Notes under the pieces: model-generated
What the model was told of the DNA's origin: nothing
Databases searched by the model: none
The model's input: only the letters and a program-made list of their open reading frames with translations
Made by a program: the position numbers and the translations under genes
DNA from: a virus
Lineage: Duplodnaviria; Heunggongvirae; Uroviricota; Caudoviricetes
Strand: one strand, 5' to 3'
Length of the DNA stretch: 64,000 bases
IMG/VR virus record: IMGVR_UViG_2675903278_000002
Part shown: positions 1-64,000 of the stretch, one piece after another
Layout of the letters: each line of letters starts with the position of its first letter
Numbering within the stretch: the stretch's first letter is position 1

Positions 1-26
1 GGTGGTTCAAACTGGCTACGGTTACC

Positions 27-3000
27 ATGCCACAAGCGAGTTCCATCGTTTACATCGCATTGATTGGTGGCGCTGGTTACAACGTCGGTTCCCCACATCA
101 GGCAGGCATTTCAGAACTGGTTCTACGAGCAGGCAATGGAAACCCCAAAGGAATTACCGGGGCTTTGTGGAAGCGTACAGCCGTCGGATTAACGAATTTC
201 GCCTGGATCAACACATCCGGCGATACATATGATATTTACGTTGAGATTGGCAATTATGCGACGAGTGTAAATATCCATTGGGATTGTACTGCAAATGCGA
301 CAGTTTCTATTTATACATCGCCAACATATTCAGCGAGTAAGCCTTCCAGCGTTACCGATGGTGTTGTTTATACGATGTATAGCACACATCAGAAACCGAC
401 GCCGTTAGATATTGGAGCACTGCCAACAACCGGAGGAACAGTTTCAGGTCCGTTGTCTGTTACAGGTGGATTAACTGGTTCATTGAATGGTAATGCAAGT
501 ACAGCCACGAAATTGCAGACGGCAAGAACTATCGGCGGCGTGAGCTTTGATGGTACTGCGAATATTAATTTGCCAGGTGTTAATACGACTGGTAATCAGA
601 ATACAACGGGCAACGCTGCAACCGCTACAAAACTACAGACAGCGCGTACAATCAACGGTGTTAAGTTTGATGGTTCTGCGGACATAACGCTGACTCCTGC
701 GAACCTTGACGTATACAGCAAAAGCGAAATAGACAATAAAAAAGGGATGAGAAAATACACTTTTTCAGCGCCTGCAAATGCAGTAAGCGGTAAGTGGTAT
801 CCTATAGTCTTTCGCCGATCTGGAGGCAATACCGATGAATTAGCCTCACGAGTTGTGATAACTACTTATTCCTCAGCTGGCGGATACGCCATGAATAATT
901 GTGAATTTAATGGGTTTGTTATGCCTGGCGGTTGGTCTGATCGCGGTTCATATGCGGCTGGTTTTTTCTCAATATATTCTACTGCTGAGCGAGCTATACA
1001 CTCGATTATTTCAGGTGTGAAAGATGACGATTTGTGTAGTGTATTTTACGTTGAAGCCAGAGCATTCCCTATCAAGATATTTGCTGAGGAGGGCTTGAAC
1101 GTAATTGTTCCAACGGCTGATTATGCAGTTGGTCAAACCACTTATAAGTGGGGGGCAACTGATCCTTTATCAGAAAGTACGAATGCACAGATAATTTTGG
1201 ACTTTAAAAATGGACGAGGTTATTACTGTTCACATCCATTTATTTCAAGTCTTTCAGGAAATGCTGCTACAGCAACGAAATTGCAGACTGCAAGAACTAT
1301 CGGCGGCGTGGCCTTCGATGGATCTGCGAACATAAATTTGCCTGGTGTAAACACGGCAGGTAATCAGAATACAACGGGCAACGCGGCTACTGCTACGAAG
1401 TTGCAAACAGCGAGAAACATCAATGGTGTTAAGTTTGATGGCTCAGGCGATATCAACATTAATACACTGGTATCTCGTGGCCGAGTTACGGCGTTAAGCG
1501 GCTCTACTCAAGGCACTGCTGGCATTCAAATGTATGAGGCGTACAACAATAGCTACCCGACCATGTATGGCAACGTATTGCACATGAAAGGTGCGAGTGC
1601 TTCTGGTGAGGGCGAGATGCTTGTTGGCTGGAGCGGAACGGATGGTGCTCATGCACCGGTTTATGTTCGTTCACGCCGTGATACTTCGACAGCGAACTGG
1701 TCTGGCTGGGCGCAGATCTACACAACTGCTCATAAACCCACAGCGAAAGATGTTGGGGCCGCGCAAGCGTTTAGCGCGTCTTACAGCACAGGGGCTGGCA
1801 ATTGGACTACCGCTGAATTTATCGCATGGCTGAAGGAGCGTGGTGCTTTCGAAGTGCCGTACTGGATGATGAAGGGTTCCTGGTCATATGCCGACAATAA
1901 AATTATCACTGATACAGGTGTCGGCAATATCTGTCTTGCTGGTGCGGTTATCGAGGTTTTAGGTACCGAAGGCGCAATGACCATCCGAGTTACTACGCCT
2001 ACAACGACGACCGGTGGTGGGATTGCCTGTGCTCAGTTCACCTATATTAATCACGGTAGCGCGTATGCCCCTGCCTGGCGCAGAGATTACAACACGACTC
2101 TCAAACCCACTGCGGCTGATGTCGGTGCGTTGCCGAGCGGTGGCGGCACACTTTCCGGCGCACTCACATTATCTATGGCTGCGCCAAGTGTCCAGTTACG
2201 AGGGCAAGGTACGGACACCAGACAGTACATCATGGCTTACAGAACCGATGGCGCTACATCATGGTATGTGGGCAAGGCTAACAACGGCTCCGATAATGCG
2301 ATGTTCTGGAACTATACCGGCTCCAACGGAATTGAATTGGCTGCCGATGGCAATGTGCGTATTAATGCGAAGGGTAAACAGTTTACGTTCGCAAACAATG
2401 GGAACTTAGGTCTTGTTGCTTCGTTGGATCAGAGTTCAGTTCCACAGGGTACTTACCATCAAGTAGCTCTTAACACTGGCACTGTTGGTGGTAAATCGTA
2501 CCTTCGAAAATTCCGCGGCGGCAACACAGACACCATTTGGCATGAGACGGTTCAGGGCGGCTTCCTTCGTTGGGCAACCGGCAATGCTGATGAGCAAGAA
2601 GAACTGTCTATCAGTACTGGCTATGGTGTTCGAGCAAGAGGTGAAATCACTTCCCTTAGCGCCAATGGTCTAAGAGTGGCTTACGGGAATTACGGCTTCT
2701 TTATTCGCAATGATGGCGGAACAACTTACTTCTTGCTGACTGCTTCTGGCGACAAGTTCGGAAGCTGGAATGCTTTGCGTCCAATGTACATTAACAACGC
2801 TTCAGGCGCGGTTACGATGGGGAACGGGTTGTCGCTTGCCGGTGGCTTAAATGTCACGAGCGGAAATATCCGAATCCCGACGTCGAGTACATCTTGGATC
2901 GACATGAGAAACAATGCCGCTCTGTCTAACAGTTCTGCGGTTGCCACTTCCTCTGCATCGGCCATTATTCGTCAGGAGCACGCCGATCGTCATTATTTTG

Positions 3001-3437
3001 TTGGTGGTTTAGGCAACTCTCAGTTCGGGTTCTACATGATTAACAAGTCACGAACCGCGAACGGCACGGATGCGAACGCATACCTCCAGAATGACGGTAC
3101 TTGGGTTTGCGGCGGTAATGGCAGCTTTAATGACGTTTATATCCGTTCTGACCGCCGTAGTAAGCGCAATATTCGCAAGATTGACCGGGCGCTCGACAAG
3201 CTGGAGCAGATCGAAGGTGTTCTCTACGAGATTCAGGTCTGTGGCCGTTATGAGCAGTCTGGTGGCCTCATCGCTCAGGATGTCCAGAATGTTCAACCTG
3301 AACTGGTAACGGTCGACCATAACGATCAGTCAGGAGAGCCTCGTCTGCGTCTTAACTACAACGGCGTTATCGGCATGTTGGTTGAGGCTGTCAAAGAGTT
3401 GCGCGAGGAAGTGCGCGAACTGAAGGCAAAAATGTAA
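27..3437 (+). CDS. Phage tail fiber protein with fiber repeats and C-terminal intramolecular chaperone (peptidase S74-like) domain; reading frame is open upstream to the window edge, so probably 5' partial
   Basis: 1136 aa ORF; duplicated NAATATKLQTARTIGGV(S/A)FDG(T/S)ANINLPGVNT motif typical of phage tail fiber repeats; C-terminal SDRRSKRNI ... LVEAVKELREEVRELKAKM resembles the autoproteolytic chaperone domain of endosialidase and L-shaped tail fibers; no stop codon between position 3 and the ATG at 27. Confidence 0.8.
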   Translation: MPQASSIVYIALIGGAGYNVGSPHQAGISELVLRAGNGNPKGITGALWKRTAVGLTNFAWINTSGDTYDIYVEIGNYATSVNIHWDCTANATVSIYTSPTYSASKPSSVTDGVVYTMYSTHQKPTPLDIGALPTTGGTVSGPLSVTGGLTGSLNGNASTATKLQTARTIGGVSFDGTANINLPGVNTTGNQNTTGNAATATKLQTARTINGVKFDGSADITLTPANLDVYSKSEIDNKKGMRKYTFSAPANAVSGKWYPIVFRRSGGNTDELASRVVITTYSSAGGYAMNNCEFNGFVMPGGWSDRGSYAAGFFSIYSTAERAIHSIISGVKDDDLCSVFYVEARAFPIKIFAEEGLNVIVPTADYAVGQTTYKWGATDPLSESTNAQIILDFKNGRGYYCSHPFISSLSGNAATATKLQTARTIGGVAFDGSANINLPGVNTAGNQNTTGNAATATKLQTARNINGVKFDGSGDININTLVSRGRVTALSGSTQGTAGIQMYEAYNNSYPTMYGNVLHMKGASASGEGEMLVGWSGTDGAHAPVYVRSRRDTSTANWSGWAQIYTTAHKPTAKDVGAAQAFSASYSTGAGNWTTAEFIAWLKERGAFEVPYWMMKGSWSYADNKIITDTGVGNICLAGAVIEVLGTEGAMTIRVTTPTTTTGGGIACAQFTYINHGSAYAPAWRRDYNTTLKPTAADVGALPSGGGTLSGALTLSMAAPSVQLRGQGTDTRQYIMAYRTDGATSWYVGKANNGSDNAMFWNYTGSNGIELAADGNVRINAKGKQFTFANNGNLGLVASLDQSSVPQGTYHQVALNTGTVGGKSYLRKFRGGNTDTIWHETVQGGFLRWATGNADEQEELSISTGYGVRARGEITSLSANGLRVAYGNYGFFIRNDGGTTYFLLTASGDKFGSWNALRPMYINNASGAVTMGNGLSLAGGLNVTSGNIRIPTSSTSWIDMRNNAALSNSSAVATSSASAIIRQEHADRHYFVGGLGNSQFGFYMINKSRTANGTDANAYLQNDGTWVCGGNGSFNDVYIRSDRRSKRNIRKIDRALDKLEQIEGVLYEIQVCGRYEQSGGLIAQDVQNVQPELVTVDHNDQSGEPRLRLNYNGVIGMLVEAVKELREEVRELKAKM
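481..700 (+). repeat. Copy 1 of an approx 210 bp intragenic duplication in the tail fiber gene (second copy at 1260..1470)
   Basis: Near-identical nucleotide and peptide segments encoding GNA(S/A)TATKLQTARTIGGV.FDG.ANINLPGVNT.GNQNTTGNAATATKLQTAR.INGVKFDGS. Confidence 0.7.
1260..1470 (+). repeat. Copy 2 of the tail fiber intragenic duplication
   Basis: Direct comparison with 481..700 in the sequence. Confidence 0.7.
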
Positions 3438-3503
3438 TCAAGGTGAATGGTGAGGGGCCACCCTCACCAATTCAGGATATTCACATCAAAAAGGAGATTA
3501 GAT

Positions 3504-4286
3504 GTGCCAATTGTCGGTGTTCCCGGTTGGATTGGGTCTTCGGCTGTCAGTGTGACAGGCCAGAGATGGATGAGTGCGGCTCGAACGGCGGTGCAACTGC
3601 CAGCGGCTGGTTCAATGTCTCAAATGGCCGGGCGATCTAAAGAAGTTCAGTACAGCATCGGTGCGAATCATAACTACAACAAAGACACACTGATCAACTA
3701 TTTAAAATCCCAGGGGGCGACGCCAGTCGTTGTTACCATTACAGGGGATCTGGTGTCGTCCAGTAGCGGCGTGCCATGTTTAGATTTCCCGAGTTCACTT
3801 ACCAACTCTTATATCAGCCTTGTAATCAACGCAGGTGTGACTGTCTATGGACGCGGTGGCAATGGTGGTAGTAACGCTGCCGGTGCTGCTGGTGGTAACG
3901 CAATTAATAATGGCATCGGTACACGCTTGCGTATTACGAATAATGGTGCAATCGCTGGAGGTGGTGGCGGCGGTGGCGGTGGTAACAGGGGTAAACTAAT
4001 ATTTGGTGGTGGCGGTGGTCGCCCATTCGGTGCTGGTGGGTCTTCCTCTCATATGAGTTCCGGTGCAACTGCTGGTACTATTTCCGCTCCTGGTAAAGGA
4101 TCTGTTGGTGAGGGGTCTCTTAGTGCATATACAGGCGGTTCGGGTGGTAATGTCGGTGCTGCTGGAGGAAGATGTAATACTCAAGGTAACGGTACAGAAT
4201 ATAACGGCGGGGCAGCTGGTAAAGCCGTAACTGGCAACGCGCCTACATGGACTAAAGCTGGGGCAATTTACGGCGCTCATGTGTAA
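3504..4286 (+). CDS. Glycine-rich hypothetical protein, possibly tail-fiber associated; proposed GTG start
   Basis: ORF 3447..4286; AAGGAG at 3491..3496 sits 7 nt upstream of GTG 3504; long poly-Gly tracts (GGGGGGGGGN, GGGGG); lies between tail fiber and lysis genes. Confidence 0.45.
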   Translation: MPIVGVPGWIGSSAVSVTGQRWMSAARTAVQLPAAGSMSQMAGRSKEVQYSIGANHNYNKDTLINYLKSQGATPVVVTITGDLVSSSSGVPCLDFPSSLTNSYISLVINAGVTVYGRGGNGGSNAAGAAGGNAINNGIGTRLRITNNGAIAGGGGGGGGGNRGKLIFGGGGGRPFGAGGSSSHMSSGATAGTISAPGKGSVGEGSLSAYTGGSGGNVGAAGGRCNTQGNGTEYNGGAAGKAVTGNAPTWTKAGAIYGAHV

Positions 4287-4360
4287 GTACTTACCTACCA
4301 AGTGTGGGCGTTTTATGATATAAAACCGCCATCCCGATTTGACTTTTCATGGAGGAAAAC

Positions 4361-4684
4361 ATGTCGAACGAGATGGCGGGCGTTACAACAGAGCAAGTTG
4401 AGCGTATTGCCGCGATCGTTGCTCGGGAGGTTGTTGGCAAATTAGGTAAAGAGCTACGTGAAGAAATTGGCCAGGAGGTCAATGATCAGCTGAAAACCTA
4501 CTTTGGTGATATGACCCCGGCGCAACATAGTATTCAACACTCCAATCTGGACAAACTCCTTAACCGGTTAGATTCCATCTCAAGTGGGTTCTTTGGCGGC
4601 ATTGTTTCTAAAATAACGTCGTTCATTATTACCGCACTGCTTTTGGGGTTAGCCGCGTATGGCGTAAAAAGTGGACTGCAATAA
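4361..4684 (+). CDS. Small membrane protein, holin candidate
   Basis: GGAGG RBS before ATG 4361; hydrophobic C-terminal segment ITSFIITALLLGLAAYGV; immediately upstream of the putative endolysin. Confidence 0.4.
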   Translation: MSNEMAGVTTEQVERIAAIVAREVVGKLGKELREEIGQEVNDQLKTYFGDMTPAQHSIQHSNLDKLLNRLDSISSGFFGGIVSKITSFIITALLLGLAAYGVKSGLQ

Positions 4685-4697
4685 CAGGAGATCAAGG

Positions 4698-5390
4698 ATG
4701 AAAACTCCGAGAGGCATTCGTAATAACAACCCTGGCAACCTCGACAAAGGTTCGCCGTGGCAGGGGCTAATCGACAACCCTGCCGAACCGCGCTTTTGCA
4801 CGTTTAAAGACCCTGTTTGGGGGATTCGTGCGCTGGCGGTGACTCTAATTACCTACCACGACAAACGTCGCGCAAAAGACGGCTCAAGTATCGATACCAT
4901 TCGTGAAGTTATTGAACGTTGGGCACCGCCGAATGAAAACAATACTGACGCCTACATTAATGAGGTGTCTAAAGCCGTTGGTGTAACCGCAGACATGATT
5001 ATCGATCTGCATGATTACGACATTCTTCGACCTTTGGTTGAGGCAATCATTCGCCATGAGAATGGGCGAGGTCCGCTAAAAACGCTGAACACCTGGTATG
5101 CGGCAGAAGTTATTGAGGAAGGTCTGCGTCGAGCTGGCGTTGTTAAGCCGGCGAAAACCGTGAAGGCTGTTCCTGTAACTAAAGAAACCGCAGGCGCAAC
5201 TGTTACAGCAGGTATTGGTCTGGCGCAGCTGGCCGATGTTATGCCGCAGGTTTCCGCTGCTATGGATAAAGCACAAGGTCATATCTCTAGCGGGGATACA
5301 GTACGCATCATCTTCGGTATTGCCACTATTGTTGTGGCAGGATTCATTGCCTGGTCGCAGGTAAGAAAACACCAGAAAGGGATGGTCTAA
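4698..5390 (+). CDS. Putative endolysin or peptidoglycan hydrolase (family not assigned)
   Basis: AGGAG RBS before ATG 4698; N-terminal GIRNNNPGNL motif; gene order small membrane protein - this gene - i-spanin - o-spanin matches a canonical lysis cassette; C-terminal hydrophobic segment is atypical. Confidence 0.45.
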   Translation: MKTPRGIRNNNPGNLDKGSPWQGLIDNPAEPRFCTFKDPVWGIRALAVTLITYHDKRRAKDGSSIDTIREVIERWAPPNENNTDAYINEVSKAVGVTADMIIDLHDYDILRPLVEAIIRHENGRGPLKTLNTWYAAEVIEEGLRRAGVVKPAKTVKAVPVTKETAGATVTAGIGLAQLADVMPQVSAAMDKAQGHISSGDTVRIIFGIATIVVAGFIAWSQVRKHQKGMV

Positions 5391-5391
5391 T

Positions 5392-5643
5392 ATGCTAGGC
5401 AGCCTGATGACAAAGCTAAAAGTTGCTTTGATTACGCTGGCTGCCGTTCTTTTCGTTCTTGTCGGCGCTTACACGATGGGCGGGAATGCGGCGCGACGAG
5501 CAATGGAAGAGAAGGCAAAACAGGAAGACAGAAAACGACTTCAAAACACAGTGAAAGTGGTGAATGAGACGAGCAGTAAAATACGTCAGAAAGATGCTTC
5601 TGCCGTTCATCGTGAGTTGTATGATAAGTGGGTGCGTCATTAA
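5392..5643 (+). CDS. i-spanin (Rz-like inner membrane spanin subunit)
   Basis: N-terminal transmembrane helix LKVALITLAAVLFVLVGAY followed by a charged coiled-coil-like region; start overlaps the upstream stop; contains the o-spanin gene in another frame. Confidence 0.6.
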   Translation: MLGSLMTKLKVALITLAAVLFVLVGAYTMGGNAARRAMEEKAKQEDRKRLQNTVKVVNETSSKIRQKDASAVHRELYDKWVRH

Positions 5644-5779
5644 ACCACAAACAGCCAGCGTGTTGTTCTGCGATGGGGCTGAGCCTATCTATATCAGCAA
5701 TAATGATGTAATGACTGAAGAAACCGAACGCCAAATCCTTTTTCACAATACGATGGGAGAGAGGGTTTGTGGTTGGTGA
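5594..5779 (+). CDS. o-spanin (Rz1-like outer membrane lipoprotein), overlapping the 3' end of the i-spanin gene
   Basis: MLLPFIVSCMISGC signal peptide with lipobox cysteine; out-of-frame overlap with 5392..5643, the classic Rz/Rz1 arrangement. Confidence 0.55.
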   Translation: MLLPFIVSCMISGCVIKPQTASVLFCDGAEPIYISNNDVMTEETERQILFHNTMGERVCGW

Positions 5780-5811
5780 TGTCGAAGTTCCCCTCAAATG
5801 AGGGGAACACA

Positions 5812-6333
5812 TTATTCTTCGAACAATTTTTCGATAGATTTTGTAGGATAGAACAAAGAACGCTCGTTGTTACCAACCAGCTGGATAAAGCCTAAACTTT
5901 TATAAAACGCCTTGGCTTTGTCATTTAACGCCTCAACGAAAAGTCCATGAATGCCTACAGCAAGAGATGCATTGTACACAACGCGCATTGCATGTGTTAC
6001 AAGCATTGAGCCAAATCCTTGACCTTGAAGGGACTTGTCCAAAGCCAGCCTACCCAAAGTAACACTTGGAACATTCCGATAAGGAACCTTCTTTTGTTTG
6101 CTTCTTGAAGGTAAGGACTCCTTTTCAAAACAACTACCTGACAAAGTGTAATATCCTAACACTTTTGGCCTTTCTTCTTGAGTGCAAAGCACATAAGCAC
6201 GAAGAATTTTTCCCTCATGCTGCCTTTTTAAGTGGTTGGCTAAAAAGGCGTTTAGTGACTCTTCGCCGCAATCAAAACCGTTTAGATCATAATCTTTCTC
6301 TCCAGAGAAAATCTCTATCGTTGTATTGCTCAC
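5812..6333 (-). CDS. GNAT-family N-acetyltransferase toxin (TacT-like)
   Basis: 173 aa; acetyltransferase-like core (QGQGFGSMLV, FY motif); directly downstream of and co-oriented with a DUF1778-like antitoxin gene. Confidence 0.7.
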   Translation of the reverse strand: MSNTTIEIFSGEKDYDLNGFDCGEESLNAFLANHLKRQHEGKILRAYVLCTQEERPKVLGYYTLSGSCFEKESLPSRSKQKKVPYRNVPSVTLGRLALDKSLQGQGFGSMLVTHAMRVVYNASLAVGIHGLFVEALNDKAKAFYKSLGFIQLVGNNERSLFYPTKSIEKLFEE

Positions 6334-6340
6334 GAGTAAA

Positions 6341-6610
6341 CTACTCCATGCTTTTCAGACGATCAGCAGCTCGTTTCAGCTTGTCGTTCGGTGCCGGAGG
6401 ATTGCTTATAGCGTCCATAACCAGATTCCAGGATTCTTCATTCAGAACTAGTCTACGGTGTTGCTCTATAACTTTCACGGCACGTTCAGATGCACTGCTA
6501 ACCATAAACTGAGTAATGCTCTGGTTAGACATTGCGGCAGCTTCCTCGATGATGCTTTTATCGTCATCGGTTAATCTCAAATCGATGCGCTGCTTTTTTA
6601 GTGCTGACAT
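6341..6610 (-). CDS. DUF1778 (TacA-like) ribbon-helix-helix antitoxin
   Basis: MSALKKQRIDLRLTDDDKSIIEEAAA... matches DUF1778 antitoxins; GGAGG RBS before the ATG at 6610; 7 nt gap to the toxin gene. Confidence 0.7.
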   Translation of the reverse strand: MSALKKQRIDLRLTDDDKSIIEEAAAMSNQSITQFMVSSASERAVKVIEQHRRLVLNEESWNLVMDAISNPPAPNDKLKRAADRLKSME

Positions 6611-6928
6611 GTATTCCTCCTGATGGCCGTGATGTAGGAAGGCCATCAATCTCCTCTGTTCAAACTGAGTTTTCGACTCAAAAATTACTTTAAAAGGCTA
6701 TAGCCCATTACGTGTGCATTATCAAATTGTGTACGGCATATCACCGTACTTGTAATATAGAGGTCATTGTTACTTTTTTCAACAGACAAATACAAGCTAT
6801 GATTGCCAATTGTTAATCACAACCTACCATTTAACCTTTACACCGCAGCCGTAGGCATTTAGGCTATATCACATATAAGAAAACAAGTTGTTTCAGACGA
6901 TAATTATATACGCAAAGGGAACTCTCCA

Positions 6929-7597
6929 ATGACCAAGATCTTTGTGGTTGGCGGCACAAAGGGCGGGCCTGGCAAATCCACCGTTGCCCAGCAAATTGCC
7001 GTTTGCCTGAAAGTCAAAAAGAAGAAGAAGGTTTATATTACCGATATAGATATTCAGCGCACGACAACGAGCTGGTGTGAAGACCGTCGACAGAACGAAG
7101 ACCTTGAGCTGATTCCTTTTGCATACGTTCAGGATGACATCATTAAGCACCTAAAATCGCTTCAGGGTAGAGCTGAGTTTGTAGTGGTAGATGCTGGTGG
7201 CTTCGACTCCGAAATTCAGCGACAAGCGATGCTGATGGCTGACGTTATCATTATCCCGCTGCGTCCTAAGCGTCGTGATTTGAAATCTTTACGTGACATC
7301 GATCCTATTATCGACAATGTTCGCAATGTAAACGATAAAGTGAAGGTCCGCGCGGTCATGAACCAGTGCCCGGCTTTGCCATCACAAGTGTCTCGCATTC
7401 TGGCGGCTAAAGAGATTGTTGAGACGTTTGGAATCGAGTCTGCGCCAGTCAATCTATATAACCGCAACGTCTATGATGATGCGGAAGAGTCTGGTCGTTC
7501 TATCTTTGAAATGACCGGTAGCGAGCGCGACAAAAAGGCGGAAGCCGAGTTTGAAGAATTTGTAGATTATCTGTTGAGTCTGGAGGAAGAAGAATAA
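6929..7597 (+). CDS. parA: ParA-family partition ATPase (small type Ib)
   Basis: Deviant Walker A GGTKGGPGKST; 222 aa; followed by a small RHH protein gene. Confidence 0.85.
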   Translation: MTKIFVVGGTKGGPGKSTVAQQIAVCLKVKKKKKVYITDIDIQRTTTSWCEDRRQNEDLELIPFAYVQDDIIKHLKSLQGRAEFVVVDAGGFDSEIQRQAMLMADVIIIPLRPKRRDLKSLRDIDPIIDNVRNVNDKVKVRAVMNQCPALPSQVSRILAAKEIVETFGIESAPVNLYNRNVYDDAEESGRSIFEMTGSERDKKAEAEFEEFVDYLLSLEEEE

Positions 7598-7956
7598 TGT
7601 CCATGAAAATGGGTGACCTAGCAAAGCGCAAAGAGCCTGATGCACCGGCTAAGAACACAACTCCTTTGCGCCAACCAGTCAGACCACAGGGACGCCCGAC
7701 TCGTGGCAAAGAGAAAATTAAAAGCCGCACAATGTCACTGGAGGACGAATACTTCGAACTGCTGGAGATGATGAAGTTCATCCCTCGCTTCGAGAAGTTC
7801 ACTCGTTCTGACGTGATTCGAGCAGCCATTTTCCATCTGGCAGAGAAGTCACCGCAGGAAATCGAGGACATCGTGAAATTGAATGAGGCGATCACCGCTG
7901 CCGATGTCACGATGCGTACCGATGAAATTAAACGCGAGTTGATGAAGAAAGGGTGA
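7597..7956 (+). CDS. Partition centromere-binding protein (ParG/ParB-like, ribbon-helix-helix)
   Basis: Start overlaps parA stop; basic disordered N-terminus plus C-terminal RHH-like segment MSLEDEYFELLEMM...RSDVIRAAIFHLAE. Confidence 0.5.
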   Translation: MSMKMGDLAKRKEPDAPAKNTTPLRQPVRPQGRPTRGKEKIKSRTMSLEDEYFELLEMMKFIPRFEKFTRSDVIRAAIFHLAEKSPQEIEDIVKLNEAITAADVTMRTDEIKRELMKKG

Positions 7957-8007
7957 TTATATTGGGCGTTTGTTACGCCCAATATATGAGTTGAAGGATA
8001 GACACCA

Positions 8008-9714
8008 ATGGAATCGATAGAAGTATTTTTAAAAAATTTTTTGGACTCAGATCATCGGGTTGCTGTCATAAAAGGAAATTGGGGAGTAGGTAAAACGCAT
8101 TATTGGAATAGCTTTTATACTAAACATTCTAAAAAATTAGATTTTAATGCATATTCATATGTTTCTTTGTTTGGAATAAATTCTATTGGAGACATTAAAA
8201 AAGCTCTTTATCATTGTGCCACACCAATTAATGAAAAGAAATATAAAGAACTGATTTTATCTGAAACGGATCGAACTATGATTCGTTATAGAAATGGGTT
8301 TTGGGGATGGTTGAAATACAACTCCTTGTCAAAATTTTTAATACATTTTGGAAAGAACGATTTTTTTGGGTTCAAAACTGATAATCTGCTGTCATCTCTT
8401 GAGTATAAATTTGTTAATAATTATTTGGTTTGCATTGATGATATTGAACGAAAAGGTAGTGCGCTAGAAATTAAAGAGATTATGGGGGTAATTGATGAGT
8501 TGGCAAGAAGAAAAAATTGCAAGGTTGTTCTAATATTAAATGAAGATAACTTACATGAAGAAACTGCACAACAACAGTTTTTAGAGTATAGAGAAAAAAT
8601 AATTGATGTGGAAATAAAATACGATCCCACGCCTGAGAAAAACTTAAGAAAAGTTTTTTATGAGACTGACCCTGATTTTCTTTTGTTAAAAAACCTAGTA
8701 AATGATTTAAACATCAAAAACATTAGAATATTAAATAAAATAAAATCATCTCTAGTTATATTTAGAGATGTGCTAAAGTTAGCAGAGGATAAGGTTAGAG
8801 AAAGTTTTATTAATAGATTGGTCTTATTTTCAGTGGTTTACTATTTTGGTGTTCCTAGCGTTGATTATGCTTCATTTAAGGAGTCAATCAAAAATATACA
8901 TGCATTCGACTATATGTTAGATGATAAAGATGAAAAGGAAGAAGTTAACTCTGTATATTCATTTGTTAATAGCCTTGATGTTATTTATGAACGAGCAGAA
9001 AGTGCTTTCGATGATGATATAGATTTTTACCTTAAGAACGGTTATGTTTCTTCTGAAAGCAATATTCTAAATATAATAAAAGAAAAAAATGAACAATATA
9101 GAGATAATAGGGTTTTATGTGAGGTTTATAAAATTTGGGATGTTTTTAGAAACTCTTTTAAAGATAATGAATCAGAGTTTATTTTTCAAATTGAGCGCGT
9201 AATTAACGATAGTCTGTTGCGTATACCAATTGGACAGTTCGTAGGTTTAATAAATGTCCTAATTAAATTGGATAGAGATTGTAATAATATTATAGAGGCA
9301 TATGCAGATGCTTTTGTTAATAAAGACAATGCGTATGCTACATTTAATTCTTTGCGAGTAGAGATCTTCGGAAATGAAGAATTAGGTTTCAGAATTGAAA
9401 AAAAATTGAAAGATAGAAATCCAGATGACTATAACTTAGATAAAATTATAAAAAAAATAGCTGGTGGAAGATTTAACCATAGTGATGTGAATATTCTTAA
9501 CAGTTTTTCTAAAGATGATTACGTAAACTGGATATTATCCTGTGATCAGGATGCTTTGAATTTAGTAGAAGAGACTATGCTCAAGTTCAAGGGTATGCAA
9601 CACCCGACAGACGAACAGAAGAGCATCACTGATAAAGCAATAGAAGCTTTGGAGGAAGTTGCTTCAAAATCAACACTTAATAAGCTGCGTGTTAATAAAA
9701 TACTCAATCATTAA
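8008..9714 (+). CDS. KAP-family P-loop NTPase
   Basis: Walker A GNWGVGKTHYW near the N-terminus, diagnostic of KAP NTPases; 568 aa; coding sequence visibly far more AT-rich than neighbours. Confidence 0.75.
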   Translation: MESIEVFLKNFLDSDHRVAVIKGNWGVGKTHYWNSFYTKHSKKLDFNAYSYVSLFGINSIGDIKKALYHCATPINEKKYKELILSETDRTMIRYRNGFWGWLKYNSLSKFLIHFGKNDFFGFKTDNLLSSLEYKFVNNYLVCIDDIERKGSALEIKEIMGVIDELARRKNCKVVLILNEDNLHEETAQQQFLEYREKIIDVEIKYDPTPEKNLRKVFYETDPDFLLLKNLVNDLNIKNIRILNKIKSSLVIFRDVLKLAEDKVRESFINRLVLFSVVYYFGVPSVDYASFKESIKNIHAFDYMLDDKDEKEEVNSVYSFVNSLDVIYERAESAFDDDIDFYLKNGYVSSESNILNIIKEKNEQYRDNRVLCEVYKIWDVFRNSFKDNESEFIFQIERVINDSLLRIPIGQFVGLINVLIKLDRDCNNIIEAYADAFVNKDNAYATFNSLRVEIFGNEELGFRIEKKLKDRNPDDYNLDKIIKKIAGGRFNHSDVNILNSFSKDDYVNWILSCDQDALNLVEETMLKFKGMQHPTDEQKSITDKAIEALEEVASKSTLNKLRVNKILNH

Positions 9715-9722
9715 TAGATTAT

Positions 9723-9789
9723 GACCTGCTTCCGTATGTATTTAATAAGTTACTTATTATTTGTATATACAGAAGCAGGTCTTTTAAAG
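9723..9789. terminator. Large hairpin (10 bp stem GACCTGCTTC/GAAGCAGGTC, AT-rich 39 nt loop) followed by TTTTAAAG; putative terminator; same stem sequence recurs at 56751..56815
   Basis: Inverted repeat read directly in sequence downstream of the KAP NTPase stop. Confidence 0.4.
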
Positions 9790-9895
9790 ACACCCACCAG
9801 AACAAGTCCCTTCCGTTTCCACTTCCAAAAACTGCCACCAGTCGCTATCATCCGCTCATTGTGATAAGTAAGTAACTACCTACCAGGTGAGCCAC

Positions 9896-10636
9896 ATGAG
9901 CCAAATCTTTTTCGATACCATCGACAACGACCAGTACGACTTCATGACAGAGTGGAATACCGCTGTTATGGACAAGTGGGTTGCTGAAAACATTGGTTTG
10001 TCGCGCTGCAAAGACGAGGCTGAACTGTTTGAGACGAAGTGGTTTGATTACCGCGATATGCATCCTCTCATGGCCACCTGTCTGTTTACGGAGGCATACA
10101 AACGTCAGTACTCAAATATCATGCTGACGCACGGTCGTGAACACTTTGAAACAGCTCCGTTCACCACCGGGTTAAAACGCTTGCCTTATCAGGAGTTGTC
10201 GACTGCTAATAAAACGTCGCTATGGAAAGCACGCCAGTTTGCGGATCGCTATTGCTGCTCATACGACTACTTTATCTCCACTGTTCTTTCCGCAGCTGCA
10301 CGACGTCTGTGGGACAAGCTGCCTCGCCCACAGCATTTGTGGCAGCCAGAACTGATTGAGATATTTGAAGAGAAATTAGCCAGACGCGCAACAACCCGTC
10401 TGGATGACTCTCTGGTTAGCTTTAAGCATATGGGAGACATGCAGTTCAACCCGATTCAGGAAAGCTATTTTGAGTGGATTCTGGAGCGTTTGCGCACCAT
10501 CCCTCGCAGCAAGCGCATACGCGCAATTTTCTCCGCTATCTGGCTAATGGAAATCGTTCCAGAGCGCCTTATTTCCGACCACTTTCCAGAAGAACTGGAA
10601 GAAGCACGGCGGTTTATTGATCCCCTATCTAATTAA
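9896..10636 (+). CDS. Hypothetical protein
   Basis: ORF 9887..10636; AGGTGA RBS-like sequence 5 nt before ATG 9896. Confidence 0.5.
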   Translation: MSQIFFDTIDNDQYDFMTEWNTAVMDKWVAENIGLSRCKDEAELFETKWFDYRDMHPLMATCLFTEAYKRQYSNIMLTHGREHFETAPFTTGLKRLPYQELSTANKTSLWKARQFADRYCCSYDYFISTVLSAAARRLWDKLPRPQHLWQPELIEIFEEKLARRATTRLDDSLVSFKHMGDMQFNPIQESYFEWILERLRTIPRSKRIRAIFSAIWLMEIVPERLISDHFPEELEEARRFIDPLSN

Positions 10637-10679
10637 CTAATACTAGAAAACAATTTGTTTAAAAAACAAAGGAAAGCAC

Positions 10680-12020
10680 ATGACCGAACTTTGCCATACA
10701 GGACGCGGGCTGTCCGAAGAGTTTGATGAAGATTTCCAGAACAGACTGACGGCATATTTTTGTCGTGATCACGAGTTTCTTACTCGTGCGGGAGATCTGG
10801 TTGTGCCTAGCCAATTTGCCAATGCGGCCAATGCCATATTGGTTAATATGGTTTCGGGCTATTACCGTATGTACAAGAGCGCGCCCTCTTCATCTGCAAT
10901 TCTGGATATGCTTAAGCGTGCGAAACGCGATAAGACTATCCGTGAGGAACTATTCGCCGATGTTGTTGCTGCGTTTAAGCGCATCCTTGCAGAAAAATTG
11001 TCCGATACCTCGTACATGGTTGACCAGGTATCAACCTTCGCAAAAAGCGTAGCGTTTGATGATGCTCTGATTAAGGCTGCTGAACTGAAAGAGAAGGGCG
11101 ACTTTCAGGGGGCGATGGCAATCATGGCCAAGGTTCAGCAGATTGGATCGAACGAAGCGACCGGAATCTATGACTACTACACCTCCGCAAGTGAGCGATT
11201 GAAAGCGCGTGAATATGAGGCTTCAGAGGAGTATGTACCAAACAGTATTACAACTGGACTCCCTCTTCTCGATAGGTTGCTGTACCAAAAAGGCTGGGCA
11301 AAGCGCGAAATGGTGCTCTTCATGGGGTTCGCTAAATCCGGTAAATCGACCGCAATGGGTGAGTTTTCCATAAACGCAACGCTTGCTGGCTACAATGTTC
11401 TGTATCTCTCGCTGGAGGTTCACACCAACATTTTGTCCGACCGTTTTGATGCAAGATTGTCGGAGACGGAAATGTCCAAGTTGGTGGAACGGCGCGATGA
11501 AGTTCATCGTAAGTTGGCAGAGTTGGGAGCCTCTAAGGGGATTGGTAGTTTGTGGGTTGTTGAGCGTCCGTCAGGAAGTATGTCACCGGCAGATCTGGAC
11601 CGTATGCTTAACAGCATGAAAGCCAACGGCATGGTGCCTGATATGGTTGTTGTCGACTACGCAGATTTGATGCGTGCCAGTTATGACCTTCGTGATGATC
11701 GCGCCAACATTCGTAGTATCTACACCGATTTACGTGCTCTTTATGACAAACATAACGTTGCTGGAATCACGGCATCGCAGACAAACCGTGAAGGTGGCGC
11801 GTCAGAAGTTGCCACAATGATGCACGCCGCCGATAACATCGAAAAAGTACGTATTGCTGACCTGGTAATAACGATCAACAAAACCGAAGAAGAAGAAGCG
11901 AAAGGAGAGGCTCGTCTCTACTTTGCTGGTTCACGTAACCAGCAGGGTGGGATCAGCATTCGCGTTAAACAAAACCTCGAACAAATGCGTTTCATTGAGC
12001 GAATCTTAGACGTTACCTAA
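10680..12020 (+). CDS. DnaB-like replicative DNA helicase
   Basis: Walker A GFAKSGKST in a RecA-like C-terminal domain; 446 aa; adjacent to primase. Confidence 0.8.
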   Translation: MTELCHTGRGLSEEFDEDFQNRLTAYFCRDHEFLTRAGDLVVPSQFANAANAILVNMVSGYYRMYKSAPSSSAILDMLKRAKRDKTIREELFADVVAAFKRILAEKLSDTSYMVDQVSTFAKSVAFDDALIKAAELKEKGDFQGAMAIMAKVQQIGSNEATGIYDYYTSASERLKAREYEASEEYVPNSITTGLPLLDRLLYQKGWAKREMVLFMGFAKSGKSTAMGEFSINATLAGYNVLYLSLEVHTNILSDRFDARLSETEMSKLVERRDEVHRKLAELGASKGIGSLWVVERPSGSMSPADLDRMLNSMKANGMVPDMVVVDYADLMRASYDLRDDRANIRSIYTDLRALYDKHNVAGITASQTNREGGASEVATMMHAADNIEKVRIADLVITINKTEEEEAKGEARLYFAGSRNQQGGISIRVKQNLEQMRFIERILDVT

Positions 12021-12101
12021 AAAATAAGCGTGGAGAACACCTCCACGCTTGATTCATTTGTGAAACAACTTTTCTTTTGCCAAACCACAAAAGAAAAACA
12101 C

Positions 12102-13280
12102 ATGAGCCTTTATGTTATATCAACATTTAGGTTGGTCACAATATTGCCTGTTAAAAGTGGAATTATCGTGAGCGAACTGAAAGAGCTAATTACCGAATTA
12201 GATTTTGAACAATGGTTGGACACTGAAGGTATCGTTTATCGACGTGGAGGCGTGAGTGCTCGCGGTCGTGAAGTGAATATCAAGGAGTGTCCGGTATGCG
12301 GCAGCTCCAACTGGAAGGTATATTTCAATCTGACCAGTGGCGTAGGCAAATGCTTCGCTGGTGATCATCCCGAAGAGATTCAGTTCAATAAGCTGGTCTT
12401 CCTCAAGCACTACAGCGGCAAATCACGACGACAGTTCGAGGAATATGTGCAGAACGCTCTTCTTTCCCAGGGGTGGGCACCAAAGAAAGAAGAGATAGTG
12501 CTTGCAAGCACAGTCGAGTTAGAGGGACCACTTGCACTCCCTCGTCATTACGAACTTCCTATAGATGGTCGTCTTCCAGACTATCTGGTTGAACGAAACA
12601 TATCGCCTGAAATGGCAAAGTATTTTGACCTACGATACTGCGTCGAAGGCAAGCACGCTTATGTAGATCCGTATACAGATCAGGTTAAAGGACAGATATT
12701 CGATATGCGAATACTGATACCGGTTTACGATCTGGATGGGGTAATGAAGACATTTCAGGGGCGAGACATTACCGGTACAGCTGAACGTCGCTACCTCTTT
12801 CCTATGCAGCTTCCAGCTTCAGGTAAGTTTCTCTACAACGGCCATAATGCGGTCGGCAAACAGACTGTAGTTGTCTGTGAGGGGGCGTTCGATGTTATGG
12901 GGGTTAAACGAGCTATTTTTGATGAAGAAACATTACGTGATTACGTGGAACCGATAGGAACGTTCGGGATGCATCTATCTGGTAACACCACTCAGGATGC
13001 AGAAGATCAGTTAGGCGCGTTCCTGACGCTCAAGGCGCGTGGGTTACGTAATGTGATCATGATGTGGGATAGTGAAAAGCAAGCTATACGTAATACGATG
13101 GCCGCAGCCAGGCGACTGACCAGTATTGGTCTTAATGTCAAAGTGGCGTGTTTGGGCGAGGAAGGACTCGACCCGGGCGATGCAACGCCAGAGCAAATCA
13201 TCAAAGCCTATTATCGGGCAAAACCGTATACCAAGCAGTTGGAGTTACAAAGCAAGGTTTTGGGCATTAAGGCTCTATGA
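12102..13280 (+). CDS. DNA primase (zinc-binding domain plus TOPRIM)
   Basis: CPVCGSSNWKVYFNLTSGVGKCFAG zinc ribbon; TOPRIM-like VVVCEGAFDVMGV; ATG 12102 is preceded by the recurrent AAAAACACATG context; the longer GTG 12030 start lies inside a hairpin. Confidence 0.75.
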   Translation: MSLYVISTFRLVTILPVKSGIIVSELKELITELDFEQWLDTEGIVYRRGGVSARGREVNIKECPVCGSSNWKVYFNLTSGVGKCFAGDHPEEIQFNKLVFLKHYSGKSRRQFEEYVQNALLSQGWAPKKEEIVLASTVELEGPLALPRHYELPIDGRLPDYLVERNISPEMAKYFDLRYCVEGKHAYVDPYTDQVKGQIFDMRILIPVYDLDGVMKTFQGRDITGTAERRYLFPMQLPASGKFLYNGHNAVGKQTVVVCEGAFDVMGVKRAIFDEETLRDYVEPIGTFGMHLSGNTTQDAEDQLGAFLTLKARGLRNVIMMWDSEKQAIRNTMAAARRLTSIGLNVKVACLGEEGLDPGDATPEQIIKAYYRAKPYTKQLELQSKVLGIKAL

Positions 13281-13358
13281 TAACAATCACCTTTAAAATA
13301 AGTAGATGATTACTTATCTTTCTGTGAGAATACTTTCATCTGTTAGCTAGGAGTTGGT

Positions 13359-14135
13359 ATGAAAGACGAAATTCAGAAATTAGCCTGCGACATCATTGAT
13401 AAAACTGGTTTAGAAATCAGCGAGAGCAATCGGCTAGACATCATTGAAAAAGCCGTAAAAACAGCAATGGATCATATCGCCACTCGTTTGGTCGAGATCC
13501 CGCTACCAGGGCTACCTTATCTGAAAGTTGAGTTACACGTATGGGGTGAACCTTCTTGTTCACGGCGTTCTGCATTAGTTGTTTTTATTAGCAAAGAAAA
13601 CCCGCTCAGTCTTAAAGTGCAGGTTGGTGCATGGATGGATGGAAAAGTGATCTACACAAATACCGTTTTTTGTCTTTCAAACGACGAAACTATTGAAGCG
13701 GCCATTCAAGAAGCAGTTCTAGCAATGCGCAGCAGCGGTTTGATGAAGAATAACTACGAAGAGTACTTGCGTTCGATAAGTGGTGAAAAGACATTATCTC
13801 TGAAAGCAGATTTCGTTACCCCGAAAAATCTGTTGGAAGTCTTGCTTAATAAAGGGGCTAATGATGCCGTAAATGTAATCAGAGAGAGTGAGTATGCGTC
13901 TCTTTGCGACATGTGCAAAAGCCAGTTGGATCTGGTGCATATCGTTATTGATGCTGGGAAGGCATGTGATGGCGTAATGGCGGAATTTGCTTGGAAGGTG
14001 GTCAGGATTGCTAACGAATTACCGATGATAGAGCAAGAGGCCAAATCATACGCCACCAATCATGTCACAGAGCTTCTTGTCCCCTATCGCTTAGAAAGCA
14101 ATCAGCGCAAGATGGTTAGCTGGGGAAGTTGGTAA
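13359..14135 (+). CDS. Hypothetical protein
   Basis: 258 aa ORF with GGAG RBS upstream. Confidence 0.5.
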   Translation: MKDEIQKLACDIIDKTGLEISESNRLDIIEKAVKTAMDHIATRLVEIPLPGLPYLKVELHVWGEPSCSRRSALVVFISKENPLSLKVQVGAWMDGKVIYTNTVFCLSNDETIEAAIQEAVLAMRSSGLMKNNYEEYLRSISGEKTLSLKADFVTPKNLLEVLLNKGANDAVNVIRESEYASLCDMCKSQLDLVHIVIDAGKACDGVMAEFAWKVVRIANELPMIEQEAKSYATNHVTELLVPYRLESNQRKMVSWGSW

Positions 14136-14190
14136 TCTCTCCGCGCGTCGTTTTTTACGCAAATAACGATAGGTAAGTACAAGATTATTT

Positions 14191-14673
14191 ATGGCGGTAG
14201 TTGTGAAAGCTGATTTGTCAAAAATCCCTTCTATTTCAGGAAATAACGGTTATTCACTTCGTTGTGAGGAAGTAAAGATAAACGGTGAGTCGGCATATTG
14301 CAGCTATTCCGTTTGCCAGCACACCATTCTTGCCTTCAAAGAAAACCGTCTTCCTCGAACTTCTTTCCAGTCGTGCGCAACCGCTATTAAAGCAGGCAAA
14401 TGCAAGGCGTTAAAAATGATGGTTGAAGAGATTCGTAAAGGAGAATCTCTGTATTTCGAAGATATGACCGCGCTCATTAAGGAGGTTGAAGAACGGAATA
14501 AACAAGCCAGAACTATAAAACGAAAACGTGACAGTGTAACGATTAATAGCATGGTTAAGAAGAGCACCACATCACAAACAGCGATCACTGACGTGTATGC
14601 GGCGTTGCTTGAAGAAACAACAAAAGAAACACATGAGCAAATCGATCAACATATGGAGGCAAAACAACAATGA
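14191..14673 (+). CDS. Hypothetical protein
   Basis: 160 aa ORF; stop overlaps the ligase start. Confidence 0.5.
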   Translation: MAVVVKADLSKIPSISGNNGYSLRCEEVKINGESAYCSYSVCQHTILAFKENRLPRTSFQSCATAIKAGKCKALKMMVEEIRKGESLYFEDMTALIKEVEERNKQARTIKRKRDSVTINSMVKKSTTSQTAITDVYAALLEETTKETHEQIDQHMEAKQQ

Positions 14674-15992
14674 AAAAGTTGATCGCACTTAAGCATAAGC
14701 TGGACGAAATGAAAGCTATGGGAACCAATGCAAAAAAAGAGGCATTGGCCAACATGGATGACTTCGAGCAAAGCATGGTTTCATTGATGCTCAACCCTTT
14801 CATCCGTTTTGGGGTAAAGAAATACAAAGTGGCAGAGCCGCTTAGTGAGTCCGTCCCAAGTGACGAAAAAGCCATTGATATACTGAATAAGCTGGCCTCT
14901 CGCGAGCTGACGGGGAACGCAGCAATAGCTGCTGTTGAGTCTATCGTGGCGTCAATGTGCGCCGATGGGCAGGACGTGTTCCGTCGTTTCCTCTTAAAAG
15001 ATCCGAAAGCTGGCGTTGGGATTAGCCTATGCAACAAGGTTTTTGAAAATCCCATTCCGAAATTTGAGGTGCAGCTGGCGTCACCGTATAAAGAAAAAGG
15101 CGACAAATACCCCTTCAAGCCAAATCCTAAAGCCAAATGGCCGATGATTGGCAGCCTTAAGCTCGATGGTTTGCGAGTAATTTGTGAGGTTATTGTTGAC
15201 GAGGAAGAGGTGAACTTCCTTTCTCGTACTGGTAATCCAATCACGTCTCTCGATCACCTAAAGCCAGCCATGCTCGAATTAGGCAAACTTTCAGGCCACA
15301 AACACATCTTCTTCGATGGTGAAGGAACAGCCGGTTCATTTAACCAGTCCGTATCTGCATTGCGCAAAAAGAACGTGCAGGCAATTGGCGCTATTTATCA
15401 TGTTTTCGACTTCTTCCTACCGGAATGGCGGGCACAGGCTAAATCCAAAGAGTATGCAAAGACAGGTATGAAGCTGAAAGAGCGCCTGGCTATTCTCGTG
15501 GCGTTGTTCAAAAACGATCGCAGTGAAGACTACGCGCAAGACATTCACCTACATCCGTTCTACATCATCCATAGCCACGAAGACTTCATCGAACGCTTCA
15601 TGAAACGCCTGGACGATAACGAAGAAGGGGAGATGGGCAAAGATCCGAACTCTGTTTACGAGTTTAAACGTACCCGCAGCTGGTGGAAGTTAAAAGACGA
15701 AGATTCAGAAGATGGTGAAATTATCGACTTTGAGCCGGGCGACCCGGACTCTGGTTTTGCCAACACACTTGGAAAAATTGTTATTCGTCTTGAAAACGGC
15801 GTCATCGTTCGTGCGAGCGGCATTAAGCATAAATATCTGGACGAGATCTGGAACAACAAAGAGAAGTACCGTGGTCGTATTGTCGAGGTTCATTGTCACG
15901 AGAAAACACCGGACGGCAGCTTACGCCACCCACGACTGAAATGGCCGCGTTGCTTACGCGATACAGAAGATCGAATCGGAGATAAAGAATGA
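14670..15992 (+). CDS. ATP-dependent DNA ligase
   Basis: Adenylation motif KxDG in GSLKLDGLRV; 440 aa. Confidence 0.8.
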   Translation: MKKLIALKHKLDEMKAMGTNAKKEALANMDDFEQSMVSLMLNPFIRFGVKKYKVAEPLSESVPSDEKAIDILNKLASRELTGNAAIAAVESIVASMCADGQDVFRRFLLKDPKAGVGISLCNKVFENPIPKFEVQLASPYKEKGDKYPFKPNPKAKWPMIGSLKLDGLRVICEVIVDEEEVNFLSRTGNPITSLDHLKPAMLELGKLSGHKHIFFDGEGTAGSFNQSVSALRKKNVQAIGAIYHVFDFFLPEWRAQAKSKEYAKTGMKLKERLAILVALFKNDRSEDYAQDIHLHPFYIIHSHEDFIERFMKRLDDNEEGEMGKDPNSVYEFKRTRSWWKLKDEDSEDGEIIDFEPGDPDSGFANTLGKIVIRLENGVIVRASGIKHKYLDEIWNNKEKYRGRIVEVHCHEKTPDGSLRHPRLKWPRCLRDTEDRIGDKE

Positions 15993-16168
15993 TGCTCGGC
16001 TGGATGATTGCATTTTTAGCGGTTGGTTTTTTAATCGGTATTGTGGTGATGTCCAGTTGCATCAATGACTACATTAAAAGCGGTGTTATAGAACGACGCG
16101 GTCGTATTTATCGCATTGTAGAAATAACCCGCACAGTGAAGGAGATTAAGGATGATCGTATTAAGTAA
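15989..16168 (+). CDS. Small membrane protein (59 aa), translationally coupled; not in supplied ORF track (below 60 aa)
   Basis: ATGA overlap with ligase stop; hydrophobic N-terminus MMLGWMIAFLAVGFLIGIVVM then RRGRIYRIVEITRTVKEIK. Confidence 0.35.
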   Translation: MMLGWMIAFLAVGFLIGIVVMSSCINDYIKSGVIERRGRIYRIVEITRTVKEIKDDRIK

Positions 16169-16367
16169 GCGGGAGAAGGAAACGCTTCATGAAATCAGTA
16201 AGTGGCCGGAGTTCCCTGAGTACTGGAAGCCTAAAACGCGAGCTAAGTTAGAGCGTTTAGGGTTGGTTGCAAACGTTTCTGAAACGTGGTGCTCGGCCAA
16301 CTACCAGTTAACTGATAAAGGGAAAGTATTGCTACAGCAATTAGTAGAATCAGGAGTGTTAAAATGA
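16152..16367 (+). CDS. Hypothetical protein
   Basis: 71 aa ORF; overlaps neighbours at both ends. Confidence 0.4.
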   Translation: MIVLSKREKETLHEISKWPEFPEYWKPKTRAKLERLGLVANVSETWCSANYQLTDKGKVLLQQLVESGVLK

Positions 16368-16516
16368 TTCCATACATCTCATTAGCTTTTATGGGTGGCT
16401 TCCTTATCGGCTTCGGCATCTGTCGTGATTTAATTAAGCAGGAACTTAAAACCAAAACACTGTGCATCGGAAAGCGTGTGTATCGGGTAGTTCATGAAAC
16501 AAAGGTTAGAAAATGA
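16364..16516 (+). CDS. Small membrane protein (50 aa), apparent paralog of 15989..16168
   Basis: ATGA overlap at both ends; hydrophobic N-terminus then GKRVYRVVHETKVRK, resembling RRGRIYRIVEITRTVK of the upstream small protein. Confidence 0.3.
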   Translation: MIPYISLAFMGGFLIGFGICRDLIKQELKTKTLCIGKRVYRVVHETKVRK

Positions 16517-16803
16517 GCAATTTAACTTCTTGGGACTGGTGGTTGGCCACCTATTTCTTAGCGGCCGGAGTCGCATTCGCCTTTTACGTAGGTCAGTTAG
16601 TCGTAAAACTGCTGCTGATTAAATTTGCCAGTCATAAACGTATCGATGATGGTCTGTGGCGTCTTGGCACCCTGGTGGAAACTCGCTACGGGCAACTTAA
16701 GGAGAACGAAACCATTACTATCCAAGCGAAACGATTCACTGCCACCATCACAAGAACACCTAGTCGTAGAGTGGCCTTGATCAAAAAAGTTACAACCGAA
16801 TAA
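16513..16803 (+). CDS. Hypothetical small membrane protein
   Basis: 96 aa; N-terminal transmembrane segment WDWWLATYFLAAGVAFAFYVGQLVV. Confidence 0.4.
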   Translation: MSNLTSWDWWLATYFLAAGVAFAFYVGQLVVKLLLIKFASHKRIDDGLWRLGTLVETRYGQLKENETITIQAKRFTATITRTPSRRVALIKKVTTE

Positions 16804-17579
16804 AAATACAATGATAAGTATTTACTTACTTATCTTTTATGTATAAGATGACTTTGTTTTCGTTGAGACGCGACTGTTTGAACTTAAATACAAGTGCAAA
16901 CGAAGAAGTCTATCTGGCAGTAGCCTAATAAGCCAAACACCAGCGAGGTCAGTTTCCAGCCTCGTTACCGAAATGGGACACACTGAGCGAGTGTGATTGC
17001 AGAACGCAGGAGGGAACATGAGTGTTCCCTCCGATGAAGTAACAGAATGGGCGGTCGGTATATTTTCAACTCAATATGACTCCCGGATTCTTAGCCACTG
17101 ACCGCCCATCCTGTTACGTCATTTTGTTCAATTATGTCGTTTATACTGGGTTAAAAAGCGGCGGCGTAGCCCGGCTGGTATGGTTAGCCAGCACACAACG
17201 TTGAGGCCATTACATTTTTATCAATTCTAAGGTTCTATTCACAGAGATACCGGCGAGCGTTGATATGTAACATGTTGGGCAAACATTCAATCGGAGTAGT
17301 GGCCTCAACGTTGTGAAGACAGGATTGTTGTGTAGGTTTAACCACTGTTGCCATTGGTGCCTGTTTTCACAACAAATGATTCCATACATCACATTGTATA
17401 AATTACAAAGTAGGCGCTGTCCTCAAAAACATCATCTACTTAAAGATTTTGTCTTCTATTGAGCGAAGTCGAAAACGTCTGGCACTAACGAAAAGTGCAA
17501 GTAGCGGTGCGTTTCCTGGCAGAAACTAACACCGCCGCGATTGGCACTGTTGAGTAATAAATACTGTCAGTGCTGAATT

Positions 17580-17654
17580 GATGGTGTAGCTCAGCGGTAG
17601 AGCAGTTGGCTGTTAACCAACTGGTCGGTGGTTCGAATCCACCCACCATCGCCA
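17580..17654 (+). tRNA. tRNA-Asn (anticodon GTT)
   Basis: Manual fold: 7 bp acceptor stem GATGGTG/CACCATC, D-arm TAGCTCAGCGGTAGAGC, anticodon loop CTGTTAA, T-loop GGTGGTTCGAATCCACC, 3' GCCA. Confidence 0.75.
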
Positions 17655-17656
17655 AT

Positions 17657-17732
17657 GCCGGTTTAGCTCAGTTGGTAGAGCGCCTGCCTTGTAAGCAGGA
17701 TGTCAGCGGTTCGATCCCGTTAACCGGCACCA
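17657..17732 (+). tRNA. tRNA-Thr (anticodon TGT)
   Basis: Manual fold: acceptor GCCGGTT/AACCGGC, D-arm TAGCTCAGTTGGTAGAGC, anticodon stem CCTGC/GCAGG with loop CTTGTAA, T-loop GGTTCGATCC, 3' ACCA. Confidence 0.75.
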
Positions 17733-18052
17733 ACACAACAGGTAAGAGCATTGGGCGAATCGGCGATACTGACCCACAAGCCCGTAAATCGATAGAGTCA
17801 GACCAGTGCTCTTACCGTTGTGAGGAAGTGCAGCTCTTTGAAGCAACCAGAAGATAAGCATCTGGCTTCACAACACAACGATAAGATCATTACGGTTAAT
17901 CGTCGTTCATGTGCACAATGACTGGTCGAAAGGTAGTGATCTTACCGTTGTGATGAATGCACAGGCTGATGTGCCGCAACTACAGTAGTGCGCGCTTTGC
18001 GGGGCTTGCTACAACCCTGTGTCGGAGTTCAGCACCGACCATCACAATAGCT

Positions 18053-18139
18053 GGAGAGTAGGGAGCATGGTGCTCAAGCGGTCTTGAAATCCGTCCCATT
18101 GTGCAAACGATGATGGTTCGATTCCATTACTCTCCGCCA
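18053..18139 (+). tRNA. Class II tRNA with long variable arm, most likely tRNA-Ser (anticodon TGA); anticodon stem imperfect
   Basis: Acceptor GGAGAGT/ACTCTCC, T-loop GGTTCGATTCC, 3' GCCA, long variable region; anticodon loop CTTGAAA only with a mismatched closing pair. Confidence 0.55.
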
Positions 18140-18292
18140 GACACAGCGTTGAGCGGTTTGGCCTTTTAATCACCCAGATTAAGACTCCGCTAACATAAAC
18201 CAGACCGCTCAACGCTGTGATAGACAATTACGGCAGACGTTCTTAACCATAGCTTGCTAACATCCTAGCAACACTTTTTTCAGCGCAAAATT

Positions 18293-18318
18293 CAAAGGGG
18301 CTTCGGCCCCTTTTTTAC
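18293..18318 (+). terminator. Rho-independent terminator downstream of the tRNA island
   Basis: GGGGC-TTCG-GCCCC hairpin followed by TTTTTT. Confidence 0.7.
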
Positions 18319-18442
18319 TGGGTTGACTCCAGAATATTTCCAGGTATGGTTTTACCACTTTTGGTCTTCATTTAGCAACGGCAGCATTAGACTGCCTGCA
18401 TGTGGGTGACAGGATGTGGCAGAAAAACATGGAGATAAGCCA

Positions 18443-18997
18443 ATGAATAAGCGCAACCTCAATATTCTTGCCTCTCTGGTGATCATGCTCGCTCTGACGG
18501 GATGTAACGAATCGGAGATCGACAAAATTACCTTAATAGGTAGAGATAAAAGCGATCTTGCACAGAACTATAAAGCCCAGTTCCAAGAGCAAACACCCAG
18601 TATTGAGGTATTCGCTCTTCAAGATAAAAATGCACCGAATGAACAGGAACCACATACGTATGGAAATCTCATTGATGGAAAGGTTGAATCGTCTTTAACG
18701 ACAAATGTCGGTAAGTATACGTTCATGCAGATCGGTGAAATGCTGACAAGGGAGTACGGAAAACCGGTAGCAACGAAAGACAGAATTTTCGACCAAGAAG
18801 CTATCTCAGGTATGGACTGTATTGAGACAAAGACCTGTGGTGCAGGCAAGTATTATGAAGTCTATCGAGGGAAGGATCGTTTAGTAATGGTGATTAACGG
18901 TGCAGGCTTTGTGAACGAAAAAGAGGGTGTAACATTGCTTTCTATCACCGATAAGATGATTAAAGTTTCACGCTTGAAAGAAGACAAACGCAAATAG
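18443..18997 (+). CDS. Putative lipoprotein
   Basis: MNKRNLNILASLVIMLALTGC signal peptide with lipobox; GGAG RBS before ATG 18443. Confidence 0.55.
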   Translation: MNKRNLNILASLVIMLALTGCNESEIDKITLIGRDKSDLAQNYKAQFQEQTPSIEVFALQDKNAPNEQEPHTYGNLIDGKVESSLTTNVGKYTFMQIGEMLTREYGKPVATKDRIFDQEAISGMDCIETKTCGAGKYYEVYRGKDRLVMVINGAGFVNEKEGVTLLSITDKMIKVSRLKEDKRK

Positions 18998-29600: not shown

Positions 29601-30200
29601 ATGGGCAATCTCATCATTGACGCTGTTAAAGCATCACGTCCGTTCGAAATGAATCCTAAGCGTTCTGCCGAAATCAACGTACTCATGACACGTATGGCGG
29701 CTGAAATGGGCTTGGGTGAGGAGTTGATACGCCCGACTATTGGTATTAAACCCAAAATCATGATCATTCTGGACAATGCGAACGGCAATGACGCTCGTAC
29801 CGGCTACTTCATGGAGAACGGATACGACGACTTTAAGGCAAAACTACTGACAGTTGGAGATCTGCGCATGGGCGATCTTTATGTCACGGGTGTTTGTAAG
29901 AAGGTTAAAGACAAAGAGAAAGACTATACCAAAGACGAGATAGGCCAGTTCACAGACTTTATGCGGGAAGAAATTAATCTTGTACGACCAACCTACATTT
30001 TGACGTGTGGTAGTCGTTCAACCGCACTATTTAACAATAAGAGTAAACCATCAGATCTGATTGGTCGTAAGGAGTACTTCCCAGAGCTTGATGCAACCGT
30101 CTTCTACGGATTTAACCCGAATATCCTGTACTTCCGACCGGAAGAAGGAGAGCGACTGGAGGCCATTCTGGCTGATATCGCGGAGACAATAAATAAGTAA
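26682..30200 (+). CDS. dnaE: DNA polymerase III alpha subunit (DnaE-type) with N-terminal PHP domain
   Basis: 1172 aa; catalytic-core motif GRGSSAGSLVAWCIGITNVDP and FERFINPER characteristic of DnaE; ATG preceded by AAAAACACATG. Confidence 0.9.
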   Translation: MKALMVRTDFSLGESALKAENAVKIAREAGYTAVISADSMNIASVIPLQRAAGDDMAVICGVKLNIVDDPTYEHRAKLAKESMRCMESLERGRNYSFTALIKNEQGYRDICELMTAANTREQFYFVPRLSLEQLVSTYAKGNIILLTSDIGSVFQRNDFAKIISTLITAGGKDNFYSVVYPHPTPFYDQINVRAMKVASALKIEPVAFYPAYYESIDDADIKDIAHMVTNNIKIDQPHRLRIPHQRDNAVNGRRHLLEALKAFSVRMDVPVTAAMASTTQDTIIDSCTWRWHELPPALPKMADDEPATLMKLAVAGLRKRLTTKEFGYTPPASENRVYVERLKYEMDTLTRLGFCGYFLMVRDLMNHSRETGIPVGPGRGSSAGSLVAWCIGITNVDPIRHGLLFERFINPERLDLPDADLDFSQARRHEVIEYLNERYGEDYVAGIPNFTYLGAASALRDTARIYGVESADMAVSKELKNAEDDSLPLEELREQLASLDKYATKYPDAFNAACKLQSLMRGFGRHAAGMIVAGVPLTERTPVERRGDARCIAFDKRYCEAMGLIKLDVLGLATLDLLDSAKRYIKENTGEDINLDAISLEDRKVLDGFAAGYTQGVFQLESGPMRKLLKDLGGGIEPMSFKTVVATTALFRPGPIQSGMLDDYVSVAKGFMTPESLHPVLDELTAETNGVILYQEQTMNATRLLAGFTMAEADAVRSAIGKKNMEKMKSMGEKFIVQAQAGWIDVELEDGTTQRIHRAEHFKCEDGTLKTVEEALEHGAKLPINAVRVTASHPGLSEMKAKEIWTAFEKNGAYQFNKSHSVAYSLISYQSMWLKTHYPAEFFAAALTILGEDKHQGLVKDALTYGIRVLPPDVNVSSNRIEIRTLEDGSQALYAPFSAVKGCSENGCQAIMRAREKVGGKFESVAQFDEAVEKRACNSRVRESLHKVGAFASIEPGSLPATDPERLRDQAELMGNLIIDAVKASRPFEMNPKRSAEINVLMTRMAAEMGLGEELIRPTIGIKPKIMIILDNANGNDARTGYFMENGYDDFKAKLLTVGDLRMGDLYVTGVCKKVKDKEKDYTKDEIGQFTDFMREEINLVRPTYILTCGSRSTALFNNKSKPSDLIGRKEYFPELDATVFYGFNPNILYFRPEEGERLEAILADIAETINK

Positions 30201-30205
30201 TAAAG

Positions 30206-30232
30206 AAAACCCGCCTGTTGGCGGGTTTATAA
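30206..30232 (+). terminator. Terminator hairpin downstream of the polymerase gene
   Basis: AACCCGCC-TGTT-GGCGGGTT hairpin followed by T-rich tail. Confidence 0.6.
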
Positions 30233-30503
30233 AGAATTATGGCGCTTGTTGAGGAAGTCACTCCTCTTACGCACTTTGTTTTGCCATGCCGGCAGTTAGC
30301 TTCTGCCTTTGACTATTCATGCGGCAACCCCGCATTTCGCCACAATGGGCAATTCACTTTTATGGAATAAACTGGCCGTTGTGTCGATTTAATTAGCATG
30401 GCCTTACCATGCTAATTTATTCAACTTGTACAATCCTGCAAATCTATCCACTCAGGCTTACACCGTCTTCGTTATTGTAGAAATGAGGATCATCAGCGTT
30501 GAA

Positions 30504-30719
30504 TCAGCTTAGAGCAACGACATTTGCTGCTGCTGGGCCTTTAGCCCCATTCTCGATAGAGAATTCGACCTGCTGGCCTTCTTCCAAAGTGCGGAAATTA
30601 TTACTCTGAATTGCCGAAAAATGTACAAAAACATCTTTACTGCCATCAGCAGGAGAAATAAAGCCAAAGCCTTTATCAGAGTTAAACCATTTTACTAAAC
30701 CAGTCATTTTATTAGACAT
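30504..30719 (-). CDS. cspA: Cold-shock protein (CspA family)
   Basis: [21 protein letters not shown]... RNP1-like motif; 71 aa from the internal ATG at 30719. Confidence 0.85.
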
Positions 30720-31048
30720 AGATATTACCTTCTTAATTTTGTGAGCCACATAGTGCGGCGAGAATTTGATCTGTATAGATTGGGACTTACTTAGGCACTT
30801 AAGGAGGAGACTCACGAAGAAGGGAAATCAGAAGATAACACTGAACTGAGACTGCTTTACTAAAACTGCTTACATAAGGTCTGTCTTGCAAACCAACGAT
30901 GCTATTAACGCATACCCCTTCTTTTCATGCAACCTTTATTTTTCAAAGATAACTAATTTTTGTCACCATTGGTTTAGTAAACGTTAACGAACCAGACGAT
31001 GCCAGACACCTTTACAGAGAACAGATGCCCGCCAATTGGCGGGCATCA

Positions 31049-31612
31049 TTATGCGCATTTCGCAATATCTTTGCGGCGTTTAATCAGTTTCTCCGCAATT
31101 TGCTCTATTTCGTTGAAATCTTTCGAGACGCTGTTTCGAAGCGCCAGATTCCATTTACTCAAAGTTCGGGCATTTTGGACAATTTGATCGCCCTCTTTAA
31201 GTCGTCCGTTATTCATGAGCCATTCAGCCACATCAGCCCAATCCCAGAGAGGAGACTGGCCTTTTATGCGTTGTACAGGGCAAGGGAAGTCGCCGCTTCC
31301 GCGCTTACCGTCTTTGAGCAACGCCACTGCCTGGCGAGACAGGTCTGTCAGTTCCGCGATATCGCTTAAGCCCACAAGAGCCGAGTCGACGGATTCAACA
31401 ATTGCACCGATACCGGCTGATTCAATATTGTCGACCGCAGATGCGATAGCTGCATCAAGTGATTGTGCTTCGCGGTCAAATTCTACATAGACGGAGTTTC
31501 CATATGCGCAAATTAGCGCATCGTCACAGCCGTTTTGGTACAGCGCGTCTTCCAGTCCTTCCGTCTCATACGATACGCCTGAGAGCGTCAGAGTGAAGTT
31601 ATAAAGCGCCAT
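31049..31612 (-). CDS. Hypothetical protein; second gene of a minus-strand two-gene operon
   Basis: AAGGA RBS 5 nt before the ATG at 31612; no motif assigned with confidence. Confidence 0.45.
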   Translation of the reverse strand: MALYNFTLTLSGVSYETEGLEDALYQNGCDDALICAYGNSVYVEFDREAQSLDAAIASAVDNIESAGIGAIVESVDSALVGLSDIAELTDLSRQAVALLKDGKRGSGDFPCPVQRIKGQSPLWDWADVAEWLMNNGRLKEGDQIVQNARTLSKWNLALRNSVSKDFNEIEQIAEKLIKRRKDIAKCA

Positions 31613-31672
31613 AGTTTTCCTTTGAAGATAGTTGGACAGTTTCTGCAAAAGGCGGCTAATGCCGCCTTGAAA

Positions 31673-31897
31673 TCATTTACAACGATCAACCATTCGTTTG
31701 ATCTGTTTGGCATGGTTTTCGGGATTACCCGGAGTCGACCATACGCTCATTTGGTGAGTTTTGTGTTCACCTTCTGGATTACCGCATCGCAGTCTGCAAA
31801 AACAATGTGCAGCACCACCAGCTGCTACCCAGATCCAGCCTTTACTTAATGCATAGTCAATGGCTGCTTGAATATGCTTATTCGGATGTTGCTTCAT
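31673..31897 (-). CDS. Small protein (74 aa), weakly HicA-like; toxin candidate
   Basis: MKQ... start and segments KGWIWVAAGGAAH / SVWSTPGNP loosely resemble HicA; precedes a larger gene in the same operon. Confidence 0.35.
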   Translation of the reverse strand: MKQHPNKHIQAAIDYALSKGWIWVAAGGAAHCFCRLRCGNPEGEHKTHQMSVWSTPGNPENHAKQIKRMVDRCK

Positions 31898-32150
31898 TCG
31901 CCTCCGATAATAGTATTCTATTCACAGTGTTGACATCTGTCAACGGCGACTGAATTTCATCCGTTCATGCCACACCCCCATCCATCTCATGTATGTGACC
32001 TAAAGATGGTCAGCACAGCTTACCAAAATAAGACAACTAATTATCTTCGGTGATCTCAATATTTCCCCTGAACAAAGTTGACATGACGCCATAAACCCGT
32101 TCTCTGTTTGATATAATTGATACAGATTTTATAAGTAGGAACCTATTAGA

Positions 32151-32582
32151 GTGAACACTGATATTTTTTCTAAAATCATGGCCGATCTGGAGTTCGACCG
32201 CGACAACCTTGAGGAAGTATGGCGTAAACAGCCACGGCTTTTAATGGAGTATGGGTCAAAACTAGCGCAGGCAGATCGAGATGTCGCAGAGGCAAAACTT
32301 AACCTTGAAGCTGTTGAAGCAAAGCTATACGACACAGAGCGTAAGAACTTGAGTATGAACGGCATTAAGTTTAACGAGTCTGTACTGGACGCTAAGGTTA
32401 AAACAAACCCACAGTATCTGTCTAAACGGCAGAAGTTGGATGAAGCACGGCACATCGCAGACATATACAAACATGCTGTCGCCGCCTTTTCGCATCGCCG
32501 AGACATGATCGTTCAGGCGTCAAAGATGGCCATCGTTGAATTAGAGCGATTAGGCTCTGAACGCTTTATTACTCCCCGTTGA
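32151..32582 (+). CDS. Hypothetical coiled-coil protein (GTG start)
   Basis: 143 aa ORF; charged helical composition. Confidence 0.4.
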   Translation: MNTDIFSKIMADLEFDRDNLEEVWRKQPRLLMEYGSKLAQADRDVAEAKLNLEAVEAKLYDTERKNLSMNGIKFNESVLDAKVKTNPQYLSKRQKLDEARHIADIYKHAVAAFSHRRDMIVQASKMAIVELERLGSERFITPR

Positions 32583-32699
32583 TTTTTGATAGATAATAAG
32601 TAAGTACTGATCTATCATCTAACAGCTCGAAAGAGCCACGAATGAACGAAAGCCCAACGCGCATAGCGCCATCGGCCAAATCACAACAAGGAGAAACAC

Positions 32700-33728
32700 A
32701 TGTCTAAGACATTACTTGATTTGCTTAACAAAACTCGTGAAGACATTGCCGCCAAACGTGGCAACAACGTTGATCTGACTCGCTTAAAAGACGGCGTCAA
32801 CTATATCCGCATCTTCCCGAATAAAGACGACCCAAACGGTAAGTTCTTCCAGACTTTCGGTATGCACTACGTTAAGTATCAGAACGAGGAAGGTAAAGAA
32901 GCAACCAACGCTTATATTTGTGAGCAACATACTCACGGTCGCGCTTGTCAGCTATGCGAAATGGTTATGGAAGGTCGCGCTCGTCACAAGGGTAACAAAG
33001 CAATGGAAGAACGCATCGGTCAAATGCGTGCCACTCCTCGCTACCTGGTCAACGGCATTCTTTCTGCTCGTGAGGATTTCGCAGATGCTGAGAAATGCCA
33101 GTTAATCGAGCTGCCGTCTACTGTATTCGATGATATCTGCAAAGCAATCACCGAAGACATCGCTGATGATATCGGCAATCCACTGAGCAAAGAGGAAGGC
33201 TACGCATTCCTGATTAAACGTACTGGCTCTGGTCGCGATACCAAATATGACGTCTCGCCTAAGCGTAAAGTCTACAAAGGCGATATCGAAGATAAATTCT
33301 GGAACACCCAGCATGATCTGATCGCATACGCAAATCAGGCTGATGAAACTCGTCTTCTGTCGACAGTTCGCACTATGGGTCGTCTGATTGGCATCGCTGC
33401 ACCAACTGCCGCAGCATCTGCACCAGCAATTTCCTCAACCGCGAAAACATCGGCTGCGGCACTACCTGGATTTGGCTCTGTCACTGGTCATACGGAGGGT
33501 GCGACTGCTGTAGCAACCGCTCACACCCCAGCTTCTGAACCAACCAGTCTGGTTGATGAAGAAATCCTCCGTGCCGTTGAAACTGAATTTAAACCAGAAG
33601 CAAGTTCCGCTGCCGTTGCCGTATCAGTCAAAGAGTCTGAAGCAGTCGCAGCGACATCTGTAGCAGCCGCATCTGCGACGGAAGACGAAGGTCTGGATGA
33701 CCTACTGAGAGAGCTGGACTCTCTGTAA
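32700..33728 (+). CDS. Single-stranded DNA-binding protein, T4 gp32-like
   Basis: NYIRIFPNKDDPNGKFFQTFGMHYVK and His/Cys cluster CEQHTHGRACQLCE resemble the gp32 core and zinc site; Ala/Ser-rich acidic C-terminal tail. Confidence 0.65.
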   Translation: MSKTLLDLLNKTREDIAAKRGNNVDLTRLKDGVNYIRIFPNKDDPNGKFFQTFGMHYVKYQNEEGKEATNAYICEQHTHGRACQLCEMVMEGRARHKGNKAMEERIGQMRATPRYLVNGILSAREDFADAEKCQLIELPSTVFDDICKAITEDIADDIGNPLSKEEGYAFLIKRTGSGRDTKYDVSPKRKVYKGDIEDKFWNTQHDLIAYANQADETRLLSTVRTMGRLIGIAAPTAAASAPAISSTAKTSAAALPGFGSVTGHTEGATAVATAHTPASEPTSLVDEEILRAVETEFKPEASSAAVAVSVKESEAVAATSVAAASATEDEGLDDLLRELDSL

Positions 33729-33743
33729 TCCCATTACGTGACC

Positions 33744-33775
33744 AGTAAGGCGTCTACGGACGCCTTACTTTTTGG
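33744..33775 (+). terminator. Rho-independent terminator (GTAAGGCGTC-TACG-GACGCCTTAC + TTTTT)
   Basis: Read directly; member of a shared AGGCGTC...GACGCCT terminator family with 36079..36108 and 37217..37246. Confidence 0.7.
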
Positions 33776-33787
33776 AAGGAATGTACC

Positions 33788-34733
33788 GGTGAATTATCTC
33801 TTCGTAGATGGCAATAGCCTGGGTTATTACCACCAACAATCTGACAAATTGCACAACGGCGAAATGGAAGTACAGGCTGCTTTCGGCTTTGTTAAGAACG
33901 TCCGTCGTTATGCCTCCATCCTCCATGCCCGACCTATGATTCTTTGGGATGGATTTAGTGACAAGCGTCGCGACTTTTACCCGGACTACAAAGCAAATCG
34001 CGACGACGATCCTGATATGAAAAAGATGAAGGAAGGCTTTGCTATCCAGAAGCCATACATCCTCAAAATGATGACCGCGCTTGGAGTTACCCAACTCATT
34101 GCAAAAGATGCAGAAGCGGATGATCTGGCCGGGCTGCTGGTATCCCGCATGGCACCGCAGCCAACCGTTGAACACATCTATCTGTTAACAGGCGATAGCG
34201 ACTGGCTTCAGTTAGTTCGTGAAAACGTAAGCTGGGTAAGCCTGCGTGAAGACGCCAAAAACAAGCAGGTTAATTTTGAGCAATTTGCGGAGCTGACAGG
34301 ATTCGCCACGCCTCGCGCATTTTTGGAAGCAAAAGCATTACAAGGCGATAACTCGGACAACATTAGCGGTGTTGGTGGCATTGGTGCTGGCGGTGCGAAA
34401 GAGCTGCTGCATGAATGGGGAAGTGTCGCAACGATGGTACGCGGCATCAACGACGGCTCAATCGTGGTTAATAAAGGGCGTCATAAGACCGCCTTCAACA
34501 AACTAGCGAAGAATGCCTTCAACGAGAAAACAGGCTGTCGAATGCTCGAAGCGTTCAAGAGAAACATCACGCTAATGAACCTGATTGAGACGAAGTTTCC
34601 GCCTACCGAAATCGAAACAATCAAAGGCAATCGTGACGTGAAAGCATTCGAGCAACTGTGCTACGAGCTGAATTTCCGTTCGTTCCTTGAAGACCTTGAA
34701 GTGTTTGTTCTTCCATTCGAAAGGTATTGCTAA
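33788..34733 (+). CDS. 5'-3' exonuclease / flap endonuclease (FEN, T4 RNase H / T5 D15-like)
   Basis: PIN-like motifs DGNSLGYY, AEADDLAG, LTGDSDWLQL and H3TH-like GVGGIGAGGAKELL; GTG 33788 chosen because the annotated ATG 33738 lies upstream of and runs through the terminator hairpin. Confidence 0.7.
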
Positions 34734-34999
34734 TGCTTAAATCGATTATCAATGGCGCTACAACCACCCCTGCCCAACTGGCAAAAGAGATTGTCTTTTA
34801 TCACGGTGAGTACGCTGTCATCGCACTGCCGTCAATTCTAGGCGCTGCCGGAATGAAAGCGACAGATCGCGAGTTTGGATTAGTCAGCGAGCAGGTCGTA
34901 AAAATCCTCGCTCGTGTATCCAGACTCCTTAACCACGATGCGATTGTATTCGATGAATCCGCCGCTTTAAAACGAATCAACGAAACAAAAGGAGCCTGA
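34727..34999 (+). CDS. Hypothetical protein
   Basis: 90 aa ORF overlapping the FEN stop. Confidence 0.4.
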   Translation: MLMLKSIINGATTTPAQLAKEIVFYHGEYAVIALPSILGAAGMKATDREFGLVSEQVVKILARVSRLLNHDAIVFDESAALKRINETKGA

Positions 35000-35001
35000 T
35001 C

Positions 35002-36075
35002 ATGGCAAAAGGAAAATCCGCACTGGCACTTGCTCTGAAAAAGAAAATCGGTAGCAACGACGAAATTCAGAAAGTAACTCATTGGATTGATACAGGCTTT
35101 CCACCGTTAAACAAAGCTATTTCTGGTCGTTACGATGGCGGCTTCCCATGTGGTCGTATCGTCGAAGTATTCGGTCCTCCAAGTGCAGGGAAAACGTTCC
35201 TTGCAACAGCAGCGATGATCTCCGCTCAAAAACAAGATGGTCTGGCGGTATTCCTCGATCATGAAAACAGTTTTGACGTTGGCCTGGCTGTAGCCAATGG
35301 CCTGAACGCAGATGAGGATGACGGTCAGTGGGTATACAAGCAGCCAGATACCTTCGAAGACTCTGTAGAGTTGATCGGCACAATACTTAAATTGGTTCGT
35401 GATGAAGAGCTTATCCCCGAATCAGCACCTATCTGTATCGTGGCTGACTCTCTTGCGTCTATGGTTCCGAACTCCAAAGCCGAGAAGTTCGAAAAGATGG
35501 CTGAAGGCACTGCCAAAGACAAAGATCAGCTAAACATGAACGACAATACGGCACTGGCTCGTGCGACGAGTGCGAACTTCCCTACTCTGGCTTTGTGGGC
35601 ACGCAAATACAACGCCTGCATCATCTTCTTGAATCAGGTTCGCACAAAAATCGGTGTAATGTTTGGCGACCCTACTACGTCGCCAGGTGGAGATTCACCG
35701 AAGTTCTACGCTTCTGTACGTATCCGTCTTGGTGCATCGGTGATGAAGGATGGTAAAGAGAAGATCGGCCAGGACGTAGGCGCAGAATGCATCAAAAACA
35801 AAGTTGCACCACCGTATGGCAAATGCACCTGGAAATTCTACTTCGATCCTACTCGTGGCCTCGACGTTATCGAATCGCTCGTCGAGTACATGCTGGAAGA
35901 AGGATACCTGCCAAAGAACGCCAGCGGGCGAGTTGAAATTGGTGACAAGAAATACACCAAATCGCAGATCGTTGAGATGTATCGGGAGAAGCCACTGGCT
36001 GAAATCATTGCGGCTTTGCAGGCAATCGACGACCGAAGAGCAAAAGACAACCCCACCGAGTCAGTAGAAGAGTAA
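35002..36075 (+). CDS. RecA-family recombinase (RecA/UvsX-like)
   Basis: Walker A GPPSAGKTFLA and RecA-like core; 357 aa. Confidence 0.8.
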   Translation: MAKGKSALALALKKKIGSNDEIQKVTHWIDTGFPPLNKAISGRYDGGFPCGRIVEVFGPPSAGKTFLATAAMISAQKQDGLAVFLDHENSFDVGLAVANGLNADEDDGQWVYKQPDTFEDSVELIGTILKLVRDEELIPESAPICIVADSLASMVPNSKAEKFEKMAEGTAKDKDQLNMNDNTALARATSANFPTLALWARKYNACIIFLNQVRTKIGVMFGDPTTSPGGDSPKFYASVRIRLGASVMKDGKEKIGQDVGAECIKNKVAPPYGKCTWKFYFDPTRGLDVIESLVEYMLEEGYLPKNASGRVEIGDKKYTKSQIVEMYREKPLAEIIAALQAIDDRRAKDNPTESVEE

Positions 36076-36078
36076 ACA

Positions 36079-36108
36079 CAAGGCGTCCACAGGACGCCTT
36101 TTTTATCT
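36079..36108 (+). terminator. Rho-independent terminator
   Basis: AAGGCGTCC-ACAG-GACGCCTT + TTTTAT. Confidence 0.75.
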
Positions 36109-36167
36109 CTTGAAAATATATAAGTACTTACTTATTATTTTCGCATAACAACCACATAGGAAAACAC

Positions 36168-36368
36168 ATGATCAAAATCTATCTATTGGCAGTAACCACA
36201 GGCCTTTCAGTGGCTCTCATCTACGGTTTACTGGTTCCGTCGCTGATTTCTACCAAGAGTGATTTAGCCGTCATGTTTGGAGTTATCGTTGGTTTTGGTG
36301 CTCCTGTAATCGGTCTTATTGCTGGTCGTAAGTTTATCAACTCATTAATCAAAGCAAAGGGGAAATAA
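36168..36368 (+). CDS. Small two-helix membrane protein
   Basis: 66 aa hydrophobic ORF; ATG preceded by GGAAAACACATG. Confidence 0.45.
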   Translation: MIKIYLLAVTTGLSVALIYGLLVPSLISTKSDLAVMFGVIVGFGAPVIGLIAGRKFINSLIKAKGK

Positions 36369-36371
36369 GTA

Positions 36372-37202
36372 ATGAAGAAAGGTTTACTTGCAGTTGCTCT
36401 GGCGGCTATTTGCACAATGGGTCTTACTGGCTGCGATCGCGTGGAGCCTGGATACGTTGGCATCAAAGTAAACAAATTAGGTGAAGACAAAGGGATTGGT
36501 GAAGTGGTTGGCGTTGGTCGCCAATGGACAGGTCTTAACACCGAACTTTACGTATTCCCGACCTTCAAACAAATGAAGACCTACGACGAGCCGTTCACAT
36601 TCCAGATGAGTGACGGTACTGCTATTGGTCACAAAATTGGCGTTGCGTATCTGGTTAATCGTGACAAGGTAACGACGGTGTTCCAGACCTATCGCAAAGG
36701 CGTAGACGATATCACCGAATCAGATCTGCGTCAGAAAATTGCCGACTCTCTAAACCGTTTGGCCAGCCGTATGACCACTGACTCATTTATCGACGGTGGT
36801 AAGGCACAATTGCTGGACAACGCACTGAAAGATATTCAGAAAGAGATGTCTCCGGTTGGTATTGAGGTACTGAGCCTGTCATGGGTTGGAAAGCCTGATT
36901 ACCCAAAAACTGTCATTGAATCTATTAACGCCAAAGTAACGGCTAACCAGCGTACTCTGCAACGTCAGCAGGAAGTTGAACAACGTAAAGCTGAGGCGAA
37001 TATGCTACGTGAACAGGCTAATGGTGAAGCTGATGCTATCCGTGCTCGTGCGCAAGCAGAAGCAGACGCCATTCGTCTGCGCGGTGAAGCTCTGCGTCAA
37101 AACCCGAACGTTATGGAACTGGAAGCCATCAATAAATGGAATGGCCAGTTACCGCAGTACATGACTCAAGGGGCTAACACTCCTTTCATTACAGTGAAAT
37201 AA
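36372..37202 (+). CDS. SPFH/band-7 domain lipoprotein
   Basis: Signal peptide with lipobox LTGC; SPFH-like core and C-terminal coiled coil rich in EA/RA repeats. Confidence 0.6.
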   Translation: MKKGLLAVALAAICTMGLTGCDRVEPGYVGIKVNKLGEDKGIGEVVGVGRQWTGLNTELYVFPTFKQMKTYDEPFTFQMSDGTAIGHKIGVAYLVNRDKVTTVFQTYRKGVDDITESDLRQKIADSLNRLASRMTTDSFIDGGKAQLLDNALKDIQKEMSPVGIEVLSLSWVGKPDYPKTVIESINAKVTANQRTLQRQQEVEQRKAEANMLREQANGEADAIRARAQAEADAIRLRGEALRQNPNVMELEAINKWNGQLPQYMTQGANTPFITVK

Positions 37203-37216
37203 CTCCCCTAAAAAGT

Positions 37217-37246
37217 TCAGGCGTCCAGTTGGACGCCTTTTTTATC
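37217..37246 (+). terminator. Rho-independent terminator
   Basis: CAGGCGTCC-AGTT-GGACGCCT + TTTTTTAT. Confidence 0.75.
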
Positions 37247-37293
37247 GCAATTATCTTATTAAGAAAACAATTTGTTTAAAAGGATAAGAAAAC

Positions 37294-37719
37294 ATGACAG
37301 CTATTAAGAAACTCTACGATGCCGCAAACGTGGCTCTGGATGTTATTGATGATGAAGTAGCAAAAGGCTTTCCTGAACCTGATTGGGCGCATCAGCTACG
37401 AAACGCTATCGCAGAAATGACCCCACCAGATCCAACCCCCGACGAGACAGACTGGCAGCGATTCATCCGTATGTACGCTCAGGAAATAGGTCCAACGCCA
37501 ACGGCAGAGCAGGCAATGCTGCTGAAATACTTCAAAGAGGCGGGAGAGGATTTACCAATTGATGACTCAGCATATTGGTTCCACTGCGCATGGCGTAAGT
37601 ATGACGTGATATTCACACAAGGCATGGGAAGCAAAGATATGGTTGTGTGGCATCTACTCCATATAGACACAGCCGTTGACAGAGTTATTGAACAGTTTTT
37701 CCCTAAACAAGAAGATTGA
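37294..37719 (+). CDS. Hypothetical protein
   Basis: 141 aa ORF; upstream AAACAATTTGTTT palindrome and AAAACATG start context. Confidence 0.5.
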   Translation: MTAIKKLYDAANVALDVIDDEVAKGFPEPDWAHQLRNAIAEMTPPDPTPDETDWQRFIRMYAQEIGPTPTAEQAMLLKYFKEAGEDLPIDDSAYWFHCAWRKYDVIFTQGMGSKDMVVWHLLHIDTAVDRVIEQFFPKQED

Positions 37720-37774
37720 TCGCCTATTCATAACTAACAAAATAAGTAAACACTAACCACAAAAGGAAAAACAC

Positions 37775-38050
37775 ATGAGAGTTTTAGTTCGAATCGTTAC
37801 CAGCACTGTCTATGACGTGTTTCCGCTTTTTATGGTCAAAGCCGATGGCCTTAACGACGAAGAAACTGACGCGCTGATCCAGCGTATTCTCGTTGAATAT
37901 ACAGGTCATGACGCTGATTCAGTGATGGTTGATGATGATGGTGTTTGTTGGCATAACGGCAACTGTTGGTACGTAGAAGAGACTCAACAAATCAGTGATG
38001 AAGATGCCGAACATCTTGAGCGTATTTTAAGCATCAGCACTTTTGAGTGA
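37775..38050 (+). CDS. Hypothetical acidic protein
   Basis: 91 aa ORF with GGAAAAACACATG start context. Confidence 0.5.
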   Translation: MRVLVRIVTSTVYDVFPLFMVKADGLNDEETDALIQRILVEYTGHDADSVMVDDDGVCWHNGNCWYVEETQQISDEDAEHLERILSISTFE

Positions 38051-38265
38051 GTTTACAGTAAAATTTATATAAGTTAGTATCTACCTATCATGAAGATTTT
38101 TATTGAATACTTGTTACTCATCGTTTCAATAGCTTTTGTCATCGACTGCATTTTCACTGGTGTCATTCGTAAAGTCTTTTCCCCGGTGCACGACGTAGTC
38201 ATAAACGCTTTGGCTATCGTGCTCGTATTTAATTCAGCATTTGATGTAATCAAAGAGGTGGCAGC

Positions 38266-38601
38266 ATGAAGGCCATCCCATTCGCGCTGTTGTTCCTTTC
38301 TTCGATCGTTGTGGCCGACACCACTGTTTATCAGTGTGAAATGTCTGTAGCCGACGTTAAGAATGGCGCTCTTACCGACGTCATAAAAGCACCATATGGA
38401 GCGATGGTCGTAGACAGCGGCGACCAGTTCTATGTTGTGCGTGACGATCGAGTGTTGTCATCCCCATATCTCACAAATCGTAATGGCAAATTAACCGGCG
38501 TCGGAGAAGACCACTTCGTATACAACAAATACAAGGGCTTCTATGGCGTTCACGCTTCTCAGCAAAGCTACCTTTTCGATGACTGCAAGGAGGTTGGATA
38601 A
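38266..38601 (+). CDS. Hypothetical secreted protein
   Basis: N-terminal signal-peptide-like MKAIPFALLFLSSIVVA. Confidence 0.45.
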   Translation: MKAIPFALLFLSSIVVADTTVYQCEMSVADVKNGALTDVIKAPYGAMVVDSGDQFYVVRDDRVLSSPYLTNRNGKLTGVGEDHFVYNKYKGFYGVHASQQSYLFDDCKEVG

Positions 38602-38813
38602 TGGCATTAACACTGGCAGGTCTGGAAATCGAGAAAACAAGCGGCTACTGGCGTGCTAAGGGTTTCAAGCAGCCTGGCATTCTTGAGCGTCTGGAACGTG
38701 AAGATGGGTATATCGTCCACCAGCGGCGTGAATGGCGTATGTACGATCCAGAAACAGGAAAACTGACTACAAAAGCCGGAACACTTTGGGGTCTGTTGAA
38801 GAAAATACACTAA
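38601..38813 (+). CDS. Hypothetical protein
   Basis: 70 aa ORF with start overlapping the upstream stop. Confidence 0.35.
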   Translation: MALTLAGLEIEKTSGYWRAKGFKQPGILERLEREDGYIVHQRREWRMYDPETGKLTTKAGTLWGLLKKIH

Positions 38814-38821
38814 TAGCACCA

Positions 38822-39300
38822 ACCACTGCGGTGAGTAGTCTGCTCACCGCATTCGTATCCAGCTCATTATCCACTGTAGTCAGTAACAAAACCTTCCTAC
38901 ATATCTGCTAACCACTGTAGCGAGTAGACAGCCTTTCATTCGCATCAAACAACCACTATGGTGAGTATTGGAGTGAGATGTCCAGCGGGTATCCACTATG
39001 GTGAGTAAGCCTTTGCTGTTTTCAGTGGATATCCACTCGCCACAGTGGATACGCTCAAAGATGAGGGCGACAACAACCACTATAGACAGTAAATTTTCCA
39101 AGATACCCAGTGACCACTAACCTCGCAGCCCTTGTTTCATCAGTGTTAGTGATCACTAACATTTAATTCAGTATTTGCATTCTACTGCCTACAGTGGTTA
39201 TCAACAGATAACGATACTCACTATAGTGGATAGCGAATTACAGATATAAGTAAGGCTCACTACAGTGGATAGTGAGCCTTACTACTAACTACAGTGGTTG
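38822..39300. repeat. Iteron array downstream of the rep gene (copy-control, incA-like): roughly ten copies of CTATAGTGGAT / CCACTATAG-type repeats in both orientations
   Basis: Direct reading: CCACTGTAGTGAGTAG, CCACTATGGTGAGTA, ATCCACTATGGTGAGTAAG, CTCACTATAGTGGATAGCG, CTCACTACAGTGGATAGTGAG and others. Confidence 0.75.
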
Positions 39301-39302
39301 GG

Positions 39303-40358
39303 CTATTTGCGAGTCTTTGCCTTGCGCAACTCTTCGAGAAGCGCCAGTTCTTCTTTACTCAACATGACCATTTTGCCTTCTTTTTCGTCAGGCACAACGT
39401 CGATAATGTCATCTTGATTCTCATCTGGGAGGCTATATTCCGTCTCATCATTATCGATTTTTGTTGATATTTGTGCCTGGCGTAACTTTGGCCGCCTATA
39501 GTGGATGACGAAGTAGACCGAGTTTCCGCGCTTAACTTCCGTGTAATCGAGATATCCTATCTCTCGCAGCTGTTCCATAGCCTTTCTTACCGTCGCATTC
39601 TGAGTAATAGTGCGACTTGTCAGATTAAGTCTGGCGCGTAAACGGGCTAGTGATATTGGTGCCGGATCAGGCGGCAAACTTTCAATAAAAGTATAAAGCG
39701 CCTGAGCGGATTCTTTTCTTGAGAGTTCGTTTATAGCCCGGAGTTGCAGAAGAACCTTTTTGTCGAACTGGTAGAGTTCGAAAATCTTGGGATCTGCTTT
39801 CAGTTCGACCGTATCGTGCTTGACACTATATTTTGCCGTTTGCACAAGATGCGTTACGTAAAACTCATCAGAGCCTTTGCTACGGAACGAGATGGTATTT
39901 GTGGCAATACGGCTTAGCGAACTGTCCAGGCGTTTGCGTAACTTCGCTGATGACCTGGCGGTCGGAATGCCACACAGCCTTACAAACTCAACGAACGGCA
40001 ACGTGACAGTATCGCCAACGACCTTGTGTTTGGCAAACGCGTGGATTATTCCCACCCACGTTTTAAAGTCGTTATCCATATCAAGCCGAAGGCCAGAGAT
40101 CCTTATGTCTTCGTACCCTTCGGCTTTTGCCAGAGACAGCTGTTTGAGTTCAGCAGAGGCATCCATAGAGACCATTTGCCCCTTTCTTCCTCTGGATGTC
40201 GATTTCAGCGTCGGAACGAAGAGGCCCAGACGCATCAAAGCAACAGGCTGAACAGTGTTATTAGTGTTAGGAACCAACGTAACAACTTCGCCTGTCTTTT
40301 TATCTGTTTCTGAAAATGCTTCAACGATCGCTATGTTTTTATTGCCGTTTTCGCTCAT
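39303..40358 (-). CDS. repA: Iteron-binding plasmid replication initiator (RepA-like)
   Basis: 351 aa ORF flanked on both sides by iteron arrays, with DnaA boxes and an AT-rich stretch upstream. Confidence 0.75.
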
Positions 40359-40384
40359 TCCAAATGTCTCTTGTTATTCGACGG

Positions 40385-41000
40385 CTTTGGTGGCCTTTGC
40401 TGATTACAGTGGATAGTAGCACTCATCACAGCGGTTATCCTACCGTCTATAGTGGTTTTTCTCCTCTCTATAGTGGTTGCTTTGCTCCCTATAGTGGATT
40501 ATTCGCTCTCTATAGTGGATATCGATCATGTCTGAAGGCAGATGGCACAACGGTTTGAGGTGGGCGGGGATCTTATTGGGTCTTTATGGGTCTCTTTGGT
40601 TCTCTTTGTGATCTGAATTACTGGATCGGGCCTGTGGATAAAAATCAGAGGATTTCAAGAACAGGTAACTCTACTCTTCTGTGGATATTTAAGGACATAA
40701 GAATCATGACTAAGAGTAGAGTTTAAAATATATCTATGTATATCAGTATGTTAATGAAGAATTAAGTCATTAAGTTATCCATAAAAGACAATGTGCTCTA
40801 CTCTCTACAGTGGATATATACAGCTCTCCAGAGTGGTTGTTTTACTCTTCATAGCGGTTATTCAGCTCTCTACAGAGGTTTCTTTGCTCTCCATAGTGGA
40901 TGGCAACACCCTTTCAGACCAGTAACCGCAACGGCTAGAGGCGATCGGGGATCTCTTTGGATCTTCTATTTGATCTTACTTGGGATCTCTTATTTGGATC
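40385..41000. promoter_or_regulatory. Putative plasmid replication origin: two clusters of approx 21-22 bp iterons (40385..40525 and 40795..40920), DnaA box TGTGGATAA at 40633..40641, AT-rich segment 40690..40790 and GGATCTCTTT-type repeats
   Basis: Tandem CTCTATAGTGGAT(T/A) repeats at regular spacing; DnaA-box matches; position immediately upstream of repA. Confidence 0.7.
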
Positions 41001-41101
41001 TATCCAGTGGATAACTGGGATAAGTAAAACAGGCAAATGCAGATTAAGGTATGCCTAATGAGTTATCGTAGCATCGGCCAATAACTACTGAAAAAACGAT
41101 T

Positions 41102-41746
41102 ATGGATCTAAAACGCACGCGCTGGGTTCGTCGTCTTGAGGACGGCTCCTACACTATCGAATCAAATTCCAACCTGAATAAGCAGAAGTTACTTTGTGAT
41201 ATCTGCGGTATAGCGGCGAAGTGCCCGATCTACGAAACCAGAATTAAACTTGATAAGGCTGGTGTGAACTTTCATTTGAATAGTTGTATCAGGTACGTTC
41301 CATTGCTCGCATTTCGTAAACCGATCATCGGATTGGATGCGCCCTACTTCAACACACTCCGTTCAGGAGTAACGTGGCGAGATCGTTTATCACCAGACAA
41401 ACTGATTTGCCTTGTATCCGCAGATACAGGAAAAATCATTCGTTTTGGGAAAGTAGACAAGGTTTACTCAGGCCCAGTTGACGAGATGTTGCGGAAACAC
41501 AGCCGGTTTAATCACCTCTGCATGGGTGGTGAGAAAATCGAGAAGGTTGAAGAAGTGATCCGCAAATCCTACGGACACTTCCTGACCAAAGATAGCCTGC
41601 TCACTGCAATCTACATCAGACATGTAAAACGTGAGTTCGACCTTGAATACCATAGCGAAGAAGAACTGAACCTTGTCGATCCACGTCCTAAAGCTGGCGT
41701 CATAAGCATAAATGCAGCGCGTAAAAAGCCCACTGACGCGCTGTAA
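41102..41746 (+). CDS. Hypothetical protein
   Basis: 214 aa ORF; no motif recognised. Confidence 0.45.
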   Translation: MDLKRTRWVRRLEDGSYTIESNSNLNKQKLLCDICGIAAKCPIYETRIKLDKAGVNFHLNSCIRYVPLLAFRKPIIGLDAPYFNTLRSGVTWRDRLSPDKLICLVSADTGKIIRFGKVDKVYSGPVDEMLRKHSRFNHLCMGGEKIEKVEEVIRKSYGHFLTKDSLLTAIYIRHVKREFDLEYHSEEELNLVDPRPKAGVISINAARKKPTDAL

Positions 41747-42000
41747 CCCTCCAGATCGTATATTGGCGTAGATAGAATCTACGCCCCCTCAAAATAGCTC
41801 TCATAGCGTTCTACAGTGATCCAGTCTTATTTTTAGTCATACAGACAAGCAAAGTTGCGCCACGATAAATAGGTATATACTTACTTATAAATTTTGTATA
41901 TTAAGGCGCTCGTTTCATTCCTAACATACCGTTATGCATAGTTGTTTACCTCCTCATTGCTCTTAGAATTTGTATCAAAATAACCACAAAGGAAAAACAC

Positions 42001-43086
42001 ATGACTTTGCCATACGGCGTCATTTCTGACTGCCACTACCACAAATGGGATGCGTTCTCCACGACGAACGCTGAGGGGCTTAACTCCAGACTTGAAATAC
42101 AGTTGGAAGCAACGAAAGAAGCAGCCATCGCCATGAAGAAGGCCGGTTGTAAGTACATGTTGGTTGCCGGTGATACATTTCACGTCCGAGGAACTGTGTC
42201 CCCTTCTGTTTTGCATTACGTAACTGAAACGTACAAGTGGATTATCAACGAGCTTGATCTGACAGTAGTAATGCTGGCCGGTAATCACGATCTTGAAACC
42301 AACGATTCAGTATATAGCGCCAACGCAGCAGCATCGCTGAGTTCTATCGGCGTGGTAATCGTATGTGGCAAGCGCCCACACTCAATAAAAATTGGTGATG
42401 TGACTGTCCACCTGATTAGCTGGCGTAACAATCATGCGGAGCTTATCAGCGATCTGAAAGCATTACGTAAGAGCGTAGAAGGTGATAATCATGACGTTGT
42501 TATCCATACATCCATTAACAAAGCCATTCCAACAATGCCTGACGTCGGTATCGATGCGCAGGAGTTAAAGGATATCGGCTTTCGTCTCGTGCTTAGTGGG
42601 CATTACCACAACCACAAAGAGGTCATTCCTGGAGTTATCAGTGTCGGTGCACTGACTCATCAAAATTGGGGAGATGTTGGATCTCTGGCTGGCTACATGA
42701 TCGTAAACCCGGACGGCAGTTTCAGTCACTACGAAACCAGTGCGCCTAAATTCATTAACCTGGAAGATGATGTTGCTGATGACCAAATTCGCGGCAACTA
42801 CGTGCGTTTCCGCGCCGTAATTGAGAACGATGAAGAAGGCATTAAGTACCAGAACATCCTCAAAACAATGGGTGCAAAAGGTGTCGTGTGCAACTTCATC
42901 CGTAAGTCATCAATGATGGAAGGTACAGCCAGCACAACTGAAACCAGCAAAATCGATAGCCTGGGAGAGTCGGTATCTGCTTATTGCAAGATTGTCCACG
43001 ATACTGACGGCGGATTTGATCTGAGCAAATTGGATATTTTGTGTCAGGAAATCCTCACCGAAGCGGAGAGTTCGGAGGCTGTGTGA
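42001..43086 (+). CDS. sbcD: SbcD/Mre11-like nuclease (calcineurin-like phosphoesterase)
   Basis: Metallophosphatase motifs GVISDCHYH, LVAGDTFH, MLAGNHD; followed by the SbcC-like ATPase gene. Confidence 0.8.
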   Translation: MTLPYGVISDCHYHKWDAFSTTNAEGLNSRLEIQLEATKEAAIAMKKAGCKYMLVAGDTFHVRGTVSPSVLHYVTETYKWIINELDLTVVMLAGNHDLETNDSVYSANAAASLSSIGVVIVCGKRPHSIKIGDVTVHLISWRNNHAELISDLKALRKSVEGDNHDVVIHTSINKAIPTMPDVGIDAQELKDIGFRLVLSGHYHNHKEVIPGVISVGALTHQNWGDVGSLAGYMIVNPDGSFSHYETSAPKFINLEDDVADDQIRGNYVRFRAVIENDEEGIKYQNILKTMGAKGVVCNFIRKSSMMEGTASTTETSKIDSLGESVSAYCKIVHDTDGGFDLSKLDILCQEILTEAESSEAV

Positions 43087-43315
43087 AGCAAAGTCGTTAT
43101 GGGAGCTTTCGAGACTTTGCCATCACGATGAAAAGACTTGAACGAGGCCAGACGGTGATGTTTCACAAGCCCTACCCGCCACAAGGAAATCCCGTAGCGT
43201 TTTATCTTGGAAGGTTAACAAGAAAAGGCGTATTGAGGCGCAGATCCTTCCCGGCGCATACGGAGTTCAGATTGAAAGAAGGCCAAAAGCTAACACGCGG
43301 TATCAGAGGTGTTAT

Positions 43316-45232
43316 ATGAAGTTTTTAAAGCTCCAGGTTGAGAATTTTATGGCTATCGCCAGCGCGGAGGTCGAGTTAGATCAGCGTGGTTTAGTGCTTA
43401 TTCAGGGTGTTAATAGTGATGATAGTTCCGCATCAAGTAATGGCTCTGGAAAGTCAACTCTAATGAATAGCCTGATGTGGTGTCTTTATGGCGAAACAGC
43501 TCATGGTGTGAAGGGTGACGATGTGTTGTCTACCGACCATGAAAAGAACTGTCGTGTTGCAGTAACCATCGAGGATGAAGGCAAGAGATACGCAATCATT
43601 CGTCACCGTAAACACAAAGAGTTCAAAAATCGTCTTATCGTTCGTGGTGAAGATGGCGATATGACGAAAGGCAAAGATGCGCTGACGCAGGAGTTCGTCG
43701 AGCGTCTGATCGGTGCATCTAAAGAGGTTTTCATGGCTTCCATCTATGCGAGCCAAGAAGCTATGCCAGATTTACCTGGAATGTCCGACAAAAACCTCAA
43801 AACCATCGTAGAAGAAGCCGCTGGCGTTGACAGACTGACACGCGCCTACGCTATTGCTCGTGAGCGAGCTAATGCAGCTGCCGCACGTATGGATGTGGTT
43901 AAAACCAAATTGGAGTCGACAATCTCGACCATTGAGGCAACACAGTCAGAAATTGAGTCAGCGAAAGCCTCCTCTGAATCATGGGAGCAAGAGCGTTCTA
44001 AACGTTATGACGATGCCCTGGCTGGGCTGGCCAGTGCCGAAGTTGAGTTAACGGAAGTTGAACTTGAGATCCGCACTCTTCCCGAACAGATACGTGATAC
44101 CGAGAAGGCAATCGAAAGTGAGCGCAAAAAGTTAGCCTCAAAAGAAGAACATGACGCCAAGTTGCTCAAAGTTCGTGGTGCGATAACTGATATTCGGGCA
44201 AGCATCAAAGCTACAGAAAATAGTCAGGCTGATGCAATGAACCGCGCGCGTAATTTTAAGACCAAAGCAGAAGAGGTTGGTACTAAAGTGGGATCACCAT
44301 GCCCTACTTGTGGCAAAGCCTACTGCGAAGAAGATCTATCAACGGTGAAGGAGAGTTTCATTGAACAAGCACGTCAGGAAATTGGTCAGGCGAAGACACT
44401 TGCAGAGGCAATGGCTAAACACAAAACGAATCTTGAGAAAGCGTTAAGCATTGAGTCTGCCCTTGTTAAAACGACACCTGATGTAACGGCTATCATTGCC
44501 CGGATTGAAGAGCTTACGAAACAACTCTCATCTTTGCGTCATCGTGAGAAGGAGGTTGTTGCTATTGAGTCTCTTGTGACTCGTGCTCGTACTGAGGTCG
44601 ATCGTATATCAAAAGAGATTAATCCGTTTATTGCTCTTATCGCCAGACACGAAGATAACTTGGTATCCAGTAAGTCTACCTTCAAGTCCTTAAAAGATGA
44701 GTCGAAGGCTATTCAGGAACAAACGTTGCTATTGGAAAAAGCTCGTCAGGTCTACTCTCCTGCCGGGGTGCGTTCTCATATTTTGACGTCTGTTACGCCT
44801 TTCCTGAATACACGCACTGCCGAGTATCTCAATACGTTGTCTGACGGGAATATTACTGCTGAGTGGTCGACGATGGATGTCACTAAAAAAGGTGAGTATC
44901 GCGACAAATTCAACATTAGTGTGCAGAAGAAAGGTTCAAGTAAGTCGTTCCAGACCCTCTCTGGTGGTGAGAAGCGGAAGGTTCGCATTGCGTGTTCTTT
45001 GGCATTGCAGGATCTGGTTAGTAACCGGGCGAGTAAAAACATCGATTTGTTTATCGGCGACGAAATTGACGATGCACTCGATACAGCCGGTCTTGAACGC
45101 CTCATGGGTATTCTGGAGTCCAAAGCTCGCGAGCGAGGTACTGTGCTGATTATCTCCCATAAAGAGATGAAGTCATGGTTCCGGGAAACTATTACGCTGG
45201 AAGTTAAAGAGGGGCGCAGCTATGTCGTTTAA
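43316..45232 (+). CDS. sbcC: SbcC/Rad50-like ATPase
   Basis: N-terminal Walker A GSGKSTLMNS, central coiled coil with CPTC zinc hook, C-terminal signature LSGGEKRKV and D-loop. Confidence 0.85.
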   Translation: MKFLKLQVENFMAIASAEVELDQRGLVLIQGVNSDDSSASSNGSGKSTLMNSLMWCLYGETAHGVKGDDVLSTDHEKNCRVAVTIEDEGKRYAIIRHRKHKEFKNRLIVRGEDGDMTKGKDALTQEFVERLIGASKEVFMASIYASQEAMPDLPGMSDKNLKTIVEEAAGVDRLTRAYAIARERANAAAARMDVVKTKLESTISTIEATQSEIESAKASSESWEQERSKRYDDALAGLASAEVELTEVELEIRTLPEQIRDTEKAIESERKKLASKEEHDAKLLKVRGAITDIRASIKATENSQADAMNRARNFKTKAEEVGTKVGSPCPTCGKAYCEEDLSTVKESFIEQARQEIGQAKTLAEAMAKHKTNLEKALSIESALVKTTPDVTAIIARIEELTKQLSSLRHREKEVVAIESLVTRARTEVDRISKEINPFIALIARHEDNLVSSKSTFKSLKDESKAIQEQTLLLEKARQVYSPAGVRSHILTSVTPFLNTRTAEYLNTLSDGNITAEWSTMDVTKKGEYRDKFNISVQKKGSSKSFQTLSGGEKRKVRIACSLALQDLVSNRASKNIDLFIGDEIDDALDTAGLERLMGILESKARERGTVLIISHKEMKSWFRETITLEVKEGRSYVV

Positions 45233-45965
45233 ATTAAGCCGCTCGCAGTTTTTGCAGGTATTTGCAGTGATGCAGTCGATAAAACTGATCAATGGGCATA
45301 CTTCCAATGGTGCGGCTCCACGTATTCTGTGGGGCAGCAACAATATTGACGGAGTACAATTCGCCGCGTTGCTTGGTCTAATATCCGAGACGCCATTGAT
45401 GCAAAGTTTGAAATCACTACCACCTGGATGTATTGCGCCGATCCTGATTAATCCTTTTGTTGAGGGGGGATATCTTCCCAACGTCGGGCCTGGGTTTATT
45501 GCATCCCATGAAACTGAAGATCTTAACATTAATAGCGAAGGGTTCTTTGGGGGAATGGGTGCGCATCACTGTATGGCTTTCACGAACCTTATTCGACTTG
45601 CCAATAAGCGGGTGGATAGTTTGGCATCGCCAGGTGATGCTTTTACTGGTTTCCTTATCCAAAGGAGGGATAAAAAGTACAGTGCGGACAAACTACAGTT
45701 TGTTGGTAAGTATGGAGAAATGGTAGAAATCGAACTTCAGCTCCCTCATGTTTTAGCAAACGATAGTGCAGACAGTCGGAGGCTATTGGGCATCATGCGT
45801 CATTTCATAGCAAGTGGTGTTAAACATGCCGCAGATAAACGTGTCACGCAGGAAAATGAGTATTCAGACTTTGCAAACTATCCCCAACCAACGTTGCAAA
45901 CGGCAATAGTAGCCAATTCGTTGGAGGCGAGATTATTGGAAAACCCTATATGGGGAACATGGTAA
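45222..45965 (+). CDS. Hypothetical protein
   Basis: 247 aa ORF overlapping the sbcC stop. Confidence 0.45.
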   Translation: MSFKLSRSQFLQVFAVMQSIKLINGHTSNGAAPRILWGSNNIDGVQFAALLGLISETPLMQSLKSLPPGCIAPILINPFVEGGYLPNVGPGFIASHETEDLNINSEGFFGGMGAHHCMAFTNLIRLANKRVDSLASPGDAFTGFLIQRRDKKYSADKLQFVGKYGEMVEIELQLPHVLANDSADSRRLLGIMRHFIASGVKHAADKRVTQENEYSDFANYPQPTLQTAIVANSLEARLLENPIWGTW

Positions 45966-45974
45966 GGAGACTAT

Positions 45975-46544
45975 ATGAGTAAAAAAATCAGCGTAGTTGG
46001 TGTTGATCCCTCAATGAGCAACTTTGGGCTTGCTGTGGGCACTTTAGACCTTGAGACGGACGAACTTGAGATTCACGGCCTTACTCTTGTTGAGACTAAA
46101 GCGGGGAGTAACAAAAAGACCGTTCGTGTGAACAGTGACGATCTGCGCCGCGCCAGTGAAATATGGCGTGTTGCGAAGCCAATCATTGATAAGGCAAATA
46201 TGGTTTTTTGTGAGCTACCGGTTGGGAGCCAAAACTCTCGTTCGCAGACGTCTTACGGTATTTGTATCGGTGTACTTGCGTGTGTGGATAAGCCATTGAT
46301 CCAGGTTACTCCAAACGAAATCAAGCATTTTGTCGGCAATAAACTTACTACATCGAAAGAAGAGATTATCCAGTGGGCTACGAAAAAACACCCTAAAGCA
46401 CCGTGGCTGCGTCGTAAGCAATCTGGACAGGATGTTCTCGTGAACAAAAACGAACATTTGGCTGATGCGGTGGCTGCCATCCATACCGGTATGCAAACAG
46501 ATCAGTTCCGCCAGGTGCGCGATGTTCTTAAGTCTCTCATTTGA
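45975..46544 (+). CDS. RuvC-like Holliday junction resolvase
   Basis: N-terminal VVGVDPSMSNFGLAV and C-terminal HLADAVAAIHTG resemble the RuvC catalytic motifs. Confidence 0.55.
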   Translation: MSKKISVVGVDPSMSNFGLAVGTLDLETDELEIHGLTLVETKAGSNKKTVRVNSDDLRRASEIWRVAKPIIDKANMVFCELPVGSQNSRSQTSYGICIGVLACVDKPLIQVTPNEIKHFVGNKLTTSKEEIIQWATKKHPKAPWLRRKQSGQDVLVNKNEHLADAVAAIHTGMQTDQFRQVRDVLKSLI

Positions 46545-46577
46545 TTTCATTGATAGGTAAGTGCTTATCTATTAACA

Positions 46578-46610
46578 TGGGCCACTATATTTAGTGGCCC
46601 TCTTTATTTG
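46578..46610 (+). terminator. Terminator-like hairpin between the RuvC-like gene and nrdA
   Basis: GGGCCACT-ATATTT-AGTGGCCC followed by TCTTTATTT. Confidence 0.55.
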
Positions 46611-46617
46611 GTGATAC

Positions 46618-48933
46618 ATGATAAGCATCGTAAAACGTAACGGCCAAACAGAGCCGTTATCCGAAGAAAAATACAACCGCGTCGTAATGTATGGCGTAGA
46701 AGGCATTCGTGGTGTAAGCGCATCCGCTGTAGCAATGGGAGCTGCGGCCAGCATTTTTGATGGGATTACCACCAGCCAGTTGCATGAGGCTTTGGTTAAA
46801 TCTGCCGCTGATTTGATCTCACCAGAAGCACCAAATTACTCACAGGTGGCTGCCCGCCTGAACATTTTTAAAATCCGCAAAGATGCCTTCGGTCGTTACG
46901 ACTATCCGAACTTCTACCAACACATTGTCAAGAACGTTAACAAGGGCGTTTATGACAAGGATTTGCTGACACATTATTCGTTTGAAGAGATCGAAGAACT
47001 CGGCAATTACATTAAGCCGAAACGTGACGATCTTTTTGGCTATGCAGCTACGGTGCAGTTGCAAAGCAAATACCTCGTTCAAAACCGTGTTACTGGTGAG
47101 ATTCATGAGGGGCCGCAACATATCTATATGCTGGTAGGCATGTGTCTGTTCCAGAATTGGGAAGACGACTGCGCTGGCAAAACACGTATGGAGATGGTCA
47201 AAGGTTTCTATGACGTTACAAGTACGTTCAAACTGTCTCTGCCCACACCAATCATGGCCGGCGTCCGTACTCCAACCCGTCAGTTCTCCAGTTGTGTGCT
47301 GATTGAGTCTGGCGATAGTCTGAAAGGGATTAGTGCAGCTTCAGCCGCAATTATCGACTACGTTTCACGTCGTGCTGGAATTGGTATTGGTTTTGGCCGT
47401 ATCCGTGCGCTGGGCAGCGAGATCCGCAATGGTGAAGCCACCCATACCGGAGTTATTCCATTCCTGAAGCATTTCCAGACGGCTGTTAAATCTTGTTCGC
47501 AAGGTGGTGTTCGTGGTGGCGCAGCAACAGCGTTTTACCCGATCTGGCATCTTGAAGTTGAAAGTCTGCTGGTGGTGAAAAATAACCGTGGTATTGATGA
47601 AAACCGCGTTCGCCATCTTGATTACGGCGTCATGAGTAACCGTCTAATGTACCGTCGACTCGTCAGAAGCGAGAACATCACTCTGTTCAGCCCGCATGAT
47701 GTGCCTGATATGTACGAAGCCTTCTTCACAGACCAGGAGCTGTTTGAAAAGCTGTACCATAAATACGAAGCCGATGATTCAATTCGCAAGAAGTCAGTAC
47801 CTGCCATTGAGCTGTTCTCATCTCTGATGCAGGAACGAGCGTCCACGGGCCGAATTTATATTGCGAACGTCGATCATATTAACGAGCATGGCGCTTTCAT
47901 TCCTGCTCTTGCACCTGTTCGCCAGTCAAACCTGTGCATGGAGATCACTCTACCCACTCGTCCACTGGCATTTACCGACGACCCGAACGGTGAGATCGCG
48001 CTATGCACTTTATCCGCTTTTAACCTCGGAGCCATCCGTTCACTGGAGTCTCTTAAAGAGGTGGCGTTCTATGCCGTTGCTGCACTGGATTCGTTACTGG
48101 ATTATCAAGACTATCCGATGGAGGCAGCCGAAGTGCCTGCCAAAGCTCGTCGTAGCTTGGGAATTGGTGTAACCAACTTTGCTTATTACCTGGCAAAGAA
48201 TGGCGTTCGTTATTCTGATACCGCTGGCAATAAACTGGTGCATGAAACGTTCGAAGCTATCCAGTATTACCTTCTTGATGCCAGCTGCCGACTTGCTGAA
48301 GCAAAAGGTGAGTGTGACTGGTTTGAGCAGACCAAGTACGCAATTGGTCAGTTGCCGATCGACCATTACCGTTCTTCATTAGACGAAAGTGGCGAAACCA
48401 ACTTTGAGTTAAAGATGCCGTGGGAAGAACTGCGTGAACGTATTGCAAAATACGGCCTTCGCAACTCCACACTGACGGCACAAATGCCATGCGAGACTTC
48501 CAGCCAGATCACTAATTCCACCAACGGCATCGAACCGCCTCGTGGACCGGTGTCGGTGAAATCTTCTAAGGACGGCATCGTTAAGATGGTCGTGCCTGAG
48601 TTTGAAAAACTGAAGGAACAGTATGAATACCTGTGGGATATGCCGGACAACCGCGGCTATCTGACAAAGGTGGCGATCATCCAGAAGTTCTTTGACCAGG
48701 CTATTTCAGCCAATACCAACTATGACCCTTCTCGCTTTGAAGGCGATAAAGTCCCAATGATGACGCTACTGTCAGATTTGCTTCTCGCCTACAAGATGGG
48801 AGTTAAAACGCTTTACTACCACAACACCAGAGATGGGGCAGGAAAGCGTGATGACGACGAACCGCAGAATCCACTGACGCAAGCTGTAGCCGTCGAGCCA
48901 GAAGATGAGTGCGACGGAGCCTGCAAAATCTGA
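46618..48933 (+). CDS. nrdA: Ribonucleotide reductase class Ia alpha subunit (NrdA) with N-terminal ATP cone
   Basis: 771 aa; ATP-cone start MISIVKRNGQTEPLSEEKYNRV; catalytic-core motifs including NLCMEI and C-terminal Cys pair. Confidence 0.9.
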   Translation: MISIVKRNGQTEPLSEEKYNRVVMYGVEGIRGVSASAVAMGAAASIFDGITTSQLHEALVKSAADLISPEAPNYSQVAARLNIFKIRKDAFGRYDYPNFYQHIVKNVNKGVYDKDLLTHYSFEEIEELGNYIKPKRDDLFGYAATVQLQSKYLVQNRVTGEIHEGPQHIYMLVGMCLFQNWEDDCAGKTRMEMVKGFYDVTSTFKLSLPTPIMAGVRTPTRQFSSCVLIESGDSLKGISAASAAIIDYVSRRAGIGIGFGRIRALGSEIRNGEATHTGVIPFLKHFQTAVKSCSQGGVRGGAATAFYPIWHLEVESLLVVKNNRGIDENRVRHLDYGVMSNRLMYRRLVRSENITLFSPHDVPDMYEAFFTDQELFEKLYHKYEADDSIRKKSVPAIELFSSLMQERASTGRIYIANVDHINEHGAFIPALAPVRQSNLCMEITLPTRPLAFTDDPNGEIALCTLSAFNLGAIRSLESLKEVAFYAVAALDSLLDYQDYPMEAAEVPAKARRSLGIGVTNFAYYLAKNGVRYSDTAGNKLVHETFEAIQYYLLDASCRLAEAKGECDWFEQTKYAIGQLPIDHYRSSLDESGETNFELKMPWEELRERIAKYGLRNSTLTAQMPCETSSQITNSTNGIEPPRGPVSVKSSKDGIVKMVVPEFEKLKEQYEYLWDMPDNRGYLTKVAIIQKFFDQAISANTNYDPSRFEGDKVPMMTLLSDLLLAYKMGVKTLYYHNTRDGAGKRDDDEPQNPLTQAVAVEPEDECDGACKI

Positions 48934-48938
48934 CATAT

Positions 48939-48973
48939 GGTGGGGGATATCCCCACCTTCTCTTTGATTTGTA
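48939..48973 (+). terminator. Terminator-like hairpin downstream of nrdA
   Basis: GGTGGGG-ATAT-CCCCACC followed by T-rich tail. Confidence 0.55.
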
Positions 48974-49039
48974 AGCCTTGTTTAAACACATAAGATAACA
49001 ACTTGTTTAAACGCACCAAAAAAGAAAAAGGAAAAACAC

Positions 49040-50182
49040 ATGTCATATTCAACGTTCCGTTTGGGTGCTAATGATGCAACCAAAGAGCCTATGTTCCTCG
49101 GACAATCTGTCAACGTGGCACGTTACGATCAGCAAAAATACCGTGATTTTGAAAAGTTGATTGAACGTCAATTGTCTTTCTTCTGGCGGCCGGAAGAAGT
49201 TGATATTTCGAGCGATCGTATCGACTTCAACACGAAGCTGCGGGACCACGAACGTCACATTTTTCTGAGCAATCTCCGTTATCAAACGTTACTCGATTCA
49301 GTTCAGGGACGTAGTCCAAATGCAACGCTGCTGCCGCTTATCTCTATTCCTGAACTGGAAACGTGGGTTGAAACGTGGTCTTTCTCTGAGACTATCCATA
49401 GCCGCAGCTACACCCACATTATTCGTGGCATGGTGGACGATCCGAGCATTGTTTTTGACGGTATTGTTACGGATGAAGAAATCATCAACCGAGCGATCAG
49501 TATCTCTGCTGAATATGACAGGCTTTATGGGATGACCTGCGAGCGCCAGTCGTTAGGTGAGAAGGAATTTGAGCGTCTGTACGTAAATGAATATGGCTGG
49601 GAGCCATACCCTTTGCACCGTCAGCTTTTCCGCACGTTGGTGTCCATTAATGCGCTTGAGGCGATCCGTTTCTATGTAAGTTTTGCATGTACGTTTGCCT
49701 TTGGCGAACGGAAGTTGCTTGAGGGTAACACCAAAATTATGCGCTTTATTGCCCGTGATGAAGCTCTGCATTGCGAAGGAACTGAACGCATGATCCGCTT
49801 CATGCGTACCGGTCGCGAAGGTTTATTGTGGAAAGAGATTGCTGCTGATGAAGAAAACGTCATTTACGACACCATGAAATCAGTCGCCGAACAAGAAATG
49901 AACTGGGCAGACTATCTCTTCAAAGACGGTTCGATGATTGGTTTAAACGCGGATATTCTCAAAACCTATGTAAAATACCGCACCAATCTGGCTATGAATC
50001 GTCTTGGCCTGAAGGCTTTATTTCCAGAGGTTACCACCGATCCGCTGGTCTGGATGAACAAGTGGTTGTTAACCGACACACTGCAAATTGCACCACAAGA
50101 GGCAGAGCAAAGCACATATCTGGTAGGTCAGATCGATTCTACCGTGGATAAGGCTTCTCTAAGCCAGTTTGCAGACCTGTAA
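49040..50182 (+). CDS. nrdB: Ribonucleotide reductase beta subunit (NrdB)
   Basis: 380 aa; di-iron ferritin-like motifs ([20 protein letters not shown]); adjacent to nrdA. Confidence 0.9.
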
Positions 50183-50259
50183 ACCGATACAAAGCATTAT
50201 GTGGCCTGGCAACGCTGGGCCACAATGGATCACAAGAATTAAGAAGGAACAAAACTAGC

Positions 50260-51129
50260 ATGAACTTTACCAAACTGACTGACCACCTGAAACTTGCCAC
50301 CGATCGACTCATTGGATTTAAGCCAGAACCATATGAGTTGCATGAAGGCCATGGTGTAGCCACTGAAAGTATTTACAAGATGGTCGATCAGTTTCATGAA
50401 CTCTTCCAGCATCCGAGACGCGTTATGCCGACACCAGAGCTGCTTCGTCTCCGTGCAAGCCTGATTCATGAAGAAGCTGTAGTGGAAGGTATTCCAGCCG
50501 CAATGAATGGGGATATTGAGCAACTGCTGGATGCAATGGCCGACTTTTTATACGTTGGTGTTGGTACGATGGTCGCCATCAAAGGTGGTATTTCTACCGG
50601 CATGACCTATTACACGCAGGAACAGAGCATTGATCGCTTTATGCAGACAATTTTTGTGCCCGGTAACACTGTTTTCGATGATATGGCAATGCCATTTCAG
50701 GAAGCTCGTGAGGCGTCATGTATGCTCGAAGAGCTGGCAGATAAACTTGAGAACAAGACTGTTAAGGATTCTGAGCTGATTCAGGAACTGCGCCGTGTCA
50801 TGAACAAAATCTATGTGGCGTGCATGATGACCTATCGACTGGCTGATTTCCTCGGTATCAATGTAGTCGAGCTGGTTGGCGAAATTCATCGGTCTAACAT
50901 GACAAAATTATGGCCTGCTGATGTTGAGGAACGTCGCCAGGCTGTGGCCAACTGCAAATACGACTCTTCAGATCTGGGATTCCGCCATGCTGATGGCACC
51001 GATAAGATGATCGGTTTTCGAATTTCCGATGGAAAGATTCTGAAGTCTCCAACCTATAGTGATGTCGATTTATCCTCCTTTGTTGAGCAAGCTAAAGCCT
51101 CAGCAATGTACGGAATGATCAAAAAATAA
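50260..51129 (+). CDS. Hypothetical protein, possibly MazG-like nucleotide pyrophosphohydrolase
   Basis: Helical EE/D-rich segments (LIHEEAVVEG, LEELADKLE) reminiscent of all-alpha NTP pyrophosphatases; weak. Confidence 0.35.
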   Translation: MNFTKLTDHLKLATDRLIGFKPEPYELHEGHGVATESIYKMVDQFHELFQHPRRVMPTPELLRLRASLIHEEAVVEGIPAAMNGDIEQLLDAMADFLYVGVGTMVAIKGGISTGMTYYTQEQSIDRFMQTIFVPGNTVFDDMAMPFQEAREASCMLEELADKLENKTVKDSELIQELRRVMNKIYVACMMTYRLADFLGINVVELVGEIHRSNMTKLWPADVEERRQAVANCKYDSSDLGFRHADGTDKMIGFRISDGKILKSPTYSDVDLSSFVEQAKASAMYGMIKK

Positions 51130-51198
51130 TTGTAGGTAGTTATCTATCTGTGTATATTGCGTTGGCGCGTTAAATTTCTGAAACAACTATTCGTTTTT

Positions 51199-51224
51199 GG
51201 TGGCCTATGGCCACCATTTTTTTA
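51199..51224 (+). terminator. Rho-independent terminator
   Basis: GGTGGCC-TAT-GGCCACC followed by ATTTTTTTA. Confidence 0.7.
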
Positions 51225-51300
51225 TCTGTCTGGTCTTGTTCTCTCAATAAATGTAAACTCACGCAATGAATAAGTGGTTACTTATCTTTGTGAGGTTTTT

Positions 51301-52404
51301 GTGTCACTCCTTTTGAATCGTGAGCATACGAACGGTCAGGTAACAAACGCATCGTATGCAAAAGTTATTGAGACGGTGCTTAAAAGCGGCGTGCAGGCTG
51401 ATGATCGCACAGGCACTGGTACTTTAAGCACCTGCTACGTTCCCTCTTACTACATGCTTACTGGTGGGACTGTGCCGCTTATTTCTGGAAAGGCGGTAAA
51501 TCTTAAGCCACTGCTTGTCGAACTTGAGTGGTATCTGAAAGGCACGGGCAACATCCAATTTCTCAAGGATAACGGCGTTAAGATTTGGGATGCATGGGCC
51601 GATGAGAATGGCGATTTGGGGCCGGTTTACGGTAAGCAGTGGCGTCGATGGGAAGATACCCGCATCGTGAGCCATAGTGAATATCTGAGCAAGATCGCTA
51701 CTTTCCGTGAACGCGGGTACAAAGTCGAGGGATACCTGGGTATCAGTGAAGATCGCGTAGTGCTGTCCCGTGAAATCGATCAGCTACAGCGTATTGTCGA
51801 TACACTGCGCACGAACCCTACCGATCGTCGCATCATGCTTAACGCATGGAACGTAGGCGAGCTTGAGGATATGAAACTGCCACCTTGCCACTTTGTCTTC
51901 TCTTTGTGGAGTCGTGAGCTGGATTTTGAAACCCGTTTAACGATGGCAACTGACATTGGTCTTCAACACAGTCGCCTCGGTTATGAGTCTATCTACACCA
52001 AGATGCTATACGATCTGGAGATGGACGGCAGTGTTACTGAAACTGAACTGGATGAACTTGGAATCCCCAAACGCATCCTCAACTCCTGCCTCGTACAGCG
52101 TAGCGTAGACACTTTTGTTGGTATGCCATTCAATATTGCTGGCTATGGCATTCTCACTCATTTTCTCGCGAAGATTACGGGTCACATGGCCGGTGCATTT
52201 GTGCATTTTGGCTTTGACGTGCATTTATACAATAACCACATGGAAAGTGTGTGTGAGCTAATGAAACGACAGGCTCCAGAGCATTCAGATCCGGTCGTTA
52301 TTTTCCCTCATGAATGGTCTGAGCTGGATGATTTCAAATGGGACGATATTCTGATTCTTGGCTATGACCCTCTACCGTGGATCAAGGTTCCAGTGGCGGT
52401 GTGA
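51301..52404 (+). CDS. thyA: Thymidylate synthase family enzyme (ThyA-like, with insertions; dCMP/dUMP hydroxymethylase not excluded)
   Basis: Motifs DRTGTGT, GPVYGKQWR, catalytic PPCH, QRSVDTFVGMPFNIAGY; start set at GTG 51301. Confidence 0.75.
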   Translation: MSLLLNREHTNGQVTNASYAKVIETVLKSGVQADDRTGTGTLSTCYVPSYYMLTGGTVPLISGKAVNLKPLLVELEWYLKGTGNIQFLKDNGVKIWDAWADENGDLGPVYGKQWRRWEDTRIVSHSEYLSKIATFRERGYKVEGYLGISEDRVVLSREIDQLQRIVDTLRTNPTDRRIMLNAWNVGELEDMKLPPCHFVFSLWSRELDFETRLTMATDIGLQHSRLGYESIYTKMLYDLEMDGSVTETELDELGIPKRILNSCLVQRSVDTFVGMPFNIAGYGILTHFLAKITGHMAGAFVHFGFDVHLYNNHMESVCELMKRQAPEHSDPVVIFPHEWSELDDFKWDDILILGYDPLPWIKVPVAV

Positions 52405-52405
52405 T

Positions 52406-52819
52406 ATGGCAAGAGGTATGTATGTCTTATGCGAAATTGAAGGTGTGCTGGCAAATGCCAGCCATCGTAAATCAGTATCTGACGCGGATGCAGGCCAGCT
52501 CATTGCCGGTGATGAACTCATTTTCCCCACCAGCCGTATGTTGCGTGGTTTTGCTCGCTCAGGGGCTGAAGTGGTGCTTATCAGTAGCCGCTCTGAAACT
52601 CTTGAAGCGCCAACTAAACGATGGCTGAAAGATTTTGGCGTTGATTATGACTGGCTTCATCTCGTACCGAATGGCACCAGTTATGAGAAGCATATTAAGC
52701 GCACATTAGCGGAGCATAAAGGCGATCTGCTTATCGCTGCGCTGGTGCACGATCCTCGACTCCGTGCCGCTTTAGCCGACTCTCACCATCGACCGGTCAT
52801 CTATGAGGTGAGCAAATGA
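52406..52819 (+). CDS. Hypothetical protein
   Basis: ATG 52406 just after the thyA stop; stop overlaps the DHFR start. Confidence 0.4.
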   Translation: MARGMYVLCEIEGVLANASHRKSVSDADAGQLIAGDELIFPTSRMLRGFARSGAEVVLISSRSETLEAPTKRWLKDFGVDYDWLHLVPNGTSYEKHIKRTLAEHKGDLLIAALVHDPRLRAALADSHHRPVIYEVSK

Positions 52820-53292
52820 AGATGATCGCTGCTGTTGGCCGTAACTATGAGATCGGCATAGCGAATGAACTCCCCTGGCGTTGTTCTACCGATCTGAAGC
52901 TATTTAAGAGACTCACCAAAAACGCCACTGTCGTTATGGGGCGTAAAACGATGGAAAGTCTCAAACGCCCTCTTCCAGAGCGTCATAACCTCGTTTTGAC
53001 GCGCTCTCATGGCTTTGTACCAAATGGATTCTACCCTGCTGGTGTGGATGATGTGTTGCGATTACCAGAGCCTGTGTGGGTGATTGGCGGGGAACAAATT
53101 TACTCGCTATTCATGCCGCATGTTGAAGAGATTTGGCTCTCCCACATCGGCGTTGATGTGCCAAACGCCGATGCATTCTTCCCGGCAAGCATGATGCGTA
53201 ATTTAGGCTTTGTGCCTGTTGAAACAGCTTATACCCAACGAGCCAGCGAGGAAGAGCCTGGCTTTTCGCAGATCGTATACAGAAGGTCGTAA
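52816..53292 (+). CDS. folA: Dihydrofolate reductase
   Basis: MKMIAAVGRNYEIGIANELPW, VVMGRKT, VWVIGGEQIY motifs; 158 aa. Confidence 0.85.
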   Translation: MKMIAAVGRNYEIGIANELPWRCSTDLKLFKRLTKNATVVMGRKTMESLKRPLPERHNLVLTRSHGFVPNGFYPAGVDDVLRLPEPVWVIGGEQIYSLFMPHVEEIWLSHIGVDVPNADAFFPASMMRNLGFVPVETAYTQRASEEEPGFSQIVYRRS

Positions 53293-53936
53293 TGGATTAC
53301 CGGATTGGGATCACTGGTGCTCAGGGCAGTGGGAAAACAACCCTGGCTAAATATATCGACAAACATTACGGAATCCCTTACGTGGATGCTGGTGTCGGAA
53401 GTTTGATGAGCCGCCTCGGTGTTCGAGTAGGTGATTCTATGCCTCTATATGAGCGGCTTCAGATTCAAATGGAAATAGCAAAGCATATAGAGCTACTTAC
53501 GCGTGGTGTTGAAGGCTTTGTTATCGATCGCACACCTGCTGATGTTATGGCCTACACGTTGGATTTGGTCGGCCATACAAATGAAGATCGGTGTATTGAG
53601 TTAGCCCTCGATATCGAAAAGTTTTGCCACAAAACTGCTATTTCAAACTTTAACGCCATTGCTGGCTTACGCCCGGGAGTCGCTCTCTCAGAGCGAGATT
53701 ACTTGCGATCACAACGAGCATCATTAGACCGTCTGTATGTCGCTCGTATTGATGCGTTGATGTGCGGGGAACTGACAAAAATTCACCTGCATCCGCAAAG
53801 GGGAGATCTGCAAACCTTCGTCGTTTCCAACCGATATCGCACGGTTGAAGCAAGAGCCAGATCAGTGATGAGAATGCTAGATAACGCTGTAGAAAAGATA
53901 GAAAACCGGTTCTGTGGCCGAGTGACCGTTCATTAG
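53292..53936 (+). CDS. P-loop nucleotide/nucleoside kinase (dNMP kinase-like)
   Basis: Walker A ITGAQGSGKTT at the N-terminus; 214 aa; within the nucleotide metabolism block. Confidence 0.5.
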   Translation: MDYRIGITGAQGSGKTTLAKYIDKHYGIPYVDAGVGSLMSRLGVRVGDSMPLYERLQIQMEIAKHIELLTRGVEGFVIDRTPADVMAYTLDLVGHTNEDRCIELALDIEKFCHKTAISNFNAIAGLRPGVALSERDYLRSQRASLDRLYVARIDALMCGELTKIHLHPQRGDLQTFVVSNRYRTVEARARSVMRMLDNAVEKIENRFCGRVTVH

Positions 53937-53997
53937 AAATTGTTCGCCTCTTCGACATTGCGACAATAAAACTCTCAAAATGGGTTAAGGATAAAAA

Positions 53998-54417
53998 ATG
54001 TTTAGTGAAATGTTGCTTGAAGATGAACTGGATCGGAAAACAACAGAGGCTTTGATTCGTGTAGCGGACGAACATTCCCGGTCGCTTATGAGCGATCGAG
54101 AGGCTCGTCTGGCTATTCGTGCCATATTCGAAACTGCGCAGGGGCTTGTTGGTACACAAGTGGGTGAAGCCATTAACATCGCCATGTCTCAGTTCAGTGA
54201 AGGCAGTAAAAAGCCTCTGTTTCCTATGCATTTGATGCTGGCTGGTGGCTCGGTGCTTTATATCTCTGTTTGTCTGGATAGCAACCAAATCAATATTCTC
54301 AACACTGTGTCAGGTAAGTGGAAAGATCCGATTGTCTGTGAAACCAGTGAAGAAACTTTGAAAAAAGCGGCTCAATTTGTACGTAGCGCACTACTTAAGG
54401 GCGCTAAGAAGTTGTAA
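53998..54417 (+). CDS. Hypothetical protein
   Basis: 139 aa ORF. Confidence 0.45.
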   Translation: MFSEMLLEDELDRKTTEALIRVADEHSRSLMSDREARLAIRAIFETAQGLVGTQVGEAINIAMSQFSEGSKKPLFPMHLMLAGGSVLYISVCLDSNQINILNTVSGKWKDPIVCETSEETLKKAAQFVRSALLKGAKKL

Positions 54418-54426
54418 GGAGTTCTG

Positions 54427-54984
54427 ATGACAACGATTGTTGCAGGCATCGATATCGAGTCTACGGGACTGGATTTCCTTGCTGGTCATAAAATTATTGA
54501 AATCGCAATTACCCGCTATGAACTGGAGACACAGAGACATATTGATAGTCTGGAGATGCGTTTTAACCCTCGCAGAAACATAGATCCGAAAGCTCAAGCC
54601 GTTCATGGCATTTCATTGGAACAGCTCGCAGCTGAACCTTTGTTGTCAAATCATGCCAGCGAAATTGGCGCTTATATGGGGGCATGTAGTGTGTGGGTTG
54701 CTCATAACGGCGAAGCATTTGATATACCATTTATTCGACACGAGTTTTCAGGGTATGGAGTAAGACTGCCAGAAGTTCCTGTTATAGATACTATGTTATC
54801 GGGATTGTGGGCCACAGAAGACGGTAAACGTCCCCGCCTTGAAGAGTTGGCCTTCTCTCTTGGCTTTATATACGATCATGCCAAAGCACATAGTGCCTTA
54901 TATGACACAAACTTAATGATGCAATGCTTCTTTAAGGCACGTAATAAGTACGGATTTTTTAAATTACCCTCTGAAATTGTGTAA
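54427..54984 (+). CDS. DnaQ-like 3'-5' exonuclease (DEDDh family)
   Basis: Exo motifs GIDIESTGL, WVAHNGEAFDIPF, HSALYDT. Confidence 0.75.
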   Translation: MTTIVAGIDIESTGLDFLAGHKIIEIAITRYELETQRHIDSLEMRFNPRRNIDPKAQAVHGISLEQLAAEPLLSNHASEIGAYMGACSVWVAHNGEAFDIPFIRHEFSGYGVRLPEVPVIDTMLSGLWATEDGKRPRLEELAFSLGFIYDHAKAHSALYDTNLMMQCFFKARNKYGFFKLPSEIV

Positions 54985-54988
54985 AACA

Positions 54989-55027
54989 AAAGCCTACTTT
55001 AAAAAGTTTAAAGTAGGCTTTCTTTTA
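54989..55027 (+). terminator. Rho-independent terminator
   Basis: AAGCCTACTTTAAA-AAG-TTTAAAGTAGGCTT followed by TCTTTT. Confidence 0.7.
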
Positions 55028-55142
55028 AAGAACAGTCGCCTTTCAATCATTTCCTGCCTGTATTTAATACTTTTCCGCCTGATAGGTTTAGTCAAAATGT
55101 AGCCATCGAAACGCAAATGTAACCAAACAGAAGGAGACTTAC

Positions 55143-55952
55143 ATGAGTTCGGTTGAAAATGTAATGACAAATGATGATCTGGACGAGCTGACAGCCATGT
55201 TGCAATCACTTGATGAACCAGTAAAAAAAGCTGCACAGGTTGAAAATACTGATGATATTGACGATCTGCTGCTCGGCCTAGATGCTGGCGTAGCCATGAG
55301 TTCTGATGATGTTGCCGAAGAACTGTTCAATGAAGAAAAAGCAGGTGATTTCAGCTCTGCTTTAAATGAGTTGGAGTTAGCGCATGAGCCTATAAACGTA
55401 ATTAACGCTGAAAGTGTTGAAGCTGCCGAAAACGAGCCAGAACAATTGGGATTTATTGAGGTTGAAGAGTGTGTTGAGGTTAATGATGAATTAAAAGTTC
55501 AACAGTCAAATGATAGCAATACAAATAAAAAAGCTCGTGCTGCAAGAGGTCCTCGTTTTACTTTAAGTGATAAAGATGATTCGTTTTTCAATAAAGCGGG
55601 CTTAGAAAAAGATATTTTCTTAGACGCTTACGATAACGCGCCTGTCAAAGCAAAGGATAAGATATTAAACCTTCTTAATTGGTTTAGCGGAGGTCCAGAT
55701 ATTAGTGTTTACACGGTAATTTCCATGAGACACCTTCTCACAGAAAAGAAGGCTACAAGTAATAGTATTAAGATTGCTTTAATGAGCAATCCAGAAAAAC
55801 CGTATCCGCTTAACACTGCGTCAACTCAGGCTGGGCAAATGATGGCTGTATTTCCAGCGACAGGAATTGCCGTTAGAGGCGGTGGAAATCTAACATTGAA
55901 CGAAGAATCACCGATCGTTAAGAAGTTTGTCGCGGAGTACACTATTGGATGA
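55143..55952 (+). CDS. Highly acidic hypothetical protein
   Basis: 269 aa, N-terminal half dominated by Asp/Glu. Confidence 0.45.
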   Translation: MSSVENVMTNDDLDELTAMLQSLDEPVKKAAQVENTDDIDDLLLGLDAGVAMSSDDVAEELFNEEKAGDFSSALNELELAHEPINVINAESVEAAENEPEQLGFIEVEECVEVNDELKVQQSNDSNTNKKARAARGPRFTLSDKDDSFFNKAGLEKDIFLDAYDNAPVKAKDKILNLLNWFSGGPDISVYTVISMRHLLTEKKATSNSIKIALMSNPEKPYPLNTASTQAGQMMAVFPATGIAVRGGGNLTLNEESPIVKKFVAEYTIG

Positions 55953-56135
55953 CGTTCCCCTACTGAAAATAAAGCCCATAGAGAGCTTTATAGTGCTGGG
56001 TAAGCCAATCACATACCCAGCACCACAAAAACGCGCCAGAGAGCTTCTCGTTTGCATTTCTGGCGCGTTTTATTTGATTGCCAGACATAAAATCAAATGC
56101 AAAAATAGGTATTTACTTACCTATCGAGAAAGAAG

Positions 56136-56729
56136 ATGATTGCAGCCGAAAAAATCAAACAGCGAAAGCGCGACAACTCTCTTCGTGACCTCTGGAGAAC
56201 ACCTGACTGGCTGTTTTCTGCCATTCAACGTTATCTTGGAGTGACATTTGATGTTGACGTTGCCTGCAACAAGGACAATGCAAAGCTGCCTAATTTCATA
56301 GGCGTTGAGCGTGATGCTTTGAAATCTGAATGGGGACAGCCAGGTACAATTGCCTTCCTCAATCCACCCTACTCCAAAATCTCCCCCTGGATTGATGCGG
56401 CTATACGTGAGCAGGCTCGCGGAGTTACAACAGTGATGCTAATTCCTCAATCCCTAGATACAAAGTGGTATGAGCGTGCAACAGAGTGTGCGAATGAGAC
56501 GATTATTCTGTCTGGTGGCCGCGTAGCGTTTGTCGAGCCTGACGTCAATCTGGGTCAGGTAGAAGTAAACATCAACCCAGGTGGCAGTATGCTCGTTGTT
56601 TTTCGAGGATTCTGTCAGGACGCTGGGCACTCTATAAGCAAGATCCCTTTGGACGTCATGAAAAGTCTGGGAGGGTATGATCCTGCGAATGTGATCAGGA
56701 AAAAAAGACCATCAAAGAAGGCTGCTTAG
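56136..56729 (+). CDS. Phage-type DNA N6-adenine methyltransferase (orphan, Dam-like)
   Basis: WRTPDWLF N-terminal motif and catalytic NPPYS; 197 aa. Confidence 0.7.
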   Translation: MIAAEKIKQRKRDNSLRDLWRTPDWLFSAIQRYLGVTFDVDVACNKDNAKLPNFIGVERDALKSEWGQPGTIAFLNPPYSKISPWIDAAIREQARGVTTVMLIPQSLDTKWYERATECANETIILSGGRVAFVEPDVNLGQVEVNINPGGSMLVVFRGFCQDAGHSISKIPLDVMKSLGGYDPANVIRKKRPSKKAA

Positions 56730-56750
56730 TTTGTTCTGGCGTCTGTAATT

Positions 56751-56815
56751 AGCCTGCTTCTGTATATATAAATAACTACATATTAATTATTAATATACGG
56801 AAGCAGGCTGTTTTG
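56751..56815. terminator. Long hairpin (approx 17 bp stem AGCCTGCTTCTGTATAT / ATATACGGAAGCAGGCT, AT-rich loop) followed by GTTTTG; second copy of the element at 9723..9789
   Basis: Read directly downstream of the methyltransferase stop. Confidence 0.45.
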
Positions 56816-56890
56816 TATCAGAGACTCCAGACCTGAACATCACTACAGAATCCACTAGAACCCCTTCCCAGACGCTTTAAAATCGATTTT

Positions 56891-57145
56891 ATGAATCACT
56901 TTAAGGAAACTAACATGTCATACCCGACTAATGTCGTTGCGCTCGTAGAGAGCGATTTTCTGGCCCAGGCCCGTGAAATGATGAAAGATCGCGAGCAGGC
57001 TTTCAACTTGTACGAATGGGCAATTAAGTGCTTGCATCTTGGGGAGCATCGCGAACTTGTTGAACAGCTTTTAGGTGAGTTGATTAACGAGGTGTTTGCC
57101 TTGAATGTTCAACTACATGGTCGAGAAAATAATCAATCGAAATGA
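56891..57145 (+). CDS. Hypothetical protein
   Basis: 84 aa ORF. Confidence 0.4.
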   Translation: MNHFKETNMSYPTNVVALVESDFLAQAREMMKDREQAFNLYEWAIKCLHLGEHRELVEQLLGELINEVFALNVQLHGRENNQSK

Positions 57146-57179
57146 TAGATAAGTACAAACTATTCATAAAGTGAATTGT

Positions 57180-57700
57180 AAGTGCTAAGATCTGATAGTT
57201 TCCAGTCGTAGACTGGAGACTCGACCTGATGGGTGGGGGTAAGCGTCACTGGCGTCAGGTTTAAAAAAGCTCACTACCAGCGTAGAACCGGTGCCGTTTA
57301 GGTGTCGGGGAAGGGGGAACCAAAGTGAGCGGAGACAAGGGTCACTTTATGATTGTCGAGTCTGGGGTGTTTCGAGAGGTTGAATCCAGTACTCCCCTTC
57401 ATAAAGTGTGGGAAGATCTCGGTTCTGGGGTGCTGTCATCCATAACTTCCCAAGTCTAAGCTGGCAGTAGACTTAGGCCATAACTTTTCAGGTTATGAAA
57501 CGACCAGGTTGGTGAGGGATTTTTATACTCACCTCCCTGGGAGAGTATTACCTGAAAAGACAACCTCTCACTTCGTTCGAGGTGAACTTCACTCACTTCG
57601 TTCGTTCAGTTCAGGTTTATAAAAACCTGTTCTGGGAAGTAATTTGTTTATTTTAATAATTATTAACACGCACGCGTGTGCGCACGCGCGAGGAAAAAAA
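57180..57700 (+). ncRNA. Structured non-coding region (candidate ncRNA or secondary/lytic origin); strand unassigned
   Basis: About 500 bp without a credible ORF; nested inverted repeats (CTTTTCAGGTTA...TACCTGAAAAG; GGTGAG...CTCACC), direct repeats TCACTCACTTCGTTCG x2, alternating purine-pyrimidine tract CACGCACGCGTGTGCGCACGCGCG. Confidence 0.25.
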
Positions 57701-57729
57701 TCGGCGCGGCGCTTGATTCAGGAGTTTAT

Positions 57730-58323
57730 ATGACGACGAAGACACCAGCCCGATCGCAAGAAAAAACTCGCAAAAAAGCCAAAAACAAAAATTCTCCCCG
57801 CACCAATTCCACAACGCCTGTCGTAGAGTTCAATCCCCAGCTTAAAACCGTGAAAATCTTCAGTGATGGCTCTTGCCTTAAAAATCCGGGTGGCCCGGGC
57901 GGTTACGGTATAGTTCTCCAGTATCGTGGTGAGGAACGCGAGTTCTCAGATGGTTTTCATAGCACCACCAATAACCGCATGGAGATGATGGGGGCACTTA
58001 TCGGGCTGGAGCGTTTGAAATATCCATGCAACGTTATTTTGCACTCTGATAGCCAGTATCTGAAAAACGGCATGACACAGTGGATGAAATGGTGGAAACG
58101 CAATGGATGGGTGACTTCTGACAAAAAACCGGTAAAGAATGTTGATCTGTGGAAGCGTCTGGATGAGGCTGCAAGTCGACATAATGTTCGCTGGAAGTGG
58201 GTTAAAGGTCACGCCGGGCATCGTGAAAATGAAATATGTGATCGACTCGCGAAGATCGCAGCTTTTTCCGCAGCAGATATGCCTCACAAGAAAGATATTG
58301 GTTTTGTTTACAACAAGCAGTAA
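57730..58323 (+). CDS. rnhA: Ribonuclease HI
   Basis: RNase H motifs [43 protein letters not shown]; AGGAG RBS before ATG 57730; basic N-terminal extension. Confidence 0.85.
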
Positions 58324-58468
58324 GTAAGTGTTTACCTATCATTTTAAATCATGTATCTTATCAGCGTCAGGATGACAATGTGTCGGTAAGACACAGTTCC
58401 AGGATGGAACGAGAAAGGCGGCTGGCAATCGCCAGCCGCAACTCTTTCTGACACTGGATGGAGTCCAC

Positions 58469-58963
58469 ATGGCACGTCAAACCTATTTCACTTCTGCAAC
58501 TAAACGTCCTCGTTCACTACGTCAAATTTTGGCCGAATTATTTAGCGGTCGTGTTCTGTCACGTCTTGATGAACTAGAGACTGCCGTTCGGTTGCTGAAT
58601 GAACGTTTAGATAAGCAAGCGTCAGTTGTTGCGAACGTGGGGGCGATTGTTACCTCTGGTTCTTCACGCGAAGCGAAAAGTACACGGCCTTTAGTGAAGG
58701 AGAAAAACAACAAGGACAGTTCGAATGGAAAATTTTCAAAGAAAGAGGCTGAAACCAATGGCCTACGTTCTCATTATAGTTTCACTGGCGACGATAGCCG
58801 TTCCAGCCGGCCAGAGCCTTTTGATGCCGGGTTCATCCATCACCACACCTCCGTCGACGACAATTACCACCACTCCAGTAGAGCGTCCTGTCACTCTGGA
58901 TGGGATGACGGTGGATGCGATACCTCAAGTTCATCCAGTTACTCAGGATCATGCTGTGACTAA
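58469..58963 (+). CDS. Hypothetical protein (C-terminal half low-complexity; true extent uncertain)
   Basis: 164 aa ORF; overlaps an alternative frame encoding a signal-peptide protein (58758..58976). Confidence 0.25.
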   Translation: MARQTYFTSATKRPRSLRQILAELFSGRVLSRLDELETAVRLLNERLDKQASVVANVGAIVTSGSSREAKSTRPLVKEKNNKDSSNGKFSKKEAETNGLRSHYSFTGDDSRSSRPEPFDAGFIHHHTSVDDNYHHSSRASCHSGWDDGGCDTSSSSSYSGSCCD

Positions 58964-58972
58964 GGCGGTTGT

Positions 58973-59161
58973 ATGAACTGGTTTTCAAATCACTTTGGAA
59001 AAATTTGGCTGGCAATTCTTGCCCTCATGGCCGCCGGTTGGGTATCGAACATTATAAAACTTGTTTGCTCTGGCGATCTCCAGTTTCAGGCTGGTATGAC
59101 CTTGGCTCGTGTTGTTGGGATTTTTGTTTTTCCAGTTGGTTCGGTACTTGGTTATTTCTGA
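58973..59161 (+). CDS. Small membrane protein
   Basis: 62 aa with two hydrophobic segments; ATGA start/stop overlap. Confidence 0.3.
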   Translation: MNWFSNHFGKIWLAILALMAAGWVSNIIKLVCSGDLQFQAGMTLARVVGIFVFPVGSVLGYF

Positions 59162-59254
59162 CGGCTGTTAGTGCATATGCATTGACCATCTCTGCGTAAG
59201 CAATTTATGTAATTAGAAAACAACTTGTTTTGACAAATAATAAAAGGAAAACAC

Positions 59255-59680
59255 ATGTTAGGTTTCTTCAAAAAGAAAACTCGTAAAGCTGTTATCGAAG
59301 TCAAAAAAATGGAGAACCGTGATGCGGTTGAGGCCACCGTGTGGGGCGCGTACATGATCTCCTATGCCGACGGCACATGTGACGCAAAAGAAATTGCCAT
59401 TCTTGAGAAGACAATTGCAGCTCTGCCTGCGTTTTCTCCGTTTGCTGGTGAAATTGCCCAAATGAGCGCCAATATCCGTGCTCGTTACGAAGCGTCCCCT
59501 CGTTCTGCTAATGCACAGGCTATTCGTGAGCTGTCTGATATTGCGGGTACTCCAGAGGCGGTCGATGTTCTGTGTCTGTGCCTTGATATTGCCGACCAAG
59601 ACGGTATTGGCGAACAAGAAGAGCTGGCCCTGAAAAAGATCGCACAGGCGCTTCAGTTGTCACTGGATGCTTATCTCTAA
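59255..59680 (+). CDS. Hypothetical protein, possibly TerB-like
   Basis: 141 aa; segment VDVLCLCLDIADQDGIGEQEELALKKIAQALQL resembles TerB-type helical domains; GGAAAACACATG start context and upstream AAACAACTTGTTT palindrome. Confidence 0.4.
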   Translation: MLGFFKKKTRKAVIEVKKMENRDAVEATVWGAYMISYADGTCDAKEIAILEKTIAALPAFSPFAGEIAQMSANIRARYEASPRSANAQAIRELSDIAGTPEAVDVLCLCLDIADQDGIGEQEELALKKIAQALQLSLDAYL

Positions 59681-59838
59681 TGCTTGAGAGATTCCGGCTT
59701 GTGACCGTCATTGCTCTTCTGGTGATGGCGGTGTTGGTGGATTTTACGGGAAAGATGATGTCTGTCATTTCTGATGGCGTCCTCATTGGTCTGGCGATCT
59801 ACTTCGCTTATCCGCTAGTCCGTAAAGCAACGTGTTAA
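59680..59838 (+). CDS. Small membrane protein (52 aa), not in ORF track
   Basis: ATG overlapping the upstream stop; two hydrophobic segments; followed by a terminator. Confidence 0.3.
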   Translation: MLERFRLVTVIALLVMAVLVDFTGKMMSVISDGVLIGLAIYFAYPLVRKATC

Positions 59839-59841
59839 TGA

Positions 59842-59870
59842 CAAGGGCCAAATGGCCCTTGTGTTTCGTT
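59842..59870 (+). terminator. Rho-independent terminator
   Basis: CAAGGGCC-AAAT-GGCCCTTG followed by TGTTTCGTT. Confidence 0.65.
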
Positions 59871-59977
59871 GACCGAAATAGAGAGTTTGCACCTTTACGT
59901 TTAGCTTGCTCCCCTTTTATGCCACATCACAATAAAGCCAATAAGAAAACAACTTGTTTAAGCATTAGGAAAAACAC

Positions 59978-60547
59978 ATGTGCAAGAAATGCAAAGCGAT
60001 AGCTGATGAACAAAACGCCTTATTCGAAGAAATGGATGCTAATGAACTGGTCAAAATGTTAGCCATTCTTCGAGGAATAGAAGACGTTTCCATATTTGAG
60101 AGAGTGGTTACAGCACTTAATTTTGAGTCCACCTTTGAAGAGCCAACTCAGGTTGTAGCTTTAGCACATCATTTCGGTGTTCATTATCTTGCTGAAAAAG
60201 AGCGCGCTGATAAGTTGCAGGCGACTTTGGATATGGTGAGCGAGACTCAACGAACTGATGACACTAACAAGAGTGAGGCGATTATTGCCAGCAAAGATCG
60301 TGAAATTGCTGGGCTTAAATCCTCTCTAACGATGTTGATGTCTGCGTTCAATCTTATGTCTTCTCAGGCGGGTTATAAAATGCCATCACTAAACAGCGAT
60401 GATCCGATGGCCGTTCGTCAGCTTTTGGGAGCAATGGCCGACCAACTCGACGACACAAAGAGTCGGCTTGAAGACATGATGCGTGAGTTAAGCCATCGAC
60501 ATAACCTCGCAACACAGCCACACAAAGCCTTTCAAAGCTCTAATTGA
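59978..60547 (+). CDS. Hypothetical protein
   Basis: 189 aa ORF with GGAAAAACACATG start context. Confidence 0.5.
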   Translation: MCKKCKAIADEQNALFEEMDANELVKMLAILRGIEDVSIFERVVTALNFESTFEEPTQVVALAHHFGVHYLAEKERADKLQATLDMVSETQRTDDTNKSEAIIASKDREIAGLKSSLTMLMSAFNLMSSQAGYKMPSLNSDDPMAVRQLLGAMADQLDDTKSRLEDMMRELSHRHNLATQPHKAFQSSN

Positions 60548-60602
60548 TCTGATATGGCCGCATGATCGGCCATATTGTGTTGATAAAAAACAAGGATGAA
60601 AA

Positions 60603-60884
60603 ATGGCATACGGTACAGGGATTTACAACAATAAAGGAATTAACGTTACTGGCTTCCTTACTCCTATTTTTTTTCTTGATCGATTTACTGCGTCATCAGG
60701 CTCTAAGACGTACTCCAATCCGCCACCGGGTAAATCGCTACATGCCGTGTGGTCATTGATGCCTCTTAACAACGACAACTACATTAATTTACCTGTTCCA
60801 ACAGTTACTATTAATGGAAATACGGTTAGTTGGTCAAATTTATATACGGGGCTTGGTTCTTACATATACACATACTGGGGATAA
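60603..60884 (+). CDS. Hypothetical protein
   Basis: 93 aa ORF in an AT-rich segment. Confidence 0.35.
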   Translation: MAYGTGIYNNKGINVTGFLTPIFFLDRFTASSGSKTYSNPPPGKSLHAVWSLMPLNNDNYINLPVPTVTINGNTVSWSNLYTGLGSYIYTYWG

Positions 60885-60886
60885 TT

Positions 60887-61501
60887 ATGTTCGGGATGTC
60901 AATTACTCAATCAGATGGAAGTTTGTGGATGAGTCCAGAATTTACTCCGCAAAATCTGATTAATAAAGGGACAATGTCTACATCTAAAGGTTCTGTTTTT
61001 CAAACATCAATCCCATCAAACAAATCATGCTTTTTCTTCATAAAAAGCAGTAATAAGGCGAACATGATGTTTATTCATGAGCATAGTAACGGATACAATG
61101 CTCTCAGATTGCATCAGGTAAATGGTAGCCCCGGAACAATAACAGTTTATGCTTTTTCTGATATGGTGTTACCACATTCTGGCTATGGCATTGCCATGTA
61201 TAACAGCGCAGGCGCAATGGTGTATCACGGTGAGATGATGCCCCTTGATGCGAAACTTATCACTATTTCTGACCCTCAATTTACAATAGATATGGGGTAT
61301 CCATGTGCGGTAATGCCTGCTATGGTTGGGGTATATAACTATAGACGAACCGATTACGACAGACCTGTCTATGTAACAATGACAGGTGCAACTGGAAACC
61401 AAGTATATAACGGTCAATGGTATTCCGGTAATGTCACATGGGATATTAAGAAGATTTATACAAACAAAATTCTGGTGATAAATACCTCCAAGTATGATTA
61501 G
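60887..61501 (+). CDS. Hypothetical protein (possibly secreted or membrane)
   Basis: ORF 60830..61501; ATG 60887 follows a GGGGA RBS and the upstream stop; AT-rich. Confidence 0.4.
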   Translation: MFGMSITQSDGSLWMSPEFTPQNLINKGTMSTSKGSVFQTSIPSNKSCFFFIKSSNKANMMFIHEHSNGYNALRLHQVNGSPGTITVYAFSDMVLPHSGYGIAMYNSAGAMVYHGEMMPLDAKLITISDPQFTIDMGYPCAVMPAMVGVYNYRRTDYDRPVYVTMTGATGNQVYNGQWYSGNVTWDIKKIYTNKILVINTSKYD

Positions 61502-61604
61502 CCAATGCCTTTATTTGAAGGATTGCCTGTTTATTTCTATTTAGTACCTTTTCATTTTTGAAATAATTGCACCATTAAACAAATCACTTCTTAATGGTGC
61601 AATT

Positions 61605-63290
61605 ATGAATACAGCCCTTTCCATCATCGACGATGCCAACTCAAACACTGCTATCGACTATCGGCAGGAAATGAACGTCATCCACGAAATTGTGGCCGAG
61701 TGCGAGAAAGAGATCGCCTTCATGTATCAGGTACACGACTTCGTTTATGGCGACGAACGCCACAACATGATTAATCGCCTGCTGAGACTAAACCATCGAC
61801 CAGATGAAGATCGCTCGCGTTTAAATCGAGGTTGGTTGGATAAAGTCGATCTGGAATGGGTGAAACAGAATATTTGGGCCGAGTACTGGAGGAAGGTCAC
61901 GGACATGACTAACGTTTTGCTGATCATGCCAGCTTCCCGTCGAGATGAGTGGCGCGAGCAGTTTATAGAGGGCAAACAGGAAGTCATCAAAACTGACAGA
62001 ACCGGCTACCAGATGAAGGTTAAAGAGTTCGTTGGTGTACCGGAGTTCAAAGCAGAAACGGTCATACCCACGATGCTTAATTTGCTGAATGACAGGCACA
62101 AATATCTCTCTGAGCGCGTGTATGGCTTGTTTAAGGCGCTGAGTCCTGCGCACAAGACAAATAAGACAAACGGTTTCAGCGAACGTCTGATAATCGCTGA
62201 CTGCATTTCTGATTTCTGGCGGGACAGCGTTAGTGTGAACTATCGCAAAGAGGACTATATCGACGATCTGCGTGTCTTGCTTCATTTCTTCGCGCACAAA
62301 GAATTTATTACCATCAACCGCACTGCTGAGGTGCTATCAGCTGCGTATCGGGCAAACGACTGCCAGACCGGTGACTGGATGAACGTCGATGGAAATCTAA
62401 TGCGCGTGAAGATGTTCAAGAACGGCAACGTTCACTTTGAAATACATCCTGACGTGGCCTGGAAGTTGAATGAGGTGCTGGCTTACAGTATGCCTGCTGC
62501 AATCCCCGCGCCATGTCGCACCGCGCCAAAAACACGGGCACCAAAGCAGTTCGGGTTAATCCAGAAGACGATCTCCGTGCCGGTTCGCACTGCGCTTCGT
62601 GACGGGCGATTAAGCAAAGACAAAGGCGTATGGTACTTCTCTGATTCAGCTCTCCAGAAGTCGCAGGTGGAAGAGCTTGAGCGCACACTGAGCTTCATTG
62701 GCGGCGTGCAGGAGAAAAAGCACTGGCAGTTCCCGTATGAGATCGGCCATACGCTAAATACGATTGTGGCTACCGGATTAATACCGGATACAAAATCACA
62801 CCAGTTCTACCCTACCCCACGCTTGATTGCTGAGTACGTTGCCAGAGCCACTGAATTGAAGTCTGGTGAGAAGCTGCTGGAGCCTCAAGCCGGACGTGGG
62901 GATCTTCTGGCCTATATCAACGCCGATCTGGAAGATGTTACCTGCATAGAAATCGCACCTCTCTTCGCTGATATCCTGCGCGGAAAAGGGTATACGAACA
63001 CGATTTGCTGCGACTTCATAAAGTGGTCTGAGGACAACGTAGGTTATCAGTTCGACAAAATCGTTATGAACCCGCCGTACTCGCTTGGTCGTCATAGAGA
63101 GCACACGCTGGCTGCGCTGGGGCATCTGAAAGTCGGCGGGCGTCTTGTAGCAGTATTGCCGGGCACTGCGCCAATACTGGACTGGATGACGATGGATAAT
63201 TACGTTTATGCCAGAGGGAAGTCGTTTACCAACGAGTTTGAAGACACAGGGATCACAGTCAGCGTATACGTTTTCAAACGCGTTAAATGA
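61605..63290 (+). CDS. Large protein with C-terminal DNA methyltransferase domain (N6-adenine or N4-cytosine class) and an uncharacterised N-terminal domain of about 400 aa
   Basis: C-terminal SAM-binding-like LEPQAGRGDL and catalytic NPPYS. Confidence 0.55.
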   Translation: MNTALSIIDDANSNTAIDYRQEMNVIHEIVAECEKEIAFMYQVHDFVYGDERHNMINRLLRLNHRPDEDRSRLNRGWLDKVDLEWVKQNIWAEYWRKVTDMTNVLLIMPASRRDEWREQFIEGKQEVIKTDRTGYQMKVKEFVGVPEFKAETVIPTMLNLLNDRHKYLSERVYGLFKALSPAHKTNKTNGFSERLIIADCISDFWRDSVSVNYRKEDYIDDLRVLLHFFAHKEFITINRTAEVLSAAYRANDCQTGDWMNVDGNLMRVKMFKNGNVHFEIHPDVAWKLNEVLAYSMPAAIPAPCRTAPKTRAPKQFGLIQKTISVPVRTALRDGRLSKDKGVWYFSDSALQKSQVEELERTLSFIGGVQEKKHWQFPYEIGHTLNTIVATGLIPDTKSHQFYPTPRLIAEYVARATELKSGEKLLEPQAGRGDLLAYINADLEDVTCIEIAPLFADILRGKGYTNTICCDFIKWSEDNVGYQFDKIVMNPPYSLGRHREHTLAALGHLKVGGRLVAVLPGTAPILDWMTMDNYVYARGKSFTNEFEDTGITVSVYVFKRVK

Positions 63291-63351
63291 TAGGTAAATA
63301 CTTACCTAATTTGTGTAAGAATGTAGTTACTAAACGATAAGAGAAAAACAC

Positions 63352-64000
63352 ATGAACAACCTCCAGTTAGAGCATTTTAACGTCACAGGCCATTCTGATT
63401 TTCCTTTCAAGTTTACATTGAAAGGTTATGCAGAGGATGCGGTAGGCCAGATCATTATTGATAAAGGCATCGTTAAGTTTGAGGGGGATTTTGATGAATC
63501 CGCGAAAACATTCATAGACTTCGTTGCCAAACGTTGGAGCGAGCAATGGAAAAACCTGGAAAAGCGCGCCAATGAGTTTGATCGGTTCATGGATGCAATG
63601 GATACAGCAAAAGAGGCTCTTGATGCCGGGACTCCGTTAGATCTGGAGTCACTTTTCAACGGCGAAGTGGCCTCTGCGATGTTCGCCACCATGTTCGCGG
63701 GTGAGTTCGTCCGCAGCGGTGCCAAAAACTACCTTGAGCTGGATTACAACGTCCCTGCAATTGGCGATTTCGTCGTTACCATCCAACGCAAAGAAGGTAA
63801 GACGCCAGGTGAACGCGTCGCAGAACTTGAGGCTGTTGTGGATCAGCGTAACGGAGAGTGTGACCGTTTGATCAACGAGCTTCATGCACTTCGGGAAGAA
63901 AGAATATGCGCGGGTAGCAATACACGTAATGCAGCGGATATCTACTTCCAGTTAGTTGAGGAATGCCAGATTCCACCAGGCGGCTCTCTTGTCGATTACG
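63352..64000 (+). CDS. Hypothetical protein, 3' partial (runs off the window)
   Basis: Open frame from ATG 63352 to the window end with GAAAAACACATG start context; absent from the ORF track, presumably because no stop lies in the window. Confidence 0.45.
   Translation, partial: MNNLQLEHFNVTGHSDFPFKFTLKGYAEDAVGQIIIDKGIVKFEGDFDESAKTFIDFVAKRWSEQWKNLEKRANEFDRFMDAMDTAKEALDAGTPLDLESLFNGEVASAMFATMFAGEFVRSGAKNYLELDYNVPAIGDFVVTIQRKEGKTPGERVAELEAVVDQRNGECDRLINELHALREERICAGSNTRNAADIYFQLVEECQIPPGGSLVDY

Follow-up and report, generated by a model that had tools for sequence, protein, structure and literature searches.

The gene and its operon

Within the window, by which is meant the whole stretch of 64,000 nucleotides analysed here, the + strand carries an open reading frame (51274-52404) containing a thyA-type thymidylate synthase (TS) gene, part of the module by which an SSU5-like phage-plasmid supplies itself with nucleotides. 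The features of this part of the module, all numbered from the first letter of the window, are the following.

49040-50182, + strand: nrdB, ribonucleotide reductase small subunit (Ribonuc_red_sm, 4.5e-46; synteny with SSU5 and Cyrano)
50260-51129, + strand: gene for a MazG-like nucleoside triphosphate pyrophosphohydrolase (PRA-PH, 1.3e-8; phrog_671, 1e-47)
51198-51226, + strand: intrinsic-terminator-like hairpin, TGGTGGCC TAT GGCCACCA plus a T-run (pattern scan; a consensus match only)
51292-51303, + strand: ribosome-binding site GAGG (51292-51295), 5-nt spacer and GTG (51301-51303) (from the sequence; the start is annotated alike in relatives)
51301-52404, + strand: thyA-type TS gene, 367 aa plus stop (profile matches, AF2 model, Foldseek)
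52406-52819, + strand: HAD/PNKP-phosphatase-like gene, 137 aa (Pfam HAD_PNKP, 1.1e-4, below the cut-off; phrog_5387, 3.6e-90; PDB Pnkp1, 1.9e-5)
52816-53292, + strand: dihydrofolate reductase (DHFR) gene, 158 aa (Pfam DHFR_1, 1.6e-34)
53292-53936, + strand: P-loop kinase-like gene of putative function, 214 aa (AAA_28, 1.4e-9; weak (d)CMP kinase matches; thymidylate-kinase phrog, 4.8e-10)

The gene nrdA lies further upstream of nrdB. The terminator-like hairpin falls between the MazG-like gene and thyA, and suggests that thyA opens a separate or attenuated transcription unit. Beyond thyA, the ATG of the HAD-like gene is reached 1 nt past the thyA stop (TGAtATG), the DHFR gene overlaps the HAD-like gene by ATGA, and the kinase-like gene overlaps the DHFR stop (TAATG); by these junctions the thyA, HAD-like, DHFR and kinase-like genes are joined in a translationally coupled operon, downstream of nrdAB and the MazG-like gene. 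A Xenorhabdus contig (TS identity 56%) and a metagenomic contig (51%) show the same succession of genes, nrdA-nrdB-MazG-thyA-HAD-DHFR-AAA_28-x-RNase T. As to the individual neighbours, the DHFR is 90.6% identical to its SSU5 orthologue DfrA51, an enzyme proven functional by experiment, expression of which in E. coli leads to trimethoprim resistance (PMC12217456). The HAD-like protein has ExE in place of DxD, so that the Asp nucleophile is lost and the protein is a poor candidate for a dTMPase. In PADLOC, neither the TS nor the MazG-like and HAD-like proteins matched any defence system.

The preferred start of thyA is the GTG at 51301, served by the ribosome-binding site listed above; the annotations of SSU5, Cyrano and pJN2-26 start at the corresponding position, where SSU5 and pJN2-26 have TTG as the start codon. 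An alternative GTG at 51274, which has no ribosome-binding site, would give a protein of 376 aa. Relative to the 264 aa of E. coli ThyA the window protein is 103 residues longer, or 112 if counted from the long start, so that the figure of about 110 extra residues in the original prediction was a fair one.

Active-site residues and the position of the extra length

Membership of the TS family is clear from profile searches, the scores being 266.7 bits (E = 2.3e-79, threshold 24.3) for Pfam Thymidylat_synt (PF00303) and 223.3 bits (cut-off 108.35) for TIGR03284. The strict equivalog models of NCBI score below their cut-offs (e.g. NF002497, 265 against 327), which places the protein outside the curated cellular ThyA clusters. 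Amongst phage families the match is to phrog_160 (1.3e-95), that to phrog_5131 reaching only 3.3e-17. Of the columns that can be aligned with E. coli ThyA, 44% are identical. The main points of reference along the protein are these.

51301-51345, + strand: 15-aa N-terminal extension relative to E. coli ThyA, residues 1-15 (alignment)
51655-51774, + strand: insert 1, residues 119-158, net +34 aa (phmmer, alignment, length accounting)
51886-51891, + strand: catalytic Cys196-His197 of the PPCH motif, E. coli Cys146-His147 (invariant in 26/26 long homologues)
51919-52071, + strand: insert 2, residues 207-257, +51 aa (phmmer, alignment, length accounting)
52132-52134, + strand: codon of Asn278 (E. 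coli Asn177), the uracil-versus-cytosine specificity residue (Asn in 26/26 homologues)
52390-52401, + strand: C-terminal Pro-Val-Ala-Val, residues 364-367, PVAI in E. coli (alignment)

Of 28 positions of the E. coli enzyme that were checked, 25 are identical in the window protein, namely (in E. coli numbering) R21, G23, K48, E58, I79, W80, W83, Y94, R126, R127, L143, C146, H147, Q165, R166, S167, D169, G173, F176, N177, H207, Y209, P261, V262 and A263, leaving just three substitutions (H51N, L172V and I264V); the catalytic and binding residues amongst them are invariant across 26 long homologues. These include Glu74 and Tyr110, the equivalents of E. coli Glu58 and Tyr94 (26/26). The phosphate cage for dUMP is complete (Arg36, Arg176, Arg177, Arg267 and Ser268, corresponding to E. 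coli Arg21, Arg126', Arg127', Arg166 and Ser167), including the Arg126'/Arg127' pair that in TS is donated across the homodimer interface, and the 3'-OH ligands are present as His308 and Tyr310 (E. coli His207 and Tyr209). In TS enzymology, Ile79, Trp80, Trp83, Asp169 and Phe176, together with the C-terminal tail, which closes over the folate cofactor, are associated with folate binding and shielding of the intermediate, and the first five of these are kept as Ile95, Trp96, Trp99, Asp270 and Phe277. For the base itself the rule is that changing Asn to Asp switches TS to dCMP (PMC8670742). The claim from which this analysis started, that the protein is homologous to ThyA and retains every catalytic motif, is therefore borne out by the alignment and the residue check.

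The extra residues can be located quite precisely. A phmmer search against the PDB matches E. coli ThyA in three blocks (q18-118 = Ec3-102, q156-203 = Ec106-153 and q261-367 = Ec160-264), and motif-anchored accounting gives 264 + 16 + 34 (site 1) + 51 (site 2) + 2 (C-terminal part) = 367, where the 16 residues that precede the position of E. coli Trp80 are made up of the 15-aa N-terminal extension and one loop residue. Conservation is lowest in the extension (53% identity to SSU5), of which residues 1-10 have a pLDDT of 52 in the AF2 model, helix A starting at residue 11. Insert 1 takes the place of E. coli residues 103-108, in a loop of the small domain after the WRxW motif, and carries conserved DTR and RGY motifs; its elements in the model are a strand (117-124), helices at 125-130 and 132-137, and strands at 141-146 and 152-159. 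Insert 2 is placed in a beta-hairpin turn just beyond the catalytic Cys, between the equivalents of E. coli Asp156 and Gly157, and is predicted to be a three-helix module (209-225, 231-242 and 247-253); Arg212 is invariant in a 24-row alignment and nearly so in a second, and Pro256 is nearly invariant. Trp203, four residues before the start of insert 2, corresponds to human Tyr202, a residue on the periphery of the dimer interface (PMC9831607). That the excess consists of internal insertions, as originally proposed, is upheld by the phmmer blocks, the alignment and the length accounting, and the choice of start is not its cause. The ranges proposed for the insertions, around residues 130-200 and 230-280, were roughly right as to location but too broad, the actual limits being 128-167 and 216-266 when numbered on the 376-aa form. 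It had also been suggested that the prediction would fall if the extra length proved to be an N-terminal mis-annotation and the specificity residues matched ThyA exactly; the residues do match exactly, but the length does not arise from an N-terminal artefact.

For the whole protein the AF2 model has a pLDDT of 92.8, and Foldseek matches it to E. coli TS with E = 1.8e-30 (TMt 0.94, TMq 0.68). The block values of pLDDT are 88-97 for insert 1 and 95-98 for insert 2, and insert 2 when modelled in isolation still reaches 96.8. Synonymous sites are saturated between the genomes compared, so that only pN/pS, and not dN/dS, is usable; it is 0.06-0.26 for insert 1 and 0.15-0.21 for insert 2, against 0.07-0.16 for the core. 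Both inserts are thus predicted with confidence to be folded, and the pN/pS values point to purifying selection on each. Amongst solved structures none covers either insert. Isolated insert 2 has no match in Pfam and isolated insert 1 only a sub-threshold one to Sedlin_N (E = 0.11), while a word-indexed protein search with insert 2 alone returned no scored match, a result that is uninformative given that the query is too short.

Relatives and known enzymes

For the purpose of comparison, an informal class is defined here, the two-insert subtype, whose members have an insertion of 15 aa or more following WRxW (site 1) and one of 20 aa or more in the hairpin after the PCH strand (site 2), together with the motifs DTR/RGY and ER...LD..IPRR.L. 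The window protein falls within it, having 34 and 51 aa at the two sites and the motifs. Insertions of these sizes at both sites are found in 90 of the 216 close matches that could be measured, and the two occur together with an odds ratio of 11.6, a value uncorrected for phylogeny. Members include the predicted TSs of several jumbo phages (Pseudomonas phage 201phi2-1 B3FJL1, SPN3US, SEGD1, Erwinia Machina and Wellington, and Cronobacter CR5) and a set of metagenomic enzymes (P0038-P0062 and P0121-P0125), all with inserts at the same two sites as the window protein and sharing with it the motifs DTR..V, RGY, ..ER.. and LD..IPRR.L. These jumbo-phage and metagenomic enzymes are 38-41% identical to the window protein, have phage-like contexts where examined, and are mostly shorter (315-355 aa), although that of 201phi2-1 has 457 aa. 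When viral predicted structures were compared through BFVD, the fold match to predicted viral TSs (TMq 0.83 for 201phi2-1 and 0.86 for another viral entry) was closer than that to E. coli TS (0.68). Unlike the window gene, the genes for these relatives have neighbourhoods without an adjacent DHFR; no DHFR is listed near the more distant two-insert enzymes P0046 and P0087, which argues against a DHFR-specific docking role for the inserts. Searches of open-access literature for the enzyme or its insertions returned no description of the latter and no biochemical or genetic test of any two-insert TS.

Amongst cellular enzymes, E. coli ThyA (PDB 2TSC, 1TYS) has the same catalytic, dUMP-binding and folate-binding residues and C-terminal tail as the window protein, whereas the first interface strand is divergent (STCYVPSYYMLTGG in the window protein, SIFGHQMRFNLQDG in E. 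coli ThyA). Human TS (313 aa) has an 8-aa insertion exactly at the site of insert 1. Between the IWD motif and Tyr94 there are insertions of 50 aa in Lactobacillus casei TS (316 aa) and of 12 aa in the human enzyme, where the window protein has none, while the site of insert 2 is empty in both. The human and L. casei enzymes show that the small domain tolerates insertions without change of reaction. A TS1-DHFR pair following the same logic is found in Bastille-like Bacillus phages, but these are other phages with other hosts, for which no two-insert architecture is described (PMC4528723). A canonical TS encoded close to a DHFR is there the mark of a phage producing ordinary dTMP, as opposed to the SPO1-like phages, which bear a hydroxymethylase (PMC4528723).

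The reaction and the role of the inserts

The original prediction had allowed that the protein might be a dCMP or dUMP hydroxymethylase, against which speak Asn278, the retained Trp, Asp, Phe and PVAV residues, the distance from SPO1 gp29 and the coupled DHFR; after comparison with the GenBank sequences of SPO1 gp29 and T4 gp42 such a reading was rejected. In its dUMP form, which seems to us highly improbable, the product would be 5-hmdUMP, with the MazG-like, HAD-like and kinase-like neighbours acting as dTTPase, dTMPase and hmdUMP kinase. Phages do employ the TS fold for this reaction, and the hydroxymethyluracil pathway of SPO1 has a dTTPase/dTMPase/dNMP-kinase set (PMC8989533) that these neighbours superficially resemble; moreover gp29, a proven dUMP hydroxymethylase, is likewise long (383 aa), and shares with the window protein the superfamily fold, the catalytic Cys and Asn at the base-specificity position. 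However, gp29 is just 19% identical to the window protein (pairwise E = 0.022), its length comes from a C-terminal extension and it has neither insert, it belongs to phrog_5131 (2.5e-136) rather than phrog_160, and it lacks the W80/W83 pair, His147 (having PCN for PCH) and the PVAV tail, all present in the window protein. To IWDAWADENGDLGPVYGKQWR and PVAV of the window protein there correspond, in gp29, M-GQFSDDG... and a long C-terminal region of unrelated sequence; the missing Trp80/Trp83 pair and tail, which would leave the active site of gp29 open to water, may explain hydration as against hydride transfer. The coupled DHFR, which is of functional type, would be superfluous for a hydroxymethylase, given that TS requires DHFR and dUMP hydroxymethylase does not (PMC4528723), and so favours TS. 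The HAD-like neighbour, lacking its nucleophile, fits the SPO1 scheme poorly. The SPO1-type enzyme is carried by ViI-like and M6/PAE1-like phages, groups that have 5-hmdU-derived DNA. Some 93 kb of the 103-kb SSU5 record, in which many genes are hypothetical, contain no annotated dCMP deaminase, glycosyltransferase or 5-hmU DNA kinase. Action on dCMP, either as a deoxycytidylate methylase or as a hydroxymethylase like T4 gp42, is scarcely credible: the fold is common to both and gp42 (246 aa) also falls within the broad family phrog_160, but Asn278, present in the window protein and in 26/26 long homologues, is Asp in gp42, this being the very change that switches the enzyme to dCMP (PMC8670742), and Gln165 and the PFNIA motif are TS-like. 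T4 gp42 differs also in having MCT rather than PCH, no insertions and a truncated C-terminus that lacks the PVAV tail.

As regards the extra length, it would be most surprising if this were an artefact, whether of a mis-called start, of a frameshift or read-through, or of an unspliced intron or intein. There are indeed two in-frame GTG starts (51274 and 51301), and phage TS genes are known to host introns, as in the case of the T4 td intron; but the choice of start shifts the length by only 9 aa, the frame is continuous and the gene is equally long, at 1104 nt, in both SSU5 and pJN2-26, and the inserted segments, which at 40 and 51 aa are far below the size of any intein, are translated, with a high-confidence predicted fold and under purifying selection. 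N-terminal mis-annotation, an intron and an intein were rejected on the grounds of the phmmer blocks, the pN/pS values together with the equal gene lengths, and the folding of insert 2 alone. A quite conceivable view, though on the whole we would incline against it, is that the enzyme is a normal TS in which the inserts are tolerated surface decorations at loops permissive for insertion and deletion, having no specific function other than to leave the fold undisturbed. Against this, both inserts are predicted to be well-ordered mini-domains, their pN/pS is near that of the core, DTR, RGY, Arg212 and LD..IPRR.L are conserved across phage enzymes only about 40% identical, and the two inserts co-occur, subject to the same qualification as to phylogeny. 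That the inserts are a functional add-on defining a phage-specific class of TS is a suggestion that we make with considerable reserve, as it is probably not correct in this form: insert 2, emerging at the edge of the dimer interface, and insert 1, on the small domain, might jointly constitute a platform that alters the stability of the dimer or to which other phage proteins dock (a regulator, for example, or a complex for dNTP synthesis), or they might make the enzyme insensitive to some host control of ThyA, the catalytic chemistry being unchanged in either case.

Taken together, the gene product is very likely a bona fide TS of ThyA type, of a phage-borne two-insert subtype. As a ThyA-type TS, the enzyme would, on the evidence of its sequence, convert dUMP and 5,10-methylene-tetrahydrofolate to dTMP and dihydrofolate, presumably as the usual homodimer, and the coupled DHFR would recycle the dihydrofolate. 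The MazG-like NTP pyrophosphohydrolase is a possible source of dUMP, and together with NrdAB and the MazG-like and kinase-like proteins the enzyme would probably raise the supply of dTTP during phage replication. The insertions would leave the chemistry as it is, serving as surface modules of this phage-borne subtype; our best guess, and the weakest step of the scheme, is that insert 2 may buttress or extend the dimer interface and insert 1 the small domain, or that they may dock a partner protein.

In terms of annotation, the long "ThyA" can go on being called a thymidylate synthase, and nothing leads one to expect that the DNA of SSU5-like phage-plasmids contains modified pyrimidines. The two-insert TS does not by itself open a new biological question. 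Its gene sits in one operon with the trimethoprim-resistant DHFR, of the DfrA50/51 family, that is carried by these phage-plasmids, which are widespread in Enterobacterales, so that the two enzymes together make up a self-contained dTMP cycle that is relevant to antifolates. There is also a modest but real structural point, in that phage-plasmids and jumbo phages have in common a TS subtype bearing two ordered modules as insertions, one of which occupies a site where none of the three enzymes compared (those of E. coli, human and L. casei) has an insertion. Since TS has long served both as a drug target and as a model enzyme, enzymologists could take an interest in a variant, found in nature, whose interface is extended.

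The gene product and its insertions

In this region the window shares 98-99% identity with the Escherichia phages Cyrano, PhiR41_1 and CMS-2020a, and 77% with Salmonella phage SSU5, which on nucleotide similarity marks it as an SSU5-like phage-plasmid. Its thymidylate synthase (TS) gene, thyA, lies in a plus-strand open reading frame (51274-52404) in which GTG 51301 is preceded by GAGG (51292-51295) and a 5-nt spacer, whereas GTG 51274 has no such site; the annotations of SSU5, Cyrano and Klebsiella phage pJN2-26 all begin at the codon equivalent to GTG 51301. The product has 367 residues, and its SSU5 orthologue SSU5_081, annotated as “thymidylate synthase”, is of equal gene length (1104 nt). 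In Cyrano, CYRAN_72 (L004 13101-14204) is annotated as “ThyX Thymidylate synthase” yet belongs to the ThyA family (PF00303), so that the public annotation names the wrong, flavin-dependent family.

The window protein matches the Pfam family Thymidylat_synt (E = 2.3e-79), and a phmmer search against PDB sequences aligns it to E. coli ThyA in three blocks (residues 18-118 with E. coli 3-102, 156-203 with 106-153, and 261-367 with 160-264). A tally of lengths between invariant motifs gives 264 + 16 + 34 + 51 + 2 = 367, the 16 extra residues before Trp80 being a 15-residue N-terminal extension and one loop residue. Both results bear out the original prediction of a long ThyA homologue with internal insertions, and the positions suggested for these (around residues 130-200 and 230-280), which were approximately right, can now be replaced by those listed here.

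Insertions in the window protein
Residues 119-158 (nt 51655-51774, plus strand): insert 1, in place of E. coli residues 103-108 (site 1)
Residues 207-257 (nt 51919-52071, plus strand): insert 2, between the equivalents of Asp156 and Gly157 (site 2)

The E. coli reference sequence used is concordant with the PDB alignments in its three large blocks, and the human and L. casei sequences used are identical to PDB 1HW3 and 1LCA. At the L. casei site (between the IWD motif and Tyr94) human TS is longer by 12 residues; it has 8 extra at site 1 and none at site 2, while the L. casei enzyme has 50 at its own site and none at site 2. Insert 1 is thus an expansion of a loop whose variability was known; an insertion at site 2 is absent from all the characterised enzymes compared (E. 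coli, human and L. casei). No PDB entry found by Foldseek covers the insertions, the best match being E. coli TS (TMq 0.68, TMt 0.94) and the maximum TMq 0.71, and predicted viral structures cover more (A0A1C3NFC4, TMq 0.86; the TS of Pseudomonas phage 201phi2-1, TMq 0.83).

Thymidylate synthase or hydroxymethylase

When 28 E. coli positions were mapped by alignment, 25 proved identical in the window protein (Arg21, Gly23, Lys48, Glu58, Ile79, Trp80, Trp83, Tyr94, Arg126, Arg127, Leu143, Cys146, His147, Gln165, Arg166, Ser167, Asp169, Gly173, Phe176, Asn177, His207, Tyr209, Pro261, Val262 and Ala263), the three differences being H51N, L172V and I264V, and the catalytic and binding residues are invariant among 26 long homologues. 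Judged by this alignment, all residues that define a dTMP-forming TS are present, including Asn at position 177, the uracil/cytosine switch (PMC8670742).

The suspicion that the protein might instead be a dCMP or dUMP hydroxymethylase was worth testing because SPO1 gp29 is likewise long (383 aa), and direct comparison was made with T4 gp42 (dCMP) and SPO1 gp29 (dUMP) as the two experimentally established hydroxymethylases. T4 gp42 has Asp at the E. coli 177 position, where the window protein has Asn, lacks PCH and is truncated at its C-terminus. The extra length of SPO1 gp29 is accounted for by a C-terminal extension, with no insertion at either site; it shares only 19% identity with the window protein (pairwise E = 0.022), has neither the PVAV tail nor the Trp80/Trp83 pair, and reads PCN where the window protein has PCH. 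Its family is phrog_5131 (2.5e-136), which the window protein matches only at 3.3e-17, as against 1.3e-95 for phrog_160. Used as a tblastn query, gp29 hits SPO1-type enzymes of ViI-like Salmonella and M6/PAE1-like Pseudomonas phages, groups that have 5-hmdU-derived DNA. With Asn177, Trp80/Trp83, PCH and PVAV all kept, gp29 distant and its cause of length not shared, the suspicion was not borne out, and a hydroxymethylase is very improbable.

Fold, distribution and role of the insertions

An AlphaFold2 model built on 45 homologues (mean pLDDT 92.8) predicts insert 1 as a strand (117-124), two short helices (125-130 and 132-137) and two further strands (141-146 and 152-159), and insert 2 as three helices (209-225, 231-242 and 247-253), with pLDDT per ten-residue block of 88-97 and 95-98 respectively. 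Insert 2 modelled alone (residues 205-259) reaches a pLDDT of 96.8, and so behaves, in the predictions, as an autonomous mini-domain.

The window, SSU5 and pJN2-26 genes are of equal length without indels, and comparison of the first with the other two gives pN/pS values of 0.06 and 0.26 in insert 1 and of 0.15 and 0.21 in insert 2, the core having 0.07 and 0.16 (saturation of synonymous sites rules out a true dN/dS estimate). These ratios indicate purifying selection on both insertions, only slightly weaker than on the core, and their GC contents (0.52 and 0.45) are not aberrant.

At 50-99% identity, the nearest relatives (350-378 aa) are encoded on contigs some 100-120 kb long from Salmonella, Klebsiella, Enterobacter, Raoultella, Providencia, Morganella and Xenorhabdus. 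A wider set at 37-41% identity (315-355 aa) has insertions at both sites with common motifs: DTR..V and RGY mark insert 1, and insert 2 carries ER at its start and LD..IPRR.L at its end. The next-best matches in phage genomes are the jumbo phages SPN3US and SEGD1, the Erwinia phages Machina, Wellington and Asesino, and Cronobacter CR5, and two metagenomic two-insert members occur in phage-like contexts. Among 216 measurable close hits, a sample enriched for relatives of the window protein and hence not a prevalence estimate, both insertions are present in 90, the first alone in 24, the second alone in 25 and neither in 77 (co-occurrence odds ratio 11.6, uncorrected for phylogeny). On these alignments the sites are indel hot spots: as many as 272 extra residues occur at site 1 and as many as 80 at site 2, and spacing at the L. 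casei site reaches 218 residues, against 14 in E. coli. Metagenomic TSs P0133, P0140, P0145, P0170, P0184, P0154 and P0165 have insertions of 184-272 residues at site 1, and P0156 and P0222 the 218-residue spacing; such very large insertions might represent inteins, remnants of homing endonucleases or entire inserted domains.

No indel intervenes between the catalytic Cys and insert 2, which aligns window Trp203 with human Tyr202 (Cys195 + 7), a residue at the perimeter of the dimer interface (PMC9831607). Insert 2 starts four residues after Trp203, at a hairpin turn, and from this register it probably projects from the interface rim, at the strand end that is distal to the active site. The Tyr202 interface pocket is plugged in the human enzyme by Phe59 (PMC9831607); the segment equivalent to Phe59 is remodelled in the SSU5-like clade, where the first β-strand of the TS sheet (51427-51468, residues 43-56) reads STCYVPSYYMLTGG instead of the highly conserved SIFGHQMRFNLQDG of canonical ThyA, to which more distant two-insert enzymes conform.

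We commit to the reading that the insertions are structural surface modules that leave the reaction unchanged; our best guess is that they would extend or stabilise the dimer and small domain, or offer a docking surface. Docking specific to dihydrofolate reductase (DHFR) is unlikely because the more distant two-insert homologues P0046 and P0087 have no DHFR nearby. That the insertions are merely tolerated decorations is less likely than not, though far from remote.

Operon and neighbouring genes

Gene order around thyA
Upstream of nrdB: nrdA
49040-50182: nrdB
50260-51129: MazG-like pyrophosphohydrolase
51198-51216: terminator-like hairpin, before thyA
51301-52404, plus strand: thyA
52406-52819, plus strand: HAD/PNKP-phosphatase-like gene
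52816-53292, plus strand: DHFR
53292-53936: P-loop kinase-like gene, followed by a 139-aa gene and an RNase T-type exonuclease

The junctions from thyA to the kinase-like gene (TGAtATG, ATGA and TAATG) indicate that these four genes are translationally coupled, and the same order is seen in a Xenorhabdus plasmid-like contig (TS identity 56%) and a metagenomic contig (51%). None of the three genomes compared starts thyA with ATG (GTG at 51301-51303 in the window, TTG at L001:13125 in SSU5 and at L005:3001 in pJN2-26); together with the upstream hairpin, this hints that the gene heading the operon is deliberately expressed weakly or under regulation.

In the HAD-like protein the sequence LCEIEGVL stands against VICDLDGTL of Pnkp1, both motif-I aspartates, including the nucleophile, being Glu. 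This ExE is kept in SSU5, Cyrano and pJN2-26, whereas TxD is found in a Xenorhabdus relative and the canonical DxD in a metagenomic one that is more distant (genes compared: the window gene, L001:14230-14643, L005:4106-4519, L010:7144-7581 and L011:7095-7532). The SSU5-lineage protein may thus be a pseudo-phosphatase or an enzyme of altered chemistry; despite the loss of these aspartates its gene is retained and translationally coupled. Elsewhere, a low-GC island (8008-9714, plus strand; about 27-33% GC, versus about 46% in the rest) adjoins a ParA-like partition gene and encodes a 568-aa KAP-family P-loop NTPase matching PADLOC candidate defence system PDC-S49 (1.5e-21); this is probably a defence gene gained by horizontal transfer.

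Annotations across some 93 kb of SSU5's 103-kb record, in which many genes are hypothetical, include no dCMP deaminase, glycosyltransferase or hydroxymethyl-uracil kinase. DHFR is required by TS, which oxidises folate to dihydrofolate, but not by dUMP hydroxymethylase (PMC4528723). Expression in E. coli of DfrA51 (the SSU5 DHFR) or DfrA50 (that of a Klebsiella phage-plasmid) confers trimethoprim resistance (PMC12217456), and since the window DHFR is 90.6% identical to DfrA51 at the protein level, the window probably carries a dfrA51-like resistance determinant. The pJN2-26 DHFR is 79% identical to that of the window, and just four residues separate it from DfrA50, the enzyme of ST13-OXA48phi12.3.

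The window protein is thus, with its catalysis predicted, a bona fide TS of an uncharacterised, mainly phage-borne two-insert subtype, a structural variant within a very well-known enzyme family; as read from the gene order, thyA and a DHFR of the trimethoprim-resistant type are coupled within the dNTP-supply module of this SSU5-like phage-plasmid.

Follow-up and report, generated by a model that had tools for sequence, protein, structure and literature searches.

A candidate gene for a large structured RNA upstream of rnhA in SSU5-like phage-plasmids

The locus between a small-protein gene and rnhA

The window analyzed here (the whole 64-kb stretch of DNA) is an SSU5-like phage-plasmid of E. 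coli and shares 98-100% identity with E. coli SSU5-like phage-plasmids. A gap of ~585 bp without a conserved reading frame (57146-57729) separates a gene for a small protein from rnhA. The original prediction had described positions 57180-57700 as a structured non-coding region with nested hairpins, tandem repeats, and a CG/CA tract, and all the features claimed were found in place. Its reading that no credible ORF is present also held: ORFs reach at most 58 codons in all frames, and the lineages have no open frame in common. We consider it highly likely that 57197-57645 (+ strand) is the gene for a functional structured RNA. This RNA, a highly structured non-coding RNA of ~450 nt found in SSU5-like phage-plasmids, is here named type A. 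The features of the locus are as follows:

56915..57145, + strand: gene for a small three-helix protein of 76 aa (phrog_5343), present in 728 plasmids
57146..57164, no strand: degenerate palindrome copy ATAAGTACAAAC (57149-57160) of the motif (ATAG)GTAAGTACTTAC(CTAT)
57163..57191, + strand: predicted sigma-70 promoter, with -35 TTCATA (57163-57168), a 17-nt spacer, and -10 TAAGAT (57186-57191)
57197..57221, + strand: P0, a 5'-terminal hairpin (AGTTTCCAGTC / GACTGGAGACT) that pairs in every lineage despite differing sequence
57222..57645, + strand: conserved core of the type-A RNA, from conservation, RNAalifold, covariation, and the folds of L205 and L207
57567-57579 and 57592-57604, + strand: direct repeat CTCACTTCGTTCG, 13 nt, two exact copies
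57607..57660, + strand: 3' hairpin with a covarying stem (57607-57634), then a near-universal UCUGGGAAG (UCUGGGAAC in L207), then a U-rich tail
57666-57690, no strand: alternating purine/pyrimidine tract ACACGCACGCGTGTGCGCACGCGCG, 25 nt
57691-57700, no strand: AGG and A7, following the alternating tract
57701-57712, no strand: GC-rich arm after A7
57730..58323, + strand: RNase HI gene (rnhA), with a lysine-rich N-terminal extension of ~37 aa

The predicted promoter has a TG in its spacer (57183-57184), and its -10 element keeps T1, A2, and T6 in 12 lineages when read by eye, although the window's own site scores 8/12, below the threshold of the scan tool. The same tool called the homologous promoter in SSU5 (TTTAAA-17-TAAAAT, with TG), a promoter at the homologous site in L205, and one in L202 (TTTACT-17-TATGAT), which carries the unrelated type-B RNA described below. 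Transcription of the type-A RNA is predicted to start at ~57197-57199. The palindrome copy lies just 5' of, or overlaps, the -35 element. The motif recurs across the phage-plasmid (22 matches versus 2.8 expected), including roughly twelve positions between genes, and in SSU5 (9 versus 0.25 expected); its probable role is that of an operator or an intercistronic hairpin. At the other end, positions 57607-57660 likely form the 3' end of the RNA. A canonical terminator was not found at the type-A 3' end in the window, so that the type-A RNA could be the 5' part of an rnhA operon transcript.

The CG/CA tract is real, as 25 nt of perfect purine/pyrimidine alternation. It lies between the RNA and the rnhA ribosome-binding site and is less conserved than the RNA. 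The conserved unit spans ~57197-57645, and the tract is a separate piece. All type-A lineages examined have such a tract, 15-29 nt long and variable in sequence and length. An RNA copy of 57666-57712 could form a hairpin of GC pairs around an A-rich loop, and L205 and L207 both retain the motif GCGCG-AGG-(N)-A5-7. The repeat is present in two exact copies, but they lie 25 nt apart, and Tandem Repeats Finder detected no tandem array in 57100-57800.

Fold and conservation of the type-A RNA

On the + strand, the minimum free energy z-score of the region is -5.9. RNAalifold predicted 128 pairs. The model has ~17 helices, and those that vary keep pairing through compensatory changes. The predicted architecture comprises a 5' hairpin, a long hairpin, a small domain, a multi-helix junction with a long-range closing helix, and a 3' domain. 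Its elements, all on the + strand, are as follows:

57223-38 with 57244-61: P1, a predicted helix
57269-57330: P2-P4 domain, predicted helices
57332-42 with 57563-69: closing helix, enclosing P7-P9, P10-P11, P12, and P13-P14
57343-57408: P7-P9, inside the closing helix
57409-57452: P10-P11, inside the closing helix
57416..57445: internal loop and hairpin inside P10 (AUCUCGGUUCU ... CCAUAAC with P11), from loop conservation
57454-57478: P12, inside the closing helix
57484-57559: P13-P14, inside the closing helix
57484-57496 with 57547-57559: P13 outer stem (CTTTTCAGGTTAT / ATTACCTGAAAAG), 13 nt, 92% complementary
57504-57516 with 57528-57540: P14 inner stem (CCAGG..GGTGAG / CTCACC..CCTGG), enclosed by P13
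57570-57640: predicted 3' domain

In an alignment of 37 sequences, 99.7% of cells were paired, and 51 cells carried double changes versus 11.8 in shuffles (0 of 500 shuffles reached 51) and 0-4 when partners were slid; these shuffle-based statistics are inflated by the relatedness of the sequences. After divergent homologs were added, double changes were seen in 8 pairs versus 2.1 expected (0 of 500 shuffles, with the same inflation). Most helices are rewritten in the divergent homologs (two metagenome contigs and one Morganella plasmid), and the fold is kept. Reading the sequences by eye, we found 6 of 8 pairs of the outer P1, 5 of 10 pairs of P7, and further pairs of P11-P14 rewritten in L205, and 4 of the 7 P10 pairs rewritten in the Morganella homolog. 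Independent folds of L205 and L207 returned the same architecture for most helices. The 3' half is largely invariant in close relatives, and the helices there rest on few divergent homologs. Overall, helices were maintained by compensatory changes above the level of controls, as is looked for in a generic structured non-coding RNA, and the fold is preserved in this way across Enterobacteriaceae and one Morganella plasmid. Because the fold uses at least 14 G-U pairs on the + strand, we assign the RNA to that strand.

The nested hairpin of the original prediction, an outer stem around a GGTGAG/CTCACC hairpin, corresponds to P13 and P14. In L207, one C-G pair of P13 is lost on both strands, one A-U pair of the CCAGG/CCUGG stem is gained on both strands, and a G-C pair of P14 is changed to A-U. 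P0 has a counterpart in the type-B RNA. The internal loop of P10 (AUCUCGGUUC/CCAUAAC) is kept even in the Morganella homolog, where the P10 stem is rewritten, and is for this reason a candidate functional site. A comparison of three lineages placed each copy of CTCACTTCGTTCG in or next to a hairpin loop with a covarying stem, with CUUCG as the common loop motif. RNAalifold also offered an alternative in which CGAGGUGA pairs with the second copy, so that two alternative pairings around the CTCACTTCGTTCG copies are possible in the model. We also considered a CsrB-like sponge and rejected it, as GGA motifs are not enriched in the RNA.

We compared the core with its flanks among relatives in Escherichia, Salmonella, Klebsiella, Enterobacter, Citrobacter, and Cronobacter. 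In the core (57222-57645), the pairwise identity of columns reaches 0.89-0.99, versus 0.72-0.87 over most of the flanking coding sequence. Variable columns make up 21.5% of the core and show no 3-periodicity (p 0.96), versus 41-48% in dam, the small gene, and rnhA, where 3-periodicity is strong (p 1e-9 to 1e-26). The nucleotide sequence of the RNA is thus more constrained than the flanking protein genes. Neither a conserved open frame nor an excess of third-position substitutions was seen at the RNA locus. The original prediction had named a conserved coding frame as evidence against itself; comparison revealed none, and the region is conserved in relatives. Of the functions it had listed, a phage non-coding RNA is strongly supported by conservation above that of neighboring genes, the lack of codon periodicity, compensatory changes, strand-specific G-U pairs, and a predicted promoter of its own.

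Carriers, neighboring proteins, and a second RNA type

Among PLSDB entries, 687 plasmids have the element, as do 232 of 5426 complete E. coli genomes (~4%). RNA-bearing elements occur in E. coli, Salmonella (S. Typhi pHCM2), Klebsiella, Enterobacter, Citrobacter, and Cronobacter relatives, and many clinical Klebsiella and Enterobacter plasmids carry the element, including carriers of resistance genes. Pattern scans with GGGAAGA/TGTGGGAAGA..(T)AACTTCCCAAG across viral, genome, and metagenome collections returned only close relatives and a truncated Buttiauxella remnant. The gapped repeat TCACTTCG..TCACTTCG was discarded as a search pattern because it was non-specific among the matches listed in viral contigs; the loci from that scan were reused as negative controls for a covariance model.

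In the 30 E. coli records listed, no annotated feature lies under the RNA match (30/30). The record of phage Cyrano has a 44-codon CDS annotated inside the RNA region, and in the SSU5 RefSeq record, the annotated rnhA reaches into it. Both placements of protein genes over the RNA are doubtful. A published description of the RNA was not found in the literature on pHCM2, SSU5, pKPHS1, and phage-plasmid non-coding RNAs or in RNA discovery papers from the Breaker lab. An Rfam/Infernal scan, the check proposed with the original prediction, gave no family match at the locus. With Rfam 15 at gathering thresholds, only cspA and two tRNAs were matched in the whole window, all elsewhere, and at E values up to 10, positions 56700-58000 gave only weak microRNA-type chance matches far below threshold. 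Unmatched families include ROOL, GOLLD, HEARO, OLE, raiA, RNAI, C4, tmRNA, RNase P, and group I/II introns; ARAGORN predicted no tRNA or tmRNA at the locus. By these searches, the type-A RNA is unannotated and has no match among known RNA families.

The small-protein gene precedes the RNA slot in all Enterobacteriaceae SSU5-like phage-plasmid loci examined. Its product has no Pfam match and no PDB fold match, and an AlphaFold model consists of three helices (pLDDT 79). Its phylogeny does not track RNA type. We rejected the idea of a Rop-like RNA binder on the missing Pfam and PDB fold matches and on a sequence that does not covary with RNA type.

Downstream, the RNA slot lies directly before an RNase H-fold gene in nearly all cases, and for type A in every example found. 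In the window, this protein matches Pfam RNase_H (152 bits) and solved E. coli-type RNase HI structures (best E 1e-65); its catalytic domain is 60% identical to E. coli RnhA, and D10, E48, D70, H124, and D134 are intact, as in a normal-looking active enzyme. In three lineages that keep the RNA, the adjoining RNase H paralogs lack D10 and E48 or D70, and by these residues the RNase H-fold protein is catalytically dead there. K. oxytoca and Morganella supply such dead variants. In the Morganella plasmid, whose module is inverted, a covariance model of P7-P12 picked up the RNA ahead of the RNase H-fold gene (57.5 bits, E 1e-11); 750 kb of control contigs yielded no match.

Some Klebsiella relatives have an unrelated structured RNA of ~435 nt, type B, in the same slot. 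Homology between the two types was sought with nhmmer in both directions, Smith-Waterman scores versus shuffles, and the P7-P12 covariance model, all of which were negative, and Rfam gave no usable match to type-B loci, permissive thresholds included. The type-B RNA ends in an A-tract, a hairpin, and U7-8, which looks like an intrinsic terminator, and it is not followed by a GC tract. In two plasmids (L360 and L362), the type-B RNA is kept and rnhA is replaced by a convergent 147-aa gene. Types A and B are swapped relative to the flanking gene tree, i.e., an RNA cassette has been exchanged between lineages; of the recombination hotspot suggested by the original prediction, only this exchange finds support. 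The slot after the small gene is itself variable: Morganellaceae relatives hold a type I restriction subunit, toxin-antitoxin genes, or unknown ORFs there.

Function and alternative explanations

What the type-A RNA might do can be weighed against known systems. If it were a cis-acting leader of rnhA, as the original prediction allowed, it would be a long 5' UTR working by attenuation, processing, or processive antitermination, as with HK022 put or the EAR element. The lack of a canonical terminator before rnhA and the co-directional downstream genes suit this reading, as do the mutually exclusive pairings permitted by the CTCACTTCGTTCG repeat and a duplicated UGGGAAG, the GC hairpin just 5' of the rnhA ribosome-binding site, and the hairpin after the type-B RNA, which an antiterminator would have to pass. 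However, ~450 nt and a multi-junction fold are far larger than known leaders of that kind, conservation falls sharply 3' of 57645, ahead of an rnhA start region that varies among lineages, and the type-B RNA, with its terminator-like end, is not always followed by a regulated gene. Because two plasmids keep the type-B RNA without RNase H, the RNA is not merely an rnhA leader, and we regard this reading as unlikely. A primer RNA of a lytic origin, either ColE1 RNA II-like or T4 ori-like, would invade the GC-rich polypurine stretch as an R-loop, be cut by the adjoining RNase H, and prime DNA synthesis. Like RNA II, type A falls at about 450-550 nt, is folded, and has a (predicted) promoter of its own, with RNase H as the obvious processing enzyme and a purine-rich A-run downstream; it lies inside a nucleotide-metabolism/replication module and contains G-rich runs, an AT-rich spacer precedes the GC-rich alternating tract and GAGG-A7 (kept in L205 and L207), and alternative RNA types at one locus would suit incompatibility determinants and could set compatibility. 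This evidence for the secondary origin of the original prediction is circumstantial. On the other side, a Rep3 repA (39303-40355), 17 kb away, serves as the plasmid replicon, the cumulative GC skew does not change direction at the locus (57.6 kb), and no RNAI match or antisense promoter was found in the 5' part: over the first 100-120 nt, where an antisense RNA I gene was looked for, the sole minus-strand promoter-like site (57204..57175) points away, upstream of the RNA start. Moreover, type B lacks the GC tract, ends in its hairpin and U-tract, and can exist without RNase H, and the enzyme is dead in three RNA-keeping lineages (though host RNase HI could substitute). On sequence alone, we judge a primer role at a second, lytic origin quite improbable.

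We give about equally little credence to conflict cargo, i.e., a defense, anti-defense, or addiction RNA such as a nuclease decoy or a type III-like RNA antitoxin. The variable slot and the A/B swaps would fit, and the order of promoter, structured RNA, (terminator), and a gene for a nuclease-fold protein resembles type III loci (ToxIN, CptIN, and TenpIN), but the locus has no tandem repeat array and the downstream protein has an ordinary RNase HI fold rather than that of a ToxN-family endoribonuclease (ToxN, AbiQ, CptN, or TenpN). Very improbable, in turn, is an antisense immunity or incompatibility RNA of the P1 c4, P4 CI, or N15 CA kind, with a repeat loop that pairs with targets in the downstream operon. 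Those RNAs are 70-80 nt long and pair with targets in the same transcript. The resemblance lies in a non-coding RNA that heads an operon of a plasmid prophage, with a short motif (here 13 nt) present twice, alternative types between lineages, and an anti-repressor (ant) or Rha-type gene 1-2 kb downstream in SSU5 and type-B plasmids. Yet known immunity RNAs have only a sixth of the length of type A, the Rfam C4 family is unmatched, and no convincing complementary target emerged in the element: repeat complements (12-13-mers with up to 2 mismatches) amount to two isolated sites, at chance level (0.43 expected), comparing all 12-mers of the RNA with the remainder of the ~111-kb element gave chance-level matches only, and RNAduplex energies with downstream start regions are average by a crude method that allows long loops. 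Finally, there might be no RNA at all, and the region would be a DNA-level element (a protein-binding array, a recombination site, or a Z-DNA region) or a missed small protein gene. The Z-DNA propensity of the alternating tract would suit the former, and the Cyrano CDS and the SSU5 rnhA extension would speak for a gene; however, the frames are not conserved, variable columns lack periodicity, and compensatory changes and strand-specific G-U pairs are unexpected for a duplex DNA site, which leaves this reading hardly credible.

ROOL and GOLLD, large ornate non-coding RNAs that are often carried by prophages, offer another comparison. Like them, type A is a multi-junction RNA of several hundred nucleotides in a temperate phage genome, in a (predicted) transcription unit of its own, with the fold and a few invariant loops conserved more than long sequence identity. 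It differs in that it has no sequence or structure match to either (Rfam 15) and is tied to small-protein and RNase H-fold genes rather than placed beside tRNA genes. Its hosts are Enterobacterales, whereas those of ROOL and GOLLD are Firmicutes or Bacteroidota.

The explanation that we find best, and hold with modest confidence, is a stand-alone RNA gene: type A would be a discrete transcript, probably protein-binding, that is linked to the RNase H-fold protein. We infer a stable transcript, co-regulated with nucleotide-metabolism and replication genes, that would owe its activity to its fold and to invariant nucleotides in loops and junctions, i.e., to protein binding and not to antisense pairing. 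The likeliest partner would be the adjoining RNase H-fold protein, because it travels with the RNA even in the inverted Morganella module and has lost catalytic residues in three lineages. During replication or conflict with other elements, this protein would be recruited or regulated by the RNA, or would bind it. That the two work as an RNA-protein complex is a tentative proposal, and a strict partnership cannot be universal, since the type-B RNA persists in two plasmids that have no RNase H-fold gene. More speculative still, and on balance doubtful, is a dedicated phage-plasmid RNA-protein complex in which the large RNA would target, regulate, or be held by an RNase H-like partner that can do without catalysis in several lineages, and in which the interchangeable types A and B would represent alternative specificities.

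To our knowledge, large and intricately folded bacterial RNAs are rare, and we know of no such class that has been studied (RNase P, tmRNA, OLE, ROOL, and GOLLD) that is not mechanistically unusual. Because the RNA is carried by ~4% of complete E. coli genomes, by S. Typhi, and by clinical plasmids, it should be easy to study genetically in model hosts. As the best-conserved stretch in its neighborhood, the RNA implies an important role in the life of the phage-plasmid, and the second, unrelated RNA in the slot, together with the dead RNase H partners, points to biology missed by current annotation pipelines. If the dedicated complex were real, it would represent an RNA-protein machine of a new type, at work either when the phage replicates or when elements sharing a cell come into conflict.

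Nucleotide conservation between the small-protein gene and rnhA

The RNA locus lies in a module of nucleotide-metabolism and replication genes (ribonucleotide reductase, MazG, ThyX, polynucleotide kinase, DHFR, exonuclease, and Dam), with the following features in the window:

56915-57145: small-protein gene (76 aa, phrog_5343), upstream neighbour of the RNA slot
57197-57645 (+): type-A RNA, about 450 nt, with predicted ends
57197-57221: P0, its 5' hairpin, lineage-specific in sequence, with pairing always kept
57730-58323: RNase HI gene (rnhA), downstream neighbour of the slot
39303-40355 (-): Rep3-family RepA, the replication initiator and plasmid replicon of the element

A 1.8-kb stretch spanning the RNA shares 98-100% identity with SSU5-like phage-plasmids of E. 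coli (Cyrano of LF82, PhiR41_1, and many plasmids) and 78-81% with Salmonella phage SSU5 and Klebsiella phage-plasmids. With the 585-bp intergenic region as a blastn query, 687 plasmids were matched (Klebsiella, Escherichia, Enterobacter, Salmonella, Citrobacter, Cronobacter, and others), at 88-93% identity from query position 75 on, whereas the surrounding genes reach just ~78-81%. A sliding comparison of 23 distinct relatives gave pairwise column identities of 0.89-0.99 across 57250-57600 versus 0.72-0.87 for most windows of the flanking genes; the stretch with the CG/CA tract drops to 0.68. The flanking coding regions have 41-48% variable columns and a strong third-position excess (p 1e-9 to 1e-26), while the RNA core has 21.5% and lacks periodicity (p 0.96). 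The original prediction saw no credible ORF here and named a conserved coding frame as what would count against it; no frame is open beyond 58 codons, and across the RNA region we found none common to the lineages, which disposes of that objection. The region is kept as nucleotides rather than codons. Two annotations overlapping the RNA are probably mis-calls: CYRAN_81 of Cyrano (L001 6627-6761), a 44-codon hypothetical CDS within it, and the start of the SSU5_090 RNase H CDS (L002 6844-7608), ~170 nt too early, within helix P13/P14.

Elsewhere in the window, genes resembling recA (35002-36072) and sbcC/sbcD (42001-45229) neighbour the Rep3 repA, and a tRNA trio (Asn-GTT, Thr-TGT, and Ser-TGA) occupies 17580-18139. 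The cspA thermoregulator (Rfam RF01766) matches full-length at 30479-30897 on the minus strand (186 bits); the phage-plasmid therefore has a cold-shock protein gene and its RNA thermosensor leader. In NZ_CP020118.1, which matches the window at 100% identity across the intergenic region, apbC and a complete metG (methionyl-tRNA synthetase) lie at 2594-5885 of the extracted locus, unusual cargo for a phage-plasmid, and the tail-fibre region has an IS1 insertion. Buttiauxella gaviniae ATCC 51604 has a type-A copy without the 5' part (L302 4835-5164; profile positions 101-429), with unrelated, apparently coding sequence fused upstream, a shortened CG tract after it, and no rnhA in the part examined; it looks like a rearranged remnant.

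RNA fold and compensatory changes

The plus-strand fold is more stable than those of dinucleotide shuffles by 5.9 standard deviations, in keeping with the structured region first proposed. RNAalifold, run on 37 distinct sequences, returned 17 helices with 128 pairs; 99.7% of alignment cells pair, and both sides have changed in 51 cells, against 11.8 in shuffles (0/500 reach the observed value) and 0-4 when partners were slid. Because close relatives vary little, divergent homologues were sought through the neighbouring small protein, and type-A RNA was recovered from two metagenome contigs, L207 (347 bits) and L205 (52 bits to the profile). By our own reading of these sequences, L205 differs at 6 of 8 pairs of the P1 outer stem with pairing kept, at 5 of 10 pairs of P7, and has P11, P12, P13, and P14 essentially rewritten, and L207 has lost one C-G as a pair in P13 and gained a paired insertion in the CCAGG/CCUGG stem. 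Across eight sequences, doubly changed pairs in P7-P11 number 8 versus 2.1 (0/500), with slid controls at 1-2.

With a covariance model of P7-P12, a phage-plasmid of Morganella morganii gave a homologue (57.5 bits, E ~1e-11), whereas unrelated viral contigs totalling 750 kb gave none, nor did loci with the type-B RNA that fills the same slot in some Klebsiella relatives. Morganella P10 is AUGAGAG/CUCUCAU versus UGGGAAG/CUUCCCA, the form invariant in all others, and the internal loop AUCUCGNUUC...CCAUAAC is the same despite this change. More than 12 conserved G-U pairs lie on the plus strand; the opposite strand would give C-A mismatches. The comparisons point to a folded RNA, transcribed from the plus strand.

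The nested hairpin originally noted is P13 and P14, with an outer stem pairing 57484-57496 with 57547-57559 and the GGTGAG/CTCACC hairpin inside. The Z-DNA-prone tract is likewise present, as 25 nt of perfect purine/pyrimidine alternation (57666-57690). As for the tandem repeats, there are two exact CTCACTTCGTTCG copies (57567 and 57592), but they are spaced, and TRF reports no tandem array. Further imperfect direct repeats lie inside the RNA at 57356-57369/57419-57432 (TCGAGTCTGGGGTG/TCGGTTCTGGGGTG) and 57440-57455/57478-57493 (CCATAACTTCCCAAGT/CCATAACTTTTCAGGT), and UGGGAAG recurs at 57409 and 57634, which suggests internal duplication or alternative pairings.

Predicted promoter and ends, and an element-wide palindrome

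A -10 hexamer lies between the small-gene stop codon and the RNA, with T1, A2, and T6 in all 12 lineages inspected and often a TG upstream. The scan tool called a promoter in SSU5 (TTTAAA-17-TAAAAT with TG), L205, and type B (TTTACT-17-TATGAT); the window's TTCATA-17-TAAGAT (57163-57191) is one match below its threshold. P0 coincides with the predicted RNA start at ~57197 and behaves as would be expected of a 5' protective stem-loop. The probable 3' end consists of a hairpin with a covarying stem (57607-57634), then a near-universal UCUGGGAAG and a U-rich tail. We found no canonical terminator at the type-A 3' end in the window, and read-through into rnhA is likely.

The palindrome (ATAG)GTAAGTACTTAC(CTAT) has a copy directly upstream of the RNA and recurs between genes in the window, at roughly a dozen positions in all:

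Window, 12-nt cores: 4283, 9868, 16814, 22532, 32596, 36120, 41873, 46557, 51132, 56109, 57149, 63294
SSU5 locus (L002): 212, 6410, 7605, 11879

The window has 22 matches where 2.8 would be expected, and the SSU5 locus has 9 against an expectation of 0.25. The right half of the palindrome doubles as the -35 in L205 and type B. We know of no description of this palindrome; it probably serves an element-wide regulator as its operator, or else forms a hairpin or processing site in intercistronic RNA, and the factor binding it probably co-regulates the RNA with the other early genes. Constraint, compensatory changes, plus-strand G-U pairs, and promoter strongly favour the phage non-coding RNA among the options first offered. 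These alignments establish a constrained, folded plus-strand element with its own predicted promoter, which would yield a discrete stable transcript.

Slot contents, rival explanations, and the RNase H-fold neighbour

The small-protein gene occurs in 728 plasmids. At the identical position, ~30 Klebsiella plasmids hold a different ~435-nt non-coding sequence, type B, with no detectable similarity to type A. The type-B loci and three RNase H-fold ORFs are:

L202 3278-3715 (K. oxytoca pCAV1099-111): type B; also in plasmids L203 and L360-L362
L208 3261-3620: divergent type B
L202 3808-4368 (K. oxytoca, type B): RNase H-fold, D10N, D70S
L208 3939-4463: first of two RNase H-fold paralogues, D10S, E48R, D134I
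L366 8988-9545 (-) (Morganella, type A): RNase H-fold, D10A, E48S, D134R

Across five sequences, type B shows 12 compensatory pairs; it also has a promoter as in type A, a 5' hairpin, and a 3' A-tract/hairpin/U7-8 that we read as a putative terminator. The small protein of divergent type-B contigs is closer to the window's (74% identity) than is that of type-A contig L205 (66%), so lineages have swapped their RNA types. In two type-B plasmids a convergent gene stands in place of the lost rnhA, but the RNA is retained. In Morganellaceae relatives (n = 3: Moellerella, Morganella, and Xenorhabdus), the small gene is followed instead by toxin-antitoxin genes, hypothetical ORFs, or a type I restriction subunit; Morganella has type-A RNA with an RNase H-fold gene nearby, as an inverted module.

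Such varying contents make conflict cargo a plausible reading of the slot. With low probability, the RNA may instead be an origin or primer RNA, or part of a lytic origin, and a conserved GCGCG-AGG-A5-7 adjoins an AT-rich spacer. However, the plasmid replicon is the Rep3 repA 17 kb off, GC skew does not turn at the locus, we found no antisense RNA I-like gene, and type B lacks the GC tract and ends in a terminator-like hairpin. The proposed rnhA leader is weakened by rnhA-less plasmids that retain the RNA and by the fall in conservation before the rnhA start, although for the window's type A read-through into rnhA is likely. An antisense immunity RNA would need a target, and no convincing complementary site was found in the ~111-kb element. 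GGA motifs are not enriched, and a CsrB-kind sponge was rejected.

In the window, rnhA encodes an ordinary RNase HI domain, 60% identical to E. coli RnhA and with all catalytic residues present, plus a lysine-rich N-terminal extension. Three RNA-keeping lineages have lost catalytic residues from an RNase H-fold ORF that is still open, and L208 has dead and intact paralogues in tandem. Since these residues are lost, purely enzymatic primer removal is disfavoured and a binding role favoured; the loss is also the main reason for favouring an RNA-protein partnership. The two rnhA-less type-B plasmids have no RNase H-fold gene at all, and the partnership is therefore not obligatory.

The Rfam scan proposed at the outset matched neither RNA type in Rfam 15, permissive thresholds included. 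ARAGORN found no tRNA or tmRNA in the RNA region, the 30 RefSeq E. coli records listed annotate no feature under the RNA, and full-text literature searches and large discovery surveys gave no earlier description. The nearest analogues in kind are ROOL and GOLLD, as large phage-borne RNAs; in layout, the locus comes closest to type III toxin-antitoxin loci and ColE1 RNA II. Most of the hallmarks looked for in these comparisons were not found. The slot holds a large structured RNA gene, real, widespread, and apparently undescribed. We hypothesize, tentatively and as the less probable outcome, that this RNA may work with the RNase H-fold protein.

Follow-up and report, generated by a model that had tools for sequence, protein, structure and literature searches.

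What function could be served by two small AT-rich genes that lie between conserved genes of an SSU5-like phage-plasmid, about 55 kb away from its tail module? The window (the whole stretch of DNA that was analysed, 64,000 nucleotides long) was recognised by sequence comparison as deriving from an SSU5-like phage-plasmid of E. coli. A 2.1 kb segment around the two genes is 100% identical to many plasmids of ~110 kb; its identity is 98.5% with the phage-plasmid Cyrano (from strain LF82) and 91% with phage PhiR41_1, and the match of SSU5 itself to this region begins only at the methyltransferase gene. Our literature search found no paper on the biology of PhiR41_1. SSU5-like phage-plasmids are frequent in E. 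coli, Salmonella, Klebsiella and Enterobacter, with 422 PLSDB records matching the locus, and phage-plasmids of this kind can carry resistance genes (PMC9600943). The sequence-only reading of the window had described two neighbouring, co-oriented open reading frames that are richer in AT than their surroundings, and had suggested that they are horizontally acquired cargo, possibly related to the cell surface or to exclusion.

The inserted segment and its surroundings

Both open reading frames, here termed ORF1 and ORF2, are present as described, and their coordinates are collected in Table 1. They are tightly coupled on the same strand, with only 2 nt between the ORF1 stop codon (TAA, 60882-60884) and the ORF2 ATG (60887), and each is preceded by a Shine-Dalgarno-like sequence (AAGGA at 60592-60596 and GGGGA at 60877-60881, respectively). 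A promoter scan returned no sigma-70-like site upstream of ORF1, and no late promoter was identified either. The hairpin at the left flank of the insertion has a predicted RNA folding energy of -15.7 kcal/mol (z -2.67); it is not a typical intrinsic terminator, because it is not followed by a T-run.

Table 1. Coordinates of the features discussed; positions refer to the window unless another genome is named
Feature	Position	Strand	Description
Inserted segment	60527..61546		1020 bp relative to the empty-site relatives pEC881_2 and SSU5
Hairpin	60552..60575	+	ATATGGCCG / CGGCCATAT, 6-nt loop; left flank of the insertion, just 3' of the stop codon of the upstream gene
ORF1	60603-60884	+	93 aa; small partner, PHROG 557 'Ig-like small protein'
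ORF2	60887-61501	+	204 aa; large partner, PHROG 425 'hand-like protein'; putative receptor-binding subunit
Re-annotated ORFs	SSU5 12611-13219; pEC881_2 9380-9607 and 9618-10226		Corrected starts / Cor-like ORF

The difference in composition is real: the segment has a GC content of 38.9% (ORF1 39.7%, ORF2 38.7%; GC3 37%), against 44.0% and 49.9% for the flanking genes and 45.6% for the window as a whole. In a scan by windows of 899 bp (standard deviation 3.7%), only 3.6% of the windows are equally low in GC, the segment being one of three regions of this kind. AT content peaks elsewhere in the window (29-33% GC; low-GC stretch from 7531 to 10200), where a gene at 8008-9714 encodes a KAP-family P-loop NTPase of 568 aa (Pfam E 7.7e-6, with a weak nSTAND3 hit); this gene lies beside the partition genes, is absent from Cyrano at that position and is a candidate defence or abortive-infection gene.

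Alignment with the E. coli plasmid pEC881_2 and with SSU5 defines the segment as an insertion, with homology ending at 60526 and restarting at 61547. The empty site of these relatives is ~100 bp long; it contains the final codons of the upstream gene as well as a canonical terminator, GGGGGCGAAAGCCCCC-T6, all of which is replaced by the insertion. The flanks are conserved in the relatives and the segment behaves as an indel between them, in keeping with the placement between conserved genes that had been claimed: 124 plasmids carry the segment, while other plasmids have both flanks at ~93% identity and lack it. The coding part (60597-61501) shares 76% DNA identity with the locus downstream of gpJ in the virulent Nonagvirus JenP1, and the edges of the insertion (70 bp and 45 bp) have no match in JenP1 or at the empty site. 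When two insertion-bearing plasmid lineages are compared, identity is 78-90% in the cassette and 92-100% in the flanks. Horizontal acquisition, which had been read from base composition, is therefore upheld by this presence/absence comparison, by the JenP1-like coding DNA and by the greater divergence of the cassette relative to its flanks. A comparison of two alleles of the cassette, both from this ectopic site, gives dN/dS values of 0.075 for ORF1 and 0.10 for ORF2 at dS values of 0.67-0.84, and both ORFs are intact, at full coverage, in 119 plasmids. Both genes are under strong purifying selection.

The cassette is bordered on one side by a conserved hypothetical gene of phrog_5508 and on the other by the DUF4942 methyltransferase gene. 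Upstream, at 59255-59838, lie a small DUF3927/TciB-like gene and a gene whose product has a TerB domain (Pfam E 1.6e-6) and resembles P1 TciA, the 'tellurite/colicin resistance protein'; both genes are conserved with or without the cassette. Downstream, a perfect 16-bp inverted repeat (61563-61606; ATAATTGCACCATTAA ... TTAATGGTGCAATTAT, with a 12-nt loop) covers with its right arm the ATG (61605) of the DUF4942/N6-methyltransferase gene. The corresponding RNA hairpin has a folding energy of -19.1 kcal/mol (z -6.06), and the repeat is retained in pEC881_2 and SSU5 with a compensatory G:C to A:T change; it could be involved in translational or operator control of the methyltransferase.

Family, fold and homologous pairs in other phages

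The sequence-only reading found no recognisable motif in either protein, which holds for Pfam, NCBIfam and PADLOC, where neither ORF gave a hit above threshold, but not for PHROGs: ORF1 belongs to phrog_557 (E 4.7e-29, residues 1-93) and ORF2 to phrog_425 (E 2.2e-72, residues 1-204). The labels 'outer membrane protein' and 'membrane associated protein', which the two families bear in public annotations, have been propagated with no experiment behind them. Assignment of ORF2 to Pfam DUF6453 (PF20051) was rejected, its score of 15.4 bits (E 0.012) lying below the gathering cut-off of 25; DUF6453 was likewise unmatched by ten relatives that we scanned, six of which are fusion proteins of 309-323 aa.

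The hydrophobic N-terminal segments that had been attributed to ORF2 are an artefact of start-codon choice. They exist solely in an extension of the listed open reading frame to a TTG at 60830, which overlaps the 3' end of ORF1 in a different frame, and the homologues of ORF2 all begin with M-(F/Y)-G, M1 and G3 being invariant in the alignment. The maximum 19-residue Kyte-Doolittle mean is 1.10 for ORF2 and 0.94 for ORF1, compared with 1.71 for the artefactual extension and 1.76 for the lipoprotein signal of tonn gp65. No signal peptide, lipobox or transmembrane segment is found in ORF1 or ORF2.

An exhaustive profile search yielded 114 cluster representatives, most of them 200-230 aa in length, with a subset of 309-325 aa. 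The latter are fusions, in which hhalign matches the N-terminal 80 residues to the ORF1 family (93.5%, E 2.2e-7) and the remainder to the ORF2 family (99.5%, E 3.2e-22); they match both PHROGs, and a tblastn search with one of them spans both genes of the split loci in order. Given the existence of these fused one-chain relatives, ORF1 and ORF2 are best regarded as two parts of one functional unit. A further candidate for internal relatedness, a YG-x3-YN-x2-G repeat that would occur once at the N-terminus of each protein and again at residues 99-112 of ORF2, was set aside as statistically unsupported (hhalign 4%, weak HMM hits).

In structure comparison, the sole strong fold match of ORF2 is a receptor-bound receptor-binding protein (RBP) of the LptD type (PDB 9RPT chain C). 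Its lower-ranking matches, the lectin 3WMP and the fibre 4MTM, have likewise been reported for models of LptD-type RBPs (PMC13035648). The AlphaFold2 model of ORF1 (pLDDT 82) is a small β-sandwich with weak structure matches. Neither the ORF2 profile nor that of the fusion proteins found a relevant sequence in the PDB. The matching RBP, that of phage Oekolampad, shares its fold with ORF2; this RBP and its homologue Rtp44 differ from the pair described here in being one polypeptide of ~310 aa, where the pair is split in two, and have no pairwise sequence similarity to it. Rtp44 defines phrog_1265 (E 9e-99), which ORF2 matches only over profile positions 158-287 (E 2.6e-6); full-length membership of ORF2 in that family was rejected, as hhalign comparisons of the ORF2 and fusion profiles with the Rtp44 sequence (PHROG 1265) were not significant. 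The J tip of Rtp is also of another type, and the partner of its RBP is the Sie lipoprotein Rtp45.

Homologous gene pairs lie beside tail genes in several groups of phages, and the order, small gene then large gene, is common to JenP1, tonn, Bas04, Bas06, Stx86, phi24B and SSU5. The JenP1 pair, with amino acid identities of 76% (gp22) to ORF1 and 83% to ORF2, adjoins gpJ and is convergent with it. In tonn, FritzSarasin (Bas04) and KarlJaspers (Bas06), a gene for a Cor-like lipoprotein (phrog_1119, E 8e-8) is followed by the pair, convergent next to gpJ, and in Bas04 and Bas06 the locus contains nothing else. Bas04_24 and Bas06_25 are 49-55% identical to ORF1, and the Drexlerviridae homologues of ORF2 are 39-42% identical to it. 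Both Bas04 and Bas06 require BtuB. The FhuA-dependent phage Bas05 encodes a divergent homologue of the pair, with proteins of 103 and 197 aa (profile E 5e-6 and 1.6e-11, respectively), together with Cor. Phage Rtp shows the same layout, with the exclusion lipoprotein gene rtp45 and the RBP gene rtp44. The region has been described as a 'bona fide RBP locus downstream of gpJ', tied to terminal receptor specificity and horizontally exchanged (BASEL, PMC8594841; receptor screen, bioRxiv 10.64898/2026.04.02.716166); the supplement of the receptor screen has no receptor entries for JenP1, JenP2 or BRET.

The pair is also found 3' of the tail fibre gene and 5' of lom in more than 100 Stx phages, and in phi24B it lies directly 3' of the tail needle gene. 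There, ORF1 has 63% identity to vb_24B_41, once the latter is extended to its true start, and ORF2 has 61% identity to vb_24B_42 over the full length. Matusiak et al. (2025, PMC12309495) proposed members of PHROG 425 and PHROG 557 as undetected RBPs, using AlphaFold-Multimer models with FhuA and BamA for Dhillonvirus JLBYU60 and Traversvirus tv24B. In phi24B, gp54 (204 aa) was detected at low abundance in purified virions, a small additional density was visible by cryo-EM at the central needle tip, and gp54, alone or with gp55, was proposed as the BamA-binding protein (Bubenchikov et al. 2026, bioRxiv 10.64898/2026.04.10.717836). The literature support for these two families as RBPs thus consists of genomic association, AlphaFold models and one virion proteome.

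The ancestral pair and the tail tip of SSU5-like phages

SSU5 has its own version of the module within the tail genes, between the tail-fibre adhesin gene and the holin gene: a divergent pair, SSU5_023/SSU5_024, followed by Cor (SSU5_025). Members of this pair are 27-30% identical to ORF1 and ORF2 (pairwise E 7e-7 and 2.5e-17, respectively; profile E-values 4e-9 for the smaller protein and 8.6e-22 for the larger). The same arrangement is found in pEC881_2, which lacks the insertion, including an unannotated ORF for a 76-aa Cor-like lipoprotein between the pair and the holin gene. In the annotations of SSU5 and pEC881_2, the large gene of the pair begins 14 codons too late; the true start, MYGSK..., overlaps the upstream stop codon (TAATG), and SSU5_024 is 202 aa long. 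We place SSU5_023/SSU5_024 in the same superfamily as the window pair, with a role on the same J protein that is presumably shared, although the two differ in that the SSU5 pair lies in the tail module, is followed by Cor and almost never occurs together with the window-type cassette.

In the tail modules of the window, Cyrano, the AR_0104 plasmid and PhiR41_1, we found neither a pair of the SSU5 type nor Cor, and no gene for a Cor-like lipoprotein was found anywhere in the window. The corresponding site of the window (3437-4349) is occupied by a Gp38 adhesin in place of the pair. A long side tail-fibre gene (27-3437) is followed there by the gene for a T-even-type Gp38 adhesin (3447-4286; Pfam GP38 E 4.7e-70, Gp38_N E 1.2e-14); the distal side fibre of the window is unlike that of Cyrano, and the arrangement amounts to a T2-like fibre tip on a siphovirus phage-plasmid.

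Among PLSDB plasmids, which are related to one another so that the counts do not lend themselves to a formal test of independence, the window-type pair is present in 124 records, the SSU5-type pair in 126 and either type in 244, leaving by subtraction six records with both; on inspection, CP099126.1, which belongs to these six, did have both types. This near-exclusive distribution is the pattern expected if every phage needs a single module of this sort and the incoming pair took over from the earlier one.

The J protein, on the other hand, shows no co-variation with pair type, since J of Cyrano, which carries the cassette, is 99.8% identical over its last 466 aa to that of pEC881_2, which does not, even though the two types of pair are only 27-30% identical. 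The J tip of the SSU5-like phages is 37-39% identical to that of JenP1 over the last 190 aa, and 32-39% identical to those of JenP1, tonn and Bas04 over the last 190-310 aa. A terminal NGVLRVxIGR motif is common to J of the SSU5-like phages, JenP1, tonn and Bas04, but not Rtp. In the AR_0104 plasmid (NZ_CP020118.1), whose cassette is 100% identical to that of the window, the J gene is broken by IS1 (5043-5740), and this copy is probably no longer an infective phage.

A putative receptor-binding module and its alternatives

From these observations, we consider it likely that ORF1 and ORF2 together form a horizontally acquired, two-subunit receptor-binding module of the tail tip, which resides at an ectopic position and replaces the ancestral pair. 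Small siphoviruses (Drexlerviridae, Dhillonvirus, Queuovirinae) and short-tailed Stx phages encode modules of what is most likely the same kind, just 3' of the central tail fibre gene (gpJ or that of the tail needle). That kind of module has recently been proposed, and here it is found at an unusual, ectopic locus in a phage-plasmid.

If so, both proteins would be made in the cytoplasm during lytic growth and would then assemble into a heterodimer, with ORF1 as the presumed counterpart of the N-terminal, tail-proximal domain of the one-chain relatives. Residues 1-125 of ORF2 would serve as a conserved scaffold, and its variable C-terminal region would contact the receptor. The dimer may dock non-covalently at the C-terminal tip of the J-like protein and thus be built into the virion, which would use it to bind a terminal outer-membrane protein receptor, leading to DNA delivery. 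The tail-proximal part of the RBP is disordered in the study of the LptD RBP, which fits, and does not prove, an ORF1-equivalent domain facing the tail. Co-expression with the virion genes is assumed in this scheme, since no promoter was identified and the cassette lies outside the tail module. Nor need the pair be the sole adhesin, because the long side fibre with its T-even Gp38-type adhesin is also present. The module would have come from a Nonagvirus-like virulent phage, been inserted ~55 kb from the tail genes and now stand in for the SSU5-type pair and Cor, which would have been lost from the tail module.

The closest characterised relative is the gp55/gp54 pair of phi24B (Traversvirus), which shares with ORF1 and ORF2 the PHROG families, full-length identity that includes the C-terminal third of ORF2, gene order, coupling and the lack of membrane-targeting signals. 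It differs in lying directly 3' of a podovirus needle gene; the pair described here belongs to a siphovirus phage-plasmid and is ~55 kb away from the tail genes. BamA as the receptor of phi24B is itself a proposal. The pairs of the Drexlerviridae (Bas04, Bas06, tonn) are homologous and of similar length (91-93 and 204 aa), and their J tip ends in the same motif, but their loci are convergent with gpJ and include a gene for a Cor-like lipoprotein, and the window has neither of these features. T5 pb5/Llp is alike in concept, with a separate RBP held non-covalently on a fibre tip and a separate exclusion lipoprotein (PMC12685063); pb5 is, however, a single protein of 640 aa, for which we found no relationship to the pair in sequence or fold.

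The receptors associated with the relatives are BtuB (Bas04, Bas06), FhuA (the divergent Bas05 pair) and BamA (proposed, phi24B). The variable part of ORF2 is its C-terminal third (~126-204). Compared with the BtuB-type proteins, ORF2 is 48-54% identical in residues 1-125 and 25% identical in residues 126-204, whereas in the latter region its identity is 61% with the Stx-phage protein and 85% with the JenP1 protein. The low identity of the C-terminal third means that BtuB specificity cannot be transferred from the Drexlerviridae, and BtuB was rejected as the assigned receptor on this ground. The same identities make BamA, by analogy with phi24B, a lead as candidate receptor, and BtuB a weaker one. 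SSU5-like phage-plasmids carry cobT-like and cobS-like cobalamin-synthesis genes (Cyrano 43137-46576), and BtuB, to which distant relatives of the cassette are linked, is the cobalamin transporter; the connection is probably a coincidence.

Three other explanations were weighed. The best of them, which we nevertheless judge unlikely, is that the pair, or ORF1 alone, is a tail-assembly accessory that acts as chaperone or adaptor for the central or side fibre, the receptor being recognised by J or by the Gp38-tipped fibre. In Stx phages and SSU5 the pair does lie 3' of tail-fibre genes, the usual position of fibre chaperones, structural or chaperone-like roles have been mentioned for some small ORFs (Matusiak et al., PMC12309495), 'accessory proteins' have been noted at these loci (Moriniere et al., bioRxiv 10.64898/2026.04.02.716166), and a J protein that does not co-vary with pair type would be in keeping with such a role. 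Against this, the one strong fold match of ORF2 is to an RBP bound to its receptor, the receptor-specifying locus of Bas04 and Bas06 consists of the pair and the lipoprotein gene only, gp54 of phi24B is retained in purified virions, and the C-terminal third of ORF2 differs between phages with different receptors, as a binding surface should.

It is still less probable that the cassette is a functionless passenger, in which case illegitimate recombination would have captured an RBP pair that once had a function and now plays no part in the phage-plasmid. Its ectopic location, the lack of an identified promoter, a J tip that is the same as in relatives without the cassette and the interruption of J by IS1 in at least one carrier (the AR_0104 plasmid) would all suit a passenger. 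Genes without a role would, however, hardly be expected to remain intact in 119 plasmids, to show the dN/dS values of 0.075-0.10 over dS 0.67-0.84 recorded at this ectopic locus, or to coincide with the absence of the ancestral pair in all but six of 244 records.

Least probable of all, to a degree that we give it very little credence, is lysogenic-conversion or superinfection-exclusion cargo whose products act at the host envelope to block phages or alter the surface: the family annotations as outer membrane or membrane associated proteins, the placement of phrog_425 among morons by PHROGs, the low GC content and inserted nature of the segment, and the cor and lom genes that adjoin homologous loci speak for it, but the proteins have no signal peptide, lipobox or hydrophobic segment, PADLOC gave no hit, the Sie function in related loci belongs to a separate Cor-like lipoprotein that is absent here, the membrane affinity of homologues was computed to be negligible (Matusiak et al., PMC12309495), and expression in the Cyrano lysogen is at background. 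Normalised levels during Cyrano lysogeny are 7.6 for CYRAN_88 and 11.4 for CYRAN_89, alongside 12.5 for J and 9.6 for the tail fibre, and CYRAN_88 and CYRAN_89 are outside the listed morons of Cyrano (PMC9928086), a pattern like that of structural genes, which also counts in favour of the receptor-binding module; lysogenic expression of the cassette is read here by proxy from Cyrano, at 98.5% identity. The exclusion half of the earlier suggestion accordingly falls away, and its surface half survives only in the sense that the products are, most likely, the phage's own adhesin for a host receptor.

Returning to the receptor-binding module, we can outline a bolder form of the proposal, which we offer tentatively and consider more doubtful than the module itself. 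It holds that the ectopic cassette may be the sole terminal-receptor adhesin of the E. coli SSU5-like lineage, swapped in from a virulent phage of the Queuovirinae type, working 55 kb from the tail genes and retargeting the particle to another outer-membrane protein, possibly the essential BamA; and that the split pairs of the BtuB, FhuA, SSU5 and Stx types, together with the one-chain LptD RBPs, may be one superfamily in split and fused forms.

The binding target of a phage-plasmid decides which strains are open to its entry. Should the proposal be correct, about half of the E. coli/Shigella lineage (123/191 records) would have swapped its ancestral adhesin for one shared with Nonagvirus and Stx phages, and receptor prediction centred on tail modules would miss the exchange at this locus. 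The cassette would also offer a natural test case for the position-independence of RBP modules, and families that have been treated as unrelated in receptor-prediction work would become linked.
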